DNA of 52,486 nt, taken from NCBI GenBank assembly GCA_043820925.1, contig JBDRDL010000057.1, positions 1-52,486 on the forward strand, given 5' to 3'. The notes under the pieces were generated by a model. It saw only the letters and a program-made list of their open reading frames with translations. It ran no database searches and was not told where the DNA came from. Source of the DNA: Methanobacteriota archaeon. GTDB lineage: Archaea; Hydrothermarchaeota; Hydrothermarchaeia; Hydrothermarchaeales; JACRDW01. Numbering within the stretch: position 1 is the stretch's first letter; each line of letters starts with the position of its first letter. This document shows, in pieces, positions 1 to 52,486 of the stretch. Made by a program: the position numbers and the translations under genes.

Positions 1-183
1 CTTGCCATGGGTCTATCGGCGATTGGAGCTGGATATGCCATAGGTCATGCGGGCGCTGCTGGTGTTGGAGCTATAGCCGAAAAACCAGAAGTTGCCACTT
101 GGGCATTGATTATGGTCGCCCTAGCAGAAGGAATTGCTCTCTACGGGCTTGTGATTGCCTTCATGCTGATAGGAAAGCTATAA
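1..183 (+). CDS. atpK: A-type (A1Ao) ATP synthase proteolipid subunit K, C-terminal fragment (5' end outside window)
   Basis: The frame is open from base 1 to TAA at 181-183. The translation, ..GAGYAIGHAGAAGVGAIAEKPE..ALAEGIALYGLVIAFMLIGKL, is a Gly/Ala-rich helical hairpin with the conserved carboxylate typical of c/K ring subunits. atpC starts 2 nt downstream. Confidence 0.75.
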   Translation, partial: LAMGLSAIGAGYAIGHAGAAGVGAIAEKPEVATWALIMVALAEGIALYGLVIAFMLIGKL

Positions 184-184
184 A

Positions 185-1219
185 ATGTCGATTTCAGAGT
201 ATGCATATATAAACGCAAAAGTAAGTGCGATGAAATCCTTTTTGCTGGACGCTTCTGTGCTTAAGGCGATGGCAGAGGCAAAAAGCCCGGAGGATGCGCT
301 TTCTATCCTAAAGAATACTCCCTACGGCAGAGAGCTTGCGAAGTTATCTTCTTCTTCCCTCATAGACGTCGAGAAGGTTTTAACGACGGGCTTGGTGCAC
401 GATTACGAAAAAATTTCTAAGCCGCTCATGGGAATTACGGAAATTTTTATGGAGCAGTATGCAAAAAAATTCGAGATAGCATCGATAAAAACGCTCATAA
501 CAATGAAAGTCTCTGGGGAAAAGGTTAGAGAATACCCTTGGATACCATTCAAGACCATGACAGAGTCGACGATTGAGAGATTGCTCCAGATGGAAACTCT
601 GGAGGAGCTTATCGAGATGCTGAAGTTAACCGAATATTATCCTATTCTGCGAAAGGTGCTTTCAGAGTACAAGGCAGGGAACGCATATCCGTTCATCGTG
701 GCACTTGACAAGTACGTATATGGAGAACTGGGCAGTATTATGGAAGCTATGCACGGTAAGGACAGGGAAATAGCGAGAAACTCGGTTGGAGTGGAGATAG
801 ACGCAAAAAATCTAACCGCAGCTCTTAGGTTAAGAGGCGCAGAAGAAAAAACTTGCAAGGATTGTTTAATACCGTACAGGCACAAGCTTAATGATGCTGC
901 GCTGAGGATACTCATCGAGACGAAACGGACAAGCGAGCTTATCTCCCAGTTACCTGGTATGCCTTATGGAGAAATTATTCTCCAGGGGATTAAAGAATAT
1001 GAAAAGACAGGCACATTCTTTCAACTGGAGCTAAGCTTCAGGAAATACCTTTTGAAAATAAGTAGGCAGGCCTTTCAAGGCGACAGGTTCCACATAGGAG
1101 TTCCAATTGCCTATCTAAATCTAAAAGAAAACGAAGTTAGAAACATAATAGCAATATTAAAGGCAAAGGAAGCTGGCTTATCTGCTTCTGAGATGGAAGA
1201 TTTGGTGGTAATTGCGTAG
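185..1219 (+). CDS. atpC: A-type ATP synthase subunit C (V-type d / AC39 family)
   Basis: 344-aa ORF. The N-terminus YAYINAKVSAMKSFLL and the all-helical repeat organisation match the AC39/subunit C family. It lies immediately after atpK. Confidence 0.8.
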   Translation: MSISEYAYINAKVSAMKSFLLDASVLKAMAEAKSPEDALSILKNTPYGRELAKLSSSSLIDVEKVLTTGLVHDYEKISKPLMGITEIFMEQYAKKFEIASIKTLITMKVSGEKVREYPWIPFKTMTESTIERLLQMETLEELIEMLKLTEYYPILRKVLSEYKAGNAYPFIVALDKYVYGELGSIMEAMHGKDREIARNSVGVEIDAKNLTAALRLRGAEEKTCKDCLIPYRHKLNDAALRILIETKRTSELISQLPGMPYGEIILQGIKEYEKTGTFFQLELSFRKYLLKISRQAFQGDRFHIGVPIAYLNLKENEVRNIIAILKAKEAGLSASEMEDLVVIA

Positions 1220-1227
1220 GTGGCTGG

Positions 1228-1626
1228 ATGGGGCAAAAAAGCCTGATAGAATTCACGAGCTACTTTTTAATTGCCCTGCTGATAGGCATAACTTTAGCTA
1301 TTGGTGCTTCAGTAGCAGTAGGTATAATCGGGAAGGTAAGCCTTCTAAATGTAATACTTCTTCTCGCAGTCATACATGCGGTTTCCTACTTCCTGCTGCG
1401 AGGCGACTATAAGAAAAATTTCAATAATGTTATAAGAATCGGCATAGTAGCAATACTCTTTCAACTAATATTTTTAGGCTGGGCAATAATTCTGAGCACA
1501 GTAGGAATATCAATGTACGCTCTCTTTACAGCAATCGCAGTGATAGGAACGTATGGAATAGCAAGGACCAAGACACTCGATAGGATACTGGAAAAAATAT
1601 ATCCAGCACGAAAAACGAAAAGCTGA
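1228..1626 (+). CDS. small integral membrane protein, unknown function
   Basis: 132-aa ORF whose ATG lies 9 nt after the atpC stop. It has about four hydrophobic helices. No family recognised. Confidence 0.5.
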   Translation: MGQKSLIEFTSYFLIALLIGITLAIGASVAVGIIGKVSLLNVILLLAVIHAVSYFLLRGDYKKNFNNVIRIGIVAILFQLIFLGWAIILSTVGISMYALFTAIAVIGTYGIARTKTLDRILEKIYPARKTKS

Positions 1627-1670
1627 TGGAAACCGACGTAGGTGGTCATATATGCCAGCATTCAGACCAC

Positions 1671-2699
1671 CTACATCCTATGTTCTGAGCCGTGCTCGAA
1701 CTGTTCTAATTCCAGCTGCGCCTTCCATTTTTCTTTGCAACCGCAGTTGCAGTTTAAATTTAAATGTTCTTCGTTTTGTTCAGCAGAAAAATCTATTATT
1801 CCATAGTAAACTTTACTGTCGCATTCGCCGCAGTTATGCGCCCCCCTTTGCTTTCCGGCAGCTGTCGGATGGCTGAGCACCGGAATTTTCATCTTTTTCT
1901 TAACGCTCTTCAAAATCTCAGCAATGCTCCATAACCATGGCGGAGAATATTCTCCCTTCCTCCAGAGATACTCGACGAGTGTTGCCCTCTGAATATTAAC
2001 GGGGTTGAAAGAAATTCTATCCGCACCGAGCTTGCAGGCATCGACGGCAGATGCTATCGCATCGCCTATGGCTTCTCTCTCGCTCAGAAAAGGAGGCTTC
2101 ACGAGCAAATATGCCTTCACTTTTACTCCAGAATTCCTGCAAATTTTTAATGCTTTCTTGAAATCCTCCAGAGTAAAATTCTTGTTTATGCAGTTCTCCC
2201 TTATGTAGTCGCTGGTAGTTTCTAATCCGATGCCAATTTCAAACTCAGCATTCAGCTTTTCCTTTACAGCGAGTGCATCTTCTGTTATAAATTCAGGTCT
2301 CGACTCGACCTGTACCTGAATTATTTCGCTTCGCCTGTTGATTTCAGAAAAAATTTTTTTTGCAGTATCTTGAGAAATTTCTGAGGAGTCGAAAAAACTT
2401 CCAGAGTTGAAAATTTTCAGGTATTTTATATCCTCAAAATTTTTCATCACAGCCTTAAACTGACGCAAAATTTCCTCCTGGCTATTATTCCAGGAATCGT
2501 AAACATAGCCGCACATCGTGCAGCCCGAGTTTCGACCCCACCTGCATCCGAGAGTAGGGAGTATAACGACGCCCGCATTTACTGCCCTGTCCAAGAAATC
2601 TTTCTCCTTCCAGAAAGTCGCTTCGCTCCTTCCCTTAAACTTCGCAAGTCCTGCCTTCCTTATTTTTTGCACAGCTTCGTTCAGCGCTTGATTGACCAT
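1671..2699 (-). CDS. radical SAM protein of the TIGR01210 family (RaSEA, archaeosine formation partner of ArcS)
   Basis: 342-aa ORF with the cluster motif GCRWGRNSGCTMCGY plus the FNSGSFFD and GLETTSD blocks typical of this family. The arcS halves are on the same strand 1.3 kb upstream. Confidence 0.7.
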   Translation of the reverse strand: MVNQALNEAVQKIRKAGLAKFKGRSEATFWKEKDFLDRAVNAGVVILPTLGCRWGRNSGCTMCGYVYDSWNNSQEEILRQFKAVMKNFEDIKYLKIFNSGSFFDSSEISQDTAKKIFSEINRRSEIIQVQVESRPEFITEDALAVKEKLNAEFEIGIGLETTSDYIRENCINKNFTLEDFKKALKICRNSGVKVKAYLLVKPPFLSEREAIGDAIASAVDACKLGADRISFNPVNIQRATLVEYLWRKGEYSPPWLWSIAEILKSVKKKMKIPVLSHPTAAGKQRGAHNCGECDSKVYYGIIDFSAEQNEEHLNLNCNCGCKEKWKAQLELEQFEHGSEHRM

Positions 2700-3726
2700 G
2701 CAGCACCTCTGAGATTTTATTTTTTAACTCATCAAAGCCGATATTGTACTTTGCAGACATTGCGACGCAATTTCCAATTTTTTTCTCTTCTATTGCATTA
2801 CCCAAATCGATTTTATTCAGGACATAAACGACTGGAATATGGTCTGCTCCAATATTTACAAGCGTGTTTTCGCATATCTCTTTTTTCCTGAGGAATTCCT
2901 CCAGAGGCTCGGAGGCATCCAAAACGAGAAGCACCAAATCAGAATTTTTTATTTCGCCGAGCGTCGCCGTGAATGCGTAGATAAGCTCGTGAGGCAGGTT
3001 CCTTATGAAGCCCAAGGTATCGTTTACAAAAACTTTCTCTCCGCCGAGCTTTATGCATGCAGTTTTTGTTCTCAAGGTCGTGAACAGCTCATCTCTCGCC
3101 TCTTCCTGCAGTTTTGCCAGTCCGTTGAGTATCGTCGTCTTTCCGACGTTAGTATATCCAGCGATGGAAACAACTTTTCCTTTTTCTTTTCTCCTCTTAC
3201 TCTGCAGCGCTACCCTTTCCTGAAATCTCTCCAGCTTTTTTTCTATTTTCTTTATCCTCTTGTGCAAAGCGCTTACAGTCGAATGAATTATATACTCTCC
3301 GCTGCTCCCGAAGCCGGGATGCTCTTCTCTGACTTTTCTGCCGAGGAAAATCTTTATGTACGGCAGCTTGCGCTTGAGCCTTGCAAGCTCGATCTGCAGC
3401 CTCGCTTCCCTGCTCTTCGCATGCTTTTCGAAAACATTGAGAATTAAGTCAAACTTGTCTATTACAGGAATTTTGAATTTTTCTTCGAGGCTCATAACCT
3501 GCCTTGAGTTCAGGTAATCCTCGAATATCGCCAGTTTAACTCTGTTCTCTCGAATGAAATTCGAAATCTCCTCAACCTTTCCTTCCCCTATGAGAAATCT
3601 AGCCCTGGGTCTCGAAAATTGAGCGAAGGTTTTCACTACTTCATACTCACCGGTGTGCGCTAGGAGCTTTATCTCCTCCTGCCTTGCCTCGTCAGGAGCT
3701 GTTACAACTACAATAGCCTTATCCAT
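2635..3726 (-). CDS. hflX: GTPase HflX
   Basis: P-loop GYTNVGKTT, G3 DTLGFI, G4 NKID and an HflX-type N-terminal domain. I prefer the ATG at 3726 (MDKAIVVV) over the TTG at 3732 used by the ORF track. The 3' end overlaps the RaSEA start by 65 nt. Confidence 0.85.
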   Translation of the reverse strand: MDKAIVVVTAPDEARQEEIKLLAHTGEYEVVKTFAQFSRPRARFLIGEGKVEEISNFIRENRVKLAIFEDYLNSRQVMSLEEKFKIPVIDKFDLILNVFEKHAKSREARLQIELARLKRKLPYIKIFLGRKVREEHPGFGSSGEYIIHSTVSALHKRIKKIEKKLERFQERVALQSKRRKEKGKVVSIAGYTNVGKTTILNGLAKLQEEARDELFTTLRTKTACIKLGGEKVFVNDTLGFIRNLPHELIYAFTATLGEIKNSDLVLLVLDASEPLEEFLRKKEICENTLVNIGADHIPVVYVLNKIDLGNAIEEKKIGNCVAMSAKYNIGFDELKNKISEVLHGQSSAERSCAKNKEGRTCEV

Positions 3727-3790
3727 TTTCAAACGTAGAAAATTTTGCCTTCAGCAAAATTTTCAGACGTTGAAAATTTCTACGTTGAAA
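3727..3790. repeat. AT-rich compound palindrome (copy X) abutting the hflX start codon
   Basis: The sequence TTTCAAACG-TA-GAAAATTTTGC-cttca-GCAAAATTTTC-AGA-CGTTGAAA is followed by a further CGTTGAAA. A second copy lies at 5564-5609. Confidence 0.6.
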
Positions 3791-3791
3791 T

Positions 3792-3959
3792 ATGATATTC
3801 TCAGAAATAAAATTTTGGATAGAACTTTTCTTTCTGTTAGACGGCACTATATTGATGGTCGTCGGAGCTATTAAAGACCCGATTTCATACGCTCTAATCG
3901 CCCTCGGGGCTACGCTGATGATTGGAGTCGTGATTCTGGAGACAAGAGTTTTGCGTTAA
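3792..3959 (+). CDS. possible 55-aa hydrophobic peptide
   Basis: An ATG at 3792 opens a frame to TAA at 3957-3959, translating MIFSEIKFWIELFFLLDGTILMVVGAIKDPISYALIALGATLMIGVVILETRVLR with two hydrophobic stretches. It is below the ORF-track size cutoff and has no homology support. Confidence 0.3.
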   Translation: MIFSEIKFWIELFFLLDGTILMVVGAIKDPISYALIALGATLMIGVVILETRVLR

Positions 3960-4885
3960 ATTGCTCTGTGCCTGAGCGAGACTGCCAAGCCTTTTTTTGC
4001 TCTAACCATTTCCACACCGCTTAGCATCGCTTTTCCGACCCCGACAACTTCTCTTCCGTGAATGACAATCACCTCACCGGCGGGTCTTATGTCTTTGTCA
4101 GCCTCATCGACACCCACACAAAAGATGCTATTCGTAGTCGGCTTGAAGGATATCTCGACTGAATACTTTTCATACTCTCCAAGCAGTTTGCCTCCGAGCA
4201 GGGATAGGACGAGAAATCCGTTATTGGGATTTACCGCAGCGACCTGCTCATTGCCTAGGAAAATTTGGCGTCCTCTCACAGCAGCATCCCTGGGAACCAA
4301 ATATTCACCAGAGCCCCTGCCGAACTGAAAATCGCAGAGCGTCCTGAGCAACCCTAACTTGTCCATCTTTGCTGGAGGAAAATCTTTCAACACCTCTGAA
4401 ACTCTCTGCTCAAGCTCCTGAAGAGATTCTTTCGACAGAATGCGCTCCTTTGTCAGCGGAATATCCGCTTCCTCGCAAATCTCCCTATAAGCTCCGTCCA
4501 CGTGAGCAAGCATCGCAGCATTCGTTTTTTTCATGTAGTCAGCGAGCAACTCGACTGCGATACCCTTTTCTTCACCGCTCCAGTGTCCTGTTACAGGAAC
4601 GTTATAGTGCGCAGCCGGATATACAGCTTCCAGCTCTCTGGGCACTAAGCCGAGTGGCGAGGTAAGAATGACCTCGTGCACGAGCGCAATTTTTTCTTTC
4701 GCTCCCTTTTGAATGTACTTCTGAAAAAGCATGTGCGACTTAGACTTGGAATAAGGCTTCCTTGCAGAGCAGGGCAGAATTACGGTCAGCTTTACACCTT
4801 GCGGTGGGGCGTAGCGCTCTTTCATTCTCTTGTGCCATCTGAGCACTTCTGGTCTGTGCAGCGATTCTGCCGTTATTAAATTCAT
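3956..4885 (-). CDS. arcS: archaeosine synthase ArcS, C-terminal half (DUF5591-type domain plus PUA domain)
   Basis: The LPCSARKPYSKS motif is typical of the ArcS/DUF5591 core, and there is a C-terminal PUA-like block (GREVVGVGKAMLSGVEMVRAKKGLAVSLRH). I start it at the ATG at 4885 (MNLITAES), 10 nt after the stop of the upstream TGT-like ORF. Confidence 0.7.
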   Translation of the reverse strand: MNLITAESLHRPEVLRWHKRMKERYAPPQGVKLTVILPCSARKPYSKSKSHMLFQKYIQKGAKEKIALVHEVILTSPLGLVPRELEAVYPAAHYNVPVTGHWSGEEKGIAVELLADYMKKTNAAMLAHVDGAYREICEEADIPLTKERILSKESLQELEQRVSEVLKDFPPAKMDKLGLLRTLCDFQFGRGSGEYLVPRDAAVRGRQIFLGNEQVAAVNPNNGFLVLSLLGGKLLGEYEKYSVEISFKPTTNSIFCVGVDEADKDIRPAGEVIVIHGREVVGVGKAMLSGVEMVRAKKGLAVSLRHRAI

Positions 4886-4895
4886 ACAATACCTT

Positions 4896-5798
4896 CTACA
4901 GCGACACAGCAGTATATTTCTCCAAAAAATCCTGCTTATCTCTGTCAAGCAGCCTGAGAATTACCATAGATGCGGCGTCGCACGAGGCTTTTTCCTCCAC
5001 GAGCTCCCTCATGCTGTCGCTTCTTATCGCCTCTCTTATCTCCCTTACAACCTGCACCGCTGTATTGAAATTGTGCGTGAGAATATCATTAAACTCCAGC
5101 TCAAAAGGAGCTCTGGTTTTACAAATCTCACAGAAGCAGGGAAGTTCTTTAAGGCTTTGCAACTTCAAAAAACCTCTCGCTGTTATTAGTTTTTTTTCTC
5201 TCGCCTTTAAAACACAGTCCGCAGAATCGAACAAGTCAATACCCATGTATGCGAGCAAGTAAAACATGTGCGGCGGTGCGAAAGGAAGATATAAAGCAGA
5301 ATTCGGAGAAATCGTATCCCTGGCCCTTGTTACTATCTCAACGAGCAGCCTTGGATTTTTAACTAATTTTGCGCCGTTTGCAATTACCAGTAGAGGACGG
5401 TCTTCTAATTCCCGGGCGCACTTTTCTCTTAGGTCAATGTATTTTGACCCCTGAATAACCGCTCCCTGCCCAGGATAATTTTTGGCAAACTCTACTGTCC
5501 TCCTAACAGCTACTTCAGCTATGCTTCTCGGAACGTTCAGCCCAGCGTGCTCATCAGGCAGTATTTCAACGCCTGAAAATTTTGCAAAGCAAAATTTTCG
5601 ACGTTGAAAAAAACTTCCGCAGTCATAAACCACTGGCTTCTTCTTAGTTTTGAAATCGCAGGAAGCCAGATAAATGTCGTGGTTGAGATTTATGCCTTTG
5701 ACTAAATTCAGGAAAAAATTAGGAGTCCGAATTACGTCGTCATTGCAGCGCAGCTTGCCTAATCTAGCAGGTCCGCAGTGCTTGAGAATTTCAATCAT
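4896..5798 (-). CDS. arcS: ArcS N-terminal half (tRNA-guanine transglycosylase-like domain) as a separate ORF
   Basis: 300-aa ORF whose N-terminus [23 protein letters not shown] and overall layout resemble the TGT-like domain of ArcS/ArcTGT. It ends at a TAG 10 nt before the DUF5591/PUA ORF, which is in another frame. Confidence 0.6.
5564..5609. repeat. AT-rich compound palindrome (copy Y) inside the arcS N-half coding sequence
   Basis: The sequence is TTTCAACG-CCT-GAAAATTTTGC-aaa-GCAAAATTTTC-GA-CGTTGAAA. It shares 33 identical arm positions with copy X at 3727-3790 and encodes ..[15 protein letters not shown].. in frame. Confidence 0.6.
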
Positions 5799-5856
5799 GC
5801 ATTTTAATTATCGCCTATCAGATAAAGTTTTATGCCAGGAATTTAAAGTTATATGC

Positions 5857-6435
5857 ATGGACAGGCTCACGCACTACTTCAATAAGCCCGGCTATAGAAA
5901 TACTGACAATGTTTTGAAATATGCTAAGGAGAGAGCAAAGGAGCTTGGAATTAAGCGAATCGTTATCGCTTCTGTTACCGGCAAAACCGCTGTAAAGGCT
6001 CTAGAAGTATTCAAGGGCACTGGAATAAAGCTCATAGAAGTAACGTATCACGCAGGATTTTCAAATCCTGACGAAATCGAGTTAGAGAAACAGAACAGAA
6101 AAATCCTAGAAAAGCGCAAGGTTCCAATACTTATTTGCTCCCATGCGCTAAGCGGCGTCGAGAGGGCAATCTCGCGCAAGTTTGGAGGCATCTCTCCTGT
6201 CGAGGTGATTGCGGCGGCGCTGCGGGGACTTTTCGGAGAGGGTCTTAAAACATGCGTCGAAATCTCTGTAATGGCGGCGGATGCAGGTCTCGTTAGTACA
6301 AGCGAGGAGATAATCGCAATAGGCGGCACGGGCGGCATAGGCGTAGATACAGCCTGCGTTATCCGCCCGGCAAACATGAACCGCTTCTTTGATTTAGAAG
6401 TCAGGGAAATAATTTGCATACCGAGGGTGCACTAA
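5857..6435 (+). CDS. pyruvate kinase alpha/beta (C-terminal) domain-like protein
   Basis: From the ATG at 5857 the translation [46 protein letters not shown] matches the conserved archaeal PK_C-like family. The upstream 61 codons of the track ORF overlap the arcS-N start and look non-coding. Confidence 0.6.
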
Positions 6436-6445
6436 GAGTAACAAA

Positions 6446-6847
6446 TTAATCAATCCCTATTCTCTTAACACCTCTAACTCCATCAAAATCCACATCATCC
6501 GAGATAATTTCCTTTATTTTAAGTTCTTCCATGACAGCCAGATGAATAGCATCTCTCGGCTTAAGATTATACTTTTGTATGTATTTTACAGCAGTTTTGG
6601 GTGCAGCGGCAGAAGTAGCAACAATGGTCAAGTTAGGCATGTGATAAATGTCGTCTATAACTTCCTCGATTAATTCTCTTCTATTATTTCTTACCAGTAC
6701 CCATAGAATTTCATCGAGCGTTAAAGAAGAAGTAACAGTAGAATGCTTCCCTTCTATTATCTCCTGTTGTAGAGCCCTTGCATTTTCACCTAGTTTCGTG
6801 TTGTCGAGGAGCGCAAATACAAAGAAGTTAGCATCCAAATATTTCAT
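6446..6847 (-). CDS. vapC: PIN-domain toxin VapC
   Basis: 133 aa with the PIN acidic residues in context (YLDAN, LDEI, RDAIH, SDDVDF). It overlaps the upstream antitoxin ORF by 4 nt. Confidence 0.8.
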   Translation of the reverse strand: MKYLDANFFVFALLDNTKLGENARALQQEIIEGKHSTVTSSLTLDEILWVLVRNNRRELIEEVIDDIYHMPNLTIVATSAAAPKTAVKYIQKYNLKPRDAIHLAVMEELKIKEIISDDVDFDGVRGVKRIGID

Positions 6848-7086
6848 AAAACCTCTTCGTACAGCTTATCGCCGTATAGTACCTCCTTCCTCACGTTTGC
6901 TCCTTTCTCCCTCGCAATATTGCCCCACTTTTTGGGAATGTCTTTTTTAGTAGATGTTATAATTAACTCGTCTTTTTCAAGTTTCATGATAACTTCCCCT
7001 CCTTCCTTTACACCTAAATTATCTCTAAAAATTTTTGGAATCACTATCTGTCCTTTCGTTCCAATCTTCGTTTTTGCTATAGTCAT
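6844..7086 (-). CDS. vapB: AbrB/SpoVT-type antitoxin VapB
   Basis: 80 aa. The N-terminal TKIGTKGQIVIPKIFRDNLGVKEGGEV is a swapped-hairpin AbrB/MazE fold signature. It is coupled to vapC. Confidence 0.8.
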   Translation of the reverse strand: MTIAKTKIGTKGQIVIPKIFRDNLGVKEGGEVIMKLEKDELIITSTKKDIPKKWGNIAREKGANVRKEVLYGDKLYEEVL

Positions 7087-7125
7087 ACCTAAAGTATGAA
7101 CAAATCGTACCGAGTGTATGAATTT

Positions 7126-8283
7126 TTAAAACTGGGCTATTCCAATCTCTTCATCAGTCAGATAGCACGCAGGGTCAGGTGCCCAAACATCGCCGTAAGC
7201 CGCTTCTGCACGGACTCTAAAATTGCCGTTGCAGATGTCGAGATACTTGCAAGCTCCACACCGCCCCTTCAGCAGATGTTTTCTGCTCTTTAGCCCAGCC
7301 ATAAGCGGGTCGGTTGTATCGCTCCATATCTCGCCGAACTTGCGCTCTCTAACGTTGCCGAATGAATAGTGCCTCCAGAACTGGTCTGCGTGAACATATC
7401 CGAAGTTGTCAACGTTTGCTATCGCAATGCCAGAGTTGTTGCCTCCGTTCCACCTCAGCAGTTGCAGCACTTCTTCTGCTCTCTCTGGCTGTTCCTCTTT
7501 TACTCTCAGATAGAGATAAACTCCATCCGTATGGTTGTCCACAGTTAGAATTTCGGTATCCACTCTTCTCCTGCAGAAGTCGAGAGTCTTATCGAAAATG
7601 AAATCCACAACCCTGCGAGTCTGCTTTCGTGTGAGGTCTTCCTTAATCATTTTACTCCCCCTGCCAGAATAGACGAGATGATAGAAGCACGCCCTCGGTA
7701 TTTTCTCCTTCTCAATTAAATCGAAAATCGCAGGAATGTCTCGATAGTTGTGCTTGCTGATTGTGAAGCGGAGCCCGACCCTTACATTTGCTTCCTTGCA
7801 GTTGCGAATTCCTTGGAGTGCTTCTTCAAAAGCTCCCTTCTTGCCCCGAAACTTATCGTTGGTCTTTCCAATGCCGTCGAGGCTTATTCCTACGTATGAA
7901 AAATTCGCTTCTTTTATTTTCTGCGCCGTCTCAGGCGTTATTAGAGTGCCGTTTGTAGAGATTACGGTTCTAAGTCCAAGCGAGACTGCGAATTTTCCGA
8001 GCCCGAATAAATCGCTCCTCATAAGAGGCTCGCCTCCAGAAAAAAGGAGAACAGGAACTTTGAACTCTGCTAAGTCTGAGATGAATTTTTTTGCCTCCTG
8101 CGTCGTTAGTTCTCCCTCAAACTCCCTATTCGCTGCATTTGCATAGCAGTGCATGCAGCGCAGATTGCAGCGCTGCGAGACGTTCCAGACCACTATCGGC
8201 TTTTTATCCTTCGAGAATCTACCGTATCTGAGCGCATCTCCGACGCTCGCAGTTCCGCACAGCAGCTTTGTGCATCCTATCAT
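7126..8283 (-). CDS. ahbC: NirJ-like radical SAM/SPASM enzyme of the alternative heme pathway, tentatively AhbC
   Basis: Motifs include CNLRCMHCY, FSGGEPLMR and a C-terminal SPASM Cys cluster (GRCGACKYLDICNG). It lies directly downstream of two AhbA/B-type genes. I prefer the ATG at 8283 (MIGCTKLL), which has GAGGAG 9 nt upstream, over the TTG at 8301. The AhbC versus AhbD assignment is tentative. Confidence 0.65.
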   Translation of the reverse strand: MIGCTKLLCGTASVGDALRYGRFSKDKKPIVVWNVSQRCNLRCMHCYANAANREFEGELTTQEAKKFISDLAEFKVPVLLFSGGEPLMRSDLFGLGKFAVSLGLRTVISTNGTLITPETAQKIKEANFSYVGISLDGIGKTNDKFRGKKGAFEEALQGIRNCKEANVRVGLRFTISKHNYRDIPAIFDLIEKEKIPRACFYHLVYSGRGSKMIKEDLTRKQTRRVVDFIFDKTLDFCRRRVDTEILTVDNHTDGVYLYLRVKEEQPERAEEVLQLLRWNGGNNSGIAIANVDNFGYVHADQFWRHYSFGNVRERKFGEIWSDTTDPLMAGLKSRKHLLKGRCGACKYLDICNGNFRVRAEAAYGDVWAPDPACYLTDEEIGIAQF

Positions 8284-8404
8284 TTTCAATCCACTCCTCA
8301 AAACTCACTTCGTTCGTTTTTCGTCGTGTCTTGACCCACTGGGTCTCGGCATGAGCAATCATTCGCTCTCGCTTATATGAAAAGCTTGATTGTGAAGTGC
8401 TGAG
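8284..8404 (-). promoter_or_regulatory. structured leader/intercistronic RNA element, copy A
   Basis: The whole 123-nt spacer between the ahbA/B-like stop and the ahbC start is homologous to 30620-30760. It is identical over GGGTCAAGACACGACGA and GAGGAGTGGATTGAAA, with shared CTCAGCACTT and CAAGCTT blocks further 5'. Confidence 0.6.
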
Positions 8405-8406
8405 AA

Positions 8407-8883
8407 TCACCCGTAGCGTTTGTAGATTTTTTTAAACTCCTTCGAGCTGTAGAGCAGCTCGTAGTCTTTTATGCCCACGGCGCAAGATAGTTTTTTTGCT
8501 ATTTTTTCGACGCTTTTTTTATCATAGCCGTGAATCATCGTGTAAACGTTGTACTCCCATTTTCCGGGTATAATCGCCCTTTCATAGCAGTGCGTTACTT
8601 CTCTGAAAGAGGCGAGCCTTTTTCCGACTTCTTCCACCCGTTCCTTCGGAACCTTCCATATCACGAGAGGATTTGCAAGAATGCCGAGCTTCCTGTGCCT
8701 TATTGAGGCGCTGAAGCGGCGGACAATTCCCTCTCGCATCATCCTCTTTATTCTCTTAATTACTTCTTCCTCGCTTATCTCAAGTTTTTCCGCAACTTCT
8801 AAAAAAGGTCTGGAAACTAAAGGAACATTATCCTGCAGGATTTTCAGTATTTCTTTGTCTGTATTATCCAGCATGCGCATCAC
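8407..8883 (-). CDS. siroheme decarboxylase subunit (AhbA/AhbB, Lrp/AsnC-like NirD/NirL family)
   Basis: 158 aa with DKEILKILQDNVPLVSRPF, VTHCYER, EYNVYTMIHG and ELLYSSKEFKK blocks typical of AhbA/B. Confidence 0.7.
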   Translation of the reverse strand: MMRMLDNTDKEILKILQDNVPLVSRPFLEVAEKLEISEEEVIKRIKRMMREGIVRRFSASIRHRKLGILANPLVIWKVPKERVEEVGKRLASFREVTHCYERAIIPGKWEYNVYTMIHGYDKKSVEKIAKKLSCAVGIKDYELLYSSKEFKKIYKRYG

Positions 8884-9338
8884 TTTATTTTAAATTTAAC
8901 GTCAATCTTAAACTTGTGCAACACTGGTAAGTTGAGCATTTCTTCGTGCTCGACTTCTCTCGCAATCCTTTTCAACGTCTCATTCAGCACCATCTTATCC
9001 CTCTCAATGACGGTAAACCATAAATTGTATTCGTGGTCTCGAGCATAGTTGTGAGTTATACTCTCGTAGCTGTTCAACTGCTCCGCTATTTCCTCAAGCT
9101 TTTCCTTCGAAACCTTCATCGCTACCAGAGTGCTCGCAAATCCAGCTTTTTTCGAGTCTATCCTCAAGCCAAATTTGCGTATTATTCCTGCTTCGATGAG
9201 CTTTTTAACTCTTGAAAAAAATTCTTCCTCACATATTCCGATTTTCTTTGCAGCTTCAAGGAAAGGTCTCTTCACGACTGGCAAATTTCCCTGCATCTCA
9301 CGAAGGATTTTTTTATCTATTTCGTCCAGTTTTTCCAT
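8880..9338 (-). CDS. siroheme decarboxylase subunit (AhbA/AhbB family), second paralog
   Basis: From the ATG at 9338 the translation is MEKLDEIDKKILREMQGNLPVVKRPF..ITHNYARDHEYNLWFTV..LPVLHKFKIDVKF. It overlaps the next ahb gene by 4 nt. The 22 extra N-terminal codons in the ORF track are probably not translated. Confidence 0.7.
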   Translation of the reverse strand: MEKLDEIDKKILREMQGNLPVVKRPFLEAAKKIGICEEEFFSRVKKLIEAGIIRKFGLRIDSKKAGFASTLVAMKVSKEKLEEIAEQLNSYESITHNYARDHEYNLWFTVIERDKMVLNETLKRIAREVEHEEMLNLPVLHKFKIDVKFKIK

Positions 9339-9380
9339 GTTAAATCTTTCTGAAATAACATAAGAAAATAAGGTGAAATT

Positions 9381-10115
9381 TTGATTGCACTCGTAACAGA
9401 GCACCCTAAATTTTACTACGGGACTGTAAGAGAGCTGAAGAACCGCAACCTCGCTTTTTTGAGTTTAAAACTCGGGCAGGAAATTCCTTCCAGAGTTTCG
9501 GTTGTTTTGACAACGACGCAGGAAAGAAAAAAAATAAATTTTCCAAAGGTAGTTGTGCACGACGATGCGCAGACCGCGGTGAACGAAGCCCTGAGAATCC
9601 TGAAAGGCTTTGGAACAAGGCACAGGAGGCTAATCGTAGGCATAGACCCTGGAAGGAAGCCGGGCATGGCGGTTGTCGGAGATAGTAAGGTTATCGAAAC
9701 TTACAATCTAAATTCGCCTGAGGACGTTTTGAGGCGCATAAGAGATGTTCTTGCTATGCATTCTGCAGGCGAGATTGTTATAAGAGTTGGTGAGGGAGGG
9801 GGTATCTACAAACTGAGGATATTGAAGCTCCTGCAGGAAAATCTTAGGACGAGAATAGAAACTGTGGACGAGACCTCAACCACGCCGCCTGGAAAATCGA
9901 ATGCAGCTGCTGCAGTAAACATTGCCCTGAAAGAGGGTCGCCCGCTCGACGAGAAAATCGAACTATCTCCAAAATCTGGAGAAATAAAAAATCTCCAACA
10001 GGAAAGCAGAGCCCTGAGTGGAAATATAACAATTTCCAAAAAGCTCGCAGAAGAAGTTGCAAAGGGCAGGCTAAGTTTAGAGAAAGCGCTTGAAATACAG
10101 AAGAATAGAATATGA
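9381..10115 (+). CDS. putative RNase H-fold (RuvC/YqgF-like) nuclease, conserved archaeal protein
   Basis: 244 aa with a TTG start. The block RLIVGIDPGRKPGMAVVGD resembles the first strand and catalytic Asp of RuvC/YqgF-like proteins. Its stop overlaps the helicase start (ATGA). Confidence 0.45.
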   Translation: MIALVTEHPKFYYGTVRELKNRNLAFLSLKLGQEIPSRVSVVLTTTQERKKINFPKVVVHDDAQTAVNEALRILKGFGTRHRRLIVGIDPGRKPGMAVVGDSKVIETYNLNSPEDVLRRIRDVLAMHSAGEIVIRVGEGGGIYKLRILKLLQENLRTRIETVDETSTTPPGKSNAAAAVNIALKEGRPLDEKIELSPKSGEIKNLQQESRALSGNITISKKLAEEVAKGRLSLEKALEIQKNRI

Positions 10116-12889
10116 GATCCTTCTCCTTGCTGAAACCGGAGATAAAAACAGCGCTGAGCGAGCTATGCTTTAAGCGACCCACAGATATACAGGAAATAGC
10201 TATACCTGAGATTCTGAAGGGTAAAAATGTCCTGCTGATTGCTCCGACCGGAATTGGAAAAACAGAAGCAGCCCTGCTGCCAATTTTTGACAGATTCTTG
10301 GAAGACAGAGGTAAAGGAATAAGCATTCTGTACATAACGCCCCTGAGAGCTCTCAACAGAGACTTGCTGGAGCGCATGGAATGGTGGTCTAAGAAGCTGA
10401 ACGTAAAAATCTCAGTCCGCCACGGCGATACTTCGCAGCATATGCGCAGGAAGCAGGCTTTGGCTCCACCTGACATGCTGATAACTACCCCTGAAACCCT
10501 GCAGGCAATACTTCCAGGGAAAGTGATGAAGGAGCATCTTAAAAACATTCGATTTGCCGTTGTTGATGAGATCCATGAACTTGCCGAAGACAAGCGAGGA
10601 GCCCAACTCAGTTTGGGGTTAGAAAGGCTTGAAGAACTCGCAGGCAAATTTCAGAGAATAGGTCTGAGCGCAACTATAGGCTCTCCAAATTTGGTTTCAA
10701 AATTCTTGGCAGGCAAGCGGGATATAGAAATTTTAAAAGTGCCTGCAACAAAAGTAATAGAGCTCAGCGTAGAGAAGCCGATGCCGAAGAAGGAAGATAG
10801 AACAATTGCAGAGAAAATCTTTGCAGGTCTGGATGCTTCCTCTAGATTGAGGAGAATTGCTGAGCTGCTAAATTCGCACAACTCTGCGCTGATATTCGTC
10901 AACACAAGAGAAATGGCCGAGATTCTCGCTTCGAGGTTCAGAATTCTTGGAGAGAACGTGGGCATTCACCACAGCTCTCTCTCCCAGGAAGTGCGCATAG
11001 CAGCAGAGCAGGATTTTAAGGCACAGAAGCTCAAGGCTCTAATCTGCACCTCTTCTCTCGAGCTGGGAATAGACGTTGGGAGTATAGACATCGTGATACA
11101 ATACAAGAGTCCAAGACAGGTTACAAGACTTCTACAGCGCATAGGCAGGTCAGGGCACAGAATTGGAAGGAAGTCTAAAGGGGTAGTAATAGCGACAGAC
11201 GCTGACGATATGCTAGAAGCTATGGTGATTGCAGAAAAGGGGTACAAAGAAAAACTGGAAGAAGTAGAGCTCAATGAAAAACCGTACGATGTTCTTGCGC
11301 ATCAGCTCGTCGGTCTCGCCCTGGATTTTGGAAAAATTTCGAAGAATAAAGCCTTTGAAATTGTTAAGAGGAGCTTTGTTTTTTCAAACTTAACGCAAGA
11401 AGAGTTCGAGAGAGTTTTGAATTTACTGAATTCGCTGAAACTGATTTGGCTGGACGATGAAAAATTTGGCAGGGGAAGGACATCCTGGAAGTATTACTTC
11501 GAAAATCTTTCAACGATACCGGACGAGCGGCGCTACTTTGTTAGGAACATTATAACTCGGGGGAACGTGGGCATTCTGGACGAGGCATTCGTCGTAAATT
11601 ACGTTGAATCTGGAAATCTGATAATCTTCAAGGGTGCTCCCTGGAGGATTATTTCGCTGGATGAGAGGGAGATACTCGTCGAGCCTGTAGAGGAAGTAAC
11701 AGGAGCGATACCTTCCTGGGTGGGCGAGGAGATACCGGTGCCCTTTGAAGTTGCCAGGGAAGTAGGTCGACTCAGAGGCGAAATAGCTGTCCAAGAATTA
11801 AAAGCGCTCGACGGCTACCCTGCGGATGAATATACTAAGAGACTTGCGATTTCAAAAATTAGAAGACATATAAAAAAAGGTATTCCAGTGCCGGACGATA
11901 AACGCATAGTCGTCGAGCTTTTCCAGAATTTTGCTGTCATACACTCCTGCTACGGGACGAAGGTAAATCAAACCCTCGGAAGGACTTTTTCAACTTTGCT
12001 TACAGCGCAGCTCGGAAGCTCTGTTGCACTCAGCTGCGATGCTTACAGAATAATTCTGCAATCTCCTCGCAAACTTTCGAAGGAGCAAATGCAAGAGCTT
12101 TTTAAAATAGATTTCGAGCTGATTGAGCCGCTGCTTTCAAAGAGCCTGAAGCGCACTGCGCTCTTCAAATGGAAGTTTGTGCATGTAGCGAAGCGCTTCG
12201 GCGCAATAGCGAAGGATGTTTCCTATCAAACAATAAAAATCGGAAAGGTAATCGATGCATACGAGGGCTCGCCGATATTCGGGGAAGTTCTCAAAGAGAT
12301 CTTCAAGAACAGCCTGGATTTGAAGAACACGAAAAAAGTCTTTGAGGGAATAAAGAGCGGCGAGATAAACGTCGAGTTCGTCCTGCTGGATAAACCTTCG
12401 CCGCTTGCGGAACTCGGCTTGAAAGCCTATGCAGAAATCGTACTTCCGGAAAGAGCGGAAAGAATGATTTTGAAAGCTCTGAAAAAGAGAATCGAGGACA
12501 GGAGGATAGAGCTCTTCTGCATATACTGCGCAAAGTGGTCGACCACGTTTAGAGTGAAGAATATTCAAGAACTGAGGTGCAAAAACTGCGGTGCCGGAAT
12601 GCTCGCTGTGCTGAAGGGCAGGTACAAAGAGATGGAGAGCGTGTACAGGAGATTCAAAGCCAGAGAATCGCTGAGCAACGTTGAAAAGCAGGAAGTAAAG
12701 AGAATGCAGGCTTCTGCGAATTTAGTGCTTTCTTACGGAAAAAGCGCTGTAATAGCGCAGGCTGCTCGTGGCGTAGGACCTGAGGTTGCGAAGCGAGTTT
12801 TGCTTGCAGCGAGAGATGAGGAAGATTTGCACAAGAATATTTTAAAGGCAGAAAGAGAGTACGCAAGAACGAAGAGATTCTGGGACTAG
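10112..12889 (+). CDS. lhr: Lhr-type ATP-dependent DEAD/DEAH-box helicase
   Basis: 925 aa with motif I APTGIGKT, motif II VVDEIHEL, SAT, QRIGRSGH, a long DEAD-associated C-terminal region and a terminal CxxC..CxxC zinc ribbon (CIYCAKW..CKNCG). Confidence 0.85.
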   Translation: MRSFSLLKPEIKTALSELCFKRPTDIQEIAIPEILKGKNVLLIAPTGIGKTEAALLPIFDRFLEDRGKGISILYITPLRALNRDLLERMEWWSKKLNVKISVRHGDTSQHMRRKQALAPPDMLITTPETLQAILPGKVMKEHLKNIRFAVVDEIHELAEDKRGAQLSLGLERLEELAGKFQRIGLSATIGSPNLVSKFLAGKRDIEILKVPATKVIELSVEKPMPKKEDRTIAEKIFAGLDASSRLRRIAELLNSHNSALIFVNTREMAEILASRFRILGENVGIHHSSLSQEVRIAAEQDFKAQKLKALICTSSLELGIDVGSIDIVIQYKSPRQVTRLLQRIGRSGHRIGRKSKGVVIATDADDMLEAMVIAEKGYKEKLEEVELNEKPYDVLAHQLVGLALDFGKISKNKAFEIVKRSFVFSNLTQEEFERVLNLLNSLKLIWLDDEKFGRGRTSWKYYFENLSTIPDERRYFVRNIITRGNVGILDEAFVVNYVESGNLIIFKGAPWRIISLDEREILVEPVEEVTGAIPSWVGEEIPVPFEVAREVGRLRGEIAVQELKALDGYPADEYTKRLAISKIRRHIKKGIPVPDDKRIVVELFQNFAVIHSCYGTKVNQTLGRTFSTLLTAQLGSSVALSCDAYRIILQSPRKLSKEQMQELFKIDFELIEPLLSKSLKRTALFKWKFVHVAKRFGAIAKDVSYQTIKIGKVIDAYEGSPIFGEVLKEIFKNSLDLKNTKKVFEGIKSGEINVEFVLLDKPSPLAELGLKAYAEIVLPERAERMILKALKKRIEDRRIELFCIYCAKWSTTFRVKNIQELRCKNCGAGMLAVLKGRYKEMESVYRRFKARESLSNVEKQEVKRMQASANLVLSYGKSAVIAQAARGVGPEVAKRVLLAARDEEDLHKNILKAEREYARTKRFWD

Positions 12890-12890
12890 T

Positions 12891-12955
12891 AGCTTTGCTC
12901 CTAAAGTAGCTTTTGCTCCTAAAGTCGGCGAAAATTAAGAGTTTAGGAGCAAAGT
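12891..12955. repeat. left copy of a ~65-bp direct repeat flanking an AT-rich insertion
   Basis: The sequence is AGCTTTGCTCCTAAAGT-AGCTTTTGCTCCTAAAGTCG-(18 nt)-TTTAGGAGCAAAG. It contains two direct copies and one inverted copy of the TTGCTCCTAAAGT core, and the same architecture recurs at 14125-14190. Confidence 0.7.
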
Positions 12956-13047
12956 TAATCAAACCGAAAGGTATATATTTAAAGAGTATACTATTATATT
13001 ATGAGATTGGTCTCCACGGAGGTTAATCTCCTTCATTAAATATTGTT

Positions 13048-14076
13048 TTATAATTTTTGTTGCCCAGCAGTTCCCATTAATTTATAAATCTCTTCAATGT
13101 TTAAAACCTTAATCTCTCTATATGGATTTAGCATTTCAATAAACTTCATTTTCTTATATCCCCCTTCATCTAAACAAATTATATAGTCGTTTTTATTCAG
13201 AGATGTATGTTGATTCACTATATCTTCAAATGATACCGCTCCTCCATTCAATTCTGCGAAGCTTAAAAGCGATTGAAAAAAATCGGTATCGCTAACTATT
13301 TTGTTATCAACACTTTCTGATTTATGTATAATAAAAAGCGGATGAGGAAAATGTAGTTCGACTTTTAAAGAGTGCGAAAATTCAGCATTTAAATATTCAA
13401 TTTCATCATCTCCGATGAATTCTGAATCGATATAGGCAGGCGTATTATCTTTAAGTTGATGATAAATCTCCTTTGCATCGATATGATGAACTGTATGTTT
13501 AATGTATCCACAAATAAGGTCACATAAAGAAATACAAGGATGTGTTTGATCTCCGTGGGGGACAATATTAACTACATCGGCTTTTTTCCCAATAAATTTC
13601 CATGCTTTAGTTATTTTCCCTTGTATTCCGTCTAATATAACATGTTTTGCATAATTAGGATAGCGGGATTTTAAATAATATCTCCAAATTGGAATAATTG
13701 GATAATATTGTTGCAGTATGTTATTAATAAAATCCAACCCAGCCATTTCTTCTTTCCAAGTAGGTACAGGATTCATTAATATGGTATTTGTTACATTTAT
13801 CTTTTTTATATTCTCAATTTTCAACAATTCCTCAGTCAGTTCTATATGTGCGTCTTGTATATCATAAGATGGGATTTTTCTGAAAATATCCTCGGTTTTT
13901 AAAACTCGCCTTAGCAAACTAATATTGTATTTTTTATAAAACCTTTCTATGATATTAAAATACTTATTTCTAAACTCATTATATCCACCAATCTCTACAG
14001 CAACTCCCGTAAGATTGGAAAAGTTACCACGTCTAATGATGGCAGAGTCGGAGGCAACGAGATGTTCATTAAACAT
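13048..14076 (-). CDS. hypothetical protein, orphan, on an AT-rich island
   Basis: 342-aa uninterrupted ORF in a region visibly more AT-rich than its flanks. I see only a weak DUF3800-like pattern (N-terminal VASDSA, later HGDQTHPCISLCDLICGYI), which I cannot verify. Confidence 0.6.
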   Translation of the reverse strand: MFNEHLVASDSAIIRRGNFSNLTGVAVEIGGYNEFRNKYFNIIERFYKKYNISLLRRVLKTEDIFRKIPSYDIQDAHIELTEELLKIENIKKINVTNTILMNPVPTWKEEMAGLDFINNILQQYYPIIPIWRYYLKSRYPNYAKHVILDGIQGKITKAWKFIGKKADVVNIVPHGDQTHPCISLCDLICGYIKHTVHHIDAKEIYHQLKDNTPAYIDSEFIGDDEIEYLNAEFSHSLKVELHFPHPLFIIHKSESVDNKIVSDTDFFQSLLSFAELNGGAVSFEDIVNQHTSLNKNDYIICLDEGGYKKMKFIEMLNPYREIKVLNIEEIYKLMGTAGQQKL

Positions 14077-14124
14077 ATTGTTCTAACATTACTTTTATGT
14101 TTCATATAAGGTTTTGGGGAAACA

Positions 14125-14190
14125 AGCTTTGCTACTAAAGTCGGGTTTCTGCTCCTAAAGTCGCTTGAATTTCTTACTTTGGGAGCAAAG
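14125..14190. repeat. right copy of the ~65-bp direct repeat flanking the AT-rich insertion
   Basis: The sequence is AGCTTTGCTACTAAAGT-CGGGTTTCTGCTCCTAAAGTCG-(14 nt)-ACTTTGGGAGCAAAG, with the same order and orientation of cores as 12891-12955. Confidence 0.7.
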
Positions 14191-14236
14191 CGGGGATTAG
14201 CGAAAAGTATTAAATTTGTGCCGATAAGGAATAATC

Positions 14237-14851
14237 ATGAAGCTCGACCTGCACGTGCATACAAAATATTCGAAAGACTGCAGTTTGGAACTCAAGGATA
14301 TTCTAAAAGCTGCCAGACTCCAAAAACTCGACGGCATAGCTGTTACAGACCACGACACAATTAAAGGGGGAATTGAGACCAAAAAAATCGCTGAAGGTAT
14401 CGAGGTTATAGTTGGCGCTGAAATCAGGACTGATAGAGGCGAGGTAATAGGATATTTCCTCGAAGAAGAAATAAAGAGCAGAGTTTTGAGAGAGGTAATC
14501 GATGAGATAAAATCTCAGGGCGGCGTAACCTGCATACCTCATCCCTATGATATATTTAGAATCTACAGGCTGGCTCCGACAAAAGAAATAGCAAAGCACA
14601 TAGACTGCATAGAGGTCTTCAACTCCCGCTGCAGGCTGCAGGTGTTCAATGAAAAAGCGCTCAGTTTTGCTATTGAAAATAACTTGGGAAGAACCGCTGG
14701 CAGCGATGCTCACTCTCTGGCAGAAATTGGCGCAGGCGGAGTTATTGTGGATTCGCTCGAAGACCTGAGGGGCAATCTAAACCCTGCGATTTTTGGAAGA
14801 AAAGCGTCGCTTCTAAATCTCCTTGCGGCGAAACTCGACAAAATGCTATGA
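14237..14851 (+). CDS. PHP-domain metal-dependent phosphoesterase
   Basis: MKLDLHVHTKYSKDC, ITDHDT, IPHPYD and GSDAHS are the canonical PHP His/Asp motifs. Confidence 0.8.
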   Translation: MKLDLHVHTKYSKDCSLELKDILKAARLQKLDGIAVTDHDTIKGGIETKKIAEGIEVIVGAEIRTDRGEVIGYFLEEEIKSRVLREVIDEIKSQGGVTCIPHPYDIFRIYRLAPTKEIAKHIDCIEVFNSRCRLQVFNEKALSFAIENNLGRTAGSDAHSLAEIGAGGVIVDSLEDLRGNLNPAIFGRKASLLNLLAAKLDKML

Positions 14852-14885
14852 AAAGTTTTTTATGCACTTTGGAAGAACTTCATAC

Positions 14886-15560
14886 ATGGATGTTAAAGAA
14901 ATTGCAGCAGCCTCAGCGGTAAAGCTCATAAAAGACAGGCAAATCGTAGGCTTGGGAACCGGCACTACGATGCGATATGCGCTCAAAGAAATTGCGAAGA
15001 GGATATACGAGGACGAGCTGGAGATTTTATGCATTCCATCTTCTTTCGATACGCAATTTTTGGCTGTTGAAAGGGGCATTCCTCTGACTTCTCTGGAGGA
15101 GCACCAGAGCATTGATATCGCCATCGACGGTGCAGATGAGATGGATGAAAATTTGAATCTAATCAAGGGCAGAGGTGCTGCTCAAACGAGGGAAAAAATA
15201 ATCGCAAAGCATGCCAGGAGATTCATTGTAATCATGGACGAGAGCAAGATTAAAAAGAAGCTGAGCATGCCAGTGCCGGTTGAGGTGCTCCCGTTTGCCT
15301 GGAAAGTTGTTGAGAGGGAACTTAAAAAATTGAAAGGCGTTTCAAATCTGCGAAAAGCAGAGAATAAGGCAGGACCTGTGATAACTGACAATGGAAATTT
15401 CATTCTAGATGTTGACTTCGGCGAAATAAGGAATCCAAAAAAGCTGGAGGAAGAAATTAATGCAATCGCCGGGGTAATAGAGAACGGCATCTTTCCTGAC
15501 ATGGCTTCAGAAGTGCACATCGGAACGAAGAAAGGCGTCGTGATTAAGCGCAGGTCGTGA
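14886..15560 (+). CDS. rpiA: ribose-5-phosphate isomerase A
   Basis: From the ATG at 14886 the motifs are GLGTGTT, DGADE, KGRGAAQTREK and ITDNGNFILD. Confidence 0.85.
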   Translation: MDVKEIAAASAVKLIKDRQIVGLGTGTTMRYALKEIAKRIYEDELEILCIPSSFDTQFLAVERGIPLTSLEEHQSIDIAIDGADEMDENLNLIKGRGAAQTREKIIAKHARRFIVIMDESKIKKKLSMPVPVEVLPFAWKVVERELKKLKGVSNLRKAENKAGPVITDNGNFILDVDFGEIRNPKKLEEEINAIAGVIENGIFPDMASEVHIGTKKGVVIKRRS

Positions 15561-16050
15561 GTCTTGTGCCCAGTTTGCGCCGGGTGTATTCCACCAGTCC
15601 CCCGGATTCGAGCAAATTTTGCAGAAATCTCGGCAGTGGTTTGAAGGAGTAATTCTTTCCGCTGGTTAAATTTTTAATGCTTCCCCTATCAAAATCTATC
15701 TCTATTTCGTCGCCGTCTTCCGCCTCAACCTCGCATTCAATTAGAGGGAGACCAATGTTTATCGAATTCCTGAAGAATATCCTGGCGAAAGAGCCTGCCA
15801 CAACGCATGCTACGCCGTTGCCGATTAGCGCCCTCGCAGCATGCTCCCTGCTTGAGCCGCAGCCGAAGTTTTTACCCGCAACGATTATATCGCCCTTTTG
15901 CACTTTTTTGGCAAACTCGGGTCTGACCCTCTCGAAAGTGTGCTTCGCTAATTCCTCCGAATCGCCAGTAACGAGATACTCTGCCGGAATAATCTGGTCT
16001 GTATCTACATTGTCTCCGAAGCGCCAGACTCTGCCTTTGAGCTTTTTCAT
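15544..16050 (-). CDS. leuD: 3-isopropylmalate dehydratase / homoaconitase small subunit
   Basis: 168 aa with GDNVDTDQIIP and GKNFGCGSSREHA motifs. It overlaps the large subunit by 4 nt. LeuD versus HacB cannot be resolved here. Confidence 0.8.
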   Translation of the reverse strand: MKKLKGRVWRFGDNVDTDQIIPAEYLVTGDSEELAKHTFERVRPEFAKKVQKGDIIVAGKNFGCGSSREHAARALIGNGVACVVAGSFARIFFRNSINIGLPLIECEVEAEDGDEIEIDFDRGSIKNLTSGKNYSFKPLPRFLQNLLESGGLVEYTRRKLGTRLTTCA

Positions 16051-17303
16051 TTTTTCAACTCGTTCGGGTCAGTTATCCTTCCAGTTGCCGCACTTGCAGC
16101 CACAACCGCAGGATTCGCAAGATAAACTTCGCTGTCCTTGTGCCCCATGCGCCCAACGAAGTTTCGATTCGTCGAGGAGATGCAGCGCTCTCCGCTTGCG
16201 AGAACTCCCATGTAGCCCCCTAAACAAGCGCCGCAGGTTGGTCCGCTGACATAGGCATTCGCCTGCGCAAATATTTTTATCAGACCCTCTTTCATCGCCT
16301 GCTCGAAAACTGCTTTGCTCGCTGGTACTACAATCATTCTTACGTTTCTGTGAACTTTTCTGCCCTTCAGTATTTTAGCGGCTATTCGAAGGTCTTCAAT
16401 TCTCCCATTCGTGCAGGAGCCGAGGTATGCCTGGTCTATTACAATGTTGCCCAGTTCTCCTGCTGGTGCAATGTTGCTGGGCAGAAAAGGCTTTGCAACT
16501 GTGCATGGAATATCTCTTGTGTCGTAGGTAAAAGTCTCTGCGTACTCTGCGTTTTCATCGGCATATACCGGCCTGTATTTCCCTCTCGCTCTTCCCTTCA
16601 GATAATCGAAGACTTTTTCGTCAGGGGGTATTATGCCTGCCTTTGCGCCTGCCTCGACTGCCATATTTGCTATCGAAATTCTGTCAGACAAAGGTAAGAC
16701 CCTAATAGTACTGCCGTAAAACTCCATCACCTTATATAGAGCTCCGTCCACGCCTATGCTGCCTATTATGTGCAGGATAATGTCTTTTCCCATCACATAC
16801 TTGCCGGGCTTTCCATTTACGACGAATCTCTGGGTTTGGGGTACCTTGAACCAGAGCTTGCCGAGAGCCATCGCAGAAGCTGCCTCTGTAGAGCCCACGC
16901 CTGTTGAAAAGGCGCCTAAGGCGCCATAGGAGCAGGTGTGCGAGTCTGCGCCTATTATAAGCCTTCCAGGAGCAACAAAACCCTGCTCAATCATTACCTG
17001 ATGACAAACTCCTGCCCGGCCCACTTCAAAATAATTCGGCAGGTTGTATTTTTTTGCAAACTCGCGCATCGCCTTCGCCTGCTCTGCGCTTGCTATGTCC
17101 TTGTTCGGAACGTAGTGGTCCGGTATGAGCACTACTTTTTCTCTAATCGGCTGTGCATCGAATTTCTCAAAAACCTCGAAGGCGGGCAGACCTGTGACAT
17201 CGTTAACCATGACATAGTCTATCTCTGCCTCTACGATTTTGCCCGACTCGACTTTTTTCATTCCAGACTTCACTGCCAGAATTTTCTCAGCTATCGTCGC
17301 CAT
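16047..17303 (-). CDS. leuC: 3-isopropylmalate dehydratase / homoaconitase large subunit
   Basis: 418 aa of the aconitase family with GADSHT, YLGSCTNGR and SSTNRNFVGRMG motifs. Confidence 0.8.
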   Translation of the reverse strand: MATIAEKILAVKSGMKKVESGKIVEAEIDYVMVNDVTGLPAFEVFEKFDAQPIREKVVLIPDHYVPNKDIASAEQAKAMREFAKKYNLPNYFEVGRAGVCHQVMIEQGFVAPGRLIIGADSHTCSYGALGAFSTGVGSTEAASAMALGKLWFKVPQTQRFVVNGKPGKYVMGKDIILHIIGSIGVDGALYKVMEFYGSTIRVLPLSDRISIANMAVEAGAKAGIIPPDEKVFDYLKGRARGKYRPVYADENAEYAETFTYDTRDIPCTVAKPFLPSNIAPAGELGNIVIDQAYLGSCTNGRIEDLRIAAKILKGRKVHRNVRMIVVPASKAVFEQAMKEGLIKIFAQANAYVSGPTCGACLGGYMGVLASGERCISSTNRNFVGRMGHKDSEVYLANPAVVAASAATGRITDPNELKK

Positions 17304-17347
17304 GTCCTCAAACTATTTATACTAATCCTGTTAAAAATGTTTGTGCT

Positions 17348-17782
17348 ATGGATGATTTGAAGTTTCAAAAAGTCAAAATCAGCGGAATATTCATGGCTAA
17401 TGCTCCAGAAGGAGTAACGCCTATAGTACTTTTGGAGAGCGATGAGAAGAGAATACTGCCAATTTACATCGGCGCAGCTGAAGCTTTCTCCATACAAACT
17501 GCGCTGGAGAAACTTTCGTATCCCAGGCCGCTAACGCACGACCTGCTTATAACTATTCTTGAAGAGCTGAAGTCAAAAATAGAAAAAGTCGTAATAGACG
17601 ACCTCAACGACGGAATATTTTTTGCGAGAGTCATCGTTAAGAAAAACGGAGACGAATACGAATTCGATGCCAGACCGAGCGACAGCATAGCGCTTGCGAT
17701 TAGATGCGAAGCGCCTGTTTACGTTTCGAAAAAAGTGATGGAAAACGCATCTGTGGATAAAAAATCTTATAAATTAAAATAG
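17348..17782 (+). CDS. bifunctional nuclease family protein (DUF151)
   Basis: The pattern PIVLLESDEKRILPIYIGAAEAFSI..RPLTHDL..ARPSDSIALA is characteristic of DUF151/BFN. Confidence 0.75.
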   Translation: MDDLKFQKVKISGIFMANAPEGVTPIVLLESDEKRILPIYIGAAEAFSIQTALEKLSYPRPLTHDLLITILEELKSKIEKVVIDDLNDGIFFARVIVKKNGDEYEFDARPSDSIALAIRCEAPVYVSKKVMENASVDKKSYKLK

Positions 17783-18061
17783 CGAAATGACTTCACGCAG
17801 TCTATCTGCCAAAGGCTCCAGTTTCGAAGGTAATACTTCTAGAAATTTTTTAGCCTTATTTGTAGAAACTGCGCCTCTCGGAGAGGGTTTTATTATTCCA
17901 TTATGCTCAAGAATCCTCAGAGAATAGCGAACTTTGTGCGGGGGAAGCTTGCTGAGCTTCGAGAGCCTTATAATGCCTATGGGCTCGTTCTTAGTAACGA
18001 GCTTCAAAATCTTAACGTGCCTCTGTATCAGCTCAATTTCGTCTTCAAGATTCGATAACAT
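17774..18061 (-). CDS. small winged-helix transcriptional regulator
   Basis: 95 aa. IGIIRLSKLSKLPPHKVRYSLRILEHNGII is a helix-turn-helix plus wing pattern. It is divergent from the aroA leader. Confidence 0.55.
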   Translation of the reverse strand: MLSNLEDEIELIQRHVKILKLVTKNEPIGIIRLSKLSKLPPHKVRYSLRILEHNGIIKPSPRGAVSTNKAKKFLEVLPSKLEPLADRLREVISLF

Positions 18062-18093
18062 TTATATCTAAGCCAATATATAGCATGCCACGG

Positions 18094-18101
18094 TATATAA
18101 A
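18094..18101 (+). promoter_or_regulatory. TATA-box candidate for the aroA leader transcript
   Basis: TATATAAA lies about 210 nt upstream of the aroA ATG, which would give a long 5' UTR starting near 18125-18135. Confidence 0.4.
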
Positions 18102-18134
18102 TCAGCCCTTTTGAAAAAAGCGCTGGCGGAAAAG

Positions 18135-18309
18135 GTTGTGAGCGATTCGAGAGCTTTGCTCTCGAGCTCTGTGGGTTCTCCAAGGGCAAGCCCTTGGAAG
18201 CGAACAATACCCTTGCGTAAGCAAGACCGAATGGTTTTGCGCCTACCTAACGGTATTGGGTCAAGACACGAGGAGAAATGAAGGGTCTCGGCATGAAAAA
18301 GGTGACAAA
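18135..18309 (+). promoter_or_regulatory. long hairpin-rich 5' leader of aroA, partly related to leader copies A and B
   Basis: There are three perfect hairpins: TCGAGAGC-ttt-GCTCTCGA, CCAAGGGC-aa-GCCCTTGG and CTTGC-GTAA-GCAAG. It also contains the 15-nt block TGGGTCAAGACACGA shared with 8326-8340 and 30658-30672 (opposite strand). Confidence 0.55.
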
Positions 18310-19602
18310 ATGGAAGTAAGAGTTGAAAAAGTTGAAGGAATTAGGGGCAATGTAATTGCGCCTCCTTCCAAGAGCTATACTCATCGAGCCTTCATTATCG
18401 CCTCACTTGCCGAAGGGTGCTCTGTGATTAAAAATTATTTAAGAGCGCAGGATACTCTCTCAACTTTGAAGGCATGTGGAGCTTTTGGAGTCAGGATAGA
18501 GGAAAACGACAGAGTAACAATTCACGGCTCTGGAGGGAAGTTACAAACGCCAAAAGGGGTAATAGACTGCGAAAATTCTGGCACCACGATGAGGCTGATT
18601 TCGGGCATTGCTGCGTTGGATGGAGAAGTTACCCTTACTGGAGATGCTTCGATACAGCGGAGACCCATGCAGCCGCTGCTCGATGCCCTGAAGCAGCTTG
18701 GTGTTGAGGTATATTCTACCAAGGGGGACGGCACGCCTCCTATACTAATGAAGGGGGGAAATTTGAAGGGGGGCAAGGTAAAAATTCGGGGCGACATAAG
18801 CTCCCAGTTCATTTCATCGCTCCTAATACTCTCTCCCTGCGTTAAGGACGATGTCAGGATAACTGTAACAACTCCAATGAAATCGAAGCCATATATTGAT
18901 TTAACGCTGGATATAATGGAGAAGTTCGGAGTGAAAGTAGAGAACAAAAACTACAGGGAATTTTTCATAAAAGCTGGACAAAAATACAGAGGCAGGGAAT
19001 ACGAAATCGAGGGAGATTATTCCTCTGCGTCATATTTTCTGGCGCTTGCAGCGATGACGCACTCTGAAATTACTGTAAAAAATCTTTTCAAGGAAACCAA
19101 GCAAGGTGATAGGAAGCTCTTGGATATTCTAAAAAAGATGGGGGCTGAAGTGGCTGTAAGAGATAGAGAGATTACTGTAAAGGGAGCGAAGCTCCAAGGG
19201 ATAAGAGCGAGCCTAGGCGATGCCCCTGATTTATTGCCAGCGGTTGCTGCACTCGCATGCAAGGCAAAAGGAAAAACTGTGATAAAGAACGTAGAGCATG
19301 CAAGGTTTAAAGAGAGCGACAGAATCGCAGCATGCAGCAGCGAACTAAGCAAGTTCGGCGTGGATATAGAAGAGAAAAGAGACGGACTCGTTATTTACGG
19401 TACAGGCAGGTTAACTGGTGCTAGAGTAAACAGCGTTGATAAGCTGGGGAGAGCTGACCACAGAATGGCAATGGCTCTCGCTGTCGCAGGTCTGGCTGCA
19501 GAGGGAGAAACGAGCATTGAAAATGCAGAGTGCGTGGAAATTTCCTTCCCTGATTTTTTCAACATTTTAAGGTCTCTTGGAATTATTTTATCAGCGCCAT
19601 AA
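18310..19602 (+). CDS. aroA: 3-phosphoshikimate 1-carboxyvinyltransferase (EPSP synthase)
   Basis: From the ATG at 18310 (AGGTGA lies 4 nt upstream) the motifs are PSKSYTHRA, NSGTTMRL, GDISSQFISSLL and DHRMAMA. Confidence 0.9.
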   Translation: MEVRVEKVEGIRGNVIAPPSKSYTHRAFIIASLAEGCSVIKNYLRAQDTLSTLKACGAFGVRIEENDRVTIHGSGGKLQTPKGVIDCENSGTTMRLISGIAALDGEVTLTGDASIQRRPMQPLLDALKQLGVEVYSTKGDGTPPILMKGGNLKGGKVKIRGDISSQFISSLLILSPCVKDDVRITVTTPMKSKPYIDLTLDIMEKFGVKVENKNYREFFIKAGQKYRGREYEIEGDYSSASYFLALAAMTHSEITVKNLFKETKQGDRKLLDILKKMGAEVAVRDREITVKGAKLQGIRASLGDAPDLLPAVAALACKAKGKTVIKNVEHARFKESDRIAACSSELSKFGVDIEEKRDGLVIYGTGRLTGARVNSVDKLGRADHRMAMALAVAGLAAEGETSIENAECVEISFPDFFNILRSLGIILSAP

Positions 19603-20224
19603 TTATAAAACTGGCCAGGTCTCCAAAGAATGCAGCGATTAGAAATCCAATGGTTATCGGGATAAGAAAGGGCAGCGCAGGAGTAACCCAGACTTCACCC
19701 CTGCCATTTTTTTTACCGAGCCGCACCTTGCTCACGTTGAGAAATATGCTGTCGACAACCGCTTCATAGCTTTTGATTTGAGAGGCATCTTTCTTATATC
19801 CGAGGAACAAGACAAAAAAATCTCTCACCGACCTTATTTCTTTCAGATGTTTGAGATTGCGAGTGAAAAAAAATATTGGCAGCAGAGCAGATAGAAGTAC
19901 TGCGTTCGCAAAAACGCTGATTGCAAAGATTGGAAACAGGGTAATTGCGCTTGGATAAACTGGAAATAGAGCTCCAATTCCCACGAGAATCTTTGCGTCT
20001 CCACCGCCAATGAGCCCCAGGTAGTATAGCGCCAAACTAAAAATCGCAGTTGCCACTACTGAAATCAAAAAATTTTTTATCTCAAAATTATAAAGAAGGA
20101 ATAAAATACCCAGAGCCGCCAACAAAAGCCAGGACTTGTCATCTATCTCCCTGTGCTTCCAGTCCAAAAACGAAGCGTATGCCAGTATCGGGAAAGTCAA
20201 AAATACCTTAAGAATTTCAATCAT
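19583..20224 (-). CDS. A24-family aspartyl peptidase (prepilin/preflagellin peptidase-like)
   Basis: 213-aa polytopic membrane protein with both catalytic Asp contexts (SFLDWKHREIDD and GGGDAKIL). It is the last gene of a six-gene co-directional cluster. Confidence 0.7.
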   Translation of the reverse strand: MIEILKVFLTFPILAYASFLDWKHREIDDKSWLLLAALGILFLLYNFEIKNFLISVVATAIFSLALYYLGLIGGGDAKILVGIGALFPVYPSAITLFPIFAISVFANAVLLSALLPIFFFTRNLKHLKEIRSVRDFFVLFLGYKKDASQIKSYEAVVDSIFLNVSKVRLGKKNGRGEVWVTPALPFLIPITIGFLIAAFFGDLASFIIMALIK

Positions 20225-21029
20225 AGTTCCATCTTTTTATTTCCTCCACTTTAACAGCTGCCTTTGACCCAGGTTTTCTCCTGAATCTAAATAAGTTCCT
20301 CAGCCTGGTAAAAAATCCAACAATGTATTCTTCTCCAACTAAGTGAGCAGCAAGTTTTTTGAATTCTATTGCAGCAGGAGAATTGGGGCTGTTCAGCACC
20401 ACCGGATTTCCTGAAGCTATACCCTCTCTGACCCCGGCGTCTTCTGGCACTACCGCAATGACCCTTGCATCGAGGAAAGGTTCAATCTCGGAAACTGAGA
20501 GCTCGTATCTCTCGTTCCTAACTCTATTCAGCACGACTCCTCCAACAAGTACCTTATTTCTTTTTGCCACCTCTATAGCCTTGAGGGCGTCTGTAATTGC
20601 CGGAAGTTCTGGATTCGTCACAACTAAAACCTCATCACAAAGTTCCAGTATCGGAATGATTTCATTCCCCAAGCCGGAGCAGGAATCTATCAAAATTAAT
20701 TCATAACTCTCTAACTCATTCAAGAACTCCTTTAACTCCTCTAAATCCGGATATGCTTTACTCGGTGCGAGAGGAGCTAGCAGCAGTTTAACGCCGCTTA
20801 CATGCGCCTGCACTGCCTCCAAAATTGGAACTTTTTTTTTCAATACATCCTCAAGAGAAACGGAAGGAGAATAGATTCCAAAATGCAGTCCTAAATCCGA
20901 AGTAATAGTGCTGCCGTCTATAAGAACTACTCTCTTTTTAAACTCAGAAGCCAAGGCAGCACCTATATTTGCAACAGCAGTTGTTTTCCCTACGCCGCCT
21001 TTTCCTGAAATAACCGCTATAGTCTTCAT
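20217..21029 (-). CDS. MinD/ParA-family P-loop ATPase
   Basis: It has the deviant Walker A SGKGGVGKTT and the MinD-like layout. It overlaps both neighbours by 4-8 nt. Confidence 0.8.
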   Translation of the reverse strand: MKTIAVISGKGGVGKTTAVANIGAALASEFKKRVVLIDGSTITSDLGLHFGIYSPSVSLEDVLKKKVPILEAVQAHVSGVKLLLAPLAPSKAYPDLEELKEFLNELESYELILIDSCSGLGNEIIPILELCDEVLVVTNPELPAITDALKAIEVAKRNKVLVGGVVLNRVRNERYELSVSEIEPFLDARVIAVVPEDAGVREGIASGNPVVLNSPNSPAAIEFKKLAAHLVGEEYIVGFFTRLRNLFRFRRKPGSKAAVKVEEIKRWNYD

Positions 21030-22522
21030 TCAATTCTCCCTTTCGCCAGCCTTACTCCATGCTTTATTTGTTTTAGTGCCCTTATCTTTTTTCCTCTGTA
21101 GACTCTGCTAACATATATCCTTCTCAGAATCAATGCTACGAACATAAAAAAAATAACATAGCTAATGTGGAACTTACGCAGTATTCTCTCCTCCCAACGT
21201 ACTTCTGTAGGAGCGGGCTTAACTTTCGCTGTCTCTGGAGTAACTATAAGCGAGGGGGCGATGCTCTCTACGTGATAAATCGCTCCGCGCAAGTCTTCGT
21301 ATATCACATCTAATCTCGGAAGCTGATAGGTTGCGCTCTCTGGCTTATATAAATTTTTGGCCCTAACTTTATATGAAATTACTATAGATTCTCCTGGCTT
21401 GAGCTCCCCACCCCACGCCAGTTTTCCCTCTATCAGCTCTAAGCCGCCGGGAATTGAGTCTCTGAAGCGTACGTTACTCGCCCTGCCCTCTCCAAGATTT
21501 TGTATAGCTATCTCAACTGTAGTGCTTTCGCCCTCAGCTATAACTGAATTTGCGATAAATTTCGATACGCTCAATCTTGGTAATTTGGATACGTCCTCTG
21601 CTGGCTGTATTCTTTTGAAGAAATAAATGTTGTTGTCATAAGAACCGGCTACAGCATAGTTTCCGTCAATAGATGTCGCAACCGAAGATACATAGTAAGC
21701 AGTCCTATATTTCCCAGATAAATTACCGGAGTAATTTAGGAAGTAGACGTTGTTATCCCTCGAACCTGCAACCACGTATTCTCCGCCAGAGGACAGTGCA
21801 ACATCCCATATTTCATCGCCGGCCTTGTACTTCCACAGCAGCTTTCCTGTTGAGTCGAAAAAGTAGACGTGGTTATCGTAGCTGCCTGCCACTATGTATT
21901 TACCGTCTGGAGAGATTGAAGTGCTGAGTCCAACGTCAAAGACTTTATACTTCCAGTGCAAAACGCCTTCTGAGTCGAAGAGATAAATGTGGTTATCATA
22001 GCTGCCTGCTGCTGTGTAGCGGCCGTCTGAGGAGATGGAAGTACTTAGCACAACGTCGTCTGTCCTGTACTTCCATAACAATTTGCCGGTTGAATCGAAT
22101 AAATACACGTGGTTATCATAGCTGCCTGCTGCTGTGTATTTACCATCTGAGGAGATAGCTACTGTCCAGACAGTGTCGCCAGTTGCGTACTTCCACAGCA
22201 GCTTTCCTGTTGAGTCGAAAAAGTAGATGTTGCGGTCTTTTGAGCCTGCTGCTGTGTATTTACCATCTGAGGAGATAGCTACTGTCCAGACAGTGTCGCC
22301 AGTTGCGTACTTCCACAGCAGCTTTCCTGTTGAGTCGAAAAAGTAGACGTGGTTATCGTAGCTGCCTGCTGCTGTGTATTTACCGTCTGACGACATGCCG
22401 ACCGTCCAGACTCCAGAGGCGGTAGAATAACTCCAAATCATTACCTGCTCTTCTGTATAAGCTACTGGTGTAATGGAAAGCGATGCAAGTAATATTAAAC
22501 CTATTAACTTTTTTTTATTCAT
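21026..22522 (-). CDS. secreted seven-bladed PQQ-like beta-propeller protein with CARDB/DUF11-like domain and C-terminal membrane anchor
   Basis: Sec-type signal MNKKKLIGLILLASLS. There are seven 40-aa repeats (SSDGKYTAAGSYDNHVYFFDSTGKLLWKY). These are followed by an Ig-like block (GESTTVEIAIQNLGEGRASNV) and a hydrophobic tail with basic residues. Confidence 0.7.
   Translation of the reverse strand: MNKKKLIGLILLASLSITPVAYTEEQVMIWSYSTASGVWTVGMSSDGKYTAAGSYDNHVYFFDSTGKLLWKYATGDTVWTVAISSDGKYTAAGSKDRNIYFFDSTGKLLWKYATGDTVWTVAISSDGKYTAAGSYDNHVYLFDSTGKLLWKYRTDDVVLSTSISSDGRYTAAGSYDNHIYLFDSEGVLHWKYKVFDVGLSTSISPDGKYIVAGSYDNHVYFFDSTGKLLWKYKAGDEIWDVALSSGGEYVVAGSRDNNVYFLNYSGNLSGKYRTAYYVSSVATSIDGNYAVAGSYDNNIYFFKRIQPAEDVSKLPRLSVSKFIANSVIAEGESTTVEIAIQNLGEGRASNVRFRDSIPGGLELIEGKLAWGGELKPGESIVISYKVRAKNLYKPESATYQLPRLDVIYEDLRGAIYHVESIAPSLIVTPETAKVKPAPTEVRWEERILRKFHISYVIFFMFVALILRRIYVSRVYRGKKIRALKQIKHGVRLAKGRIE
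21604..22411 (-). repeat. seven tandem ~120-bp coding repeats (propeller blades)
   Basis: Units 22141-22260 and 22261-22380 are nearly identical at the DNA level. The other units are progressively more diverged. Confidence 0.8.
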
Positions 22523-23545
22523 TTATTGCCCTTCTTCTGGGAATGTAAACAGCCTCAAACCTATCTTATATAATTCCACGGCTAATCTATGCTTGGTGAG
22601 AACTTCTGGAAGAGCGTACAGCGCCTTTATCTCAGTGAACGTCCCCTTCTCTAAACCAGCAACAATCCAGCTCACATCTCTGGTTTTATGTTTTAGCAGG
22701 TATGCCCACGTTACCCCAGGTATCTCACGACCTCTCGTATATACAACCGGCGCATCATATTCTAATGAAATGGTCAAAGCGTCTGTGCTTGGAGCAGTAC
22801 CGTCAGTTATCACGATTACCTCCGGGCTTTCGATTTTCTCGGCCAGCTTTACAGCTGTCTCGTATCTCGTCTCGCCCCAAATTCTCTCCACATAAGCTAT
22901 TTCTTTAAGCTGATTTTCAACCTTTGTAGAAACCGCCATAGGACCACCGATTACTATTATCTTGTTTGGTTTCAGTTTTTTCAGGGCATTTAAAGTCGAC
23001 TCCGGCAATTTCTCTGTCTCCGTCAGCAGTATTGGTGCACGCATATGCTTTGCATATGCAACCGCTGCTATGCCGTCTACTGGGGATTCGGTCCTCACAA
23101 CTATAACTGTGGCTGGAAGTATGTAGCTGTCCAAGACTTTTGTATTGGAAAAGTCGTACATTTCTTCGAAGGTTGTGGGAGTAACAACAGGAATACCGCG
23201 AATGACTCTTGCTGGTTCGCCCACCGGCGTAACTGGCTCTGATAGAAGACCCCTTACCAGCGGGAAAGTTGGAACAGGATATTGTCCGGCTGTAATAAGC
23301 GTTGGAGCGAGCGATACGGGTCCACTAAAGAATGGCTTTGACTTCAGGAATTTATCCTCAATAATTTTTTTCATAAGCTGGGGTGTTAGAAGGTATACTC
23401 CTCCCACGAAGGTCGGTGGAGCTATAAAGACACCTACATCCGCTGGTGGCACTTCATAGTTACCTGGAAGCACCTGGGCTGCGGCAAGCTCATTGAGTAT
23501 AAAGAAAAGAATTAAAACTGCAATTTTTTTTCTCAACTTTTTCAC
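22523..23545 (-). CDS. secreted protein with cell-wall-binding-repeat-2 (CWB2)-like domain
   Basis: Signal peptide MKKLRKKIAVLILFFIL. The block ATVIVVRTESPVDGIAAVAYAKHMRAPILLTE..KIIVIGGPMAVS resembles CWB2 repeats. Its stop abuts the propeller gene start. Confidence 0.55.
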   Translation of the reverse strand: MKKLRKKIAVLILFFILNELAAAQVLPGNYEVPPADVGVFIAPPTFVGGVYLLTPQLMKKIIEDKFLKSKPFFSGPVSLAPTLITAGQYPVPTFPLVRGLLSEPVTPVGEPARVIRGIPVVTPTTFEEMYDFSNTKVLDSYILPATVIVVRTESPVDGIAAVAYAKHMRAPILLTETEKLPESTLNALKKLKPNKIIVIGGPMAVSTKVENQLKEIAYVERIWGETRYETAVKLAEKIESPEVIVITDGTAPSTDALTISLEYDAPVVYTRGREIPGVTWAYLLKHKTRDVSWIVAGLEKGTFTEIKALYALPEVLTKHRLAVELYKIGLRLFTFPEEGQ

Positions 23546-23596
23546 CTGTCCCCAAACGTCTACAGAACTAATACCTCTCCTCGCTGTCCTGCTCCA

Positions 23597-23968
23597 CTAT
23601 TCTGCTGGAGCTTCCTCAAGCGCTCGCTTTACAGCAGCCTCTACCTCGTCTATCCTGAAAGGCTTGGAAATGTAGTCGTCTGCGCCCTTCTTCATCGCCT
23701 CTACGGCGCTTTTAGTAGAGGCGAAGGCTGTTATCATTATAACTCTTATCTGCGGCTTGAGCCTCTTGATTTCGAGCAGCAGCTCCATGCCGCTCATTCC
23801 GGGCATCTTGATGTCTGCCAACACAACGCCGTAATCTTCCTTCTTTATTTTCTCTAAGGCTTCCGTTCCAGAGCCAACATGGGAAACTTCGTACCCCGCT
23901 TCCATCAGCACCTCAGACAGATCTATCCTTATTTGTTTCTCGTCGTCCACGACCAAGATTTTCTTCAT
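23597..23968 (-). CDS. stand-alone response regulator receiver (CheY-like)
   Basis: 123 aa with the DD acidic pocket (VVDDE), the phospho-acceptor context VLADIKMPGMSG, and T and K (ITAF..KP) positions. There is no output domain. Confidence 0.9.
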   Translation of the reverse strand: MKKILVVDDEKQIRIDLSEVLMEAGYEVSHVGSGTEALEKIKKEDYGVVLADIKMPGMSGMELLLEIKRLKPQIRVIMITAFASTKSAVEAMKKGADDYISKPFRIDEVEAAVKRALEEAPAE

Positions 23969-25674
23969 TTTTTAACCACCGGCAGTTTAATAGTAAAAGT
24001 ACTTCCAGCTCCAACCTCGCTCTCCACTTCTATTTTGCCCTTGTGTTTCTGAATTATTCCGTAACTTATAGATAAGCCTAATCCGATTCCCTTTCCTACC
24101 TCTCTGGTTGTGAAGAAAGGATCGAAGATTTTACCGAGGTTCTCCTTTGGAATTCCAACGCCGGTATCTGTGAACCTTATTTCAATTGTACTGCCAACAA
24201 CCAGCGTTGCAATACTCAGCCTGCCTCCATCTGGCATTGCTTGACAAGCATTGTCTATGATGTTAATGAATACCTGCCGCAGCCGGGTATCGTCAGCAAG
24301 TATCTCGGGTAAATCTCCAAAATTCCTGACTACCTCTATTCCAACGAATTTGTGCTTCAAATCATCCAAAACCTTTGTAATCAGAGAATTTATGTCTACC
24401 GGAGCACGCCTGAGCTCGGATTCTCTTGAGAAGTCCAGCAAGTCCTTAACAATCCCTGCGGCCGTATCTACATTCTCTTGGATTATCTTCAATCTCTCTG
24501 CATACCTGTCGCCTTCTTTCGCTTCTCTAAGAAGCCTTTGCGCATTCAGAGATATGTTCGCCAGAGGATTGTTTATTTCGTGGGCAACGCCGGTTGCCAT
24601 CGCCCCTAGCGAAGCAAGTTTTTCTGACTGGATTAGCCTTCTCTGAACATCCTGCAGGTTGCTCACCATAGCATTGAACGCCGAGGCAAGCCACTCAACC
24701 TCATCCCCTGTCTTTAAATCTATTCTGTGACTTAAATTTCCCCTGCCTATCTCCTCAGCCCCCCTAACCAGCTGCCGTATTGGAGTAGTTACTGTGTAAC
24801 TTAGTAACACTGCGGCTGACAAAACTATCAGCGTTATGCCGCCTCCCACTATTATAATAGCTCTCCGCAAAGCATCAACTGGGGCGAATGCTTCTGCCTG
24901 CTCTATCTCAGCCAGTATGCACAGCTGTCTGCTTTCCATCCATCTATAAGAACCGATAACTGGAATGCCCTTATAGTTCTCATAAAATCCTGCCCCTGAG
25001 CTATACTTCAGGCATTCGTCAACTCCTCTCGTATGCACTTCTTTTTTAAATGGCTGCTCTGAAAGGAAGGAGCGATTGCTATCCACAAGATAGATTTCTC
25101 CAGTCCTTCCCGAGAAAGTTTTCTCTTTGACTATTGCGTTTAATCGCTCCAGGCTCACTTTCCCGGCTACTGTGCCGAGTACCCTGTCTTCCTCGGTTTT
25201 AACCAGCGCAGCTGTAATCATCACCGATCCCTCAAGCGGAGATGTATATACCCCCCTCTTTTCAAACGATTCGTACCTGCCTTCTTCTTTACTTGTTGAA
25301 ACTTGCACCACGCCTTTGACGCTCAAAAAGGAAATTTCAAGAAAATCAGAATCCTCTTCCTTAAGTGTCTTAAACTCATAAAACATGTCCTCATAAGCTC
25401 TTGTATAAACTGGGTCAGTCTTAATGTGCGTTGCCAATCGGAGCGAATTTTTCTGAACAGCAGGAGACCTCGCAAGCAGCACAATTTCTTTTTCCTTATT
25501 GGCAATCCACGCTTCAATTTCCTCCTCTTTCAGAGCAGTTGCAGTAGTCAAATAATTAAAGGACTGAACTTCGATAGCTTTCCTGCCGCTCTCATATGCC
25601 ATAAAACCTACGACAGTAAGAGGTACTATAGAGAATATCAGAAAATACGCCATGAGTCGAATCTTCAAGCGCAT
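23965..25674 (-). CDS. sensor histidine kinase (TM - Cache-like extracellular domain - TM - HAMP - HisKA - HATPase)
   Basis: H-box VAHEINNPL, N-box NIIDNACQAM, and G-boxes DTGVGI and GKGIGLGLS. There are two TM segments flanking a ~250-aa periplasmic-type domain. Confidence 0.9.
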   Translation of the reverse strand: MRLKIRLMAYFLIFSIVPLTVVGFMAYESGRKAIEVQSFNYLTTATALKEEEIEAWIANKEKEIVLLARSPAVQKNSLRLATHIKTDPVYTRAYEDMFYEFKTLKEEDSDFLEISFLSVKGVVQVSTSKEEGRYESFEKRGVYTSPLEGSVMITAALVKTEEDRVLGTVAGKVSLERLNAIVKEKTFSGRTGEIYLVDSNRSFLSEQPFKKEVHTRGVDECLKYSSGAGFYENYKGIPVIGSYRWMESRQLCILAEIEQAEAFAPVDALRRAIIIVGGGITLIVLSAAVLLSYTVTTPIRQLVRGAEEIGRGNLSHRIDLKTGDEVEWLASAFNAMVSNLQDVQRRLIQSEKLASLGAMATGVAHEINNPLANISLNAQRLLREAKEGDRYAERLKIIQENVDTAAGIVKDLLDFSRESELRRAPVDINSLITKVLDDLKHKFVGIEVVRNFGDLPEILADDTRLRQVFINIIDNACQAMPDGGRLSIATLVVGSTIEIRFTDTGVGIPKENLGKIFDPFFTTREVGKGIGLGLSISYGIIQKHKGKIEVESEVGAGSTFTIKLPVVKK

Positions 25675-25735
25675 ATTATTTACTTTGGTGCTTGCAATAT
25701 AAACTTATTTAAGCTAATAAAAACAATCTGTATGC

Positions 25736-26509
25736 ATGCTCCGACCGAGACTTTCCGTCTTATTCCTTCTCTCAATATTCCTGGCAATTACGCTTCTGGA
25801 GTACGTATTTACTTACACTGACGCAGCGTATGGAATAATTTTAGCACTTTTCCTGACGATTTTCATATATGTCATTGTTTCAATGCCGAGATTTGAAACA
25901 GATGTAACGAGAGCTGCCGAATCTCTGGCTTTAATACCTCTATATGTGCTGTTTACCTCCTCCCTGCCATGGTTCTTCATAAAGCAGGAGTATGTACTGC
26001 CTGCAGTATACTCGATAATCCTAGGGCTGTGCTTCCTTCATATGTATGAAAAGGGGATAAGTTTGGAGGGCGCAGGTCTGAAAACTAAAAATTGGTTTAA
26101 ATTGGCTGTTATCGGTTCTATGATAGGAATACCCACAGGGATTGCGGAATACCTTGTTCTGCTACCAGAGCCAGCTTTTCCAGTATTTCAGATTCACTAC
26201 TTCCTCAGAGATTGTGTTTACATGATACTCTTCGTGGGTCTTGCGGAAGAGCTGCTCTTCAGAGGTATAATACAAACAGATTTGCAGAGGATTTTTGGAA
26301 AGCTTCCTGGACTGTTAAGCGCTTCCTACCTCTTCGGAATAATGCACCTAACCTGGCGCTCCCTGCCAGAGCTCCTATTTACTTTTTGGGCAGGATACCT
26401 GCTCGGCTACGTTTACAACAGAACGAACAGTTTGACTGCGCCGATATTCCTGCACGGGGTGAACAACGTTATGCTCGTCGCTGTTTTGCCTTACTTAGGA
26501 AGATTATGA
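25736..26509 (+). CDS. CPBP-family intramembrane glutamic endopeptidase (CAAX protease-like)
   Basis: Polytopic, with the EELLFRG, FGIMH and HGVNN motifs. Confidence 0.8.
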   Translation: MLRPRLSVLFLLSIFLAITLLEYVFTYTDAAYGIILALFLTIFIYVIVSMPRFETDVTRAAESLALIPLYVLFTSSLPWFFIKQEYVLPAVYSIILGLCFLHMYEKGISLEGAGLKTKNWFKLAVIGSMIGIPTGIAEYLVLLPEPAFPVFQIHYFLRDCVYMILFVGLAEELLFRGIIQTDLQRIFGKLPGLLSASYLFGIMHLTWRSLPELLFTFWAGYLLGYVYNRTNSLTAPIFLHGVNNVMLVAVLPYLGRL

Positions 26510-27291
26510 AAATAGTGGGTCTTAGAGTAGATATAGACGCTGTAAGGGATGCAGAAGCTCTGCCTGCGCTTCTGGAGCTTCTAAAAAAATATGAAGTGAA
26601 GGCAACGTTTTTTGCTGCCACCGGTTATGACAGGGCGGGCATGAATATAATAAAATATATAGACAAGCCGAGAAAGCTCATCGAAAAAATGCCTCTGAAG
26701 CGCTATGGATTAAAAAATCTGCTTCTAAGCGTCGTGCATCCTGCGCAACTTCAGGAGCACCCGAACCTAAAGAGGATAATAGAAGATGAACATGAGTTAG
26801 GTTTGCATGGCTACGAGCACCATGAATGGGCAAACAATCTGAATAAGTCAAGCCGGAGTGAAATAAGGAAAAAAATAGAGACTGGCTGCAAGCTTTTCAG
26901 AGAAGCTTTTAAATCAAAGCCTACTTCCTTTGCCTCTCCTGGATTCAAAGCAACTGCCAACTTCCTGCTTGCTATCGAGGGCTTTAAATTCAAATATTCA
27001 AGTGATCTCCTGTGCGGTGATTTCCTGTGCGGTGACTCTGTATTCGAAAAACCTTTTTATCCAGTAGTCAGCGGAAGAGAACTGAGCACTCTACAAGTGC
27101 CTGTAACGCTGGATTTTGAGGATGTACAATTTATAGACCTATTCAGGAAAAAGCTGAACGATGAGAACCTGCTCACCTTCTACCTGCATCCACATGCAAC
27201 ACTGTTCAAAAATAAAATTTTTGAGCAGGTGCTGGAAACTTATGGCACTAAATTTAGAACGTTTGCAGAGGTGGCAGAGGAATGGGAATGA
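26506..27291 (+). CDS. polysaccharide deacetylase family protein
   Basis: From the ATG at 26506 (ATGA overlap with the CPBP stop) the translation is GLRVDIDAV..ATFF..HGYEHHEW. The longer ORF-track version is an out-of-context 5' extension across the CPBP gene. Confidence 0.7.
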   Translation: MKIVGLRVDIDAVRDAEALPALLELLKKYEVKATFFAATGYDRAGMNIIKYIDKPRKLIEKMPLKRYGLKNLLLSVVHPAQLQEHPNLKRIIEDEHELGLHGYEHHEWANNLNKSSRSEIRKKIETGCKLFREAFKSKPTSFASPGFKATANFLLAIEGFKFKYSSDLLCGDFLCGDSVFEKPFYPVVSGRELSTLQVPVTLDFEDVQFIDLFRKKLNDENLLTFYLHPHATLFKNKIFEQVLETYGTKFRTFAEVAEEWE

Positions 27292-28445
27292 AGATACTGC
27301 ACATTTATGAGCTGGGTCCTCTCAGCAAGGAGAATATTTTTGGCGGCATCGAAGTCGCTATTTTGGAGCTCTGCAGGCAGCTTGCTAAGAAGCATGAAGT
27401 AGCGGTGCTAACTGGAGCTGGAAAAAATGGGAAAGAAAAGGAATACTATATCGATGGAGTGAAAATAATTCCAACAGACTTTGCAGGTATAATGCGGGCT
27501 ACCTGGAGCCCAACGAACCTGAGACTGCTGAGACAGGCCGCTTTTCCGCTGGCTTTGAAAAATCTGCCCTGCAAACTGGACTACGACGTTTATCACGGGC
27601 ACATCTACACCTCTGGCTTGATAGCGAATTACCTAGCCAGGAGAAACGGCGCAGCAGCAGTAAATACGATACACGGCTCGTATTACCCGATCTGGGATAT
27701 TTTAGAGAATCCGCTCAAAGCAGGTCTTTTTAGATCTGCGGAAAGATTTCTAGCGCCTTTGCTTGCGAGATTGTCGCACCTGCAAATTCACACATGCAGC
27801 TATTTTGCGGAGCAAGTGCTGAAGTGGGGTGCTCCAAAGGATAAAGTAAAAGTCATTTACAACGGAGTCGACGTGGAATTATTTCGCCCGAGAGCTAGAG
27901 CTGTAAACCCTGCCCCAGTAATATTCACAGCAAGAAGACTTGTTAAAAAGAACGGAGTTGAGTACCTTATAAGAGCCTTGCATCTAGTTCTCAAGGAAAA
28001 AAAATGCATGCTATACATCGCTGGCGATGGACCAGAAAAACCGAAACTTGAGTCTCTTGCAAGTAGCCTGGGAATAGCCGAGTATGTAAGATTTCTGGGT
28101 TTTGTAAAGCATAGCGAAATTCCCTCTTACCTATCACTTGCAGATTTAGCAGTTATTCCAAGTATAGTAGAGTCAACCAGCCTTTTCATGCTTGAAGCTA
28201 TGGCGTGCGGAAAACCTGTAATTGCAACAAAAAATGGGGGTATGGGAGAGATAATCAGCTCAGATAACGGAATGCTGATTGAACCTGCGAATGAAAAGGA
28301 GCTCGCAGAAAAAATACTTCTGCTCCTGCAAAGTGAAGAACTTCGCTCAGAAATTGGAAAAAAAGCATATGAAACTGCGAGAAAACTCAGCTGGAAGGAG
28401 ATAGCGAGAGAAACTGAAATGACTTATTACTATGTGGTCAAGTAA
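27282..28445 (+). CDS. glycosyltransferase family 4 (GT-B, GT1/GT4-type)
   Basis: 387 aa with FGGIEV and the C-terminal ESTSLFMLEAMACGKPVIAT (E-x7-E type) motif. Confidence 0.85.
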   Translation: MGMKILHIYELGPLSKENIFGGIEVAILELCRQLAKKHEVAVLTGAGKNGKEKEYYIDGVKIIPTDFAGIMRATWSPTNLRLLRQAAFPLALKNLPCKLDYDVYHGHIYTSGLIANYLARRNGAAAVNTIHGSYYPIWDILENPLKAGLFRSAERFLAPLLARLSHLQIHTCSYFAEQVLKWGAPKDKVKVIYNGVDVELFRPRARAVNPAPVIFTARRLVKKNGVEYLIRALHLVLKEKKCMLYIAGDGPEKPKLESLASSLGIAEYVRFLGFVKHSEIPSYLSLADLAVIPSIVESTSLFMLEAMACGKPVIATKNGGMGEIISSDNGMLIEPANEKELAEKILLLLQSEELRSEIGKKAYETARKLSWKEIARETEMTYYYVVK

Positions 28446-28553
28446 ATAGCAGACATTTGTTAGAGCTAGAAAAAAGCAAAGTTGTCTAAGTTTTGTGTGA
28501 ATTTGTAGACCATATTTTGAAGACATATTAGGCGTATTTTGTGAACGAGTAGA

Positions 28554-29240
28554 ATGTCAAGACCAGATAAAAACCTAGCAAAAATAGCAATTGCTTTACC
28601 GGTCATTTTAATACTTGTTCTATTTTCCCTCAGTCTGCACTCTCTATCCAGTCCTGTCGTGCTGAGCATCTTTCCACAAGTGCCCAAGGAGGGCATGCCG
28701 ATAACCTTATCCTTCTCTTTAACGAACTATCACCTCTTCGAAAAGGACTACAACTACGAGTTTTATGCCAATGGCAGGCGAGTATTAGAAGGGAGTACGA
28801 CTGTGCGTCCGCTTTCATCTAGGGAGTATCGCTATGTGTATAAAAATCCATTGAAGCTTGGGGAGAGAGTTAACTTCGTGGTTACGGTAAGCACGCAGAA
28901 CGAGGTCTATGAGCAATCGCTCTCTATACCTGCCTATCCGCCCCAGGTCTGGTGTTCCTTTGTATCCTTTGCAACTTTTTCCACGTCTATGGGCACGTCC
29001 CTAACCTCAATGCCCTACTATCAAGATTCCTTCGGCTTAAACCAGGCTTTTAATGTAGGGGTCATATTTTCGGTAATCCTTATTATGATATTAATCCAGG
29101 TGGAGCTTACCGAGCCTTTTACCAAAACTATGAACATGCTCGGAAGGCTGAGGTCGAGGTTTAACAGACTCTCTGCAGTATTATTCATAATTTTTATAGC
29201 AATGATATTTACGCAAATAGTGCTCATAATAGGAGGATAA
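28554..29240 (+). CDS. membrane protein with extracytoplasmic Ig-like segment, unknown function
   Basis: 228 aa with an N-terminal TM, a beta-rich middle section and three C-terminal TM segments. No family recognised. Confidence 0.5.
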   Translation: MSRPDKNLAKIAIALPVILILVLFSLSLHSLSSPVVLSIFPQVPKEGMPITLSFSLTNYHLFEKDYNYEFYANGRRVLEGSTTVRPLSSREYRYVYKNPLKLGERVNFVVTVSTQNEVYEQSLSIPAYPPQVWCSFVSFATFSTSMGTSLTSMPYYQDSFGLNQAFNVGVIFSVILIMILIQVELTEPFTKTMNMLGRLRSRFNRLSAVLFIIFIAMIFTQIVLIIGG

Positions 29241-29242
29241 CA

Positions 29243-29776
29243 TTGCAAAAATTGTATCTCATAACAATAGCTCTTCTGCTCAGCTTTAGTGTTCCTCCAG
29301 CTTTTGCAGATAATGCTTCGTCAGACCTGAAGGTCAAACTGAAATTCGAGCCCCCTCATGATATTGACTGTTATGATAATGTAACGCTGGAAATGGAAAT
29401 AAAAAACAAAAATAAAGATTACCCTGCAACAAACGTTTTCCCCAGAATAACTCTGAGTGCCGACCCGGAGGCAGGATACGTCCTGATAAGTGGTCCGAAT
29501 CCAGCGCCGCCAATAAACATCAGCGCCAAGGGAACAGGGAATTACAGCTGGACTTACCAGGTATGGTACTACGGCGATAAAGGTAGAGGGAAATTTGAGG
29601 CTTCGGGCTATGCGTATGGCGAGATTAACGGCATACCACAGACGAGCGAGACAAAGAAGGCTGTGCTAAGAATTAAAAGATGTGTTGTACCAGAATTCTC
29701 CTTTGGGTCGGGCATATCTCTCCTATTTGCTGGACTAGTTTATTTCGCTGCGAGGCAAAAAGGTCGATATCGGTGA
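29243..29776 (+). CDS. secreted PEF-CTERM sorting-domain protein
   Basis: It has a signal peptide (TTG start, MQKLYLITIALLLSFSVPPAFA). The C-terminus VPEF-SFGSGISLLFAGLVYFAA-RQKGRYR gives PEF, a TM helix and a basic tail. Confidence 0.6.
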   Translation: MQKLYLITIALLLSFSVPPAFADNASSDLKVKLKFEPPHDIDCYDNVTLEMEIKNKNKDYPATNVFPRITLSADPEAGYVLISGPNPAPPINISAKGTGNYSWTYQVWYYGDKGRGKFEASGYAYGEINGIPQTSETKKAVLRIKRCVVPEFSFGSGISLLFAGLVYFAARQKGRYR

Positions 29777-30168
29777 AAGATACAAATAAGATTTTAATTT
29801 CGCTGTACATAGCAGCCGGGATTCTTTTCTTTTATATAATTTTATCAATTTCTCAGTTTGCCTCTTCCTCGGAGATGCCGGTAATGGACCAGGAGCAAAA
29901 TATAGTTGAGCTTGGAAATTACACTGTGGTTCAGTTCAAGGTCATTAATCAAGCAAATCAAGAAAAAAATTATACTTTTAAGATATTGGAGAATGAGCTC
30001 GAAGTTTACGGTGAAGAGATTTCGGTGGAAGGGGAGGGCGGCTGGTTCCAGCACGTGCGGTACTACTCACGAGGAGCCGGAAAGGTAAACGTCACTATAC
30101 TTATCCGCATGGAAAATAAGTCCTCTCCTTCAACGACTACTTATTATTTGTTTGCAGATAAATTGTAG
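29773..30168 (+). CDS. small N-terminally anchored extracytoplasmic protein
   Basis: A GTG at 29773 overlaps the previous stop (GTGA). The translation is VKDTNKILISLYIAAGILFFYIILSI followed by a beta-rich domain. The longer track ORF start lies inside the PEF-CTERM gene. Confidence 0.45.
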   Translation: MKDTNKILISLYIAAGILFFYIILSISQFASSSEMPVMDQEQNIVELGNYTVVQFKVINQANQEKNYTFKILENELEVYGEEISVEGEGGWFQHVRYYSRGAGKVNVTILIRMENKSSPSTTTYYLFADKL

Positions 30169-30178
30169 GTCTGCGTTT

Positions 30179-30619
30179 TCATATCACAAAATTAACGTTT
30201 TCCTTCGTGCAGCCAAAAACTATACTCGTTCTGATTTCGTTGATTCCCTTAATTCTGGTCATGTTTTTCTCCACAATCTCTTTCAGGCTTGCCATGTCCC
30301 TGGTTCGAATCTTGGCTACTACATCATAATCTCCAATAGTAGTATAGACTTCGGTTACATCTTCTATTTTGCTCAGCTGCCCTGCGATTTCAGCTGCCCT
30401 GCCTACTTCGCAGGTTATTGCAACTATTGCCGTGGTTTCTTTTCCGTACTCCTTCTGGTTCATGGTAATCGTGAATGCCCTGATAACTTTATCCGCAAGT
30501 TTCCTGATTCTTTTGTGCACTGCTACATCGCTTATTCTTGCATATCTGGATATTTCTTTATACGGCGTCCTGGAATTTTTTTGGAGCACTTCTAAAATTT
30601 TTTTGTCTCTCTCATCCAT
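30179..30619 (-). CDS. Lrp/AsnC-family transcriptional regulator
   Basis: From the ATG at 30619 the translation is MDERDKKILEVLQKNSRTPYKEISRYARISDVAVHKRIRKL plus a C-terminal RAM/AsnC_trans_reg domain. The 33 upstream codons in the ORF track belong to the conserved leader element. Confidence 0.85.
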   Translation of the reverse strand: MDERDKKILEVLQKNSRTPYKEISRYARISDVAVHKRIRKLADKVIRAFTITMNQKEYGKETTAIVAITCEVGRAAEIAGQLSKIEDVTEVYTTIGDYDVVAKIRTRDMASLKEIVEKNMTRIKGINEIRTSIVFGCTKENVNFVI

Positions 30620-30760
30620 TTCAATCCACTCCTCGAAACTCGTTGCACTCGTTTCTCGTCGTGTCTTGACCCATGACGCCACTTGCTCACGCAAGTGGGT
30701 GTCGGCACAAGTAGGCATTCGTTCTGCTGATATGGGAAGCTTGCCTACGAAGTGCTGACA
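30620..30760 (-). promoter_or_regulatory. structured leader RNA element, copy B (5' UTR of the Lrp gene)
   Basis: It is homologous to 8284-8404 over its whole length and carries an extra hairpin CCACTTGC-GTGA-GCAAGTGG. It ends in GAGGAGTGGATTGAA-ATG. Confidence 0.6.
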
Positions 30761-30914
30761 AGTGCTGAGTTAAGGGTTCTAACTGCTGCAAAGGTATCGT
30801 TTTTCTATGGTTAAAAATTTGGTTTAGTATCTTATATATTTTTCGGTATACTGGTTAATAAAATCTTTTAGAAAACTTTATATATGCAAGAATATATTAT
30901 CAAATTAACTAATT

Positions 30915-30966
30915 ATTCCAAATTTGTTTGGAAATCAAAAGAAGAACTCTTCCAAAAAATTTGGAA
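30915..30966 (+). promoter_or_regulatory. two copies of the palindrome TTCCAAA-N3/4-TTTGGAA(AT) in the nrdD leader
   Basis: The copies lie at 30915-30935 and 30950-30966, about 35 nt apart centre to centre. They sit between a TATA-like TTTATATAT (30877-30885) and the GGAGGG Shine-Dalgarno/ATG at 30981. Confidence 0.5.
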
Positions 30967-30980
30967 ATAGGAGGGTAAAA

Positions 30981-33194
30981 ATGACCGAAGAAAATCTTGA
31001 ACGTCGAAGCACGCTTTCCAAGATTCGAAAGAGAGACGGCAGGATAGCCGAGTTCGACCAGAAGAAAATTACGAATGCAATATACAGGGCATTGCTTGCA
31101 ACGCAGGATGTGGAGCACCAGAAATCGCAGGCTACCTTAACTGGTGTGCCCTACCCAAAAGAGGTTTCGCTCAGCAAACTCGCAAAAGAATTGTCTGGCA
31201 AGGTTGTAGCTGTACTGGAGTACCAGTTCGACAGCAAGAGCGTTCCGACTGTTGAAGAAGTTCAGGATGTCGTTGAAAGAGTTCTAATAAAGAACGATTT
31301 GGCTGAAACCGCAAAAGCTTACATCCTTTACAGACACCAGCGCAAGAAAATCAGAGAAATAAAATCCACTTTCGTTGATGTTCAAAATACAATGAGCGAG
31401 TACTTGAACCAGACTGACTGGAGAGTCAGAGAAAACAGCAACGAGGATTACTCCTTCTCAGGATTGATGCTGCACGTCTCTGGAAAAGTCATTGCAAATT
31501 ATGTGCTGAACGAGATTTACACGCCTGCTATCGCAGAGGCTCACAAAAAAGGATACATACATCTACATGATTTGGGGCACGGCGTCGTGGGCTACTGCGC
31601 AGGCTGGTCTCTGAAAAACTTGCTTGTTAGAGGCTTCGGGAACGTTCCAAATAAAGTGGATACAAAGCCTGCGAAGCATCTCGACGTGGTAATCTCGCAG
31701 ATGGTGAACTACATGGGCTGCTTGCAAATGGAGTTTGCAGGTGCGCAGGCTTTCTCTTCAGTAGATACCCTGCTTGCACCCTTCGTAAAGGCTGACAGTC
31801 TAACTTACAGGCAGGTGAAGCAGAACTTACAGCGCCTGGTCTTTTCTCTGAACATTCCTTCGAGGTGGGGCTGCCAGATGCCCTTCACAAATTTAACTTT
31901 CGACTGGACAGTGCCCGAGGACATGAAGAACGAGAGAGCAATCGTAGGCGGCATGGAGCAAAATTTTACTTACGGCGACTGCCAGGCTGAGATGGACATG
32001 ATAAACAAGGCATTCCTGGAAATTATGAGAGACGGCGATGCAAATGGCAGGATATTTACCTTTCCGATACCCACTTACAATCTGACCAAGGATTTCGACT
32101 GGGACAGCGAAAATGCAAACCTGCTTTTCGAAGTTACCGCAAAGTACGGCACGCCCTACTTCCAGAACTACATAGGAAGCGAGTTAGACCCGAAGAGCAT
32201 CAGGGCGATGTGCTGCAGGTTAAACTTAAATCTGAACGAGCTCGTAAGGAGACCAGGTCACGTTTTTGCAGCAGGAGACAGCACGGGCAGCATAGGCGTG
32301 GTAACCATCAACATGAACAGGCTCGGCTATGAATCCAAAACGAAAGAAGAGTTCTTCGAAAGATTACAGCGCTACATGATTCTGGCAGAGGATTCTCTTG
32401 AGATAAAAAGGAAGGTCATAGAGAAGAACCTGCAGAACGGCTTAATGCCCTACACGAAGTCTTACCTGGGAACTTTCAGAAATCACTTCTCCACGATTGG
32501 TCTCTGCGGAATGAACGAGGCATGCCTGAATTTCTTGGGAAAGAGTATTGCAGCGCAGGAAGGAAAAGCATTTGTAATTGAAACGCTGCTTTTCATGAGA
32601 GACCTCATAAGAGAATTCCAGAGAGAAACTGGCAACCTGTACAATCTAGAAGCAACGCCCGCAGAATCTACTGCGTACAGATTCGGAAAGTTAGACAAGG
32701 AACTCTACCCTGATATAATAACTGCGGGCGGGGATACCCCCTACCTGACAAACTCGACACACCTGCCCGTCAATTATACTGACGATGCAATAGAAGCAAT
32801 AGAACACCAGAACGATGTACAGCCCCTTTATACCGGAGGAACAATCTTCCATACCTTCATGGGTGAAAGAATGAGCGGCGCAGAGAGCTGTAGGACTTTG
32901 GTTAAGAGAATAGCGCACAACACCAAGATACCATACTTTACGATAACCCCTACTTTTAGCGTGTGCAGAACTCACGGCTACATAAAAGGCGAACAGCTGC
33001 GCTGCCCTGAATGCGGCTCTGAAACAGAGATTTACTCCAGAATTGTAGGATACTTCAGACCTGTGAAAAACTGGAACAGGGGCAAAAAGGAAGAGTTCAG
33101 AGAAAGGTTGGAATACGAAGAATCCAAGACTCTGAGCCACAGCCTCGAGAGGGAAATTATTGCGGAGCACAAGTTAGTGAGCGTTGCTACTTAA
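30981..33194 (+). CDS. nrdD: anaerobic ribonucleoside-triphosphate reductase (class III)
   Basis: It has an ATP-cone (KIRKRDGRIAEFDQKKI), the thiyl-Cys finger loop SIRAMCCRLNL, a C-terminal Zn ribbon (CRTHG..CPECG) and the glycyl radical motif SRIVGYFRP. The start at 30981 has a GGAGGG SD. Confidence 0.9.
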   Translation: MTEENLERRSTLSKIRKRDGRIAEFDQKKITNAIYRALLATQDVEHQKSQATLTGVPYPKEVSLSKLAKELSGKVVAVLEYQFDSKSVPTVEEVQDVVERVLIKNDLAETAKAYILYRHQRKKIREIKSTFVDVQNTMSEYLNQTDWRVRENSNEDYSFSGLMLHVSGKVIANYVLNEIYTPAIAEAHKKGYIHLHDLGHGVVGYCAGWSLKNLLVRGFGNVPNKVDTKPAKHLDVVISQMVNYMGCLQMEFAGAQAFSSVDTLLAPFVKADSLTYRQVKQNLQRLVFSLNIPSRWGCQMPFTNLTFDWTVPEDMKNERAIVGGMEQNFTYGDCQAEMDMINKAFLEIMRDGDANGRIFTFPIPTYNLTKDFDWDSENANLLFEVTAKYGTPYFQNYIGSELDPKSIRAMCCRLNLNLNELVRRPGHVFAAGDSTGSIGVVTINMNRLGYESKTKEEFFERLQRYMILAEDSLEIKRKVIEKNLQNGLMPYTKSYLGTFRNHFSTIGLCGMNEACLNFLGKSIAAQEGKAFVIETLLFMRDLIREFQRETGNLYNLEATPAESTAYRFGKLDKELYPDIITAGGDTPYLTNSTHLPVNYTDDAIEAIEHQNDVQPLYTGGTIFHTFMGERMSGAESCRTLVKRIAHNTKIPYFTITPTFSVCRTHGYIKGEQLRCPECGSETEIYSRIVGYFRPVKNWNRGKKEEFRERLEYEESKTLSHSLEREIIAEHKLVSVAT

Positions 33195-33891
33195 TATGCT
33201 AATAAAAGGCTTAGTTAAGACTACATTAATAGACTATCCCGGAAAAGTTGCATGTACTGTTTTTCTCGCCAAGTGCAACTTCCGCTGCCCCTACTGCCAG
33301 AATCCTGATTTAGTCGTTGGCTACGGGGAGCTTCCTACGATTTCTGAAGAGGAAATCTTCGGGCATTTAAAATCCAGGAAAAAGTGGCTCGACGGAGTAT
33401 GCGTTTCTGGAGGCGAGCCGACGCTGAACAGCGACCTGCCTGAATTCTTGCGGAAGATAAAGAGCATGGGCTTTTTAATCAAGCTCGACACAAACGGAAC
33501 AAATCCAGAAATGCTGAAAAAGCTGCTGGATGAGAAACTGATAGACTATGCTGCGATGGACATTAAAGCTCCGCTGGAGAGATATGAAGAAGTAGTAAGA
33601 GTAAGAGTAGACCTGGAGAAAATCAAGCAAAGTGTGGAAATTATTCGAAACAGCGGTGTTGACTACGAATTTCGCACAACCGTTGTTCCTGGCTTGTTGA
33701 ACAGCGGGGATATTGAAAAAATTTGCAGCTGGCTGCGAGGCTCCAAGCGCTACTACCTGCAGCAGTTCAGGTCAGATATAACTCTGGACGCTTCGTTCAG
33801 AAAAGTTGCGCCGTACAAACCCGAGGAAATGCTTAAGTGCTACGAAGTAGCAAAGAATAATTTTGAGGTATGCGAGGTGAGGGGGATATGA
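33184..33891 (+). CDS. nrdG: anaerobic RNR activating radical SAM protein
   Basis: It has the CNFRCPYCQN cluster motif and GGEPTL. It overlaps the nrdD 3' end by 11 nt. Confidence 0.85.
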   Translation: MLLNMLIKGLVKTTLIDYPGKVACTVFLAKCNFRCPYCQNPDLVVGYGELPTISEEEIFGHLKSRKKWLDGVCVSGGEPTLNSDLPEFLRKIKSMGFLIKLDTNGTNPEMLKKLLDEKLIDYAAMDIKAPLERYEEVVRVRVDLEKIKQSVEIIRNSGVDYEFRTTVVPGLLNSGDIEKICSWLRGSKRYYLQQFRSDITLDASFRKVAPYKPEEMLKCYEVAKNNFEVCEVRGI

Positions 33892-33934
33892 CACAGTTGT
33901 TATATTCAATTCCGCCGCCTTGTATAGTAAAAAT

Positions 33935-34426
33935 ATGATTATCCAACTAATTTCAATTTTTATCGGTCTTGTAATCTTGGGATTCTTCTTAAATTGGCTT
34001 GACTATAGATTTATGAAAAACATATATTTAAACTCTAAGAGATTTGACCTAAATATTTGTTGTGGTAATACGGCGTGTGAGGGAATTAATGCTGACATTG
34101 TCGAAAGAGATGTCCCACGTTTTGTGTTAATTAGAAATATATACAAACTACCATTTAAGAATAAAAAATTTAAAAATACAATATGTTCTCACGCAATGGA
34201 ACATGTCGAAGATCCCGTAAAATTCTTTAGAGAACTTAAAAGAGTAAGTAAGAATGTGACTGTTTTGGTGCCTCCTCTATGGGATTTTGGTTGTATGATC
34301 AATATTTTGGAACATAGACGACAATTTTTAACATTTGCATCCAAACATAAAAATAAGTTACCAAAATTTTTTAACTTACCCTTTAGTAAAACTATTCAAG
34401 ATAGATTTGGACAGAAAATCTTATAA
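33935..34426 (+). CDS. class I SAM-dependent methyltransferase-like protein with N-terminal TM helix
   Basis: The gene is AT-rich. The translation MIIQLISIFIGLVILGFFL is followed by a Methyltransf_11-like core (DLNICCG, LPFKNKKFKNTICSHAMEHVEDP, RVSKNVTVLVP). The track ORF starts at a TTG at 33920. Confidence 0.55.
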   Translation: MIIQLISIFIGLVILGFFLNWLDYRFMKNIYLNSKRFDLNICCGNTACEGINADIVERDVPRFVLIRNIYKLPFKNKKFKNTICSHAMEHVEDPVKFFRELKRVSKNVTVLVPPLWDFGCMINILEHRRQFLTFASKHKNKLPKFFNLPFSKTIQDRFGQKIL

Positions 34427-34505
34427 AATAATTAATTCATCAACAATAAGCTAAGAGGACCAATAGCCCAAAAATAATTATACTTTATTAACCGAGTAAA
34501 TAAGT

Positions 34506-36590
34506 ATGGGAATTTCTCAGATACGCAAAAGGGACGGGCGCATCGTCGCTTTTGAACCGCAGAAGATTGCAGATGCAATTCACAAAGCGATTGCTGCGGT
34601 CGGCGAGAGCGACGGCGAGGTTGCAGAGAAGCTCTCGAATGAAGTGGTTGGAATACTTGAGAAGAAATTCCCAAAAGCAATGCTGGGCGTCGAGGACGTG
34701 CAGGACATCGTCGAGGAAGTTCTGATTAAAAACGGATATGCAAAGGTCGTAAAGGCTTACATTCTCTACCGCCAGAGGCGCACAGAGCTCAGAGAAGCAA
34801 AAAAATTCCTCGGCGTAACCGATGAGCTGAAGCTGGGAGTAAATGCGGCAAGGGTGCTGGAGAGGAGATACCTGCTGAAAAACGAGAGAGGAGAAATCAT
34901 CGAAACGCCTGCACAGATGTTCAGGAGAGTTGCGCTTGCTGTCGCAAATGTGGATTTGCTCTACAATAAAAAAGCGAAGACAGAAGAAGAATTTTACAGC
35001 ATAATGGCGAATCTTGAATTTCTTCCAAATTCTCCGACGCTCATGAATGCAGGAACAGAACTGGGGCAGCTCGCTGCATGCTTCGTCCTGCCGGTCGAAG
35101 ATTCTGTGAAGAGTATATTTGAAGCGCTTAAGTCAATGGCGCTTATACATCAAAGCGGTGGTGGAACCGGCTTTTCCTTCTCAAAGCTTAGACCAAGAGG
35201 CGATATCGTCAAGTCAACGAAAGGCGTTGCTTCTGGACCTGTATCCTTTATGCGAATTTTTGATGTTGCAACCGAGGTGATAAAGCAGGGGGGCAGGAGG
35301 AGGGGAGCTAACATGGGCATCCTTCGGGTTGATCACCCGGATATAACTGAGTTCATAACAGCGAAAGAAAAGGAAGGCTTTCTTGCGAACTTTAACGTCT
35401 CTGTTGGCATTACCGATGAGTTCATGAGAGCCGTGGGGAAAAATGAGGACTGGGATTTGATAAACCCGAGGACAGGAAAAGCTGAAAAGAGATTTAGGGC
35501 GAAAGATATCTTCGACTTAATCGTTACAATGGCATGGCGCACCGGTGACCCCGGGTTAATATTCCTCGACGAGATAAACCGCCACAATCCAACGCCGCAG
35601 GCTGGAAAAATAGAGAGCACTAATCCCTGCGGTGAAATTCCTCTCCTGCCCTATGAGTCCTGCAACCTGGGCAGCATAAACCTCTCGAAGATGGTGAAGA
35701 ATGGTGAGATGGACTGGGGGAAACTGAAAAAAGTTGCAAGAACTGCAGTGCACTTCTTAGACAACGTTATCGACGCCAATAAATATCCACTGCCCGAGAT
35801 AGAGAAAGCAGCAAAGGCGAACAGAAAAATAGGTCTCGGCGTAATGGGCTTTGCGGACATGCTCCTGAAGCTGAAAATACCCTATGACTCAGACAAAGCT
35901 CTCGCAATTGCAGAGAAAGTTATGAAATTCATAAGCGAAGAGGCTAAGAAAAAATCAATAGAGATTGCTCAAGCGCGCGGCTCCTTTCCGAATTTTGAAA
36001 GCAGTACCTTGAGAAAAAAATTCAGCGACATGAGAAATGCAACCGTTACGAGCATTGCACCCACGGGTACGATAAGCATAATCGCAGGCGCAAGCAGCGG
36101 TATAGAGCCTATTTTCGCTATCTCATTTATGCGCAACGTGATGGGAACGCAGCTGCTGGAAGTTAATCCGATTTTCGAAGCCATTGCGAAAGAAAGAGGA
36201 TTTTACAGCACGGATTTAATGATAGAAATCGCAAAGATGGGTTCGATTCAAAACATGAAAGGAATTCCGGAAGATGTTCGAAGGGTGTTTGTCACTGCTC
36301 TGGACATAGCTCCAGAATGGCACGTTAAAATGCAGGCAGCCTTTCAGAAACACGTGGACAATGCGGTTGCAAAGACTGTTAACCTGCCTCACAGCGCTAC
36401 CATGGAAGATGTGAGAAAAATATTCCTGCTGGCTTATAAGCTGAGATGCAAGGGCACGACGATATATCGCTACGGAAGCAAGAGCGAGCAGGTGCTTTAC
36501 GTGGGCGGACTGACGAAAGGCGATAAAGGAGGAGTAATTGCAAACTCGGAATATGCAGGTGGATGCCCGAGCGGCGTGTGCGAGTTGTGA
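34506..36590 (+). CDS. nrdJ: adenosylcobalamin-dependent ribonucleotide reductase (class II)
   Basis: It has an ATP-cone (QIRKRDGRIVAFEPQKI), SGGGTGFSFS, the catalytic NPCGEIPL and a C-terminal Cys pair (GGCPSGVC). Confidence 0.9.
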   Translation: MGISQIRKRDGRIVAFEPQKIADAIHKAIAAVGESDGEVAEKLSNEVVGILEKKFPKAMLGVEDVQDIVEEVLIKNGYAKVVKAYILYRQRRTELREAKKFLGVTDELKLGVNAARVLERRYLLKNERGEIIETPAQMFRRVALAVANVDLLYNKKAKTEEEFYSIMANLEFLPNSPTLMNAGTELGQLAACFVLPVEDSVKSIFEALKSMALIHQSGGGTGFSFSKLRPRGDIVKSTKGVASGPVSFMRIFDVATEVIKQGGRRRGANMGILRVDHPDITEFITAKEKEGFLANFNVSVGITDEFMRAVGKNEDWDLINPRTGKAEKRFRAKDIFDLIVTMAWRTGDPGLIFLDEINRHNPTPQAGKIESTNPCGEIPLLPYESCNLGSINLSKMVKNGEMDWGKLKKVARTAVHFLDNVIDANKYPLPEIEKAAKANRKIGLGVMGFADMLLKLKIPYDSDKALAIAEKVMKFISEEAKKKSIEIAQARGSFPNFESSTLRKKFSDMRNATVTSIAPTGTISIIAGASSGIEPIFAISFMRNVMGTQLLEVNPIFEAIAKERGFYSTDLMIEIAKMGSIQNMKGIPEDVRRVFVTALDIAPEWHVKMQAAFQKHVDNAVAKTVNLPHSATMEDVRKIFLLAYKLRCKGTTIYRYGSKSEQVLYVGGLTKGDKGGVIANSEYAGGCPSGVCEL

Positions 36591-36594
36591 TTTT

Positions 36595-37122
36595 ATGAGC
36601 GAGAAGCGGGGCAATATTCATCTCTACACCGGCGAGGGCGAGGGGAAAACTATTACTGCTTTTGGTCTTGCACTGCGTGCTCTGGGTCATGGGCATAAAG
36701 TCGTTATAATTCAATTCATGAAGGGTCGCAAGGATATTGGTGAGTACAGGGTAAAGAAGAGGCTTTCTCCAGAATACGAGATTCACCAGTTCGGCAGGAA
36801 AGAATTCATAGATTTAAAAAATCCTGAGCCGGTGGATTTTGAATTGGCGAGGAAAGGTCTGGAATTTGCGAAAAAAGCTCTCAAGAAAAAAACAGACCTT
36901 TTAATTCTGGACGAGATAAACCTCGCAGTCGCTTTCAAATTAATAAAACTTGAAGAAGTTTTGAAATTCTTGAATAATGTTCCAAAAAATACTACTGTCG
37001 TTCTAACAGGGCGCAGAGCTCCCAGAGAGCTGATAGAACGCGCGGATTTGGTTACTGAAATGAAAGAAATAAAACATCCTATGAAGAAGGGGGTGCCTGC
37101 GAGGAAGGGAATAGAATATTAA
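36595..37122 (+). CDS. cobO: cob(I)yrinic acid a,c-diamide / cob(I)alamin adenosyltransferase (CobA/CobO/BtuR family)
   Basis: From the ATG at 36595 the translation is IHLYTGEGEGKTITAFGLALRALGHGHKVVIIQFMKG..LDEIN. It starts 5 nt after the nrdJ stop. Confidence 0.85.
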   Translation: MSEKRGNIHLYTGEGEGKTITAFGLALRALGHGHKVVIIQFMKGRKDIGEYRVKKRLSPEYEIHQFGRKEFIDLKNPEPVDFELARKGLEFAKKALKKKTDLLILDEINLAVAFKLIKLEEVLKFLNNVPKNTTVVLTGRRAPRELIERADLVTEMKEIKHPMKKGVPARKGIEY

Positions 37123-37177
37123 AATTATGGTTAAGTACCCTAACTATTACAATGAAATCTAACTTGTGATTTAGAAC

Positions 37178-37255
37178 TTGGTTAGTTATTTTTATATTTT
37201 TTAATATTTAAGTTAACAAATTCTTTCCGAAAGATTTTTAAATACTTAAATATAA
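37178..37255 (+). promoter_or_regulatory. promoter module of the nrdD-like gene resembling the nrdD/lrp intergenic module (30819-30885)
   Basis: TTGGTT-AGTTATTTTTATATTTTTT..AGTTAACAAATTCTTTCCGAAAGA aligns with TTGGTTTAGTATCTTATATATTTTT..GGTTAATAAAATCTTTTAGAAAAC. Two blocks give 14/18 and 17/24 matches by eye with similar spacing. It includes the palindrome TCTTTCCGAAAGA. Confidence 0.35.
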
Positions 37256-37310
37256 TAGGATGTTAATAAATTATCTAAAATATGTTAGAAAATTGAAAAG
37301 GCTGGAGAAT

Positions 37311-39281
37311 ATGGCTGCATCAAAATCCGGGGTGAGAGTGGTAAAATCTTCGGGAGATATAGAAACCTTCGAGCCTAACGTAATAAGTAGGGACTGCGTT
37401 GAGGCAGGAATCGACTTCTACACGAGTGCCGAGGTTGCGAGCGAGGTAGCTAAGCGGATATACGACAGGATAAGCACCAGAGACATTCAGGCAATGATGC
37501 TGGAAATTCTTTACAAAAAGCATCCAGAGGCAGCTGAGCGCTACAAGCGATTCCACAGCGTTCAGGTCAGGACCTCAAGGAATACGATAGAAAATTTCGA
37601 CAGAAAGAAGATAACTGCCTCTCTGGTGAGAGAAACCAGACTGCCCAAAGAGCTTGCGGAAACAATTGCAAGAGAGAGCGAGGCTGAGCTCCGAACGTTA
37701 AAGCTCGACTTCGTTTCTGCGCCGCTGATAAGAGAGGTTGTTAACGTAAAACTTCTGGAGCACGGGTTTGAAGACGCCAGGGCAGACTACACAAGGCTCG
37801 GGATGCCTGTATATGATGCCACTCAAATAATAGAGGTTGGCTCGAAAGAAAATGCTGTGCTGCAAAATCCTGAAAGCCTGCATGCATTAATGGCAGGCAA
37901 TATATTCAAGGAATATGCGCTGCTGAAGATTCTGCCCCTGCACCTTGCGGATGCGCACATGCGGGGCGAAATACACATCCATGACTTGGATTATTTCGCA
38001 ACCAGACCCTGCTCTGCGAGGCACGACCTGAGATGGGTGCTGAGGAATGGTCTGAAAATAGGAACGGTTAAAGCTGCTCCTGCGAAAAGCCTAGAAATGG
38101 CTGTGCTGCAAGCTGCGAAGTTTCTTGAGGTTGCAAGTACGAATTTCTCAAGAGAACAAAGTTTTGATTTTTTCAACGTATATCTTGCTCCGTATATGCA
38201 AGTTGAGTATGGGCGCATAAAACAAATTGCGCAGATTTACATACACGAAAGTCAAAGCGTGCTGAGAAGGAATCAAAAAATCTTTCTGGAGTACGGCTGC
38301 CCAAAAAGTTTGAGCGAGACTGCGGCTGTGCTGCCGGGTGGAGAGGTTAAGAAGAGCGTTACCTACTCGAACTTCGAGGAGGAGGCGAGAAATTTTGCAA
38401 AGGCTCTGGCAGAAATTTATCTGGAGGGAGACCACACAGGAAAACCTTTCTACAATCCAAGGGCATATTATATCCTGAGAAAGGAAAATAAAGAAGGCTA
38501 TGAGGAATTTCTGCTTCTGGTGCATAAAATCGCTGCAAAGTTTAGTACCGCTTATTTTTTAAATCTGCATTCATATGCTGAATCAAACGAAAAGGGCAGC
38601 CTGCAGATTGTAACCCTAAACCTGCCGAGAATAGCGTACGAAGCAGGGGGCGATGATACTAAGTTCTATGAAAAGCTGGACGAGCGCCTTAACATGGCTA
38701 GGGAAGCAATAATGATTAAGAGAGATGTAATAAAGCACAGGATGGAGCAGGGCTTGCTTCCGTTTTTGACGCAGGAATCTGAAGGCGAGGAGTACTATCG
38801 CTTGGACGAGACCTCGCATTCAATAGCATACATAGGCGCCGGTGAGATGGTTAAGGCACATACCGGCGAGGAAATGCATGAAAGCGAGGATGCGCTTAAA
38901 TTTGGATTGAGGGTTATTAAGTACATTTATGAGACCACGCAGAAGTGGTCCCGGGATTCAGGACTGAACTGGGTTGTTACCCAAGCTCAAAGCGAATCCG
39001 CTGCTTCCAGGTTAGCTAAGTCAGATTACGGAAAATTCAGCGGAAATGTGGTTTTGCGCAGAGTTGGGAAGGACCTGCGCTACGAATTCTCGCATATCAA
39101 AAGCGATGCAGACGTTGCGATGCAGAGGAGGCTACAGCTCGAGGGAGCGTTCCATGCTTTCACTAGCAACGCTGTTGCGAATATAGCTGTAAAAGATCCC
39201 ACGCCAGAAACTCTGCTTGACCTGAGCATGCAAATTGTTAATACTCCAATCAGAGCCTGGACCTACAAAGAGGTTAAATAA
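37311..39281 (+). CDS. NrdD-like protein with two N-terminal ATP-cones, lacking the catalytic Cys loop and glycyl-radical domain (probable pseudoenzyme)
   Basis: It is clearly homologous to the nrdD in this window (ADAHMRGEIHIHDLDY.. versus AEAHKKGYIHLHDLGH..; LQIVTLNLPRIAY versus IGVVTINMNRLGY). About 25 aa including AMCCRL are absent, and the protein ends at ..TPIRAWTYKEVK, where nrdD continues into the Zn ribbon and RIVGY. I start it at the ATG at 37311 (GGAG SD). Confidence 0.75.
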   Translation: MAASKSGVRVVKSSGDIETFEPNVISRDCVEAGIDFYTSAEVASEVAKRIYDRISTRDIQAMMLEILYKKHPEAAERYKRFHSVQVRTSRNTIENFDRKKITASLVRETRLPKELAETIARESEAELRTLKLDFVSAPLIREVVNVKLLEHGFEDARADYTRLGMPVYDATQIIEVGSKENAVLQNPESLHALMAGNIFKEYALLKILPLHLADAHMRGEIHIHDLDYFATRPCSARHDLRWVLRNGLKIGTVKAAPAKSLEMAVLQAAKFLEVASTNFSREQSFDFFNVYLAPYMQVEYGRIKQIAQIYIHESQSVLRRNQKIFLEYGCPKSLSETAAVLPGGEVKKSVTYSNFEEEARNFAKALAEIYLEGDHTGKPFYNPRAYYILRKENKEGYEEFLLLVHKIAAKFSTAYFLNLHSYAESNEKGSLQIVTLNLPRIAYEAGGDDTKFYEKLDERLNMAREAIMIKRDVIKHRMEQGLLPFLTQESEGEEYYRLDETSHSIAYIGAGEMVKAHTGEEMHESEDALKFGLRVIKYIYETTQKWSRDSGLNWVVTQAQSESAASRLAKSDYGKFSGNVVLRRVGKDLRYEFSHIKSDADVAMQRRLQLEGAFHAFTSNAVANIAVKDPTPETLLDLSMQIVNTPIRAWTYKEVK

Positions 39282-39646
39282 TGCTCGTGGATATGCTTCT
39301 CGACGTAAACATACCAAAAAAGGTGAAGAAGATGAACAGCGGGAGAAGAGTCCTCCACATAGGCGACATAGACACGTGCATGGACGATGAGGATATCCTG
39401 CACATAGTGAGTAAATTTAAATGCCTGCTTGTTACCCACGACAGGAGTCTTGCGCTCAGGGCCGCAAAAAAGTACAGGACGCTGTTCATCAAGGAGCCGA
39501 TAGCCGCTGAAGACATAATCTTATGTCTGGAAAAGAACAACGAACTCTTAAAAACTGCAAGCATATTCTGCGAAAACGGCATTGAATGCCGGGATTGCAA
39601 AAACATCACGTTCCTGGGTTCACCGCTCAGGAGGGAGGGTCTATAG
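39281..39646 (+). CDS. PIN-like nuclease of the DUF5615 / Mut7-C type
   Basis: 121 aa. The pattern LLDVNIP..DDEDIL..LLVTHDR matches the DUF5615/Mut7-C PIN-like layout, and there is a C-terminal CENGIECRDC Cys cluster. Its ATG overlaps the nrdD-like stop (TAATG). Confidence 0.5.
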   Translation: MLVDMLLDVNIPKKVKKMNSGRRVLHIGDIDTCMDDEDILHIVSKFKCLLVTHDRSLALRAAKKYRTLFIKEPIAAEDIILCLEKNNELLKTASIFCENGIECRDCKNITFLGSPLRREGL

Positions 39647-39730
39647 GGGAGAATTTCCACCTGCCCATTTCCACCTCCAACTCGGCTCTTTCTTTCCCCT
39701 AACCCTCCTCTTTTTTTGAGCTTTGCTCAC

Positions 39731-39932
39731 AAACAGAAGAATTCGGCGAGATATCTGAAACGGAGGTTTTCGAATCGGTACAAAGTGGAGAAGTGATAGA
39801 AGCAAGGTCTGCAACAACTGCGGCGAGCGGTACTACGATGCAGTTACTTGAGGATATAAAAGAAAAACTCATGAAAAAGAAGTTAAGTTTAGAAGTTGTT
39901 GGTAGAGTCGTGAGAATTTCCAAGGCTATCTA
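39731..39932 (+). pseudogene. fused, frameshifted remnant of a DUF4258 toxin / YgiT-type zinc-finger antitoxin pair
   Basis: 39731-39805 aligns to 43085-43160 (EEFGEISE.EVF.SVQSGEVIE). 39806-39932 aligns to the 3' half of 43324-43560 (CN.CGERYYD..MQLLE..KKL.LEVVG.V) with internal deletions. Confidence 0.6.
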
Positions 39933-40010
39933 GTACAACCTCATGCTCTCCCTGAGTCTCGTCAGGCTCTCGTTTTCCTCCGGTTTTCTGACAACAAAAT
40001 AGATATAACT
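39930..40010 (-). pseudogene. methyltransferase 3'-end remnant, copy 1
   Basis: It translates to ..YIYFVVRKPEENESLTRLRESMRLY*, homologous to the tails at 42068-42123, 42829-42960 and 43566-43703. No methyltransferase body is attached. Confidence 0.5.
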
Positions 40011-40030
40011 GGTTACTAACATACTAACCC

Positions 40031-40483
40031 ATGACCAAGGTGTACTTGGATACTTGTGTGTGGGGCAGACCGTTCGATGACCAGAACGACAAAAAGATAC
40101 TCGAAGAAACAGCGGCATATTTTGAAATCGCGTGGAAAATAGATTCTAGAGAAATAGAAGTCGTTAGCTCAGAAGTTCTTTTTGCAGAGTTGGAAGATAT
40201 TTCTGATGAAAATCTGAGAGAAAAGGTTAAACTGCTCGTAACAAAGGCAGTTTCCTATGTAGTGAAACTTGACAACGAAATCAGAGAAGTTGCCATAGAG
40301 CTTGAGAAAAAATGCAAATGCTTTGGTACCGATGCCCTACACATCGCTGCCGCAATCTCTGGGCGCGCTGATTTTTTTGTGACCACTGACTATGAGCTGC
40401 TCAAAAAAAGAGAATGCATAAAACAAAAATTCAATATCGATGTTATAAATCCTGTTAACTTTGTGAGGAACTTGTATGGGTGA
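40031..40483 (+). CDS. PIN-domain protein (VapC-like toxin)
   Basis: 150 aa with VYLDTCVW, FAELEDIS, DALHIAAA and FVTTDYEL, the PIN acidic residue contexts. Confidence 0.7.
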   Translation: MTKVYLDTCVWGRPFDDQNDKKILEETAAYFEIAWKIDSREIEVVSSEVLFAELEDISDENLREKVKLLVTKAVSYVVKLDNEIREVAIELEKKCKCFGTDALHIAAAISGRADFFVTTDYELLKKRECIKQKFNIDVINPVNFVRNLYG

Positions 40484-40709
40484 AGCGGTTTTAAACGATA
40501 AAAAGCTTGTGAAAAAAGCTTTCGGCCTGCTTGAAAAAGAGATGAACCTTGTAGAGTATACTAGGTTTCTACAGCTCATAACTCCAAGCAGAGGGGACTT
40601 AACAAAAGAGCTTGTAGAAAAACGTAAAAAGCTAAATGTCGATGCCGCTTACGAAAAATTCCTCAAGAGGATAAAAAAAGTAGCTACCAGCTCATGTGCA
40701 ATTAAATAA
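40476..40709 (+). CDS. small helical protein, possible cognate antitoxin encoded downstream of the PIN gene
   Basis: 77 aa. It overlaps the PIN stop by 8 nt. No family recognised. Confidence 0.4.
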   Translation: MGEAVLNDKKLVKKAFGLLEKEMNLVEYTRFLQLITPSRGDLTKELVEKRKKLNVDAAYEKFLKRIKKVATSSCAIK

Positions 40710-40806
40710 AAATCGTATTTACCGCGCCACTTCTCCCTCGTGGATTTCATCTTCCACTGCCTCTAAAATCATAAGAAATATTTTTAAAGTTAAAAGGACG
40801 TTAGTA

Positions 40807-40995
40807 ATGCGTGGAAGAAACATTATTAAAAGAGATTATTACCAGCTTGACAGGCTGGACGAAAAAGTAACTAATTTTATGGGATTCTTTGATCTACCCC
40901 TGAAGGAGAAAGCAGACCTGAAGGAGGATATAGAGGCTTATAGGAAGGGGAAGCTGGACGTAGTCGCTCTAGAAGAGGCAGAGAAGCTTGTTTAG
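40807..40995 (+). CDS. small antitoxin-like protein upstream of a decayed relE
   Basis: From the ATG at 40807 it encodes 62 aa (MRGRNIIKRDYYQLDRLDEKV..GKLDVVALEEAEKLV). Its 3' end overlaps the relE-like start. Confidence 0.4.
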   Translation: MRGRNIIKRDYYQLDRLDEKVTNFMGFFDLPLKEKADLKEDIEAYRKGKLDVVALEEAEKLV

Positions 40996-41244
40996 TGTCG
41001 TTGTGAAGAAGGCTGCCCTAAAAGAGATTAAGAAAGAAACCAGGGGAACGAAAAATAGGATTTTTGATTCGCTGAAGAAACTTGAGAATCCATTCGCTAT
41101 ACCTTACGAGAAACTCAGGGGAAGGAGAACGTTTACCGTATAAGAGTTGGAGACTTCAGGGTTATTTATTATGTAGACAAGGACAAAAACGAGGTTGTGG
41201 TTTTCAGAATAAGAAGGAGAGGCAGAGCATACAAGGGGTTGTGA
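40988..41244 (+). pseudogene. RelE/ParE-family toxin gene disrupted by a frameshift
   Basis: Frame A reads (M)FSVVVKKAALKEIKKE..LENPFAIPYEKLRGRRTFTV*. A second frame continues YRIRVGDFRVIYYVDKDKNEVVVFRIRRRGRAYKGL*, the canonical RelE C-terminus. The shift lies in the GGGGAAGGAGAA run near 41118-41130. Confidence 0.65.
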
Positions 41245-41257
41245 AACGAAGTGCGTC

Positions 41258-41476
41258 GTGTGTAAAAGCTTGGACATTGTTGAAAAAGAAGTGGAGGAAG
41301 AGATTAAAGTAAACAGCGACATCGCTCTTTATCCTGTGAAAGTCAAGGTCTGCAACAGCTGCGGCGAGCGTTACTACGACAGAATAGCTGTGCTCTCCTC
41401 TTTCGCTGGTTTTCTAATTCCAAACAATAATATAAACGTTAATGTTCATTTTTTAATTAGGTGTAAAAATGGCTAG
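41258..41476 (+). pseudogene. truncated YgiT-type zinc-finger antitoxin paralog
   Basis: I estimate about 88% nt identity to 43330-43465. The ATG is replaced by ACG (the first Cys of the CxxC is lost if the GTG at 41258 is used). The sequence diverges after ..CGERYYDR into a short methylase-tail fragment (41402-41428). Confidence 0.6.
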
Positions 41477-41675
41477 GATTGTAATCGATATTCCAAATAG
41501 AGTAATTGACAATCTGGGGGAGACAGCAATCGTTGAAAGCATAAAGGACTTTCTTATTAACCAATACGAAGTTCCTAAATTTGAAATCACTGTTAGAAAA
41601 ATAAAAAGAGCACCTTCATTGAGATTCAAGATAGAAAAAAAATTGGGGGACTGGAAGCTCATTGATCGAGTTTGA
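41469..41675 (+). CDS. small RHH/CopG-like protein
   Basis: 68 aa. MARIVIDIPNRVIDNLGE resembles the N-terminal beta strand of ribbon-helix-helix antitoxins. It overlaps the next ORF by 14 nt. Confidence 0.4.
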   Translation: MARIVIDIPNRVIDNLGETAIVESIKDFLINQYEVPKFEITVRKIKRAPSLRFKIEKKLGDWKLIDRV

Positions 41676-42066
41676 TTACGTCAAAGGCGATGGAACGCCG
41701 GACATTCCAGTAATTCGTATTTCGTTGAGAATTGGTACGAAGAAAATCGGTGGGCAAGCTATTGTTGATACTGGTTTCGACGGCGGCATTTACCCGAATT
41801 CTATTCTTGCCGGATTTTTATTAGGACTCCGCCCAGTAGGAAGAGAATTTCTGGAAGGCGTTAGTGGCGAGGTTGAATGCGATGTCTTTGAGTTAGATGC
41901 CGAATTATTTTATCCCAGCGAAGGTGCTAAGAAGAGTATAGGAACCGCAAAAATATACCTCCCTCTTGACAAAGAAAATTTGACTCAAGATGTTGTAGTA
42001 GGAAGAGAAATATTGAACAACTTAGATATCCGGCTGAACGGCAAAGTAGTTAGGATTTACGACTGA
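41662..42066 (+). CDS. retropepsin-like (clan AA) aspartyl protease
   Basis: 134 aa with the active-site context AIVDTGFDGG and the C-terminal GREILNNL block typical of single-domain retropepsin-like proteases. Confidence 0.65.
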   Translation: MIEFDYVKGDGTPDIPVIRISLRIGTKKIGGQAIVDTGFDGGIYPNSILAGFLLGLRPVGREFLEGVSGEVECDVFELDAELFYPSEGAKKSIGTAKIYLPLDKENLTQDVVVGREILNNLDIRLNGKVVRIYD

Positions 42067-42067
42067 G

Positions 42068-42123
42068 CTACCACCTCATGCTCTCCTTGAATTTTGTTAA
42101 GCTCTCGTCTTTTTCTGCTTCTC
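42068..42123 (-). pseudogene. methyltransferase 3'-end remnant, copy 2
   Basis: It translates to ..EAEKDESLTKFKESMRW*. Its DNA aligns with 39933-39990. Confidence 0.5.
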
Positions 42124-42360
42124 TCAAGTTGTATGATACCCAAATATTCTATCGTATTGCTTGTGGTCAACAAGGTCCAAAATAAAAGAAATCACTTCTA
42201 CTTCTGAACTAACAATTGTGTATATCATCCTCCAATCGCTACTTACGTTTAGCTTCCATAGATTGTCAAATTCAATGCCATACTTATTGCGGTAATAATT
42301 AAAAGCGGCTGGATGTTTTTTTCTTGAAATATGGGCACCGAACTTATAGTTCCACTTCAA
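42124..42360 (-). CDS. RelE/ParE-superfamily toxin-like protein
   Basis: 78 aa with a TTG start. LWKLNVSSDWRMIYTI..EVISFILDLVDHKQYDRIFG matches the RelE/YafQ-type pattern (W-R-x-I-Y .. DH..Y). Confidence 0.6.
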   Translation of the reverse strand: MKWNYKFGAHISRKKHPAAFNYYRNKYGIEFDNLWKLNVSSDWRMIYTIVSSEVEVISFILDLVDHKQYDRIFGYHTT

Positions 42361-42440
42361 ACGTTCGATTCCTCTTCTTCTATTTCCTTTCTACGAGCTA
42401 TAACTTTATCGAGTAATCTGACTTTATACATATATCGCAT
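42357..42440 (-). CDS. 27-aa ORF overlapping the toxin start, possible minimal antitoxin
   Basis: An ATG at 42440 gives MRYMYKVRLLDKVIARRKEIEEEESNV*. The TGA overlaps the TTG start of the toxin. It is very short, so confidence is low. Confidence 0.2.
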   Translation of the reverse strand: MRYMYKVRLLDKVIARRKEIEEEESNV

Positions 42441-42555
42441 TCTACGGAATCATGAAAATAAATACCTTTAGAATGGCTCGGCGAAGTAAAATTATATATA
42501 TTAATATAATAAATGTTGCAAATGTTATATAAATTTATATAATTGTAGGTGAAAA

Positions 42556-42828
42556 ATGAGCACGCCCACCACTAAAATTGAGAAGATACATTATCCGCAG
42601 CTTAACACCATCCTCATGATAGAGAATGCCATCAAGCAGCATGACGGGGAGTATACCGTTACCCAACTGTGGAGAAAATTGGAGAAGAGCGTAATGTACC
42701 AGACCTACAAAACTGCAATTGATTACCTGATTGATTCAAGAAAAGTTATAATCAAGAACAAAAAACTTGTCTGGATTTTCAACCCAGAACTAATGGATAA
42801 ACTAATGGCTAGAAGCGAAGAAGTATAG
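42556..42828 (+). CDS. small winged-helix-like hypothetical protein
   Basis: 90 aa on AT-rich sequence. It is divergent from the RelE-like gene across an AT-rich spacer. Confidence 0.45.
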   Translation: MSTPTTKIEKIHYPQLNTILMIENAIKQHDGEYTVTQLWRKLEKSVMYQTYKTAIDYLIDSRKVIIKNKKLVWIFNPELMDKLMARSEEV

Positions 42829-42960
42829 TCAAAATTTCATACGCTCCCTAAATTTTGCTACATTTTCCTCTCTGCCCGGCTTTCTGAAGACATACAAATG
42901 CTCGTGGGCGATGAGATAAAAGTCGTACTTGCTGCCTCGCCACTTCTCCTTCGTTGAACC
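42829..42960 (-). pseudogene. methyltransferase 3'-end remnant, copy 3
   Basis: It translates to ..KEKWRGSKYDFYLIAHEHLYVFRKPGREENVAKFRERMKF*. The HE[HY]-hydrophobic-VF-[RK]K block near the C-terminus is typical of small DNA/RNA methyltransferases. No catalytic domain lies upstream. Confidence 0.55.
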
Positions 42961-43009
42961 GATTTTTGCCAGAATAAACTTTATTTGCACCAAAATAGCA
43001 TTTTCTCTT

Positions 43010-43327
43010 GTGTTAGAAAAAATCAAAAAGTGTTTCGTAGAAGACAGAGCGCTGTACACGAAACACGCCAAGATAGAAATGGAAACAGAAGAATTCGGCG
43101 AGATATCCGAAAAGGAGGTTTTCCAATCGGTACAAAGCGGTGAAGTAATAGAGGAATATCCAGATGCAGAGCCCTACCCATGCTGCCTGATTTACGGAAG
43201 AACCAAAAGCAACAGACCGATACACTCCGTCTGCGCGTACTCTGCCGAAGACGACCTTGCAATCGTGGTAACAGTTTATGAGCCAGATGTTAAAAAATGG
43301 ATTGATTACAGGAGAAAGGTAAAATGA
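43010..43327 (+). CDS. DUF4258-domain toxin-like protein
   Basis: From the GTG at 43010 the translation is LEKIKKCFVEDRALYTKHAKIEM..ISEKEV..GEVIEEYPD..PCCLIYG..RPIHSVCAY, the DUF4258 pattern. It overlaps the zinc-finger partner by 4 nt. Confidence 0.6.
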   Translation: MLEKIKKCFVEDRALYTKHAKIEMETEEFGEISEKEVFQSVQSGEVIEEYPDAEPYPCCLIYGRTKSNRPIHSVCAYSAEDDLAIVVTVYEPDVKKWIDYRRKVK

Positions 43328-43560
43328 AGTGTGTCGTGTGTAAGAGTTCAGACATTGTTGAAAAAGAAGTCGAAGAAGAAATCAAATTAAATAGCGACAT
43401 CGCTCTTTATCCCGTTAAAGTCAAAGTCTGCAACAGCTGCGGCGAGCGGTACTACGACAGAAAGACGATGCAGCTGCTGGAAGGTGTCAAAAATAAACTA
43501 AAACAGAAAAAATTAAGGCTGGAAGTCGTTGGGAAGGTTCTGAGGGTTTTGGCGGCTTGA
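43324..43560 (+). CDS. YgiT-type zinc-finger (MqsA N-terminal-like) antitoxin
   Basis: 78 aa with CVVCKS..CNSCGERYYD (CxxC-x32-CxxC). It is the only intact copy of three in the window. Confidence 0.7.
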   Translation: MKCVVCKSSDIVEKEVEEEIKLNSDIALYPVKVKVCNSCGERYYDRKTMQLLEGVKNKLKQKKLRLEVVGKVLRVLAA

Positions 43561-43565
43561 GCGTT

Positions 43566-43703
43566 TTACTATTTTTGTGCTCTCGCCTTTCTCTGGTTTT
43601 CTGAAAACATATAAGTGCTCGTGTGCTATGAGATAAAAATTATAGCTCTTGCCCCTCCACATTTCACGCATGGATTTCAGAATCTCAGGAGAGATGAATT
43701 CTC
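43566..43703 (-). pseudogene. methyltransferase 3'-end remnant, copy 4
   Basis: It translates to EFISPEILKSMREMWRGKSYNFYLIAHEHLYVFRKPEKGES.., and the natural stop is lost. It lies between the zinc-finger gene and the last gene of the AT-rich operon. Confidence 0.5.
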
Positions 43704-43762
43704 TCTAACAAAATCATTCGACTGAACGTGAGACAACAACTTCTAAAGGCTGAAAAATGATT

Positions 43763-44521
43763 TTACTTTAAAGCGAGTAGTTGATTACCAAACTTTTTTT
43801 CGATATATATTCCACCTCTATCGGTTAATCTTATTACCTCGCCCCTATGAATATACCTTTCTTTTTCGGCTCTTTCGCATAATACATGGATATTGGAATA
43901 ATGAACTTGTTTTTTTAAGTAAGCAGTTGATTTTCCTTCAGGATTAACGTAGAGAATGAGCAACAATTCATCCAATGGTTTAATTTTAGGGTCAAGAACC
44001 AAAGTATCTTCGCCAATTTTCTGGACAAGCGGAATTTCTCTCTTTAGTAAATCATTAATAATTACTTCAATTTCTCTTTGGGGTTTTATATGAGTACCTA
44101 TTCTGATAAATTCTGCTATTATCCACTTTGCTGTTTTAACGATAAGGGAAGTATCAATGTAATTAGGATCTACCTCTGATTTATGAACCAACCCTCTTTT
44201 GCTCCTTATGGTTTGAGTCGCAAAAAGCAATCGAGGAATAATAAGCCTTATTGATTCGGGAAGTTGCGATTCATTTTCAATCTTCTTCATAGTTTCGTTA
44301 AGGTTAATCTTATTAGCATCAGGTATTTTGCTCCATGCTAATAAATGAAGGATCTGGATAGAAGTCTCTACAAACTTAGTGTATTCACCTCCAACGTCTT
44401 CGTAACGGCCCAACCTAAAACGTTGTAATATATTTAAAAAATGTTTTGCTAGTTCTGACGCTAACTTTTCGTTATTTATAGTCTCATTTAATAGATCTCT
44501 TAGGTCTTCTAAACTACCCAT
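43763..44521 (-). CDS. hypothetical protein P4: helical HEPN/DUF4145-like N-domain plus C-terminal winged-helix domain
   Basis: 252 aa on AT-rich sequence. It has a single R-x6-H string (RSKRGLVH) in a helical N-domain. The C-terminal segment LLLILYVNPEGKSTAYLKK..ERYIHRGEVIRLTDRGGIYIEKK looks like a wHTH. Both assignments are weak. Confidence 0.6.
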   Translation of the reverse strand: MGSLEDLRDLLNETINNEKLASELAKHFLNILQRFRLGRYEDVGGEYTKFVETSIQILHLLAWSKIPDANKINLNETMKKIENESQLPESIRLIIPRLLFATQTIRSKRGLVHKSEVDPNYIDTSLIVKTAKWIIAEFIRIGTHIKPQREIEVIINDLLKREIPLVQKIGEDTLVLDPKIKPLDELLLILYVNPEGKSTAYLKKQVHYSNIHVLCERAEKERYIHRGEVIRLTDRGGIYIEKKFGNQLLALK

Positions 44522-44569
44522 TAACTGATACCCCTTTACTTAAAACATAAGCATAAAGACATATTCATT

Positions 44570-45070
44570 CTAAGCACTGGCCAATTCTCTTATTATCTCT
44601 AACCCTTTCTTCTTACCTGGCAAAGTTATTTTATAGCAGAAGTTAGGACTTCCTGGTTCTCCTTTTGGAACAATAAAATTAGCAAATTTGGCTAAGTTCG
44701 TGCTAAGATTATTTAATGATGAGATGCCCAACTTTTCTAATTTTTTCCTAAGTATTTTGGATTCTATAATGTCTTTTCCATAGCAATAATCCAAGGCAGT
44801 AAGAATACAAATAGTCGCCCTGCATTGCTTTTCTGCTTCGTTACCTTCTATTGCAGCGATGAGGTTCAAATCTTCCTCTTCAAAATCAAAAACGTGCTTT
44901 AGTTGCTCTTCAGTAATGCCCGCATCTGCAGCAAGTTTTTTTATTCCTTGATCTAAGCTTACCTCTACTGGTTTTAATTGTCCTCCTTTTGCTAATGCTT
45001 CTAATTCTTTTATTCTATCGTCATGTTTTTTAAGAATTTTAAATATCTCATCTATTTTTTGCTCTATCAT
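44570..45070 (-). CDS. hypothetical protein P3: coiled N-terminus shared with P2, C-terminal winged-helix-like domain
   Basis: The ATG at 45070 forms an ATGA overlap with the P2 stop. The N-terminus KIDEIFKILKKHDDRIKELE parallels P2 SIDINKILENHEKRLSKIEE. The C-terminus is ILRKKLEKLGISSLNNLSTNLAKF..YKITLPGKKKG. Confidence 0.6.
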   Translation of the reverse strand: MIEQKIDEIFKILKKHDDRIKELEALAKGGQLKPVEVSLDQGIKKLAADAGITEEQLKHVFDFEEEDLNLIAAIEGNEAEKQCRATICILTALDYCYGKDIIESKILRKKLEKLGISSLNNLSTNLAKFANFIVPKGEPGSPNFCYKITLPGKKKGLEIIRELASA

Positions 45071-45399
45071 TTTCTCACCACATACTTCCAACCATTTCCT
45101 TCCTTAACCCTTGTCAATATTTTCTTTTTTTGCATAAAGTTAACACTTAATAATTTATCCGTGGATTTGGAAGGATAATGATACCCCTCTCTTGTCAATT
45201 CGTTTTGGATTTCGTTAACAGATTTGGGCGTATTAAGAAATCCATTATCTATTAAAAGTCTAATACCGCCACTCAGTCCAGTGTAGTCTGCGGGTTTTGA
45301 AACTTTCACTTTCTTAGAGAAAATAACCTCTTCAATTTTAGAAAGTCTTTTTTCATGGTTTTCTAAAATTTTATTAATGTCAATAGATTTCTCTTCCAT
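45067..45399 (-). CDS. hypothetical protein P2: paralog of P1 (C-domain) and P3 (N-segment)
   Basis: 110 aa. The C-domain GFLNTPKSVNEIQNELTREGYHYPSKS..KKKILTRVKEGNGWKYV aligns with P1 GFFDKPKSLVEIKNALEEQGYYYPITT..KKNLGRIKQDKRWLYV. Confidence 0.6.
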   Translation of the reverse strand: MEEKSIDINKILENHEKRLSKIEEVIFSKKVKVSKPADYTGLSGGIRLLIDNGFLNTPKSVNEIQNELTREGYHYPSKSTDKLLSVNFMQKKKILTRVKEGNGWKYVVRK

Positions 45400-45403
45400 T
45401 CCC

Positions 45404-45778
45404 CTACCTCTTTACATATAACCATCTTTTGTCTTGTTTTATTCTTCCTAAGTTTTTCTTCCTTAAAATATTAAGGACGACGCCTGAGAGCGTAGTAATC
45501 GGATAGTAGTACCCTTGTTCTTCTAATGCATTTTTTATTTCTACTAATGACTTTGGTTTATCAAAAAATCCTTCTTCCCTTAAAGATAATATTAAATCGG
45601 TTGCTTTAGACGTTTTCTTAGTTTCTTCTTGGGCTTTCTTTTTTATTGTGGGTTGCACTTCTTTGACTTCCTCTCTTTTTTTTATAAGTGACACGATCGA
45701 TGCAACTTCTTCTTGCGTACCCTCTATAATGATTTTAGTCCCTTCTTTAGTTTCTATATTTGCCTTTGGCGTATACAT
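45404..45778 (-). CDS. hypothetical protein P1: small N-domain, Lys/Glu-rich linker, winged-helix-like C-domain
   Basis: 124 aa and the first gene of the operon. A TATA-like element and direct repeats lie just upstream. Confidence 0.6.
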   Translation of the reverse strand: MYTPKANIETKEGTKIIIEGTQEEVASIVSLIKKREEVKEVQPTIKKKAQEETKKTSKATDLILSLREEGFFDKPKSLVEIKNALEEQGYYYPITTLSGVVLNILRKKNLGRIKQDKRWLYVKR

Positions 45779-45794
45779 TCACCTTTTAATAATG

Positions 45795-45824
45795 TGATAA
45801 TATGATAATGTAATATATAAACTT
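45795..45824 (-). promoter_or_regulatory. candidate promoter/operator of the P1-P4 operon
   Basis: On the minus strand, TTTATATATT (45815-45824) is followed by the direct repeat ATTATCA-T-ATTATCA (45795-45809), 17-31 nt upstream of the P1 ATG. Confidence 0.4.
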
Positions 45825-46052
45825 TTTGGTTATTCTTTACACCAAAACCTTTAATAGACAAGTGAATGTTTATAGGAAGCATACACCTTCAAAGGGGCCA
45901 AGATAGTAGGAAGATATACATACGCACTGACGGCAAAAAGGAAATATCCAAATCTCGGAGAAGGATTACCTAAACAAGGGCTTCAAAAGTTTCGTCTTAA
46001 CAATAATCCTTTCAATCGATAATATTTTAATAACAAAAAGTTAGAAAAGGAG

Positions 46053-46562
46053 ATGGAAATGGTAAAGAGTTTCGCACAGCGGCTTGAAGAAGCAAACAGC
46101 TTGGCAGACATTTTCGAGTTGGTCAAGGAAGGTGTTCGCAAGGTTTACAAGACCGGGAGAGCAGGGCTTAGCTTGGGCTTGGCTGAGATAGTAAGCCAGG
46201 AGAATCATCTTATCGGAGCATTCTATCCCTTCGGCTCGAATATAATTGTCATGAACAAAACGCCTCTGAAAAAGATTGGCGAAACTGATCCGAGGCTCTT
46301 CAAACCCTATGCATTTCACATCCTGCTCCATGAATATCTGCATGCATTAGGAAATATCGACGAGGAATACACCAGAAAAATAGTTTATCAGATAAGCCTT
46401 GAGCTGTTTGGAAGGCGTCATACTGCGACGAAGATGGCGAAAGACCTGAACAAATTCCTGCCAGAGTTGGCTTACTCTCCTCTAGATTTCCAGCCTGCTG
46501 AGCATCTCCAGATAGAGTTAGTCCAGGATTTCGATAAATCCAGCATTAGCTATATTCAATAA
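46053..46562 (+). CDS. putative zinc metallopeptidase-like protein (HExxH)
   Basis: 169 aa with a single HEYLH motif in a helical context. GC returns to the window average here. Confidence 0.5.
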   Translation: MEMVKSFAQRLEEANSLADIFELVKEGVRKVYKTGRAGLSLGLAEIVSQENHLIGAFYPFGSNIIVMNKTPLKKIGETDPRLFKPYAFHILLHEYLHALGNIDEEYTRKIVYQISLELFGRRHTATKMAKDLNKFLPELAYSPLDFQPAEHLQIELVQDFDKSSISYIQ

Positions 46563-47636
46563 TCACTCTATTTTCGCTGGTATTAAGCCCTTCTTTTTAA
46601 CCCAGAAATAGGCGAGCCATGTAGATGCCAGGGTTGCAACTATCAGTAGTGTGACATACCACGTAACATCTCCTGCTCCGAGGCTGAAAGGATTGCCGAA
46701 GATTGTTGCAAGAGTATTTGGCACGAGAATTGCTGTGCCGAGAATGGTAAGCCACGTTATAACAAATGCCATTCTATTATTTAATACCTGCAATTGATTG
46801 TTATAAATGCTCTGGAGAACCTCCAGGCCGCTGGCGAGTACTTCGCTCATATGTTCGCTCAATGCAATGTGGCGATTTATGTCGCCTGCAAGCAAGCCAA
46901 ATTTCTTCAGCAATTTTTGGTTGTCTGTAATAATTTCGGCATCGCCGTGGCGCAGCGAATTTATAACGTCAAGGCTGGCCCAGAGTATATCGAGATAAGT
47001 TATTAACGCATGCTTCATGTTGTAAATCTCAACGCCCAGAAGAGCCCTAGGGGTAGTCGGGTCTAGGAGATTTTTTGATATTTCATCGCCCTGCTCCTCT
47101 ATGCTCCGCAAACCCTCGAAGTTCTTTTCGTTGTCCTCGTCTATTATTCTGGTCAGCACTATCGAAAGCCTGTCGTTCCAGGGCAGCTCTGGAGGTATTT
47201 TTTTCAGAAAAATCTCTGCGTATCTCGAGAATTTAACCAGGCGCTTAACTTTCTCGCTGTGAATCGTAAGGACGAGATTCTTTCTAAGGAGAATAAGCAG
47301 GGGGTTGATTTCGATTTCAAGCTTATTAACCACAACTGCAGGCATCATCAATCCAAGGCTGCTTCCCAGGTCCTCGTAAGAGGCGATGTGACTCGAGAGC
47401 AAGGTGGGCACTAAATTCGGCTCGAAACCGAGCAGGACGCTCACCTTCTCTGCATCTCGATTGACGTCTTCTACAGTGCAGTTAATCCAGGTTATTAGGG
47501 AGCCGTTTATCAAAGGCAGGAAGTTAGCTACGTTGCTGTCCTGTATTTTGACAGGCTTACCGGGAGCCGGCATCGTAACGCAGAATGCCTGCTTTATCGC
47601 AGGTTTCCTTTCCTCTGTTAAAATTTCGCTGCCCAT
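46563..47636 (-). CDS. corA: CorA-like divalent cation transporter family protein
   Basis: 357 aa with a large soluble N-domain and two C-terminal TM helices. The loop reads IFGNPF where CorA normally has YGMNF. Confidence 0.65.
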   Translation of the reverse strand: MGSEILTEERKPAIKQAFCVTMPAPGKPVKIQDSNVANFLPLINGSLITWINCTVEDVNRDAEKVSVLLGFEPNLVPTLLSSHIASYEDLGSSLGLMMPAVVVNKLEIEINPLLILLRKNLVLTIHSEKVKRLVKFSRYAEIFLKKIPPELPWNDRLSIVLTRIIDEDNEKNFEGLRSIEEQGDEISKNLLDPTTPRALLGVEIYNMKHALITYLDILWASLDVINSLRHGDAEIITDNQKLLKKFGLLAGDINRHIALSEHMSEVLASGLEVLQSIYNNQLQVLNNRMAFVITWLTILGTAILVPNTLATIFGNPFSLGAGDVTWYVTLLIVATLASTWLAYFWVKKKGLIPAKIE

Positions 47637-47692
47637 CGGGTAACTAAATTAAGTTTAACATGCTTTTATATATTTAGATAAAAAGGTAAATT

Positions 47693-49459
47693 ATGCGGAT
47701 AGCGGTTATTGACTTCGATGTATGCCAGCCGAAAAAATGCGCCAAAGAATGCATAAAGTACTGCCCTGGCATAAGAATTGGGGACGAGACGATAGTTTTT
47801 GGTGAAGAGAAGGGCAAACCGGTAATCTCTGAAGAGCTCTGCACAGGCTGCGGAATCTGCCCGAAGAAGTGTCCCTTTAAGGCTATCTATATCGTCGGTC
47901 TGCCTGACGAATTGAGGGAAGACTTACTCCACCAGTACGGGGAGAATGCCTTCCGCCTTTTTCGACTTCCTTACCCCAGGGACAGCGCAGTTACTGGATT
48001 AATCGGGCAGAACGGCATAGGAAAGACAACAATAGTAAGGATACTGTCCGGAGAAATTGTCCCAAATTTTGGAGATTTGGAAGAGGCAAGCAAAGAGAAG
48101 GTTTTGGAATACTTTTCGGGCACGCAGTTTTACGATTACTTCGATGCTTTATATAAGAAGAGCATAAAAACTGCGCACAAACCGCAGTATGTCGATGCAC
48201 TTCCGGAGGTAGCTGAAGGAAGCATTAAAGCTCTTCTGGAGAAAATCGATGAAAGGGGAGAGCTCCGCAACCTTGCAAAAAAAATGGAGATTGAAAATAT
48301 TCTAGAGCGCAACATAAATACGATTTCTGGCGGGGAGCTGCAGAGAGTTGCAATAGCTGCGTGCCTGGGAAGAGAGGCTGATATTTACATACTCGACGAA
48401 CCCTCGAGCTATCTCGACGCAAGGCAAAGATTAAATGTCGCTAAAGTGATTCGAGAAGTCGCAGAGAAGAAAAGGGTGCTCGTGGTTGAGCACGACCTAA
48501 TAGTTCTGGACTACCTCGCAGACTATGTAAATATGATGTACGGCAAGGTAGCAGCCTATGGAATAGTTTCGCACCCGAGAACTGTGAGGCAGGGGATTAA
48601 CGTTTATTTGGGCGGCTATCTGCGAGAAGAAAATATCAGGTTCAGGACAGAGCCTGTGAAATTCGAGATAAGAGCGCCTTCCCAGGCATGGGAAAATGAA
48701 GTGCTGCTAAAATTTGAGGATTTAAAAAAGAGCTACAATGGATTTAGCCTCGAAGTAAAAGGAGGGGAAATAAATAAAGGAGAAGTAGTCGGAGTGCTGG
48801 GACCAAACGCTACCGGAAAAACTACTTTCGTTAAAATGCTTGCAGGAGCGATAAAGCCTGACGCTGGCAGCGTGGACGTAAAGGCTAGGGTATCTTATAA
48901 ACCGCAGTACATAAAGCCGGAATTCGGGGGCAGTGTTTCGGAAGCTTTGAGCAAGCTTTTTGAGCTCGGCGACCCGTTCTTTCGATCTGAAATCGCAAGA
49001 CCACTAAACTTGGAGCATCTTTTCAATCGAGCTCTAAACGAGCTGAGCGGCGGGGAGCTGCAGAGGGTGGCAATCGCTGCGTGCCTGGGAAGAGAGGCTG
49101 ATGTATATCTCCTGGACGAGCCTTCTGCTTATCTTGATGTTGAGCAGAGGCTCAATGTTGCGAGGATGATTAGAAAAGTCATGGAGAAGAAAGGCTCGAC
49201 AGGAATAATAGTCGACCATGACATACTTTTCACAGACTATATCTCAGACAGGCTCATGATATTCCACGGAGTGCCCGGAGTTAATGGATTCTCGACCAAA
49301 CTTCTTGGAATGAAAGAAGGAATGAACGCATTTCTAAAAGATATAGGAGTAACTTTCAGAAGAGACCCCGAGACCGGAAGACCGAGGGCAAATAAAGAGG
49401 GAAGCCAGAAGGACAAGGAGCAAAAGTTGAAAGGCGAGTATTACTATGAAATGCCATAA
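47693..49459 (+). CDS. abcE1: ribosome recycling ATPase ABCE1 (RNase L inhibitor homolog)
   Basis: It has an N-terminal 4Fe-4S ferredoxin-like domain (CxxCxxCxxxCP) and two ABC cassettes (GQNGIGKTT and GPNATGKTT, each with LSGGELQR). Confidence 0.9.
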   Translation: MRIAVIDFDVCQPKKCAKECIKYCPGIRIGDETIVFGEEKGKPVISEELCTGCGICPKKCPFKAIYIVGLPDELREDLLHQYGENAFRLFRLPYPRDSAVTGLIGQNGIGKTTIVRILSGEIVPNFGDLEEASKEKVLEYFSGTQFYDYFDALYKKSIKTAHKPQYVDALPEVAEGSIKALLEKIDERGELRNLAKKMEIENILERNINTISGGELQRVAIAACLGREADIYILDEPSSYLDARQRLNVAKVIREVAEKKRVLVVEHDLIVLDYLADYVNMMYGKVAAYGIVSHPRTVRQGINVYLGGYLREENIRFRTEPVKFEIRAPSQAWENEVLLKFEDLKKSYNGFSLEVKGGEINKGEVVGVLGPNATGKTTFVKMLAGAIKPDAGSVDVKARVSYKPQYIKPEFGGSVSEALSKLFELGDPFFRSEIARPLNLEHLFNRALNELSGGELQRVAIAACLGREADVYLLDEPSAYLDVEQRLNVARMIRKVMEKKGSTGIIVDHDILFTDYISDRLMIFHGVPGVNGFSTKLLGMKEGMNAFLKDIGVTFRRDPETGRPRANKEGSQKDKEQKLKGEYYYEMP

Positions 49460-49477
49460 ATTTCTGCGGGTGTAAAA

Positions 49478-49960
49478 ATGCAAATCGCAGTAATAGGAAG
49501 CGGAAAAGCGAGAGGAAAGCTGTACAGGATGGCAGAGGAAATTGGAAAAGAAATAGCCAAGGCTGGAGCAACGCTTGTGTGCGGGGGCTTGGGAGGAGTT
49601 ATGGAGGCGGGCGCAAAGGGAGCGAAAAAGTATGACGGAATAACCGTCGGTATTTTGCCAGGCTTTGAAAAAGAGGAAGCGAACGAATATATCGATATAA
49701 AGGTAGTAACCGCAATGAGTCATGCGAGAAATGCGATAATAGCAAGAAGCGCAGATGCGCTAATTGCGGTCGGCGGTGAACTCGGTACGCTATCCGAAAT
49801 ATCTCTCGGTCTGAAAGTAGGCAAGCCTGTAATAGTTATAAAAGGCTCAGAAATTGCAGAGCTGCTTAAAAATCTTAAAGTAAAAAACTTGCACTTCGCC
49901 GAGACCGCAAGAGAGGCGGTCGAAACTGCAATCAGAAACCTTTATATAAGCACGAAATAG
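49478..49960 (+). CDS. TIGR00725-family (LOG/SLOG-like Rossmann) protein
   Basis: It contains IAVIGSG..GATLVCGGLGGVMEAGAKGA..GILPG..AVGGELGTLSE. Confidence 0.7.
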   Translation: MQIAVIGSGKARGKLYRMAEEIGKEIAKAGATLVCGGLGGVMEAGAKGAKKYDGITVGILPGFEKEEANEYIDIKVVTAMSHARNAIIARSADALIAVGGELGTLSEISLGLKVGKPVIVIKGSEIAELLKNLKVKNLHFAETAREAVETAIRNLYISTK

Positions 49961-49973
49961 GATTTAAACGCAT

Positions 49974-50825
49974 ATGGTATCGCTGGATGAGCTTTATTCT
50001 TCAATTTATACGTACCTGCAGGAAGCATACCCATTTGTAGAGCCGTATATAAACGAAGCGTACGCCTATCTCTACGTTCTAGCCGAGCAGTACGGCATAG
50101 GCGTGGAGTATTTGACAGCCGGCATCGGGCTTGCTGTATTTCTGTTTTTGGTGCTTGTCCTTTGGCTCTGGATGAGGAGAAGGAGAGCGCAGGAAGCTCT
50201 GAAGCTTATAACAACGAGGGGAATCAGCGTTACGACCAATGAGGTAATTATAAAAAGCGAGGGCAAGCCGGAGTTCGTTGAAAAAACCACCCTCAGCTTT
50301 CCGAAGAGCGATAAAGTGCAGATAGAAATGGGTGCAGATAAAATGATGGTATCGCTTCTGGAAAAGGTACCCAGACCCATGGTTACGAAAAAGGGAATAG
50401 AGGTGCCTGCGGTAAAGCCTGCTGAGGCGAAGCACATGGAGGCTGTGGTCGAAAGGAAAATACCTGCTGTGGAAGTGATAGAAATAGGGAAGGCAAGAGA
50501 TATAAGCTCTGCCATAAAGAGCATCACAAAAAAGTATTCCCTTGATTCCCTGACCATGATAAATGCCAGCGGGTTGTTAATCGGCTCCTCGAGCAAGGCG
50601 CCGGATACAGACGCTGCGCTGGCTACTTCTCTTCTGCCCAAGATAGAAATGACAGACAAGGTAACCATTACTGAAATCGAGGACGAGGGAATGAAATATC
50701 TGTTTTCCATTCCCTGCAAAGATACCCACATAATCTCTTTCTTGAAAACAGATAAACGATTCGACGCCGCTACTCTAGGCTTGCTGGAAAATGATTTGAA
50801 AGCCAGCATCAGCTTGATTTCTTAG
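49974..50825 (+). CDS. single-pass membrane protein with C-terminal roadblock/LC7-like domain
   Basis: 283 aa with one TM (GIGLAVFLFLVLVLWLW). The C-terminal ~100 aa (LTMINASGLLIGSS..MKYLFSIP) resembles roadblock/MglB folds. This is weak. Confidence 0.45.
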   Translation: MVSLDELYSSIYTYLQEAYPFVEPYINEAYAYLYVLAEQYGIGVEYLTAGIGLAVFLFLVLVLWLWMRRRRAQEALKLITTRGISVTTNEVIIKSEGKPEFVEKTTLSFPKSDKVQIEMGADKMMVSLLEKVPRPMVTKKGIEVPAVKPAEAKHMEAVVERKIPAVEVIEIGKARDISSAIKSITKKYSLDSLTMINASGLLIGSSSKAPDTDAALATSLLPKIEMTDKVTITEIEDEGMKYLFSIPCKDTHIISFLKTDKRFDAATLGLLENDLKASISLIS

Positions 50826-51834
50826 GAACGTATATGCAGTACGGCTCTTCGGCCATATAATCGCCGAATTTTGCATAGGCGCGAGCTCTGCAGCCTCCGC
50901 ATATAAATCTGTACTCGCAGGCGCCGCACTTTCCCTTCAGCGCTTTTCTGTTTCTTAAATCCCTGAATAATTTCGAGTTTTTCCATATTTCTTTGAAGGG
51001 CTGCTCTCTGATATTCCCAGCCCTGACTGGAAGATACCCGCACGGATTAACCTCGCCTGTTCTCGAGATGAAAGCAAAAAATGTGCCTCCCATACACCCG
51101 CTCCTTGAGGCATCTAAATCTCTGCCCCCCTGCTTTCCCCTCTGGCGCAGCACTCTGACAAAGTGCGGTGCACACGTAGCCTTCACAGGCATTTCCCAGC
51201 CTATGTCGCACATCCAGTTCAGCACCCGCTCATAATCGTCAGGGGATATCTCCTCATCCTCTATCACCTTGCCTCTTCCAGTAGGCACAAGCAAAAAAAT
51301 GTGGTGAGCAACTGCTCCTAATTTTTGCGCTAGTGCATGGATTTTCTCGAGTTCCTGCAAGTTGCGCTTGGTAACCGTCGTGTTTATCTGGAACTCGAGC
51401 CTTGCTTTCTTGCACGCCTCTATCCCTTTCAGCGCCTCGTCGTATGCCCCCCACATACCCCTGAACTCGTCATGCTCCTCTGCGTATGCGCAGTCTATGC
51501 TTATGCTCACTCTCTTTACGCCTGCTTCGACAAGCTTTTTCGCTATCTGCGGCGTTATCAGCGTTCCATTCGTGCCAACGACGACTCGAAGACCTTTTCC
51601 AGTTGCATGTCTTGCTATCTCAAAAATATCCTCTCTAAGCAATGGCTCTCCGCCGGTGAGGATTAACACGGGCTTGCAGAAGGAGGCGATATTATCTATT
51701 GTGCTTTTTATCTCCTCTGCAGAAAGTTCGTTAGGGTCACGCACCTGAGAAGCAGATGCCCTGCAGTGAGCGCAGCGCAGATTGCAGCTCCCGGTAAGCT
51801 CCCATGCTATCAGCTTGGGCAAAAATTCGTGCAT
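50809..51834 (-). CDS. ahbD: NirJ-like radical SAM/SPASM enzyme, tentatively heme b synthase AhbD
   Basis: It has LIAWELTGSCNLRCAHCRA, LTGGEPLLR, HIFLLVPTGRGK and a SPASM Cys cluster GKCGACEYRFICGGC. It is unlinked from the ahbABC-like operon by 42 kb. Confidence 0.6.
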   Translation of the reverse strand: MHEFLPKLIAWELTGSCNLRCAHCRASASQVRDPNELSAEEIKSTIDNIASFCKPVLILTGGEPLLREDIFEIARHATGKGLRVVVGTNGTLITPQIAKKLVEAGVKRVSISIDCAYAEEHDEFRGMWGAYDEALKGIEACKKARLEFQINTTVTKRNLQELEKIHALAQKLGAVAHHIFLLVPTGRGKVIEDEEISPDDYERVLNWMCDIGWEMPVKATCAPHFVRVLRQRGKQGGRDLDASRSGCMGGTFFAFISRTGEVNPCGYLPVRAGNIREQPFKEIWKNSKLFRDLRNRKALKGKCGACEYRFICGGCRARAYAKFGDYMAEEPYCIYVPKKSS

Positions 51835-51881
51835 GCAATTAGCATTAAAATTGACAAAGGAAAAAAATTCGGAATCAACTT

Positions 51882-52331
51882 TTAAGCTTTTCTTTCCAAA
51901 ACCTTTTTGATATCTTTCAAAACTGAAACTGTCTCGTATTGTGTATCCCTAATATCGTTAAGCATTTTAACCTCAGCTCTAATTTCGTCAAGAATTTTAA
52001 CGCTGTCTCTAATCTCACCAAGTATTTTAACACCCTCATCTAATCTCTCAAATATCTCCCTGTCAAGATTTACAATAACTCTGCCGAAAGGCTTTGGAAA
52101 TGATATTCTATCTTCTATGCTGATAGATACTTCTGGACTTATATTTTTGAGATCATTCAAAAAATTCTTTATAGTTTTTTCTTCCCCCTCGCACACGACT
52201 TTTACAGAGCCGTCCCTTTCATTATACACGAAGCCTGCTAAATCATTTTTAATAGCTATGGCTTCTATAAAACCTCTATATCCAATAAGCTGAACGTGAT
52301 TTTTAATGATAATACTGCACCGCTTTGGCAT
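51882..52331 (-). CDS. acylphosphatase-like domain protein with C-terminal decapeptide repeats
   Basis: The N-terminus VQLIGYRGFIEAIAIKNDLAGFVYNERDGSVKVVCEG fits the acylphosphatase fold. The C-terminus carries VKILGEIRDS / VKILDEIRAE / VKMLNDIRDT repeats. Confidence 0.6.
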   Translation of the reverse strand: MPKRCSIIIKNHVQLIGYRGFIEAIAIKNDLAGFVYNERDGSVKVVCEGEEKTIKNFLNDLKNISPEVSISIEDRISFPKPFGRVIVNLDREIFERLDEGVKILGEIRDSVKILDEIRAEVKMLNDIRDTQYETVSVLKDIKKVLERKA

Positions 52332-52367
52332 GCTACTAAATAAGGCGGCTACGCTTATAAAAGTTTT

Positions 52368-52486
52368 CTATCCACAAACTTGCTCATCTGTGTGCAGTCC
52401 TGTAAGTTCTGACTTTAAATCCATGATTACGATCATCAGCATTGAATAAATCTTTTTCCCAAAAGGCGGAGTAGTTTCACTTAACG
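52368..52486 (-). CDS. 3' end of an unidentified gene running out of the window
   Basis: The frame is open from the window edge to a TAG (complement of 52368-52370), translating ..LSETTPPFGKKIYSMLMIVIMDLKSELTGLHTDEQVCG*. No family recognised. Confidence 0.25.
   Translation of the reverse strand, partial: LSETTPPFGKKIYSMLMIVIMDLKSELTGLHTDEQVCG

Follow-up and report, generated by a model that had tools for sequence, protein, structure and literature searches.

The window, i.e., the whole stretch of 52,486 nt that was analyzed (contig JBDRDL010000057.1 in its full length, assembly GCA_043820925.1, Hydrothermarchaeota), carries ahb genes whose products AhbA, AhbB, and AhbD score above the NCBIfam equivalog cutoffs. 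The nearest homologues of AhbC likewise point to a Hydrothermarchaeota-like archaeon. The entire spacer between the ahbB stop codon (8407-8409) and the ATG of the following gene (8283-8281) is occupied by an element, termed copy A, whose last block directly adjoins this ATG (Table 1). The product of the gene 3' of copy A is a radical SAM, NirJ1/AhbC-like protein that scores just below the equivalog cutoffs, and the gene is referred to here as ahbC. A sequence-only reading of the same DNA had reported that the element recurs upstream of an Lrp gene. This is borne out by copy B, which precedes a gene of the Lrp/AsnC family: the two copies align end to end with 81% column identity, and all shared blocks quoted in that reading are found in both. 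Their sole large difference is a 21-nt insertion in copy B, which represents a perfect hairpin with a GNRA loop (CCACTTGC-GTGA-GCAAGTGG). Copy C, which had escaped the sequence-only reading, was found through the third match of the 17-mer GGGTCAAGACACGACGA, a sequence that occurs three times in the window when up to three mismatches are allowed (0.05 matches expected). It lies upstream of the gene for the EPSP synthase (aroA). In the window, R1, a covariance model of the 3' hairpin formed by blocks B3 and B4, detected no copies other than A, B, and C, also with the filters switched off.

Table 1. Features of the three element copies and of an empty target site in the window
Feature	Position	Strand	Remarks
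Copy A, whole element	8284..8406	-	Covariance model R1: 86.6 bits for 8281-8338
Copy A, B1	8394..8403	-	5' terminal block TCAGCACTTC
Copy A, P1 stem	8356..8392	-	CAATCA/TGATTG around AGCTTTTCATATAAGCGAGAGCGAA
Copy A, B2 and small hairpin	8333..8351	-	TGCCGAGACCC; hairpin GACCC-AGT-GGGTC
Copy A, B3	8321..8337	-	Invariant block GGGTCAAGACACGACGA, 5' arm of the SD hairpin
Copy A, apical stem	8300..8320	-	AAAAC/GTTTT with 11-nt loop GAACGAAGTGA
Copy A, B4	8284..8299	-	GAGGAGTGGATTGAAA, SD-containing 3' terminal block, 3' arm of the hairpin
Copy B, whole element	30620..30770	-	In the lrp leader; lrp ATG at 30619-30617
Copy B, B1	30748-30758		Partial duplicate at 30759-30768
Copy B, B2	30697-30707
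Copy B, nested GNRA hairpin, core	30682-30695
Copy B, B3	30656-30672
Copy B, B4	30620-30634
Copy C, whole element	18100..18309	+	Divergent mosaic in the aroA leader; aroA ATG at 18310
Copy C, alternative 5' module	18105-18121		GCCCTTTTGAAAAAAGC
Copy C, one of several hairpins	18212-18225		CTTGC-GTAA-GCAAG
Copy C, B3	18258-18274	+
Copy C, inverse B2	18283-18293
Copy C, own SD	18300-18305		AGGTGA; B4 missing
Empty target site	23962..23968	-	Overlap of histidine kinase stop and response regulator start (AAAAAATGAAG)

Orthologous loci, labeled L with a number, were collected via homologues of AhbC, S4e, and Lrp and represent genome fragments, not whole genomes. Comparison of the copies revealed constant blocks separated by interchangeable palindromic modules. 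B1 (TCAGCACTTCG) forms the 5' end and is followed by B2 (TGCCGAGACCC) and B3 (GGGTCAAGACACGA(CGA)). B4 reads (G)GAGTGGATTGAA(A)(A) and is succeeded at once by the ATG (RNA form, (G)GAGUGGAUUGAAA-AUG); all copies except the aroA copy of the window finish in (G)GAGTGGATTGAAA or a variant of it, straight against the start codon. B4 is missing or the arms are variant in copy C, L028, and the copy upstream of the response regulator gene in L038 (L038-RR). Long copies, e.g., that of L031, have the order B1-B2-B3-B2'-B1'-B4, in which primes denote inverse copies; B1 pairs with B1' (CGAAGTGCTGA), and B2 pairs with its downstream inverse copy (GGGTCTCGGCA). The 11-nt inverse B1 is located just 5' of the SD block in L031 and L026, and a one-mismatch variant is present in L032 (L14). 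It is followed by about 19 nt of B4 and is hence nonterminal, and copies A and B retain only a 6-nt remnant. This bears on the possible pseudoknot between the hairpin loop and the 5' block that the sequence-only reading had pointed out. The complementarity exists, with GAAGUG/CACUUC in copy A and GAGUGC/GCACUU (including one G-U pair) in copy B, and a pseudoknot is possible; since the full 11-nt inverse B1 occupies this very position in relatives, the complementarity is a remnant of this B1/B1' inverted repeat.

At least six families of hairpin modules recur in varied combinations and nestings. Those found between the blocks comprise CTTGC-GTGA-GCAAG, GGAAGATGGC..GCCATCTTCC, and GCATGAGCG..CGCTCATGC, and an alternative 5' module reads (A)TGAGCCCTTTTGAAAAAAGCCC. 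GTAG-headed hairpins (ACGTAGAAAATTTTGC..GCAAAATTTTCAGACGT) occur nested inside elements as well as alone in other spacers, e.g., at positions 3726-3775 and 5564-5609 of the window; B3 and B4 are devoid of a GTAG/CGTC tag. Clusters of modules without B3 and B4 are located at the 3' end of a gene in L025 and L026. The arms of the P1 stem covary as judged by eye (UAGGCA/UGCCUA in copy B, CAGGCA/UGCCUG in L007, and CAGCA/UGCUG in L033-cmk). The block AAGCTTTTCATATAAGC is TATA-like, yet it also forms a small hairpin, and copy A sits within an operon.

In the short form represented by copies A and B, the helix of B3 and B4 consists of UCAA/UUGA, GA·GA, CAC/GUG, GA·GA, C/G, and GA·GA, followed by the apical 5-bp stem and the 11-nt loop, and the purines of the Shine-Dalgarno (SD) sequence lie inside this helix. 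G·A pairing is predicted for the three tandem mismatches, and five such steps were counted by eye in one variant, L033-L14. A K-turn was considered for the G·A-rich helix and rejected, as there is no 3-nt bulge beside the G·A pairs. Covariation establishes the base-pairing of B3 with B4. Among ten short copies, 89.7% of the cells are paired and both sides have changed at 6 of the 13 pairs, a result that was reached in 0 of 500 shuffles; among 20 copies aligned with the model, and thus biased toward it, changes on both sides are seen at 9 of 13 pairs. The apical stem with its 11-nt loop is predicted by folding exactly as the sequence-only reading had claimed (AAAAC/GUUUU in copy A and GAAAC/GUUUC in copy B), its compensatory change from A-U to G-C is correct, and other copies extend the series with GAAGC/GCUUC and GGAGC/GCUCC. 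The single C-G pair has turned to G-C in one copy.

Folding z-scores amount to -2.2 for copy A, -2.9 for copy B, and -5.3 for L031, in whose predicted fold a B1:B1' helix of 13 bp forms the closing stem and B4 stays single-stranded. The accessibility of the SD sequence calculated per copy from partition functions ranges from 0.09 to 0.74, values that are inflated since G·A positions count as unpaired. The sense strand is the more stable one in 13 of the 21 copies, with a mean difference of -1.7 kcal/mol, which represents no asymmetry. Because the folding energies of both strands are alike, stability is unable to separate RNA-level from DNA-level structure, and most of the hairpins could equally be palindromes of the DNA.

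The covariance search that the sequence-only reading had proposed uncovered further copies, all of them in sense orientation. R1 detected 20 copies in 170 kb of clade sequence, each located on the strand of the downstream gene and ending at its ATG, and nothing significant in 45 kb from outgroups. The copies occupy 10 different junctions, upstream of ahbC, lrp, aroA, rpl2, rpl14, rps4e, rps14, the EF-1beta gene, cmk, and a response regulator gene. Sense orientation at all 10 corresponds to a two-sided binomial probability of about 0.002, obtained with copies that stem from a few related metagenome-assembled genomes (MAGs) and are therefore not independent. B4 or a variant of it directly abuts the ATG at nine junctions, the exception being copy C with its own SD sequence. 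A search of 185,579 species-representative genomes for the pattern CGAATG..GGGTCAAGACACGA yielded two further loci, both from one groundwater MAG, before rps14 and the EF-1beta gene. The same two-block pattern returned 16 matches from JGI metagenome contigs, all of them by chance and none with any other block; the patterns used for genomes and metagenomes were strict, and a looser design might yield more loci. Two patterns gave 0 matches in viral contigs. The scan of Rfam 15, likewise proposed in the sequence-only reading, returned 0 matches for the whole window at gathering thresholds, i.e., no known riboswitch class, and when copies A and C were scanned by E value, the sole match was to a snoRNA, at chance level (E = 8.4). 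The whole family is limited to a single genus-level clade of Hydrothermarchaeota-like archaea.

Comparison of orthologous sites showed that the hairpin modules inside the element turn over, by being swapped, nested, or deleted, at a pace that by far exceeds the divergence of the flanks. Between the window and L031, the 3.2- and 1.6-kb sequences flanking the ahbB-ahbC spacer share 98.1% and 98.6% identity, but the interior has been replaced (95 versus 221 nt). The module content differs in all six spacers of the clade (window, L031, L024, L025, L026, and L028), and the lengths recorded for seven lineages are 123, 249, 115, 235, 188, and 189 nt, together with 12 nt in a relative whose AhbC is 75% identical (L029). 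Between the lrp leaders of the window and L038, about 165 to 190 nt of upstream promoter DNA show a handful of differences, and only B3 and B4 of the element have been retained. The region 5' of B3 is wholly different in L024, L038, and L033-S4e.

Empty and filled sites can be compared at three junctions. Between the genes for L24 and S4e, L034 has a bare ATGA overlap and L033 a 113-nt element, with identical S4e proteins, and L004 and L032 carry another element; at the filled site, AAAATGAGC(C) is duplicated at both ends (9 to 10 nt). The S19-L22 junction is empty in L032 and filled in L033, where the 14-nt duplication comprises the stop codon, the SD sequence, and the ATG. The kinase-regulator junction, which is empty in the window, accommodates an 84-nt element in L038, with a duplication of AAATGA (6 to 7 nt). 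At these sites, the target is an A-rich stop/start overlap, e.g., AAAATGA, and both genes are left intact because the junction is duplicated on both sides (6 to 14 nt). A classical target-site duplication is not proven, since the length varies and the duplication partly coincides with the GAAAATG end of the element itself; with its variable length and the shared microhomology AAATGA, the pattern is explained equally well by transposition and by recombination or template switching. The ribosomal protein operons of the outgroups have junctions of 0 to 2 nt throughout, and the element is absent both from L029 and from the relatives with 66% identical S4e (L035 to L037). A Pfam scan of 35 of the 62 candidate open reading frames (ORFs) of the window detected neither a transposase nor a RAYT-like gene. 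As side observations, the C terminus of S17 is recoded by an element, and only PIN and DUF4258 domains were recognized with Pfam in the low-GC region at 39 to 46 kb.

Overall, copies A, B, and C belong, with a probability of about three in four, to a family of noncoding, palindrome-rich mosaic insertion repeats that reside at gene junctions and donate a ribosome-binding site. Of the two possibilities raised in the sequence-only reading, a dispersed leader-donating repeat is supported and a new cis-regulatory RNA is not; the repeat combines palindromic modules in a mosaic fashion, and its invariant 3' hairpin places a ribosome-binding site against the start codon.

Several other explanations have to be weighed against this repeat family. 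The one that is almost certainly wrong is a gene for a small protein or leader peptide (..AETHWVKTRR..SFEEWIE) conserved at the amino acid level. Copy A has a sense frame that is open throughout, copy B has one in frame with lrp from an ATG at position 30718 onward, and third codon positions account for several of the differences among copies A and B, L004, and L007. However, the 125-amino-acid ORF spanning the L004 element has no homologues among 5.8 billion proteins, and the 18 nt encoding WVKTRR (GGGTCAAGACACGA) are identical in 14 of 16 census matches and lack synonymous changes in nearly all copies. Moreover, the reading of B3 varies between WVKTRR and GQDTT from copy to copy, 17 of the 21 copies have stop codons in all three sense frames, and the frame varies relative to the downstream genes. 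As the sequence-only reading had stated, the frame of this peptide is in phase with lrp and out of phase with ahbC, and the conservation is indeed at the level of RNA or DNA rather than peptide. A ligand-sensing riboswitch or thermosensor, with the SD-sequestering hairpin as its expression platform, is very improbable. It would be in agreement with the SD sequence within a covarying helix, with alternative partners of the CAC of B3 (the B4 GUG in short copies, but in the fold of L031 a GUG located 5' of B2), and with the liberation of the SD sequence by B1:B1' in L031, and in view of the Rfam result it would be new. Nevertheless, there is no conserved aptamer-like core, given the unrelated regions 5' of B3, the ten downstream genes are functionally incoherent, the interiors are swapped, and the element is missing from the relatives with 75% (AhbC) and 66% (S4e) protein identity and polymorphic in presence between strains with identical S4e. 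It was the comparison of orthologous sites in close relatives that decided for a repeat and against a riboswitch.

Two further explanations were considered. The B3:B4 helix might be the operator of a trans-acting factor, such as a protein of the L7Ae family, a ribosomal protein, or a small RNA, which would unite ribosomal protein operons, the EF-1beta gene, ahbC, lrp, and aroA in one translational regulon, comparable to the transcriptional role of REP2/CREN in Neisseria. B3 and B4 with all three GA/GA steps are almost invariant amid replaced surroundings, the helix covaries, orientation and position are strict, and several targets are translation genes. This reading is nonetheless unlikely: the missing bulge precludes a canonical K-turn, the targets are heterogeneous, copy C, L028, and L038-RR have no B4 or variant arms, and an occupancy that differs among near-identical strains is awkward for an essential regulon. 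Purely DNA-level selfish REP/MITE palindromes, whose sense orientation, SD sequence, and open frame would merely reflect the survivors of purifying selection in compact operons, largely overlap with the preferred explanation and differ only with respect to whether the RNA hairpin matters. The equal folding of both strands, the depletion of stop codons on both, the near-perfect palindromic modules with GTAG-headed hairpins alone and nested, and the rapid turnover are all compatible with such palindromes. Yet the three GA/GA mismatches have been kept and not repaired to Watson-Crick pairs, and this conservation and the G-U pairs in the helix favor sense RNA; furthermore, B4 must act as a ribosome-binding site at rps4e at least, and a DNA-only nature is accordingly regarded as quite unlikely. 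The sequence-only reading had set a plain MITE or REP, randomly oriented and without covariation, against its own proposal. Although the element is a repeat, it does not conform to this plain type: its orientation is sense at all 10 sites, its position is likewise strict, the SD hairpin covaries, the G·A mismatches are conserved, and the 3' inverse B1 is nonterminal.

For the repeat family, the following course of events is proposed. Modules are probably exchanged by recombination between copies, anchored on B1, B3, and B4; alternatively, REP-like units might spread by inserting into one another. The element is presumably cotranscribed with its neighbors, and B4 very probably supplies the SD region to the downstream gene. 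The 3' end of archaeal 16S rRNA reads ..GAUCACCUCC, and AGGAGUGGAU or the variant AGGUGGAU is positioned where AGGUGAU stands in native sites such as those of aroA and L22. For rps4e, an essential gene, we infer with confidence that B4 functions as the ribosome-binding site, because the native SD sequence (GAGAGGT) has come to lie ahead of the left copy of the duplicated ATG. The B3:B4 helix would mask the ribosome-binding site in short copies such as A and B, and in long copies B1:B1' and B2:B2' would pair instead, with a predicted free SD sequence.

Operon-internal copies may additionally be translated through. In 9 of 15 of them, a junction ORF, opened by the duplicated start codon or by the ATGA/GTGA overlap, extends over 21 to 113 codons and ends 2 to 27 nt before the real ATG, compared with 1.2 cases predicted by shuffling; the junction ORF of copy A overruns the ahbC ATG rather than ending before it. 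A dinucleotide-shuffle test of the bridging ORF gave a P value of about 7e-8. Since the other frames and the antisense strand are stop-poor too (22 of 63 sense and 17 of 63 antisense frames are open, a stop depletion on both strands), this value was downgraded to a binomial P of 0.003 for a junction frame open in 10 of 15 copies, copy A counted, versus 29% for the other five frames, with copies that are not independent. The statistics are suggestive, and a peptide-agnostic bridging ORF possibly aids the tolerance of the element at overlapping stop/start junctions. Ribosomes starting at the left duplicated start codon would read this ORF through the element, melt the hairpin while translating, and terminate 2 to 27 nt before the true start. 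Such a relay would keep translational coupling and avoid an untranslated gap. One kind of polarity is attributed to the archaeal termination factor FttA/aCPSF1, and the relay could hypothetically also avoid polarity of this type. A "translationally transparent" selfish element with the full relay of duplicated start, peptide-agnostic ORF, and masked SD sequence, whose G·A helix may at the same time serve as a protein-binding operator linking the genes, is a tentative extension of the repeat family and, taken as a whole, rather doubtful.

Mosaic repeats between genes have been studied thoroughly in bacteria, but there are hardly any descriptions of them from archaea. The closest counterparts by mechanism, not by homology, are REP2/CREN of Neisseria and IR-A/IR-B of Borrelia, dispersed repeats of about 120 to 150 bp that have no terminal inverted repeats and lie immediately upstream of ORFs (Morelle et al. 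2003; PMC3184786). They resemble the archaeal family in their internal inverted repeats that form stem-loops, in a ribosome-binding site against the ATG, and in the many unrelated genes that they precede. However, REP2 and IR-A are bacterial and have no sequence in common with the archaeal family. REP2 carries a promoter and sits at the head of operons, whereas the archaeal copies are also found inside operons at stop/start overlaps, are fast-exchanging mosaics, and have an SD sequence masked in a predicted G·A-rich helix.

REP/BIME elements of Proteobacteria are GTAG-/CGTC-tagged palindromes mobilized by RAYT transposases (PMC2817692, PMC3733652), and the survey of such tagged REPs covers bacterial phyla only (PMC3733652). 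Both they and the archaeal elements are short imperfect palindromes in mosaic clusters of transcribed intergenic DNA, lineage specific and variable between strains; G-U pairs suggest RNA hairpins in both, and one archaeal module is GTAG headed. REPs, in contrast, mostly follow genes, are present in either orientation (head-to-head or tail-to-tail dimers), and have no ribosome-binding site. With respect to architecture, BIME and BOX mosaics come closest. The modular structure A-B(n)-C of BOX with its variable module number is reminiscent of the archaeal family, as is the ability of the pneumococcal BOX, RUP, and SPRITE elements and of the Correia elements of Neisseria to insert into one another, to be cotranscribed, to form stable RNA structures, and to affect the expression of neighbors (PMC10969869). 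Correia and RUP elements, however, follow the classical MITE pattern of terminal inverted repeats together with a target-site duplication of fixed length (PMC10969869), and none of these four has been reported base for base against start codons or in ribosomal protein operons. Palindromes that are tolerated in translated or operon-internal positions are known as well, e.g., RPE of Rickettsia and the MITE Chunjie of Geobacter (PMC10969869, PMC3184786). RPEs are translated in frame within host proteins, which has its archaeal parallel in the S17 C terminus and the junction ORFs, but they lie within genes and the archaeal elements between them; the terminal inverted repeats of Chunjie measure 21 bp and its direct repeats 9 bp, and neither of the two has been described as giving a ribosome-binding site to the downstream gene. 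Only a few archaeal MITE families are named in a review of MITEs, and a literature search on repeats of Hydrothermarchaeota found nothing.

The example of this family calls for caution, as a structured, covarying, and recurrent leader can be a mobile repeat and not a riboswitch. Its interest lies in the combination of an archaeal host, an insertion into the stop/start overlaps of essential operons, its own ribosome-binding site that is predicted to be masked, and the prospect that ribosomes may translate their way across it. For uncultured lineages, the empty and filled sites provide ready strain markers, and the element represents a compact, portable intercistronic initiation cassette. The family enters the S10/spc ribosomal protein cluster, which is among the most compact and conserved operons known, exactly at the ATGA overlaps and replaces native ribosome-binding sites, and it thereby constitutes a natural experiment from which archaeal coupling of translation, reinitiation, and polarity can be studied.

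Two related sequences of the same clade, L025 and L026, carry further forms of the element, the mosaic, palindrome-rich insertion repeat found between genes, or clusters of its modules. At 1399-1422 in L025, a collapsed copy has B3 fused straight onto B4 (GGGTCAAGA-GTGGATTGAAAATG), the two constant blocks that form the arms of the Shine-Dalgarno hairpin; a second element, this one complete, comes after it. This arrangement fits a deletion spanning the arms of the hairpin, as well as a stacking of elements in tandem. Clusters built from the same hairpin modules but lacking B3 or B4 occur in L025 (about 6990-7140) and L026 (about 12940-13040), in each case between convergent genes and at the 3' end of an arcS-like (DUF5591/PUA) gene, the reading frame of which they appear to have lengthened.

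The element also recodes the C terminus of ribosomal protein S17, namely in L004 (3008-3060), L032 (3600-3644), and L033 (6975-7019). S17 ends in ..EKVNK* or ..EKMEA* in the outgroups and in ..EKFSALRNAFAPKE* or ..ERVKPRLSEERSSSEGVD* in the clade members, in which the frame runs through B1, the first constant block, or through B3-B4. L033 further contains a tRNA-Ser(TGA) gene (17254-17341) whose 3' end (GAATCCTCTCCCCGGCG) is duplicated about 90 nt downstream, at about 17400-17430, which resembles an att-site remnant from an integrated element.

Several other features of the window were recorded. Divergent from lrp, a cluster at 30924-39281 comprises three ribonucleotide-reductase-type genes (two NrdD-like and one class II-like), together with an NrdG-like radical SAM gene and a corrinoid adenosyltransferase gene. 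The region 39700-43640 is low in GC (33-40%) and contains several duplicated segments; of the small ORFs around them, two match PIN and DUF4258 domains and the remainder have no Pfam match. This region resembles a cluster of toxin-antitoxin-like cassettes that are paralogues of one another. AGCTTTGCTCCTAAAGT motifs occur repeatedly, both directly and inverted, in the two AT-rich spacers (12891-12954 and 14125-14190) on either side of a gene without a Pfam match (13048-14076, minus strand), and may be transcription factor binding sites. The tandem repeats at 21825-22411 (period of about 120 nt, 72-96% identity) fall within a WD40/beta-propeller gene (21026-22522, minus strand) and are protein repeats, not noncoding repeats.

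Duplicated segments and solitary GTAG-headed hairpins in the window
Feature	Position	Duplicate	Location
Duplicated segment pair	39731-39800	43083-43152	
Duplicated segment pair	41241-41384	43319-43462	
GTAG-headed hairpin, solitary	3726-3775		intergenic spacer
GTAG-headed hairpin, solitary	5564-5609		intergenic spacer

The GTAG-headed palindromic hairpin, ACGTAGAAAATTTTGC..GCAAAATTTTC(A)GACGT, constitutes a family separate from the element. Besides its solitary copies, it is nested as a module in L038, within the element of the lrp leader, and in L032, within the element at cmk. The family looks like an archaeal counterpart to the GTAG-tagged REP units.

Follow-up and report, generated by a model that had tools for sequence, protein, structure and literature searches.

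Interspersed palindromic repeats are well known in bacteria and poorly described in archaea. The bacterial kinds include REPIN doublets, which are mobilised by RAYT (Y1/HUH) transposases, and MITEs of ~100–200 bp, which have inverted termini, dozens to hundreds of intergenic copies and RNA hairpins that affect neighbouring cistrons; the Correia elements of Neisseria and the enterobacterial ERIC/IRU are co-transcribed MITEs that alter expression. Rickettsia palindromic elements (RPE) are palindromic repeats that lie in frame inside genes and are translated. To our knowledge, no known repeat of such a kind ends precisely at start codons and brings an SD along with it. In the available text of the respective sources, REP/BIME are described as mosaics with units in alternating orientation (PMC2817692), REPINs as doublets (PMC3116915) and REP palindromes as carrying a GTAG or CGTC tetranucleotide at one end (PMC3733652); the available text of PMC12306157 reports that E. 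coli REPs ≤15 nt from a stop codon stall ribosomes and that bacterial REPs stabilise upstream mRNA.

The element studied here, copy B, precedes an lrp-type gene (Pfam AsnC HTH and ligand domain) in the window, by which is meant the whole stretch of archaeal DNA that was analysed (52,486 nucleotides). The gene is divergent from nrdD and nrdG, its start codon agrees with the start in an element-free ortholog (L103), and its 5' UTR, inferred from a TATA-like box, is ~180 nt long. An earlier note on this DNA had taken copy B, together with a copy A upstream of an ahbC-like gene, for a structured leader. The best reading is instead that the element is a genome-wide repeat, confined to one lineage of uncultured groundwater archaea, and not a gene-specific RNA switch; we give a probability of roughly 60% to copy B being a member of a lineage-specific, multi-copy, mosaic palindromic repeat, the archaeal counterpart of REP/BIME-, REPIN- or MITE-type elements. 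The window, which served as an unbiased sample, holds three copies, the third of which (C) is differently built and stands before aroA, and at least 22 strong copies occur in ~195 kb of DNA of the lineage. At least 12 functionally unrelated genes stand downstream of the element; it is neither a two-copy leader nor one specific to lrp and ahbC. Positions of the three copies and their parts are collected in Table 1.

Table 1. The three copies of the element in the window, with their parts and adjoining genes.
Feature	Positions	Strand	Remarks
Copy B, whole element	30769->30620	minus	
Copy B, first CTCAGCACTT block	30769-30760	minus	unpaired, duplicate of R1
Copy B, second GTCAGCACTT	30759-30750	minus	
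Copy B, R1 UGUCAGCAC	30752..30760	minus	5' strand of P1; RNAfold partner GUGCCGACA
Copy B, P2	30711..30748	minus	GUAGGCA (30748-30742) : UGCCUAC (30717-30711); encloses semi-conserved AGCUUCCCAUAUCAGCAGAACGAA
Copy B, R2 GUGCCGACACCC	30697..30708	minus	3' strand of P1 and 5' strand of P3
Copy B, hairpin CCACUUGC-GUGA-GCAAGUGG	30679..30698	minus	CCACUUGC 30698-30691, GUGA 30690-30687, GCAAGUGG 30686-30679
Copy B, CGUCAU	30678-30673	minus	3' of the GUGA hairpin
Copy B, R3 GGGUCAAGACACGA	30659..30672	minus	GGGU closes P3; UCAAGACACGA pairs with the SD strand
Copy B, P4 hairpin GAAAC-GAGUGCAACGA-GUUUC	30635..30655	minus	
Copy B, R4 GAGGAGUGGAUUGA, then AA-AUG	30617..30634	minus	R4 30634-30621
SD GGAG of lrp	30632-30629	minus	
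lrp-type gene, ATG	30619-30617	minus	
nrdD	30981..33194		divergent from lrp
Copy A	8281..8404	minus	between ahbB-like and ahbC-like genes
Copy A, R1	starts 8404	minus	
Copy A, R2	8352-8341	minus	followed by the AGU loop
Copy A, GACCC-AGU-GGGUC	8345-8333	minus	
Copy A, R3	8337-8324	minus	
Copy A, end of beta module	reaches 8284	minus	
ahbC-like gene, ATG	8283-8281	minus	
Copy C	18105..18309	plus	upstream of aroA; covariance-model match weak, E = 0.49
Copy C, modX-like 5' block	18105-18133	plus	
Copy C, hairpin CUUGC-GUAA-GCAAG	18211-18226	plus	one of several hairpins
Copy C, R3	18258-18271	plus	
Copy C, inverted R2 GGGTCTCGGCATG	18283-18295	plus	
aroA, ATG	18310	plus	preceded by native-looking SD AAAAAGGTGACAAA, without R4

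A TAA lies directly 5' of the first block of copy B, and no upstream ORF ends at that TAA. The 5' CAGCACUU block is indeed present twice, as had been noticed from the sequence, and a duplication of the CAGCACUU type is also found in L004 and L093. In P1, copy B carries a C/G swap that is compensatory with respect to the CUC...GAG seen elsewhere (CG in 17 copies, GC in 3). The perfect 8-bp hairpin capped by the GNRA loop GUGA was borne out as well. The arrangement in which it had been drawn, with ACCC running into CCACUUGC, fails on a count of bases: five C's are needed and only three are present (gacACCCACUUGC), so that the 8-bp hairpin and the ACCC/GGGU pairing overlap by two bases. Copy B can form either the 8-bp hairpin without ACCC/GGGU or a 6-bp hairpin atop a P3 of 3–4 bp; RNAfold chose the 8-bp hairpin (−57.4 kcal/mol, z = −3.3).

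Copy A, with siroheme-decarboxylase-like genes upstream and the radical-SAM ahbC-like gene downstream, is 81% identical to copy B over 72 nt and 78% over 36 nt. Its direct closure by GACCC-AGU-GGGUC is present as described earlier, and the SD-to-start end said to be common to lrp and ahbC proved to be an identical GAGUGGAUUGAAA-AUG. RNAfold of copy A alone was unconvincing (z = −1.68). Copy C was found by a repeat search, through a third GGGTCAAGACACGA at position 18258 on the plus strand.

All copies can be described in terms of a few modules. The alpha module comprises R1 (CUCAGCAC), a 7-bp P2 with a variable interior and R2 (GUGCCGAGACCC); the beta module comprises R3 (GGGUCAAGACACGA), the P4 hairpin and R4 (GAGGAGUGGAUUGAAA-AUG), with GGAGUGGAUUGAAA-AUG as its 3' end; and an optional palindromic hairpin, ACUUGC-loop-GCAAGU, may stand between the two. 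A full copy opens with the stop codon of the upstream gene, followed by R1 in the form (TT)CUCAGCAC-UUC, a P2 interior of 25 to ~200 nt and R2 in the form (C)UC-GUGCCGAGACCC. The linker between R2 and R3 is either a 3-nt loop (AGU/AUU) or consists of 0–7 nt, (C)ACUUGC(C)-loop-(G)GCAAGU(G) and 6–8 nt. The 3' part is then made up of R3, which is the reverse complement of R2 but for 4 nt, (C/G)GA-P4 hairpin-GA(G/C) and R4 in the form GAGUGGAUUGAA(A)-AUG. P4 stems other than that of copy B include GCACC/GGUGC, GAAAU/AUUUC, GAAGC/GCUUC and ACGAC/GUCGU.

The small hairpin is present in 9 of the 13 full copies. Its palindromic stem (ACTTGC/GCAAGT) is invariant and only the loop varies (GUGA, GCAA, GAGA, GCGA, GUAA, GUA, GAA or GAG); in L002 and L096 it is inverted, with loops TTAC and TCAC (UUAC and UCAC in RNA). 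The variable stem proposed in the earlier note thus stands in so far as an extra hairpin sits atop P3 in other copies too; it falls in so far as this hairpin is an invariant palindromic module that also occurs inverted. Beta-only copies were found directly after a stop codon (L011) and after a TATA-like box (L001), and some copies carry a different 5' module, modX (UGAGCCCUUUUGAAAAAAGCCCUCGGGG...). At positions 5070–5200 of L010, alpha is nested between R3 and R4. L101/L102, L003 and, in part, copy C are of Type II: an alpha in inverted orientation (GGGUCUCGGCAU...AAAUGCUGAG) serves as their right arm, and AGGUGGAUUGAAAUG comes after it. Strong beta matches are all in the sense orientation, and alpha and the small hairpin occur both ways. 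From locus to locus the modules are differently combined, nested, duplicated and inverted.

For the distribution of the element, exact-pattern scans and covariance models were used. Of 185,579 species representatives, a single one contained the exact 22-base pattern, 10 times over; restriction to one genome, with 10 copies in it, excludes chance. Exact-pattern scans of the same 185,579 representatives gave 3 and 10 occurrences in MAG JACRDW01, a "Methanobacteriota archaeon" from groundwater, plus one chance match in Arthrobacter. Scanned in the same way, the JGI metagenomes yielded 7 contigs, all from one sample, and viral contigs yielded 0 matches. A loose alpha pattern (20 fixed bases) mostly gave chance matches in GC-rich bacteria, and among the matches listed only JACRDW01 was genuine. 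The beta covariance model found 32 matches in ~195 kb of lineage DNA, 22 of them with E ≤ 2.3e-7, and at least 20 alpha units were counted in the same DNA. In 517 kb of unrelated loci the beta model matched nothing save L005 (E 0.0011), which is the Arthrobacter locus and had itself been fetched by the DNA pattern. In two metagenomes that hold the window, summed DNA contig depth at 30610–30780 was 5–12x that of the flanks, and many of their contigs match the element alone. The nearest named Lrp homologs, from Ca. Hydrothermarchaeales, are 60–66% identical. nrdD is horizontally mobile, and the best NrdD relatives accordingly belong to unrelated lineages, at just 68% identity; their loci could be used as negative controls only.

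The structure rests on comparative evidence and not on single-sequence folding. For alpha, 20 units were aligned without gaps, each position being set by its distance from the invariant blocks and AAAA standing in for the interior. Standard pairs came to 92%, as against 76% in shuffles; all 7 of the 7 P2 pairs change on both sides across the 20 units, the covariation score was reached by no shuffle, and slid controls were only 22–38% paired. The outer four base pairs of P2 are hypervariable yet always paired, and compensatory differences in P2 were seen even between copies with an identical 50-nt interior. For beta, 96% of cells were paired and double changes were seen in 10 of 13 pairs, in an alignment that was fitted to the model and so leans towards structure. 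A common fold beyond the SD-proximal hairpin, as the earlier note had supposed, was recovered by RNAalifold from 8 full copies: P1, P3 (CCC/GGG), P4 and a long R3:R4 helix. In this helix, three tandem G.A/A.G steps are interspersed with UCAA/UUGA, CAC/GUG and C/G pairs, the C-G pair adjoining P4 is G-C in eight sequences, and the SD GGAG lies inside. P1, P2, P4 and the SD-holding R3:R4 helix all covary. A local fold (R1:R2 with R3:R4) and a global fold (R2:R3 with R1-linker CACUUC:GGAGUG) are near-isoenergetic; RNAfold chose the global R2:R3 fold for L009 and L010 and the local fold for copy B, L096 and L097. Against Rfam 15, the window as a whole had no match at the gathering score, and the three copies had no usable one at E ≤ 10.

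Nearly all copies lie between ORFs. At the R4-ATG junction (n = 26), 22 of the 26 ATGs open ORFs of at least 72 codons. The downstream genes encode or include ahbC-like, lrp, aroA, lumazine synthase, an NTP transferase, a KH protein, the r-proteins S15, S4e and L14 (L14 in two populations), NDK (ndk), ArgG (argG) and TrpG (trpG). In 9 copies the upstream stop codon lies 0–6 nt ahead of the first module. The modules fill the space from the upstream stop codon to the next ATG, and the last module supplies the SD and spacer of the downstream gene. Some upstream ORFs run into the element, and that of L007 crosses its full length, ending at the UGA of GGAUUGA. In L094 the TiaS ORF includes a beta module translated in frame, with ACG in place of ATG, as ...RVKTRREANEMSFEEWIEN..., and an inverted modX overlaps the 5' end of the same ORF. 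The element is transcribed together with its genes, as seen in assembled RNA contigs: one runs from the 3' end of ahbB through a variant of the element to the start of ahbC, another covers copy C (18092–18314), and others match the element only. These contigs speak for presence and read-through, give no RNA ends and may include DNA carry-over. An integron attC site or gene cassette was rejected, the flanking genes being core operon genes (e.g. S17-L14, L24e-ndk), and a reading as a DNA operator was considered and set aside.

Comparison of orthologous loci showed how fast the element turns over. Identity of the coding DNA (+0 to +240) was 85.5% for ahbC (copy A in the window versus L002), 89.6% for the NTP transferase (L004 versus L097), 89.6% for L14 (L008 versus L095) and 84.6% for lrp (copy B in the window versus L101); between −160 and −56 it was 53.8, 57.1, 47.6 and 65.5%, respectively. 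An element is retained at these loci with its interior exchanged. For lrp, identity is 88% in the promoter region ahead of the element and 65–70% in the element itself. The 89%-identical Lrp ortholog (L101/L102) has GACGACA/UGUCGUC as P2, and in place of the 3' half of the element it carries the 5' module in inverted form. No element lies between lrp and nrdD in L103/L104, whose lrp ortholog is 74% identical; the two genes are divergent here too, and the lrp leader is plain and AT-rich, with a GGTG SD. The element is thus absent from a more distant ortholog and scattered over the genome, yet it lies mostly between genes and not within them. Such turnover is the opposite of what is seen in a ligand-sensing aptamer and fits replacement by recombination or re-insertion. 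A single metagenome contig, weak as evidence, joins 30673 to 30777 and skips alpha and the hairpin. Some copies have short direct repeats on either side: ATGA in L004 and L097, TGAT in copy A and AAAATGAGCC in L008. R1 together with R2 makes up an inverted pair, albeit an imperfect one, and at three loci alpha is bordered by the R3 14-mer; among the flanking repeats neither a clean target-site duplication nor a uniform rule was found.

Set beside known systems, the element shares with riboswitch and attenuator leaders a structured 5' UTR, covarying helices, alternative 1:2/3:4 versus 2:3 pairing and an SD in a helix. It differs from them in having no aptamer conserved across orthologs, no functional coherence of its genes and no Rfam match, in being mostly intercistronic, and in consisting of parts that are dispensable, invertible and exchangeable. 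Occurrence in both orientations, swapped interiors, absence from the 74% ortholog and the in-frame copy in TiaS argue against a conserved aptamer. With the REP/BIME of Enterobacteria and Pseudomonas the element has in common many short imperfect palindromes that are extragenic, often intercistronic and transcribed, and a mosaic structure with alternating orientation (alpha with inverted alpha in L101/L102, L003 and copy C). Differences from REP and REPIN are the archaeal host and the larger alpha units, 65–210 nt with a variable interior; no RAYT or transposase gene has been identified so far, in genomes known here as fragments. MITEs are alike in their size of ~100–200 bp and in being intergenic and multi-copy, with RNA hairpins and with presence or absence at orthologous lrp-nrdD sites; they are unlike in that here there is no clear pair of terminal inverted repeat and target-site duplication and no known parent IS, the modular make-up shifts between orthologous loci and the element is fused to the start codon. 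RPE resemble it through the beta module in frame inside TiaS and the upstream ORFs extended into the element, and differ in that in-frame copies are exceptional here, most copies being intergenic; they also belong to an unrelated lineage and show no similarity in sequence. Further likenesses to REP are compensatory change that keeps the hairpin and, as in PMC12306157, nearby stop codons, and the Type II copies (alpha, spacer hairpin and inverted alpha) recall REPIN doublets as described in the available text of PMC3116915. By the criterion given in the available text of PMC3733652, the GTAG/CGTC tag of REP is missing; alpha starts with (TT)CTCAGCAC and ends with GTGCCGAGACCC. What is new relative to the known kinds is the archaeal host, the large units, the variable interior and, above all, the SD-carrying module that ends at the start codon: only here does a 3' module carry SD and spacer and end exactly at the next start codon.

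Under the repeat reading, the spread or homogenisation of the element would have taken place in the DNA, through transposition that depends on hairpins or through gene conversion among copies. Its self-closing domains may place the downstream start near the upstream stop. It would be tolerated inside operons, those for r-proteins included, without polar effects, because the domains self-close and the last module gives a ready-made SD and spacer. The SD would be only mildly masked, as its helix with R3 is weak, the C-G and A-U pairs being broken by three tandem G.A/A.G mismatches. Any effect at the RNA level is likely to be general, bearing on the efficiency or coupling of translation or on mRNA stability, and not a ligand-specific control of lrp or ahbC. 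If confirmed, the repeat would mean that selfish or semi-domesticated DNA can live in tight essential operons without breaking expression, and it would offer a natural set of portable intercistronic adaptors with structural variation built in. For annotation it carries a warning, in that a well-covarying "leader" seen in two copies may turn out to be a repeat family instead of a riboswitch.

Several observations speak against the repeat reading. Random insertion gives no account of an R4 that never varies and in every case adjoins the native ATG; nucleotides that stay invariant in internal loops and junctions, next to stems that covary freely, mark a functional RNA and not decaying selfish DNA; and P2 compensation between identical interiors is poorly explained by simple transposition or drift. 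Besides, beta is in the sense orientation in all strong matches, the window has only three copies in 52 kb, and in the fragmentary genomes neither a transposase or RAYT-like gene nor a clean target-site duplication was found. A rival is a global post-transcriptional regulon, in which a four-block bistable switch, read by a trans factor (an L7Ae-like binder of tandem G.A motifs, an sRNA or a small molecule), sets SD access for ~5% of genes, its repeat character merely reflecting how the switch spread. We regard such a regulon as unlikely. Besides the invariant loops and junctions with covarying stems, it is favoured by a beta module that is strictly sense and fused to start codons, by the near-equal energies of local and global folds, and by a beta that is better conserved than the adjacent coding DNA at ahbC (96% versus 86%). 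Against it, the genes downstream differ in function, the interior of alpha and the insert in P3 are freely swapped, alpha is missing (L001, L011) or inverted in some copies, and the 74% lrp ortholog lacks the element.

The computed RBS opening energies also weigh against a regulon: those of the element copies (5.4–10.9 kcal/mol) are near those of other genes in the window, barely above the median of 6.0 (IQR 3.9–8.5) in what is a crude control; strong SD sequestration was rejected on this ground. The SD is paired in both pairing schemes. The three tandem G.A/A.G mismatches of R3:R4 form symmetric 2x2 loops, with no asymmetric 3-nt bulge as in a k-turn, which also counts against the regulon; a k-turn or L7Ae-binding motif was set aside for that reason. 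The boldest version, an archaeal RNA device in which a bistable R1–R4 adaptor ending in SD and start was copied before ~5% of genes, r-protein operons included, and a trans factor or the upstream ribosome sets their translation jointly, as a transposon-spread global regulon built on a tandem-G.A anti-SD helix, is a doubtful proposition.

Another rival is a translational-coupling relay. A ribosome at the stop codon by R1 (or by R3 in beta-only copies) would unwind R1:R2; the freed R2 would capture R3 and release the SD strand R4, so that downstream translation depends on upstream translation. The stop codon 0–6 nt from the first module in 9 copies fits this relay, as does the stalling of ribosomes at stop-proximal E. 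coli REPs reported in the available text of PMC12306157. With 16 nt after the stop blocked in silico, RBS opening in the beta-only copy L011 dropped from 10.9 to 3.0 kcal/mol. Full-length copies showed small or no effect under the same blocking (0 to −3.6 kcal/mol, and +0.3 to +2 in three copies), and the relay model was rejected in so far as blocking R1 or the stop-proximal 16 nt did not consistently open their RBS. Copy B has no upstream ORF, and several copies have one that terminates within the element or at the TGA of GGAUUGA. On balance the relay is improbable.

It is more improbable still that the element serves RNA processing or stability, its closed hairpins acting as cleavage sites (or as a new self-cleaving ribozyme) or as exonuclease barriers that split operon transcripts into segments of differing stability. 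An intercistronic, multi-copy and strongly structured element with GNRA-capped hairpins is of the expected kind, and upstream mRNA is stabilised by bacterial REPs according to the available text of PMC12306157; no Rfam ribozyme family was matched, even at E ≤ 10, and one assembled RNA contig runs through the element from ahbB to ahbC.

RNA thermometers such as ROSE and fourU expose the SD on melting, and the pairing of the SD in a G.A-rich R3:R4 helix rich in non-canonical pairs, together with an opening cost computed to rise from ~6–11 kcal/mol at 37 °C to ~9–16 at 15 °C, would fit a helix melting with heat here, a reading that we consider extremely improbable given the stable temperature of a groundwater habitat, the housekeeping nature of the genes concerned, alpha modules left unexplained and the same temperature trend in any hairpin.

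At several loci of the same archaeal lineage, the reading frame of the upstream gene has no stop codon before the element and continues into it (L007, at 4180-4334, and L095, L093, L012 and L099). The upstream ORF in L007 crosses the entire 150 nt of the element, and read-through would add ~50 C-terminal residues to its product. For the TiaS-like ORF of contig L094 (499 codons), the beta module (R3-P4-R4) is itself translated in frame as ~23 extra residues, its terminal ATG having become ACG. The 5' end of this ORF is overlapped by an inverted copy of modX, the alternative 5' module that replaces alpha in some copies, so that the usual protein start (…HIGIDDTDS) is left without its own ATG.

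Copy C, the third in the window, opens with a modX-like block. Several hairpins (CUUGC-GUAA-GCAAG among them), R3 and an inverted R2 (GGGTCTCGGCATG) follow, and a native-looking GGTGA SD stands at the 3' end where R4 would be expected. Copy C is exactly spanned by one assembled RNA contig. In L009, the ORF upstream of a solitary AGGAGTGGATTGAAATG terminates at a TGA within that sequence, which could be either a remnant or the ancestral junction that gave rise to R4.

Another palindromic repeat family, TTTCAACGTCTGAAAATTTTGC-loop-GCAAAATTTTCNACGTTGAAA, was observed in the window, with one copy directly adjoining the ATG of gene 2635..3732 on the minus strand. As this hairpin is fused to the R2 block in the related contig L096, it may be an additional module of the element's mosaic.

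Coordinates of element modules, other repeats and nrdD
Feature	Location	Strand	Remarks
TiaS-like ORF features	L094 1386-1441 and 1650-1690	-	beta module in frame; inverted modX at 5' end
Copy C, third copy of element	window 18092-18309	+	upstream of aroA; architecture unlike other two copies
Lone AGGAGTGGATTGAAATG	L009 5645-5664	+	cysteine-desulfurase-like/IscU-like gene junction; all other modules absent
TTTCAACGTCTGAAAATTTTGC-loop-GCAAAATTTTCNACGTTGAAA	window 3733-3790 and 5564-5611		2 copies
TTTCAACGTCTGAAAATTTTGC-loop-GCAAAATTTTCNACGTTGAAA	L096, just 5' of R2 in copy with R3 from 5300	-	
44-nt hairpin-forming sequence (TTTTGCTCCTAAAG...CTTTAGGAGCAAAG)	window 12911-12954 and 14147-14190		2 copies
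Duplicated segments	window 39731-39838, 41241-41384, 43083-43152, 43319-43462		70-144 nt, 88-94% identity
nrdD, element-free relative	L103 1953-4228 and L104 36-2376		called as two ORFs

The two 44-nt hairpin-forming copies flank the minus-strand ORF 13048..14076 on either side. A minus-strand ORF of 498 codons (21026..22522) contains five tandem 120-nt repeats (21741-22396; 64-76% identity, among them three identical 27-mers), which implies a predicted protein with 40-residue repeats. The duplicated segments, spread across ~4 kb (39731-43462) with a CxxC-type motif (KVCNNCGERYY) among them, suggest paralogous small gene cassettes. For the element-free relative (L103/L104), NRDD matches were found in both nrdD ORFs (691/689 aa plus 65 aa), suggesting that the C-terminal glycyl-radical segment is split or frameshifted.

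Follow-up and report, generated by a model that had tools for sequence, protein, structure and literature searches.

The 656-residue protein encoded at 37311..39281 on the forward strand of the window (the whole stretch of 52,486 nucleotides of Hydrothermarchaeota DNA that was analysed) is best read, on the evidence of its sequence, as an anciently inactivated class III ribonucleotide reductase (RNR) catalytic subunit, a pseudo-NrdD, in which selection would act on the N-terminal pair of ATP-cones and on some 50 residues at the start of the core. We consider it about an even bet (a probability of roughly 0.5) that this dead NrdD is a non-catalytic ATP-cone pseudoenzyme acting in the control of dNTP supply together with a co-expressed PIN-like partner, the pair having a housekeeping function at the RNR locus and not being a toxin–antitoxin (TA) or defence module. 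Searches of the accessible literature, for which coverage was incomplete, returned no description of the dead NrdD or of its pair (absence of evidence only) and nothing relevant on NrdD-like pseudoenzymes, DUF5615 or the RNRs of Hydrothermarchaeota.

The ATG at 37311 has a GGAG 7 nt to its 5′ side; an in-frame ATG at 37260 (giving 673 residues) is also possible, and the relatives begin at the methionine equivalent to 37311. The Pfam NRDD profile (PF13597) matches residues 181–637 with a score of 281 bits, covering profile positions 4–489 of 562, and the last ∼70 positions are absent from the protein. When aligned with the live NrdD of the window (30924–33194), the dead protein matches through the barrel, as had been claimed from the sequence, and the identity there is 25%. 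There is a gap of ∼29 residues in the dead NrdD opposite the finger-loop motif (AMCCRL in the window NrdD, AQCCRL in live relatives), with the deletion site at 38559..38591 on the forward strand (residues ∼417–427, where FLNLHS is followed directly by YAESNEKG), and the alignment stops ahead of the CxxC..CxxC/RIVGY region. The protein has thus lost, as proposed earlier, the finger loop that carries the thiyl Cys, along with both the Zn ribbon and the glycyl-radical domain. The β-A Cys is displaced by one position (TRPCSARHD in the window versus TRPYCAQHD in live relatives) and is missing in most members of the dead clade. With the finger-loop and C-terminal Zn-ribbon/Gly segments of live relatives as queries, tblastn matched only the real NrdD of the window, and no catalytic remnant was found 3′ of the dead gene; a frameshift or a split gene is therefore ruled out. 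Against the TIGR02487 equivalog the dead NrdD scores 295.7 bits, under the cut-off of 326.35, and a live relative from locus L012 scores 588.4. The AF2 model (pLDDT 84) was matched by Foldseek to the NrdD structures 9d3x, 8p2c and 4coj with a probability of 1.0 and TM scores of 0.6–0.75. In alignments mapped onto PcNrdD the NxN flap and the s-site hairpin, which are the elements coupling the cone to catalysis in that enzyme (PMC11226230), are degenerate. With every catalytic element gone and no hidden exon, the protein is firmly predicted to be unable to perform class III chemistry, in agreement with the sequence-only reading.

The closest known counterpart of the dead NrdD is an archaeal subfamily of two-cone, double-Cys (QCC), thioredoxin-linked NrdDs found in Hydrothermarchaeota, Archaeoglobales and Altiarchaeota. 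It shares with them its homology, the α/β-barrel fold, two cones with the VRTSRNT/NVKLLEHG signature, the triphosphate motif HIHD and the Asn that comes after the loop, and its gene holds the same position in the locus, behind an AsnC-type gene. Unlike them, it lacks the loop with its thiyl Cys, an in-register β-A Cys, the Zn ribbon, the Gly-radical motif and an activase of its own, and it differs in the flap, the hairpin and the sub-threshold TIGR02487 score described above. Among the best 120 homologues 56 are live and 61 dead; in neighbour-joining trees the dead sequences fall into one long-branched clade that arises from within the live two-cone NrdDs of Hydrothermarchaeota, and the live NrdD of the window belongs to a different clade. 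Separate clades of dead NrdDs occur in Altiarchaeota/DPANN and in TACK/Asgard, and cone 2 is kept there too. The pair of ATP-cones had been taken to set the dead protein apart from NrdD; both are indeed present, but they are not peculiar to the dead form, as live relatives carry two.

Cone 1 (residues 9–78; 37335..37544, forward strand) and cone 2 (residues 85–161; 37563..37793, forward strand) score 31.3 and 36.0 bits, respectively, against PF03477 when each is scanned alone, with a gathering score of 25.8. Both depart from the canonical VxKRDG: cone 1 keeps Lys12 and has KSSG in place of KRDG, and cone 2 has RTSRN within a subfamily-specific motif, VRTSRNTIE.FDRKKI ... NVKLLEHG. Cone 2 is the best-conserved segment in all three dead clades (mean consensus identity 0.77–0.85; cone 1 reaches 0.71–0.74 in the dead clade), and it is 51–57% identical to the dead proteins of other phyla, the cores of which are only 23–36% identical. 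In the dead proteins the two cones stand at 0.71 and 0.84 and the barrel at 0.44–0.62, whereas live proteins show the opposite pattern. Mean pairwise distances are 0.39 for the cones, 0.47 for the small protein encoded downstream, 0.57 for AsnC and 0.99 for the core. On this pattern of conservation, selection on the dead NrdD is centred on the ATP-cones and the barrel is relaxed; the claim that nucleotide-sensing domains have been retained fits both the profile scores and the slow evolution of this part of the protein.

The RNR locus is headed by a divergent AsnC/Lrp-type regulator (30179..30718, reverse strand; NCBIfam Lrp/AsnC matches), and a gene of this type lies upstream of the NrdD-like operon, in synteny, in nearly all related loci. 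Between it and the dead pair lie the live RNR genes (30924..37122, forward strand), which by Pfam encode NrdD, NrdG, a methyltransferase-like ORF, the class II enzyme NrdJ and the adenosyltransferase CobO, in the same order as in loci L001 and L019; ThyX and RNR genes adjoin NrdD-like loci. From its synteny, the dead pair is part of the core genome, within a cluster of DNA-precursor genes. The spacer between CobO and the dead nrdD contains an operator-like element (37212..37234, forward strand), the 21-nt motif GTTAANAAANTCTTTNNGAAA with the palindrome TCTTTCCGAAAGA, followed on its 3′ side by an AT-rich, TATA-like stretch. The motif, for which the pattern was set after viewing its two sites, has only two copies in the 52-kb window, the other being at 30854–30874, upstream of the live nrdD–nrdG; L001 carries it at the same two positions. 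The spacer itself is kept among relatives, including L010, where the protein is only 51% identical. An Rfam scan of the whole window at gathering thresholds gave no matches, and no tRNAs were found.

The dead gene runs into the small gene at 39270..39283 (forward strand): GAGG at 39270–39273 is Shine–Dalgarno-like, and the stop codon TAA (39279–39281) overlaps the ATG (39281–39283) as TAATG, exactly as had been noted from the sequence. The same junction overlaps by 1–4 nt in L001–L005, L010, L015, L021 and L026. The small gene lies directly 3′ of an NrdD-like operon in 12 of the 14 GTDB loci that carry it, and the linkage holds in every close relative; all of this evidence comes from one phylum, so that the conserved synteny could partly reflect shared descent. 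In live operons the small gene follows NrdG and is last in the order NrdD–Trx–NrdG–small. The linkage of NrdD and the small gene is thus real but, from gene order, older than the death of NrdD, since the small gene was already last in the ancestral live operon. The linkage is conserved within these relatives; the dead NrdDs of other phyla have no small gene. In a mirror-tree comparison the small protein gave correlations of 0.62 with the cones and 0.74 with the core (partial correlations 0.22 and 0.52, respectively), values from non-independent pairs and carrying no significance test.

The small protein (121 residues; 39281..39646, forward strand) is probably of the DUF5615/Mut7-C PIN-like type, with Asp8, Asp29, Asp36, Asp54, Cys82, Cys97, Cys103 and Cys106 invariant. 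It scores 23.0 bits against the DUF5615 profile, just under the cut-off of 23.8; within its family, 52 of 54 members match DUF5615 (best E-value 2e-8) and 38 of 54 match Mut7-C. Its AF2 model has a pLDDT of 81.5, and the best Foldseek match in the PDB is the PIN protein AF0591 (1o4w), with a probability of 0.97 and an E-value of 0.014 but a TM score of only 0.38, which makes the PIN assignment structurally weak. The protein is 57–89% identical across Hydrothermarchaeota, about as conserved as ABCE1/RLI, with dN/dS values of 0.08–0.26; the gene is single-copy, vertically inherited and confined to this one phylum. By word-indexed search the family comprises 93 clusters, none below 57% identity, and of 1.84 billion representatives scanned exhaustively with a HMMER profile only four proteins matched, one being of a generic DUF5615-like kind; neither search returned distant relatives that provide a functional lead. 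As had been pointed out, the usual DUF433 partner is absent among the neighbouring ORFs scanned, and no VapB partner was found there either. The profiles, the acidic residues and the C-terminal four-Cys site recall DUF433–DUF5615/VapBC pairs and the four-Cys Mut7-C proteins (PF01927), and the overlap with the gene to the 5′ side recalls type II pairs; unlike members of such pairs, the protein is partnerless, single-copy, limited to one phylum and highly conserved, and its gene sits in an RNR operon.

In the preferred reading, the ancestral arrangement would have been an AsnC gene beside an operon encoding a two-cone NrdD, Trx, NrdG and the small protein. In the lineage of the window Trx and NrdG would have been lost and NrdD2/NrdG and NrdJ/CobO inserted upstream, the dead NrdD and the small gene surviving as a unit of their own behind a spacer with a motif common to the promoter of the live nrdDG. 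The dead NrdD would be co-transcribed and translationally coupled with the Mut7-C/DUF5615 PIN-like protein, a predicted Zn protein. Binding of ATP or dATP by the cones, made less certain by their departures from the canonical motif, might shift the pseudoenzyme between oligomeric states or alter what it binds, and adenine (deoxy)nucleotide status would thereby be coupled to the control of dNTP supply; the likeliest route would be action of the co-expressed PIN-like nuclease on RNA, as a post-transcriptional counterpart of NrdR. The most specific form of the proposal, that in archaea lacking NrdR a dead class III RNR serves as the ATP/dATP sensor and in Hydrothermarchaeota gates a dedicated PIN-like RNase that tunes nrd (perhaps thyX) transcripts, is tentative, and we regard it as rather doubtful. 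On this form, the repeated and independent retention of dead NrdDs in Altiarchaeota/DPANN (beside Nre or NrdJ) and in TACK/Asgard would reflect a second, cone-based function of the NrdD subfamily outliving catalysis.

NrdR is a repressor of nrd operons consisting of a Zn ribbon and an ATP-cone (PMC9110341, PMC12176259). The dead NrdD resembles it in being non-catalytic, built around ATP-cones and encoded with RNR genes, and by analogy the proposed logic, ATP/dATP sensing that would control dNTP supply, is alike; it differs in having no Zn-ribbon DNA-binding domain and in its cone–cone–dead barrel (∼480 residues) architecture. Any regulation would therefore be post-transcriptional or through protein–protein contacts. 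An NrdR-like regulator of the neighbouring RNR genes, offered earlier as a second choice, fits the context better, but with no DNA-binding domain in the protein such control would need a route other than binding to DNA.

The ATP-cone is the master switch of RNRs, which count among the allosteric enzymes studied in most depth, and a widespread family of NrdD homologues devoid of radical chemistry keeps its cones under tighter constraint than live enzymes do. If the preferred reading is correct, cone and scaffold together would have a function in their own right. The reading would further help to explain how dNTP supply is sensed and controlled in archaea, most of which are without NrdR. The small PIN-like protein is phylum-specific, conserved at the level of ABCE1 and uncharacterised, and offers a clear point of entry for experiments.

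It is quite possible, if on the whole somewhat unlikely, that the two genes share no more than a transcript, the dead NrdD having a non-catalytic role of its own (an ATP/dATP-binding regulator or buffer, say) and the small protein being an unrelated housekeeping nuclease of RNA processing whose gene stands by chance at the end of the nrd operon. The lineage of P0039 (L006–8/L041) has a dead NrdD without the small gene and with its cones still conserved; in one genome (L029/L034) the small gene is apart from its live NrdD, staying in L029 beside AsnC with no NrdD; and in the live operons L032, L034 and L035 the small gene was not found locally. The partnership is therefore not obligatory. Dead NrdDs of other phyla have Nre, NrdJ and mevalonate genes as neighbours and no small gene, and the ABCE1-level conservation of the small protein would suit a universal RNA substrate. 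Against a chance association, the small gene is essentially confined to the NrdD-like operon, overlaps whichever gene precedes it by 1–4 nt and is limited to the phylum that has this operon.

That the dead NrdD instead partners a live RNR, either NrdJ or the other NrdD, as a non-catalytic subunit modulating its activity or stability, seems unlikely. There is a precedent in the yeast protein Rnr4, an inactive RNR β-subunit that heterodimerises with its close active paralogue Rnr2 and modulates activity or stability; by analogy, the dead NrdD would likewise be a retained RNR-family paralogue without catalytic residues, but it is an α-type class III protein and often has no close live paralogue at its locus. 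It directly follows NrdJ(-CobO) in the window and in L001–5, L006–11, L019, L022, L039, L042, L044 and L063, and adjoins NrdJ in DPANN and in some Altiarchaeota loci, yet many loci have no RNR beside the dead NrdD (L013, L015, L021, L025, L026 and those of TACK/Asgard). The identity of only 23–25% to the live NrdD of the window makes a heterodimer with it unlikely, and the NrdJ of the window has, by Pfam, an ATP-cone of its own.

The hypothesis with which the sequence-only reading began, a pseudoenzyme that responds to nucleotide pools by neutralising or gating a PIN-like toxin, is very improbable. In its favour are a gene order and overlap like those of antitoxin–toxin pairs, the usual annotation of DUF5615 proteins as PIN-like toxins and the TA/defence island at the edge of which the pair had been placed. 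The island does adjoin: PIN, ParE-like, DUF4258 and MqsA-like genes lie 3′ of the pair. Its size, however, is 6.4 kb in the window and ∼0.9 kb in L001 and L003, and it is absent in L004; by these comparisons it is a lineage-variable insertion beside a pair that is core. A 31-nt repeat in the island was considered as the 3′ end of a DNA methyltransferase gene and dropped, Pfam giving no support. NrdG and not NrdD precedes the small gene in live operons, the small gene persists in L029 without an adjacent NrdD, its single-copy, vertical inheritance within one phylum is unlike that of a toxin, and neither protein matched the PADLOC defence models. A toxin or defence role is thus disfavoured.

Least credible of all is that the dead gene is the decaying relic of a redundant NrdD heading for loss: the losses are graded (P0017 retains the Zn ribbon, some members retain a Cys-less loop and others have neither), the barrel is relaxed and other RNRs are present at the locus, but dN/dS for the dead gene is 0.10–0.20 (0.06–0.11 for NrdJ, CobO and RLI), ORFs of 640–700 residues are intact across ∼60 divergent dead sequences, the cones vary less than those of live enzymes and the same outcome arose independently in other phyla. 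Because of the dN/dS values and the ∼60 dead relatives in an old clade, the dead NrdD is judged not to be a pseudogene but a member of an old lineage under purifying selection. Dead NrdDs currently carry the name 'anaerobic ribonucleoside-triphosphate reductase' in their source records, a label that inflates the anaerobic dNTP synthesis inferred for MAGs.

The dead NrdD (656 residues; matched by Pfam NRDD) is encoded on the forward strand at 37311-39281. An in-frame ATG further upstream, at 37260, gives the 673-residue form reported by gene callers; the Met equivalent to 37311 is the start in relatives, and a GGAG lies 7 nt upstream of 37311. The NRDD match spans residues 181-637 and covers only profile positions 4-489 of 562, and the score on the NCBIfam NrdD equivalog is 295.7, below the cut-off of 326.35 (a live relative, retaining the catalytic elements, scores 588). 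Aligned with the window's complete NrdD (30924-33194; 25% identity over the barrel), the protein has a gap of ∼29 residues exactly opposite the AMCCRL finger loop, its β-A Cys is out of register (TRPCSARHD versus TRPYCAQHD) and the alignment ends ahead of the Zn ribbon and RIVGY. The sequence-only reading, which saw a NrdD paralogue without finger loop, Zn ribbon and RIVGY, is borne out by alignment, Pfam and tblastn, with both the Cys and the Gly motifs lost. A frameshift or downstream ORF hiding the missing parts was ruled out by tblastn: queries from live relatives, covering finger loop and C-terminal domain, matched only the real NrdD in the window. Against solved NrdDs, the AF2 model (pLDDT 84) reaches TM 0.6-0.75. 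The two tandem ATP-cones of that reading are present, both above the Pfam gathering score of 25.8 when scanned singly (31.3 and 36.0 bits), but are not particular to the dead form; live relatives are also two-coned, making the double cone ancestral to the subfamily. Dead NrdD is an RNR-derived, ATP-cone-bearing pseudoenzyme, and its homologues are publicly annotated as 'anaerobic ribonucleoside-triphosphate reductase'.

More than 2000 homologues were returned by the database search, and the best 120 were classified as live or dead. All three signatures (TRP[YF]C, the QCC finger loop and the Zn ribbon with RITGYYQ) are kept by 56 of these 120, and 61 have lost catalytic signatures in graded forms: 31 keep the loop with Ser or Gly in place of Cys and 30 have it deleted, nearly always with the C-terminal domain missing too. 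A neighbour-joining tree groups the dead proteins in a single large clade with long branches, inside the live 761-residue Hydrothermarchaeota NrdDs, with long-branch attraction a caveat. The basal member, protein P0017, has lost its Cys residues and still has the Zn ribbon; recent, separate inactivations are seen at least twice (P0013 and P0016). Compared with three close relatives (83-91% identical), dead nrdD of the window has a dN/dS of 0.10-0.20, and its neighbours NrdJ, CobO and ABCE1/RLI have 0.06-0.11. The gene is under purifying selection; dead NrdD is a family rather than an accident, anciently inactivated yet selected.

Constraint is focused on the cones. Mean consensus identity in the dead clade is 0.71 for cone 1, 0.84 for cone 2 and 0.44-0.62 for the barrel and C-terminus, a pattern that is reversed in live proteins, and mean pairwise distances over 16 loci are 0.39 for the cones, 0.47 for the small PIN-like protein, 0.57 for AsnC and 0.99 for the core. 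Functional elements were mapped from the NrdDs of P. copri (PMC11226230) and T. maritima (PMC4493059). The HxHD triphosphate motif is kept in the window protein as HIHD (residues 222-225), its Asp being variable across the dead clade. Live relatives have ENANLQ as the NxN flap; the window protein has ENAVLQ, and in most dead proteins the flap is deleted or variable. The s-site hairpin is shortened and shows little conservation. The machinery linking cones to catalysis has thus decayed. The cones and residues ∼191-240 are retained. Both cones depart from the canonical VxKRDG (KSSG and RTSRN), the RTSRN form of the second being common to live members also.

The TAA stop of dead nrdD (39279-39281) overlaps the ATG (39281-39283) of the 121-residue small ORF, as had been read from the sequence, with a GAGG 7 nt upstream. 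The earlier DUF5615/Mut7-C identification holds for the family, in which 52 of 54 members match DUF5615 and 38 of 54 match Mut7-C, but the window protein itself, at 23.0 bits, falls short of the DUF5615 gathering score (23.8). Its AF2 model (pLDDT 81.5) is an α/β sandwich whose best PDB match, a weak one, is a PIN protein (probability 0.97, TM 0.38). Orthologues are 57-89% identical in lineages whose NrdD-like proteins share only 45-57%; D8, D29, D36 and D54 are invariant, as are C82, C97, C103 and C106. The acidic site is apparently intact and the four-Cys site probably binds Zn. A word-indexed search gave 93 clusters, all from Hydrothermarchaeota-type MAGs, and no distant matches; when 1.84 billion representatives were scanned exhaustively with a HMMER profile, four proteins matched, one a generic DUF5615-like sequence aligning the LD(E/V)(H/N)IP, SD.EI and VT.D motifs. 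We would class the protein as minimal Mut7-C/DUF5615-type PIN-like, and infer that it is a nuclease.

Five close relatives share the order NrdJ-CobO-dead NrdD-small, and in them the last two genes overlap. Locus L010, with a dead protein 51% identical, reads AsnC / NrdJ-CobO-dead-small with a 4 nt overlap; P0051-type loci read AsnC / dead-small, the P0017 locus AsnC / dead-57 aa-small...ThyX and live-member loci AsnC / NrdD-Trx-like-NrdG-small...ThyX. In GTDB genomes, the small protein as query found 14 loci, every one in Hydrothermarchaeota; the small gene ends an NrdD-like operon in 12, and one other locus lies at a contig edge. One genome has it alone behind AsnC, with live NrdD-Trx-NrdG on another contig (L029/L034); the P0039 lineage has dead NrdD without it, and three live operons lack it locally. 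The linkage that the sequence-only reading wanted surveyed is real and old, but it comes down from the live operon without being obligatory. The highly conserved PIN-like partner is older than the inactivation of NrdD, and the pair belongs to the core RNR/dNTP locus. That the two proteins have independent functions and are merely co-transcribed is possible, though on balance unlikely.

The 188 bp spacer 5′ of dead nrdD is much better conserved than the synonymous divergence of its flanking genes would predict, L010 included, and carries the perfect palindrome TCTTTCCGAAAGA within a copy of the 21 nt motif GTTAANAAANTCTTTNNGAAA. The motif has just two copies in the 52 kb window, at 30854-30874, upstream of the live nrdD-nrdG and beside the AsnC/Lrp gene, and at 37212-37232, upstream of dead nrdD; a relative's locus, L001, has the same two. 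As the motif was defined after both sites had been seen, it is only suggestive. Spacer and motif fit a separate promoter co-regulated with the real RNR genes, and the adjacent AsnC/Lrp regulator may use the motif as its operator.

Our preferred reading, to which we give a probability of about 0.5, is that dead NrdD takes part in dNTP-supply control non-catalytically, through its cones, and has the PIN-like protein as partner. The cones would still sense ATP/dATP (a putative ligand, both motifs being non-canonical), the pseudoenzyme would pass the signal on by oligomerization or partner binding, and the small protein would act on RNA as its output or co-worker. A sensor-gated RNase as the specific mechanism is doubtful. 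NrdR is closest in logic to dead NrdD, and inactive RNR subunits such as yeast Rnr4 are the closest precedent; a role as dead partner subunit for NrdJ or NrdD2 is improbable. Within incomplete coverage, the full-text literature yielded no description of dead NrdD homologues, DUF5615 or Hydrothermarchaeota RNR genes.

In relatives the small gene is followed by a 167-169-residue gene, CorA and ABCE1, which in the window resume at 46053. Between them, at 39647-46052, lies a TA island (a VapC-type PIN plus 77-residue pair, a ParE-like protein and DUF4258 plus MqsA-like). The corresponding stretch is ∼0.9 kb in L001/L003 and missing in L004; since its length differs among relatives, the island is a variable insertion beside a conserved pair. 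Neither dead NrdD nor the small protein matches any PADLOC model, and the TA or defence module proposed earlier is, on both counts, very improbable. Least probable is a decaying relic, against which the purifying selection speaks. Right after the small gene, the DUF4258 plus MqsA-like cassette is present in decayed form with internal deletion (39731-39838); it is intact at 42929-43560 and has a third, partial copy at 41241-41476 (segments 39731-39838, 41241-41384, 43083-43152 and 43319-43462). A ∼31 nt repeat, GCTCTCGTTTTCCTCCGGTTTTCTGAnAACA, occurs at the borders of small TA-type cassettes in five copies, 61-84% identical and 709-1426 nt apart (39966-39996, 41392-41422, 42101-42131, 42862-42892 and 43579-43609), which suggests serial site-specific insertions.

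Several Hydrothermarchaeota lineages have a ∼55-residue helical mini-ORF (..EF.EYK..RL.EI....RLEKLK..WLR*) directly 3′ of the NrdD-like gene, dead or (weakly) live: L009 7925-8092, L013 8192-8365, L022 6826-6993, L025 6781-6957, L038 4655-4822 and L042 6949-7110, with weak matches at L020 3690-3824 and L032 4634-4711. Pfam has no match for it, and the window lacks it. In Pyrohabitans loci, where dead NrdD has no Gly motif, an NrdG-like radical-SAM gene still separates it from the small gene (L043 6997-7734; equivalents in L049, L050, L051 and L053); CxxxCxxC is kept and GGEP has become GCEP, an activase homologue without an obvious substrate. Between nrdG and nrdJ in the window, a 168-residue ORF (33920-34426) with an N-terminal hydrophobic segment matches a class I methyltransferase in part (Methyltransf_11, residues 70-112 only); its L001 equivalent has no Pfam match.

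GTDB was also scanned with the dead-clade alignment. Altiarchaeota dead NrdDs (with relatives, L060-L072 and L102) have lost the finger loop and carry RDTGH instead of RITGY; in eight loci the very next gene, often overlapping, encodes the repair factor Nre (PF04894/PF04895). DPANN Undinarchaeales/UBA55 (L078-L080) have dead nrdD and then two NrdJ genes. Among TACK/Asgard loci (L075, L076, L081 and L094-L106), dead nrdD follows an HMG-CoA synthase/thiolase/DUF35 operon in Methanomethylicota, Bathyarchaeia and Asgard Jord-, Frey- and Atabeyarchaeia, and in Methanomethylicota/Asgard also lies near NAC and PAN. In a neighbour-joining tree these proteins make up at least two more, independent clades, apart from the Hydrothermarchaeota clade, and the small gene is missing from all of them. 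Conservation in each clade peaks at cone 2 and residues 191-240, a result biased by retrieval patterns that lie in cone 2. Live Archaeoglobales-type NrdDs of the same subfamily (P0057, P0058, P0063, P0067 and P0071; 1137-1147 residues) contain inteins (Intein_splicing plus LAGLIDADG); the same observation takes in L090 1979-7312 (1777 residues) and L004 321-3380. The NrdJ of the relative L004 carries an intein and that of the window does not, and one MAG protein has an insertion directly before the finger-loop CC.

Follow-up and report, generated by a model that had tools for sequence, protein, structure and literature searches.

A candidate two-component module of a HEPN-like winged-helix protein and a winged-helix partner in an archaeal genomic island

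A four-gene operon on AT-rich DNA

The DNA analysed here, termed the window, is a 52,486 nt stretch from a Methanobacteriota archaeon (JBDRDL010000057.1). A reading made from the sequence alone had placed four packed genes on its minus strand, and all four open reading frames are present with the spacing described, namely a 4 nt gap, an ATGA overlap and a 48 nt gap. The operon and its flanking elements, listed from the upstream end, are as follows.

45814–45821, minus strand: TATA-like box TTTATATA with an A-rich BRE-like stretch before it, about 40 nt upstream of the ATG of P1; presumed promoter element
45787–45809, minus strand: triple direct repeat with an 8-bp period, ATTATCA-T-ATTATCA-C-ATTATTA, between the TATA-like box and a Shine-Dalgarno-like GGTG
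45404–45778, minus strand: P1, 124 aa, putative accessory partner; beta-rich N-terminal segment (KAxIxTKxGxxIxIEG) and winged-helix-like C-terminal domain (about 45407–45601)
45067–45399, minus strand: P2, 110 aa, chimeric; coiled segment of the P3 type at the N-terminus, joined to a winged-helix-like domain of the P1 type at the C-terminus
44570–45070, minus strand: P3, 166 aa, putative cognate partner; N-terminal coiled segment, conserved middle (DAGITEEQL..VFDFEEEDLNLI) and C-terminal winged helix (about 44573–44824)
43763–44521, minus strand: P4, 252 aa, predicted effector; N-terminal HEPN-like domain and C-terminal MarR-like winged helix
43753–43757, minus strand: T5 run, 6 nt past the stop codon of P4; may be an archaeal oligo-T terminator

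The length of P3 is counted from its ATG, a start that the family alignment favours over an upstream TTG. As had been claimed, the operon is AT-rich: its GC content is 0.33 (0.32–0.34 for single genes), whereas the left and right flanks have 0.441 and 0.452. A scan of positions 43500–46150 with Rfam found no RNA family, and the whole window carries neither a tRNA gene nor an integrase gene.

The sequence-only reading had proposed a TATA-like box followed by two copies of ATTATCA as an autoregulatory operator. Both elements are present, but the count of two must be revised, as three copies are found at 8-bp spacing. The repeat gave 2 matches against 0.04 expected from whole-window shuffles, a figure that is optimistic given the local AT-richness. 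The repeat would overlap the expected transcription start and is a candidate operator.

P1, P2 and P3 had been described as assemblies of shuffled modules, and profile comparisons bear this out. P1 and P2 have their C-terminal domain in common (BLASTP E 3e-12; hhalign 96% for P2 residues 46–109). The N-terminal segments of P2 and P3 match weakly in a pairwise comparison (E 0.004) and better when the P3 family profile is used (P2 residues 2–52, hhalign 76%, E 2.3e-5). The wHTH-like tail of P3 is a winged helix homologous both to that of a second partner type described below (B type; hhalign 95%) and to that of P4 (83%). Because searches of the PDB sequences with P1 and P3 family profiles gave no significant match, the winged-helix assignment of P1 and P2 draws on weak matches, such as Penicillinase_R at E 0.0013 for the P1 homologue of locus L008, and on the sequence pattern. 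The sequence-only reading had recognised no ATPase, nuclease, methylase or integrase family in P1–P4, in agreement with the absence of any such scoring match in four libraries (Pfam, NCBIfam, PHROGs and PADLOC).

The two domains of P4

An exhaustive HMMER search places P4 in a family of 894 clusters at 50% identity (E ≤ 1e-3), all of about 250 aa; a word-indexed homologue search returned 1 relative, which is a strong underestimate, and the family size is taken from HMMER. Every named member is annotated as ‘hypothetical protein’, none has a Pfam domain, and the family has no model in Pfam, NCBIfam, PADLOC or PHROGs. Genome loci were gathered with a degenerate DNA pattern that fixes P96, R106, R109, H113, P119, D123, W133, E137 and R140, and at least 120 were found. 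Because the pattern fixes those positions, conservation statistics are taken only from an unbiased alignment (A2). P4 is divided as follows.

44087–44476, minus strand: HEPN-like helical domain, residues about 16–145 (AlphaFold2 model, pLDDT 92)
44183–44206, minus strand: Rx6H motif, R106-S-K-R-G-L-V-H113 (family alignment of 114 sequences)
43772–43984, minus strand: C-terminal winged helix, residues about 180–250 (PDB profile search, Foldseek and hhalign)

In the AlphaFold2 model (pLDDT 92), the N-domain consists of helices at residues 18–36, 40–63, 89–110 and 120–142, with an insert at 64–88; a model built from 2 sequences only had a pLDDT of 56 and was discarded. The string RSKRGLVH, which the sequence-only reading had likened to HEPN or DUF4145 proteins, lies where helix 3 ends, and its arginine and histidine are nearly invariant. 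R106 is present in 110 of the 114 aligned sequences and H113 in 113, and the residue after the arginine is N or S in 113. The second helix carries an acidic residue, E52, in 111/114, followed four positions later by R or K in 81 (E-x3-[R/K]); the window's own P4 has Q56 at this place. When the model was compared with known structures using Foldseek, HEPN proteins topped the matches other than winged helices (2hsb, 3o10, 1ufb, 4nqf, 5yjc and 3jyy; probability 0.66–0.96), at E values of 0.27–1 that are individually non-significant.

As modelled and aligned, the P4 N-domain carries all the HEPN hallmarks listed in PMC3710099: the helical topology, an Rx4-6H motif and a conserved acid in helix 2, typically as E-x3-[K/R]. 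Sequence profiles gave no such link. No curated HEPN model (Pfam HEPN, DUF86, DUF4145, HEPN_Swt1, HEPN_Apea and others) matched the domain at E ≤ 1, the 114 P4 relatives had no match to the Pfam HEPN models at E ≤ 0.01, NCBIfam gave no match, and a profile search against PDB did not connect the N-domain with any HEPN protein.

The C-terminal domain, read earlier as a wHTH, is confirmed as such. Its core (residues 184–247) matches MepR/MarR in a PDB profile search (E 2.3e-4), Foldseek returns MarR proteins with a probability of 0.99, and hhalign gives 97.5% with the winged helix of the B-type partners. MarR-family regulators are proteins of about 140–160 aa in which dimerisation helices flank this core at the N- and C-terminal sides. 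In place of these helices, P4 has the HEPN-like domain, and it is winged-helix-related rather than a canonical MarR protein. We infer that P4 is a metal-independent RNase-type HEPN domain, with E52, R106, S107 and H113 as predicted key residues, fused to a MarR-like winged helix.

An alternative that we consider unlikely is that the module is purely regulatory, with P1–P4 acting as winged-helix transcription factors on some target regulon and the P4 N-domain serving as a non-catalytic sensor of a ligand or nucleotide. All four proteins have winged-helix or winged-helix-like domains, the P4 C-terminus resembles MarR repressors, and a winged helix on the ‘toxin’ itself would also suit a regulator. 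Non-catalytic HEPN domains do exist, for example as substrate-binding domains beside nucleotidyltransferases, but these have lost the Rx4-6H motif (PMC3710099), whereas the arginine, the polar residue, the histidine and the helix-2 glutamate of P4 are near-invariant across 114 diverse sequences.

Partner, neighbourhood and exchange of the terminal gene

Among the matches listed, P4 occurs at 112 genome loci scattered over more than 15 phyla in a patchy distribution, and its sole conserved neighbour is a small winged-helix partner of the P3 or the B type. In 96/112 of these loci, the gene directly upstream belongs to this single partner family and has the same orientation, at a median gap of 5 nt. 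Among 20 loci with no detected partner, 11 lack upstream sequence, 2 have the partner masked by ORF over-extension and 2 carry a broken P4. The partner type follows the phylogeny of P4: nearest neighbours agree in 63 of 81 cases, where 41 would be expected and 2000 permutations gave at most 61.

The P3-type partner with P4 is found in L010, L012, L018 and, among the matches listed, at least 26 genome loci, and P1 homologues (25–46% identity) recur as a further gene upstream of the pair in L008, L010, L051, L056 and L135. This recurrence, together with the lack of any confident profile that would place the genes in a provirus module, agrees with the earlier suggestion of an uncharacterised system. 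The conserved unit appears from these arrangements to be a two-gene core of partner and HEPN–winged-helix protein, with P1 and P2 as accessory paralogues.

In type II TA loci, the gene for the small DNA-binding protein usually comes first and that for the nuclease second. The layout found here is of this kind: a compact bicistron with a small DNA-binding partner upstream and strict pairing, to which the exceptions are almost all truncated loci or broken genes. The adjacent MNT partner expected of a type VII TA of the HepT/MntA kind was not found, there being no nucleotidyltransferase domain in P1–P3 or in 77 upstream partners.

Because housekeeping genes make up most of the immediate neighbours in bacterial loci, and genes for integrase, PIN or NYN proteins are few there, enrichment in defence islands is unsupported. 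The island in the window does include PIN, ParE-like and DUF4258/MqsA-like genes, and loci of relatives adjoin a Type ISP restriction–modification gene (L004) and BglII, Fic, PIN, HicAB and GmrSD genes. No known defence system emerged from the PADLOC check that had been proposed: with PADLOC-DB v2, P1–P4 gave only weak winged-helix or Drt8 matches (E ≥ 0.005), and the 114 P4 relatives matched no system model, 3 of them matching winged-helix or NDT accessory models only. The Drt8 match of P4 (E 0.0065) was repeated in none of the 114 relatives and was taken as chance.

The operon lies in a variable island with edges at about 39730 and 46000, and homology with a related species (L139) ends at window position 46000. 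Comparison with contig L003 from a sister strain (92–97% DNA identity) located a further boundary.

44589–44590, no strand assigned: recombination breakpoint relative to L003 (blastn), about 20 nt short of the stop codon of P3

L003, a contig that ends inside the operon, keeps P3 but has an 804 nt gene for a DUF4145-like protein in the place of P4, whereas the window beyond the breakpoint (44589–42953) holds P4, a methylase fragment and the DUF4258/MqsA-like pair. In five other loci (L004, L013, L014, L016 and L017), P3 is followed by a PLD-like protein of 264–274 aa, which has its own N-terminal winged helix and matches PADLOC PDC-S05 (E 4e-11) over its C-terminal PLD-like domain. All 13 P3 homologues (52–89% identity) lie directly upstream of a terminal effector gene. 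These arrangements point to the terminal position as a swappable cassette, occupied by the HEPN–winged-helix gene here and by DUF4145-like or PLD-like genes in relatives. The proposal of horizontal acquisition is likewise upheld, by the island bounds, the end of L139 homology, the L003 breakpoint and the 46% identity of P1 to an alphaproteobacterial protein.

The exchange also bears on the regulatory alternative. Although bacterial loci often sit among housekeeping genes and PADLOC matches are absent, as a regulator would allow, a variable neighbourhood, patchy spread over more than 15 phyla and strain-level replacement of P4 by nuclease-type cassettes are ill-suited to a housekeeping regulator.

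A different reading of the same facts is restriction-like surveillance, in which an array of winged helices (P1–P3 and P4) would recognise foreign or modified DNA and recruit a nuclease (HEPN, PLD or DUF4145), in some lineages with a HerA/DUF87 ATPase, so that the partners would be sensors rather than antitoxins. Such a system could explain why partner copy number varies (among the matches listed, about 20 of the 96 loci have 2–3 paralogues), why effectors can replace one another, a PLD-like nuclease bearing a winged helix being among them, and why DUF87/HerA-like genes adjoin the module in L008, L010, L104 and L219, a GmrSD_N gene in L219 and the Type ISP gene in L004. However, HerA/DUF87 was rejected as a core component, since only about 4 of about 130 loci have it next to the module and the window has none. 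In most loci there are just two small genes, with neither an ATPase nor a methylase, and HEPN domains are RNases rather than DNases (PMC3710099). We regard surveillance of this kind as improbable.

The sequence-only reading had also offered a virus or plasmid remnant, which would make the operon a regulatory or partition module left by an integrated element. Its foreign, AT-rich composition would suit such an origin, as would the L008 module, which has an integrase 3 kb away and is part of a probable integrated element that carries a DUF87 ATPase, and the integrases that make up 3/150 flanking genes. The searches were nevertheless essentially negative. The tblastn search of 50,697 phage records found no module match, the P4 DNA pattern had 0 matches in 2.9 million viral contigs against the at least 120 loci in genomes, the plasmid search gave one weak match only, and neither PHROGs nor Foldseek against viral models returned anything. 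Members of the P3 family were found neither in viral contigs nor in the GTDB representative genomes. With no integrase or tRNA gene in the window either, we judge a remnant of this type very unlikely. Near-absence of the module from phage, plasmid and viral-contig collections is also unusual for addiction modules.

Proposed function and comparison with known systems

On balance, the operon probably belongs, as a horizontally acquired copy, to a widespread two-component conflict module that has so far gone unannotated, in which P4 is the predicted HEPN effector and P3 its cognate partner. Such a module of HEPN effector and winged-helix partner would most likely be a cassette, TA-like or for abortive infection, that passes between archaea and bacteria. 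The homologous winged-helix domains and the coiled N-termini would let P3, perhaps with the other partners, bind P4, and this binding would stop the HEPN domain from forming an active dimer. The complex may also repress its own promoter at the three ATTATCA repeats. If the partner were lost or titrated, for instance when a virus infects, under stress or when the locus is lost, P4 would cleave RNA and growth would be arrested.

A broader reading, which we put forward as possible rather than probable, is a new and widespread class of modular conflict systems. Winged-helix adaptors (B or P3, and the accessory P1 and A types) would pair interchangeably with HEPN–winged-helix, DUF4145-like or PLD-like cassettes, sometimes together with a HerA ATPase, and the homologous winged helices would form the control interface and perhaps also a nucleic-acid sensor.

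If the two-component interpretation is true, about 900 clusters labelled ‘hypothetical protein’, from more than 15 phyla of bacteria and archaea, would gain a predicted HEPN RNase activity and a partner. HEPN toxins would also gain a control logic other than MNT/AMPylation, in which the partner's winged helix is homologous to the toxin's own, and the replacement of the terminal gene right after a conserved P3 would be a clean natural exchange of effector cassettes at strain level. The system is directly testable because it is small (two to four genes) and present in cultured bacteria, among them Bradyrhizobium sp. PUT101 (NZ_CP197207.1, locus L055), Streptomyces sp. NBC_01171 (NZ_CP108609.1, locus L062), Puia dinghuensis and Sphingopyxis sp. 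LC363. Full-text literature searches returned no description of a protein of about 250 aa that unites HEPN and winged-helix domains and has a winged-helix partner, and this architecture is absent from the 2013 HEPN census.

Several known systems share parts of this organisation. DUF4145 (PF13643), classed as HEPN in PMC3710099, has a similar motif, of the type basic residue-x2-G-x3-H, and the alternative cassette that follows P3 in L003 and L007 has this type of domain (GAGGAHPP and GDTAAHNP). In contrast, P4 and its 114 relatives have no PF13643 match, the L003 protein (L003_256) matches DUF4145 at E 0.09 only, and an hhalign comparison of the L003 and L007 proteins (two sequences only) with the P4 N-domain found nothing. 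Csx1 and Csm6, which are CRISPR ancillary RNases, also have a HEPN RNase domain together with an HTH or winged-helix element, and Csm6 (5yjc) is among the Foldseek matches of P4. Unlike these CARF–HTH–HEPN proteins, P4 is much smaller, has the reverse domain order, and lacks a CARF sensor and CRISPR association.

In the AbiEi/AbiEii pair, a type IV TA and abortive-infection system, a toxic enzyme encoded downstream has the upstream winged-helix protein as its partner and autorepressor. In L004, the A-type protein matches AbiEi_4 at E 0.038, a similarity that is not significant, and the AbiE toxin is a nucleotidyltransferase rather than a HEPN protein. RnlA has three domains and about 350 aa, and RnlB is not known to be a winged-helix protein. 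RnlA/RnlB and LsoA/LsoB resemble the present pair in placing a HEPN ribonuclease under a small protein partner, but P4 and its partners have no sequence or architectural similarity to them. These HEPN RNase toxins, which have protein antitoxins, are anti-phage. The dimerisation state governs the activity of the ribonuclease (PMC8266594).

The PLD-like replacement of P4 is related through its match to PDC-S05, although this protein lies outside the window and P4 has no similarity to it. PDC-S05 is a computational single-gene defence candidate and is not known to be a validated system.

HepT/MntA, as described in PMC7641770 and PMC3710099, is likewise a mobile two-gene cassette in which a small HEPN effector with an Rx4-6H RNase motif has its partner directly upstream. 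P4 differs in its extra C-terminal winged helix and in having no Pfam HEPN or DUF86 match. Its partner is a coiled coil with a winged helix rather than a minimal nucleotidyltransferase, and AMPylation is excluded here as the neutralising mechanism for this reason. Finally, PMC10440598 describes hyperpromiscuous antitoxin domains (NetFlax or PanA type) that pair with many toxins. Those systems comprise other protein families, but the P3 family, in the only about 15 loci on which its apparent promiscuity is based, resembles them in being joined to three unrelated terminal genes, of the HEPN–winged-helix, DUF4145-like and PLD-like kinds.

Layout and promoter of the operon

Four tightly packed minus-strand genes, P1 to P4, make up the AT-rich operon, and all four open reading frames (ORFs) lie where a sequence-only reading had placed them. 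The spacing it reported is also correct, with a 4-nt gap, an ATGA overlap and a 48-nt gap encountered in turn from P1 to P4. The longest P3 ORF begins earlier, with a TTG at 45091; the ATG at 45070 was taken as the P3 start because 13 homologues align from that codon. The GC content of the operon is 0.33, and that of the sequence to the left and right of the island is 0.441 and 0.452, respectively.

Features of the P1–P4 operon
45821–45814, minus strand, TATA-like box TTTATATA
45809–45787, minus strand, direct repeat, three copies with an 8-bp period
45778–45404, minus strand, P1, ORF of 124 aa
45399–45067, minus strand, P2, ORF of 110 aa
45070–44570, minus strand, P3, ORF of 166 aa, ATG start
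44521–43763, minus strand, P4, ORF of 252 aa

The promoter elements predicted from the sequence, a TATA-like box followed by a direct repeat, are both present, except that the repeat consists of three copies rather than two. Its pattern matches twice, compared with 0.04 matches expected from whole-window shuffles, an expectation that is optimistic because of the local AT-richness. Archaeal transcription is expected to begin some 25 nt downstream of the TATA box, a point that the repeats overlap. No Rfam RNA family was found in the operon region, and there is no tRNA gene anywhere in the window.

The P4 family and its predicted fold

P4 is recognized by none of the curated libraries (Pfam, NCBIfam, PADLOC, PHROGs), and a word-indexed search returned one relative only. 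Exhaustive HMMER searching with a two-sequence profile recovered 894 cluster representatives at E<=1e-3, with 617 of them reaching E<=1e-10, and nearly all are about 250 aa long. Named members are called 'hypothetical protein', and those with a source name have no Pfam domain on record. When 114 members were scanned singly against Pfam and PADLOC, only winged-helix families were matched, at the C-terminus.

An AlphaFold2 model built from the 114-sequence alignment is confident (pLDDT 92.1, pTM 0.80). It comprises the following elements.

Elements of the P4 model
Residues 18–36, 40–63, 89–110 and 120–142, helices 1 to 4
Residues 64–88, short helical insert between helices 2 and 3
After helix 4, linker helix and beta-hairpin, then winged helix (182–250)

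The C-terminal domain resembles MepR/MarR structures (profile search E 2.3e-4; Foldseek probability 0.99). Among Foldseek matches in the PDB outside the winged helix, HEPN proteins rank first: AF_0298 (2hsb), sacsin HEPN (3o10), TT1696 (1ufb), 4nqf, Csm6 (5yjc), the LinB C-domain (3jyy) and AbiV (9bj7). Their probabilities range from 0.66 to 0.96, except for AbiV (0.23), with E-values of only 0.27–1.6. A 2013 census defines the HEPN superfamily by four features, among them a polar residue after R and an acidic residue in helix 2, typically within E-x3-[K/R] (PMC3710099). P4 carries all of the census features, the sole caveat being position 56, which is Q in the window, where 81 of 114 relatives have R or K. 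Near-invariant residues of the family are G48, F50, E52, P96, R106, N/S107, R109, H113, P119, D123, W133, E137 and R140. A HEPN-type active-site constellation is conserved. We conclude that P4 belongs to the HEPN superfamily, but to no described HEPN family. That the module is purely regulatory seems unlikely to us.

A conserved and mobile partner–P4 gene pair

GTDB species-representative genomes were searched with a degenerate DNA pattern derived from P4 motifs, yielding at least 120 loci; 112 of those listed are true family members (118–304 bits). They are distributed among Actinomycetota, Pseudomonadota, Cyanobacteriota, Acidobacteriota, Chloroflexota, Planctomycetota, Bacteroidota, Myxococcota, Verrucomicrobiota, Chlamydiota, Gemmatimonadota, Patescibacteria and others, and a few of the loci are archaeal. 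Clustering of all ORFs within 3.5 kb revealed exactly one conserved neighbour family. In 96 of the 112 listed loci it lies immediately upstream on the same strand, separated from the P4 gene by a median of 5 nt. This cluster, for which there is no Pfam model, unites the B, P3 and P1-like families of small partners, and iterated profiles divide it into B-type (78 members), P3-type (63), A-type (19) and P1-type (11). Among the loci listed, 40 are arranged as B–P4, 21 as P3–P4, and about 20 have two or three partners, one of these being P1–P3–P4.

The upstream winged-helix partner is obligate and co-inherited. For the 20 loci where no partner was detected, upstream sequence is absent from 11, ORF over-extension masks the partner in 2, and the P4 gene is broken in 2. 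Partner type also tracks P4 phylogeny, being the same in 63 of 81 nearest neighbours versus 41 expected; the maximum in 2000 permutations was 61, below the observed value. Split or truncated P4-family genes with no detectable partner occur at L097:1844-2650 and L109:1585-2061, a pattern consistent with the effector degenerating after the pair is split up.

Partner and effector bear homologous winged-helix domains. Iterated family profiles compared by hhalign link the C-terminal domain of P3 to the B family (95%, E 4.5e-8) and to the corresponding domain of P4 (83%), and the B family to the P4 C-terminus (97.5%, E 7.7e-12). P1 and P2 have 60 C-terminal residues in common (39% identity, E 3e-12; hhalign 96%), and P2 and P3 share an N-terminal coiled segment that is weak pairwise (E 0.004) and reaches 76% (E 2.3e-5) when the P2 N-terminus is aligned by hhalign to the P3 family profile. 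P2 therefore combines an N-terminus of P3 type with a C-terminus of P1 type, a chimera already proposed from the sequence. Weak matches to Penicillinase_R (E 0.0013 for one P1 homologue, 0.15 for P2) suggest that P1 and P2 may be winged-helix proteins.

The distribution of the module is mobile and patchy. Genes flanking the pair are heterogeneous: most are housekeeping genes, and a few encode integrases, PIN or NYN proteins, methylases or transposases. The pair therefore behaves like a small cassette that moves on its own. On one bacterial metagenomic contig (L001:2012-3666), a trio of A (135 aa), B (155 aa) and a P4 homologue (253 aa), with GC of 0.41–0.48 versus 0.51–0.57 in the flanks, forms an insertion between the housekeeping genes for AMMECR1 and MgsA. 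In five loci, the gene preceding the partner encodes a P1-like protein (20–46% identical to P1): L008 (archaeal contig), L010 (Aenigmatarchaeota), L051 (uncultured archaeon), L056 (alphaproteobacterium) and L135. The protein of the alphaproteobacterial MAG (L056:1698-2081) is 46% identical to P1 (45404-45778) and occupies the same operon position, which indicates inter-domain transfer of this accessory gene along with the module.

A virus or plasmid remnant, an origin the sequence-only reading had left in play, is very improbable. There is no PHROG match, no tblastn match in 50,697 phage records, and one weak match among 72,556 plasmids. The P4 DNA pattern is absent from 2.9 million viral contigs, which likewise hold no P3 relatives, and viral structure models gave no meaningful match.

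Effector exchange, island setting and proposed function

Members of the P3 family (13 homologues, 52–89% identity) always have the terminal gene directly downstream, and the type of this gene varies; in L010 the order differs, with the P3-like gene after P4.

Terminal genes following P3
P4-family protein: window, L012, L018
PLD-like protein (PADLOC PDC-S05 E 4e-11; weak MIT_C): L004, L013, L014, L016, L017
DUF4145-like protein (GAGGAHPP / GDTAAHNP): L003, L007

The sister-strain contig L003 belongs to an organism very closely related to that of the window (flanks 94.7–97.0% DNA identity, P3 gene 91.8%). Homology ends about 20 nt short of the P3 stop codon (window 44590) and restarts at window 42952. 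Between these breakpoints, an 804-nt DUF4145-like gene (GC 0.34) in L003 stands where the window has P4, a DUF4258/MqsA-like pair and a methylase fragment. At the level of strains, the effector cassette has been exchanged and the partner beside it retained.

The host is an uncultured archaeon whose ABCE1 shares 90% identity with the protein of a groundwater 'Methanobacteriota' MAG and about 70% with those of Hydrothermarchaeota. The operon sits at the end of a variable island, to the left of which is a ribonucleotide-reductase cluster; at the right edge, homology to a related species (L139) starts at window 46000, just past the P1 promoter. That cluster (30924-39281) contains three consecutive reductase genes (NrdD, a class II-type large subunit and a second NrdD-like gene), with a radical-SAM activase and a CobA-like gene between them, an arrangement kept in L003. 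The island also carries PIN, ParE-like and DUF4258/MqsA-like genes and methylase fragments. Its DUF4258 and MqsA-like zinc-ribbon TA cassette occurs as three copies or fragments that are 88–94% identical (39731-39838, 41241-41384, 43083-43462), and the intact copy (42929–43560) lies between two C-terminal DNA-methylase-like fragments (42829–43071, 43513–43671, '…YLIAHEHLYVFRKP'), which points to repeated recombination. A 960-bp insertion with a PIN-domain gene (39730-40689; gene 40031–40483) is absent from L003, which is 95–97% identical on either side. Elsewhere, a 342-aa minus-strand ORF (13048-14076) with no Pfam match, in a second sharp GC trough (0.30 versus about 0.44), looks like another foreign orphan gene.

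Relatives of the module neighbour a Type ISP restriction–modification gene (L004), BglII/Fic/PIN (L007), HicAB and an integrase (L008) or GmrSD_N (L219). We consider a restriction-like surveillance system improbable. A DUF87/HerA-like ATPase gene adjoins the P4-family gene only in four mostly archaeal or metagenomic loci (L008:8801-10294, L010:3752-5308, L219:4593-6788, L104:1171-1443), which may represent an extended system variant; the L008 protein has a winged-helix-like C-terminal tail.

We lean towards a TA-like or abortive-defence system. P4 would be an RNase active as a dimer, activity as a dimer being a general HEPN property (PMC3710099), and P3 would keep it inactive. In the window locus the P1/P2 set would assist P3, with P2 perhaps bridging via its P3-type coiled N-terminus. 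The complex would repress its own promoter at the ATTATCA repeats, and loss or titration of the partner would lead to RNA cleavage by P4 and growth arrest.

Neither the P4 family nor the partner family is covered by any Pfam, NCBIfam, PADLOC or PHROG model. The HEPN census includes no protein of about 250 aa with an N-terminal HEPN domain, a C-terminal winged helix and a winged-helix partner (PMC3710099), and a full-text literature search found no description of such a HEPN–winged-helix protein with its partner. Systems that pair a HEPN effector with a small protein partner are well known; what is new here is the family, the type of partner and the exchange of cassettes.
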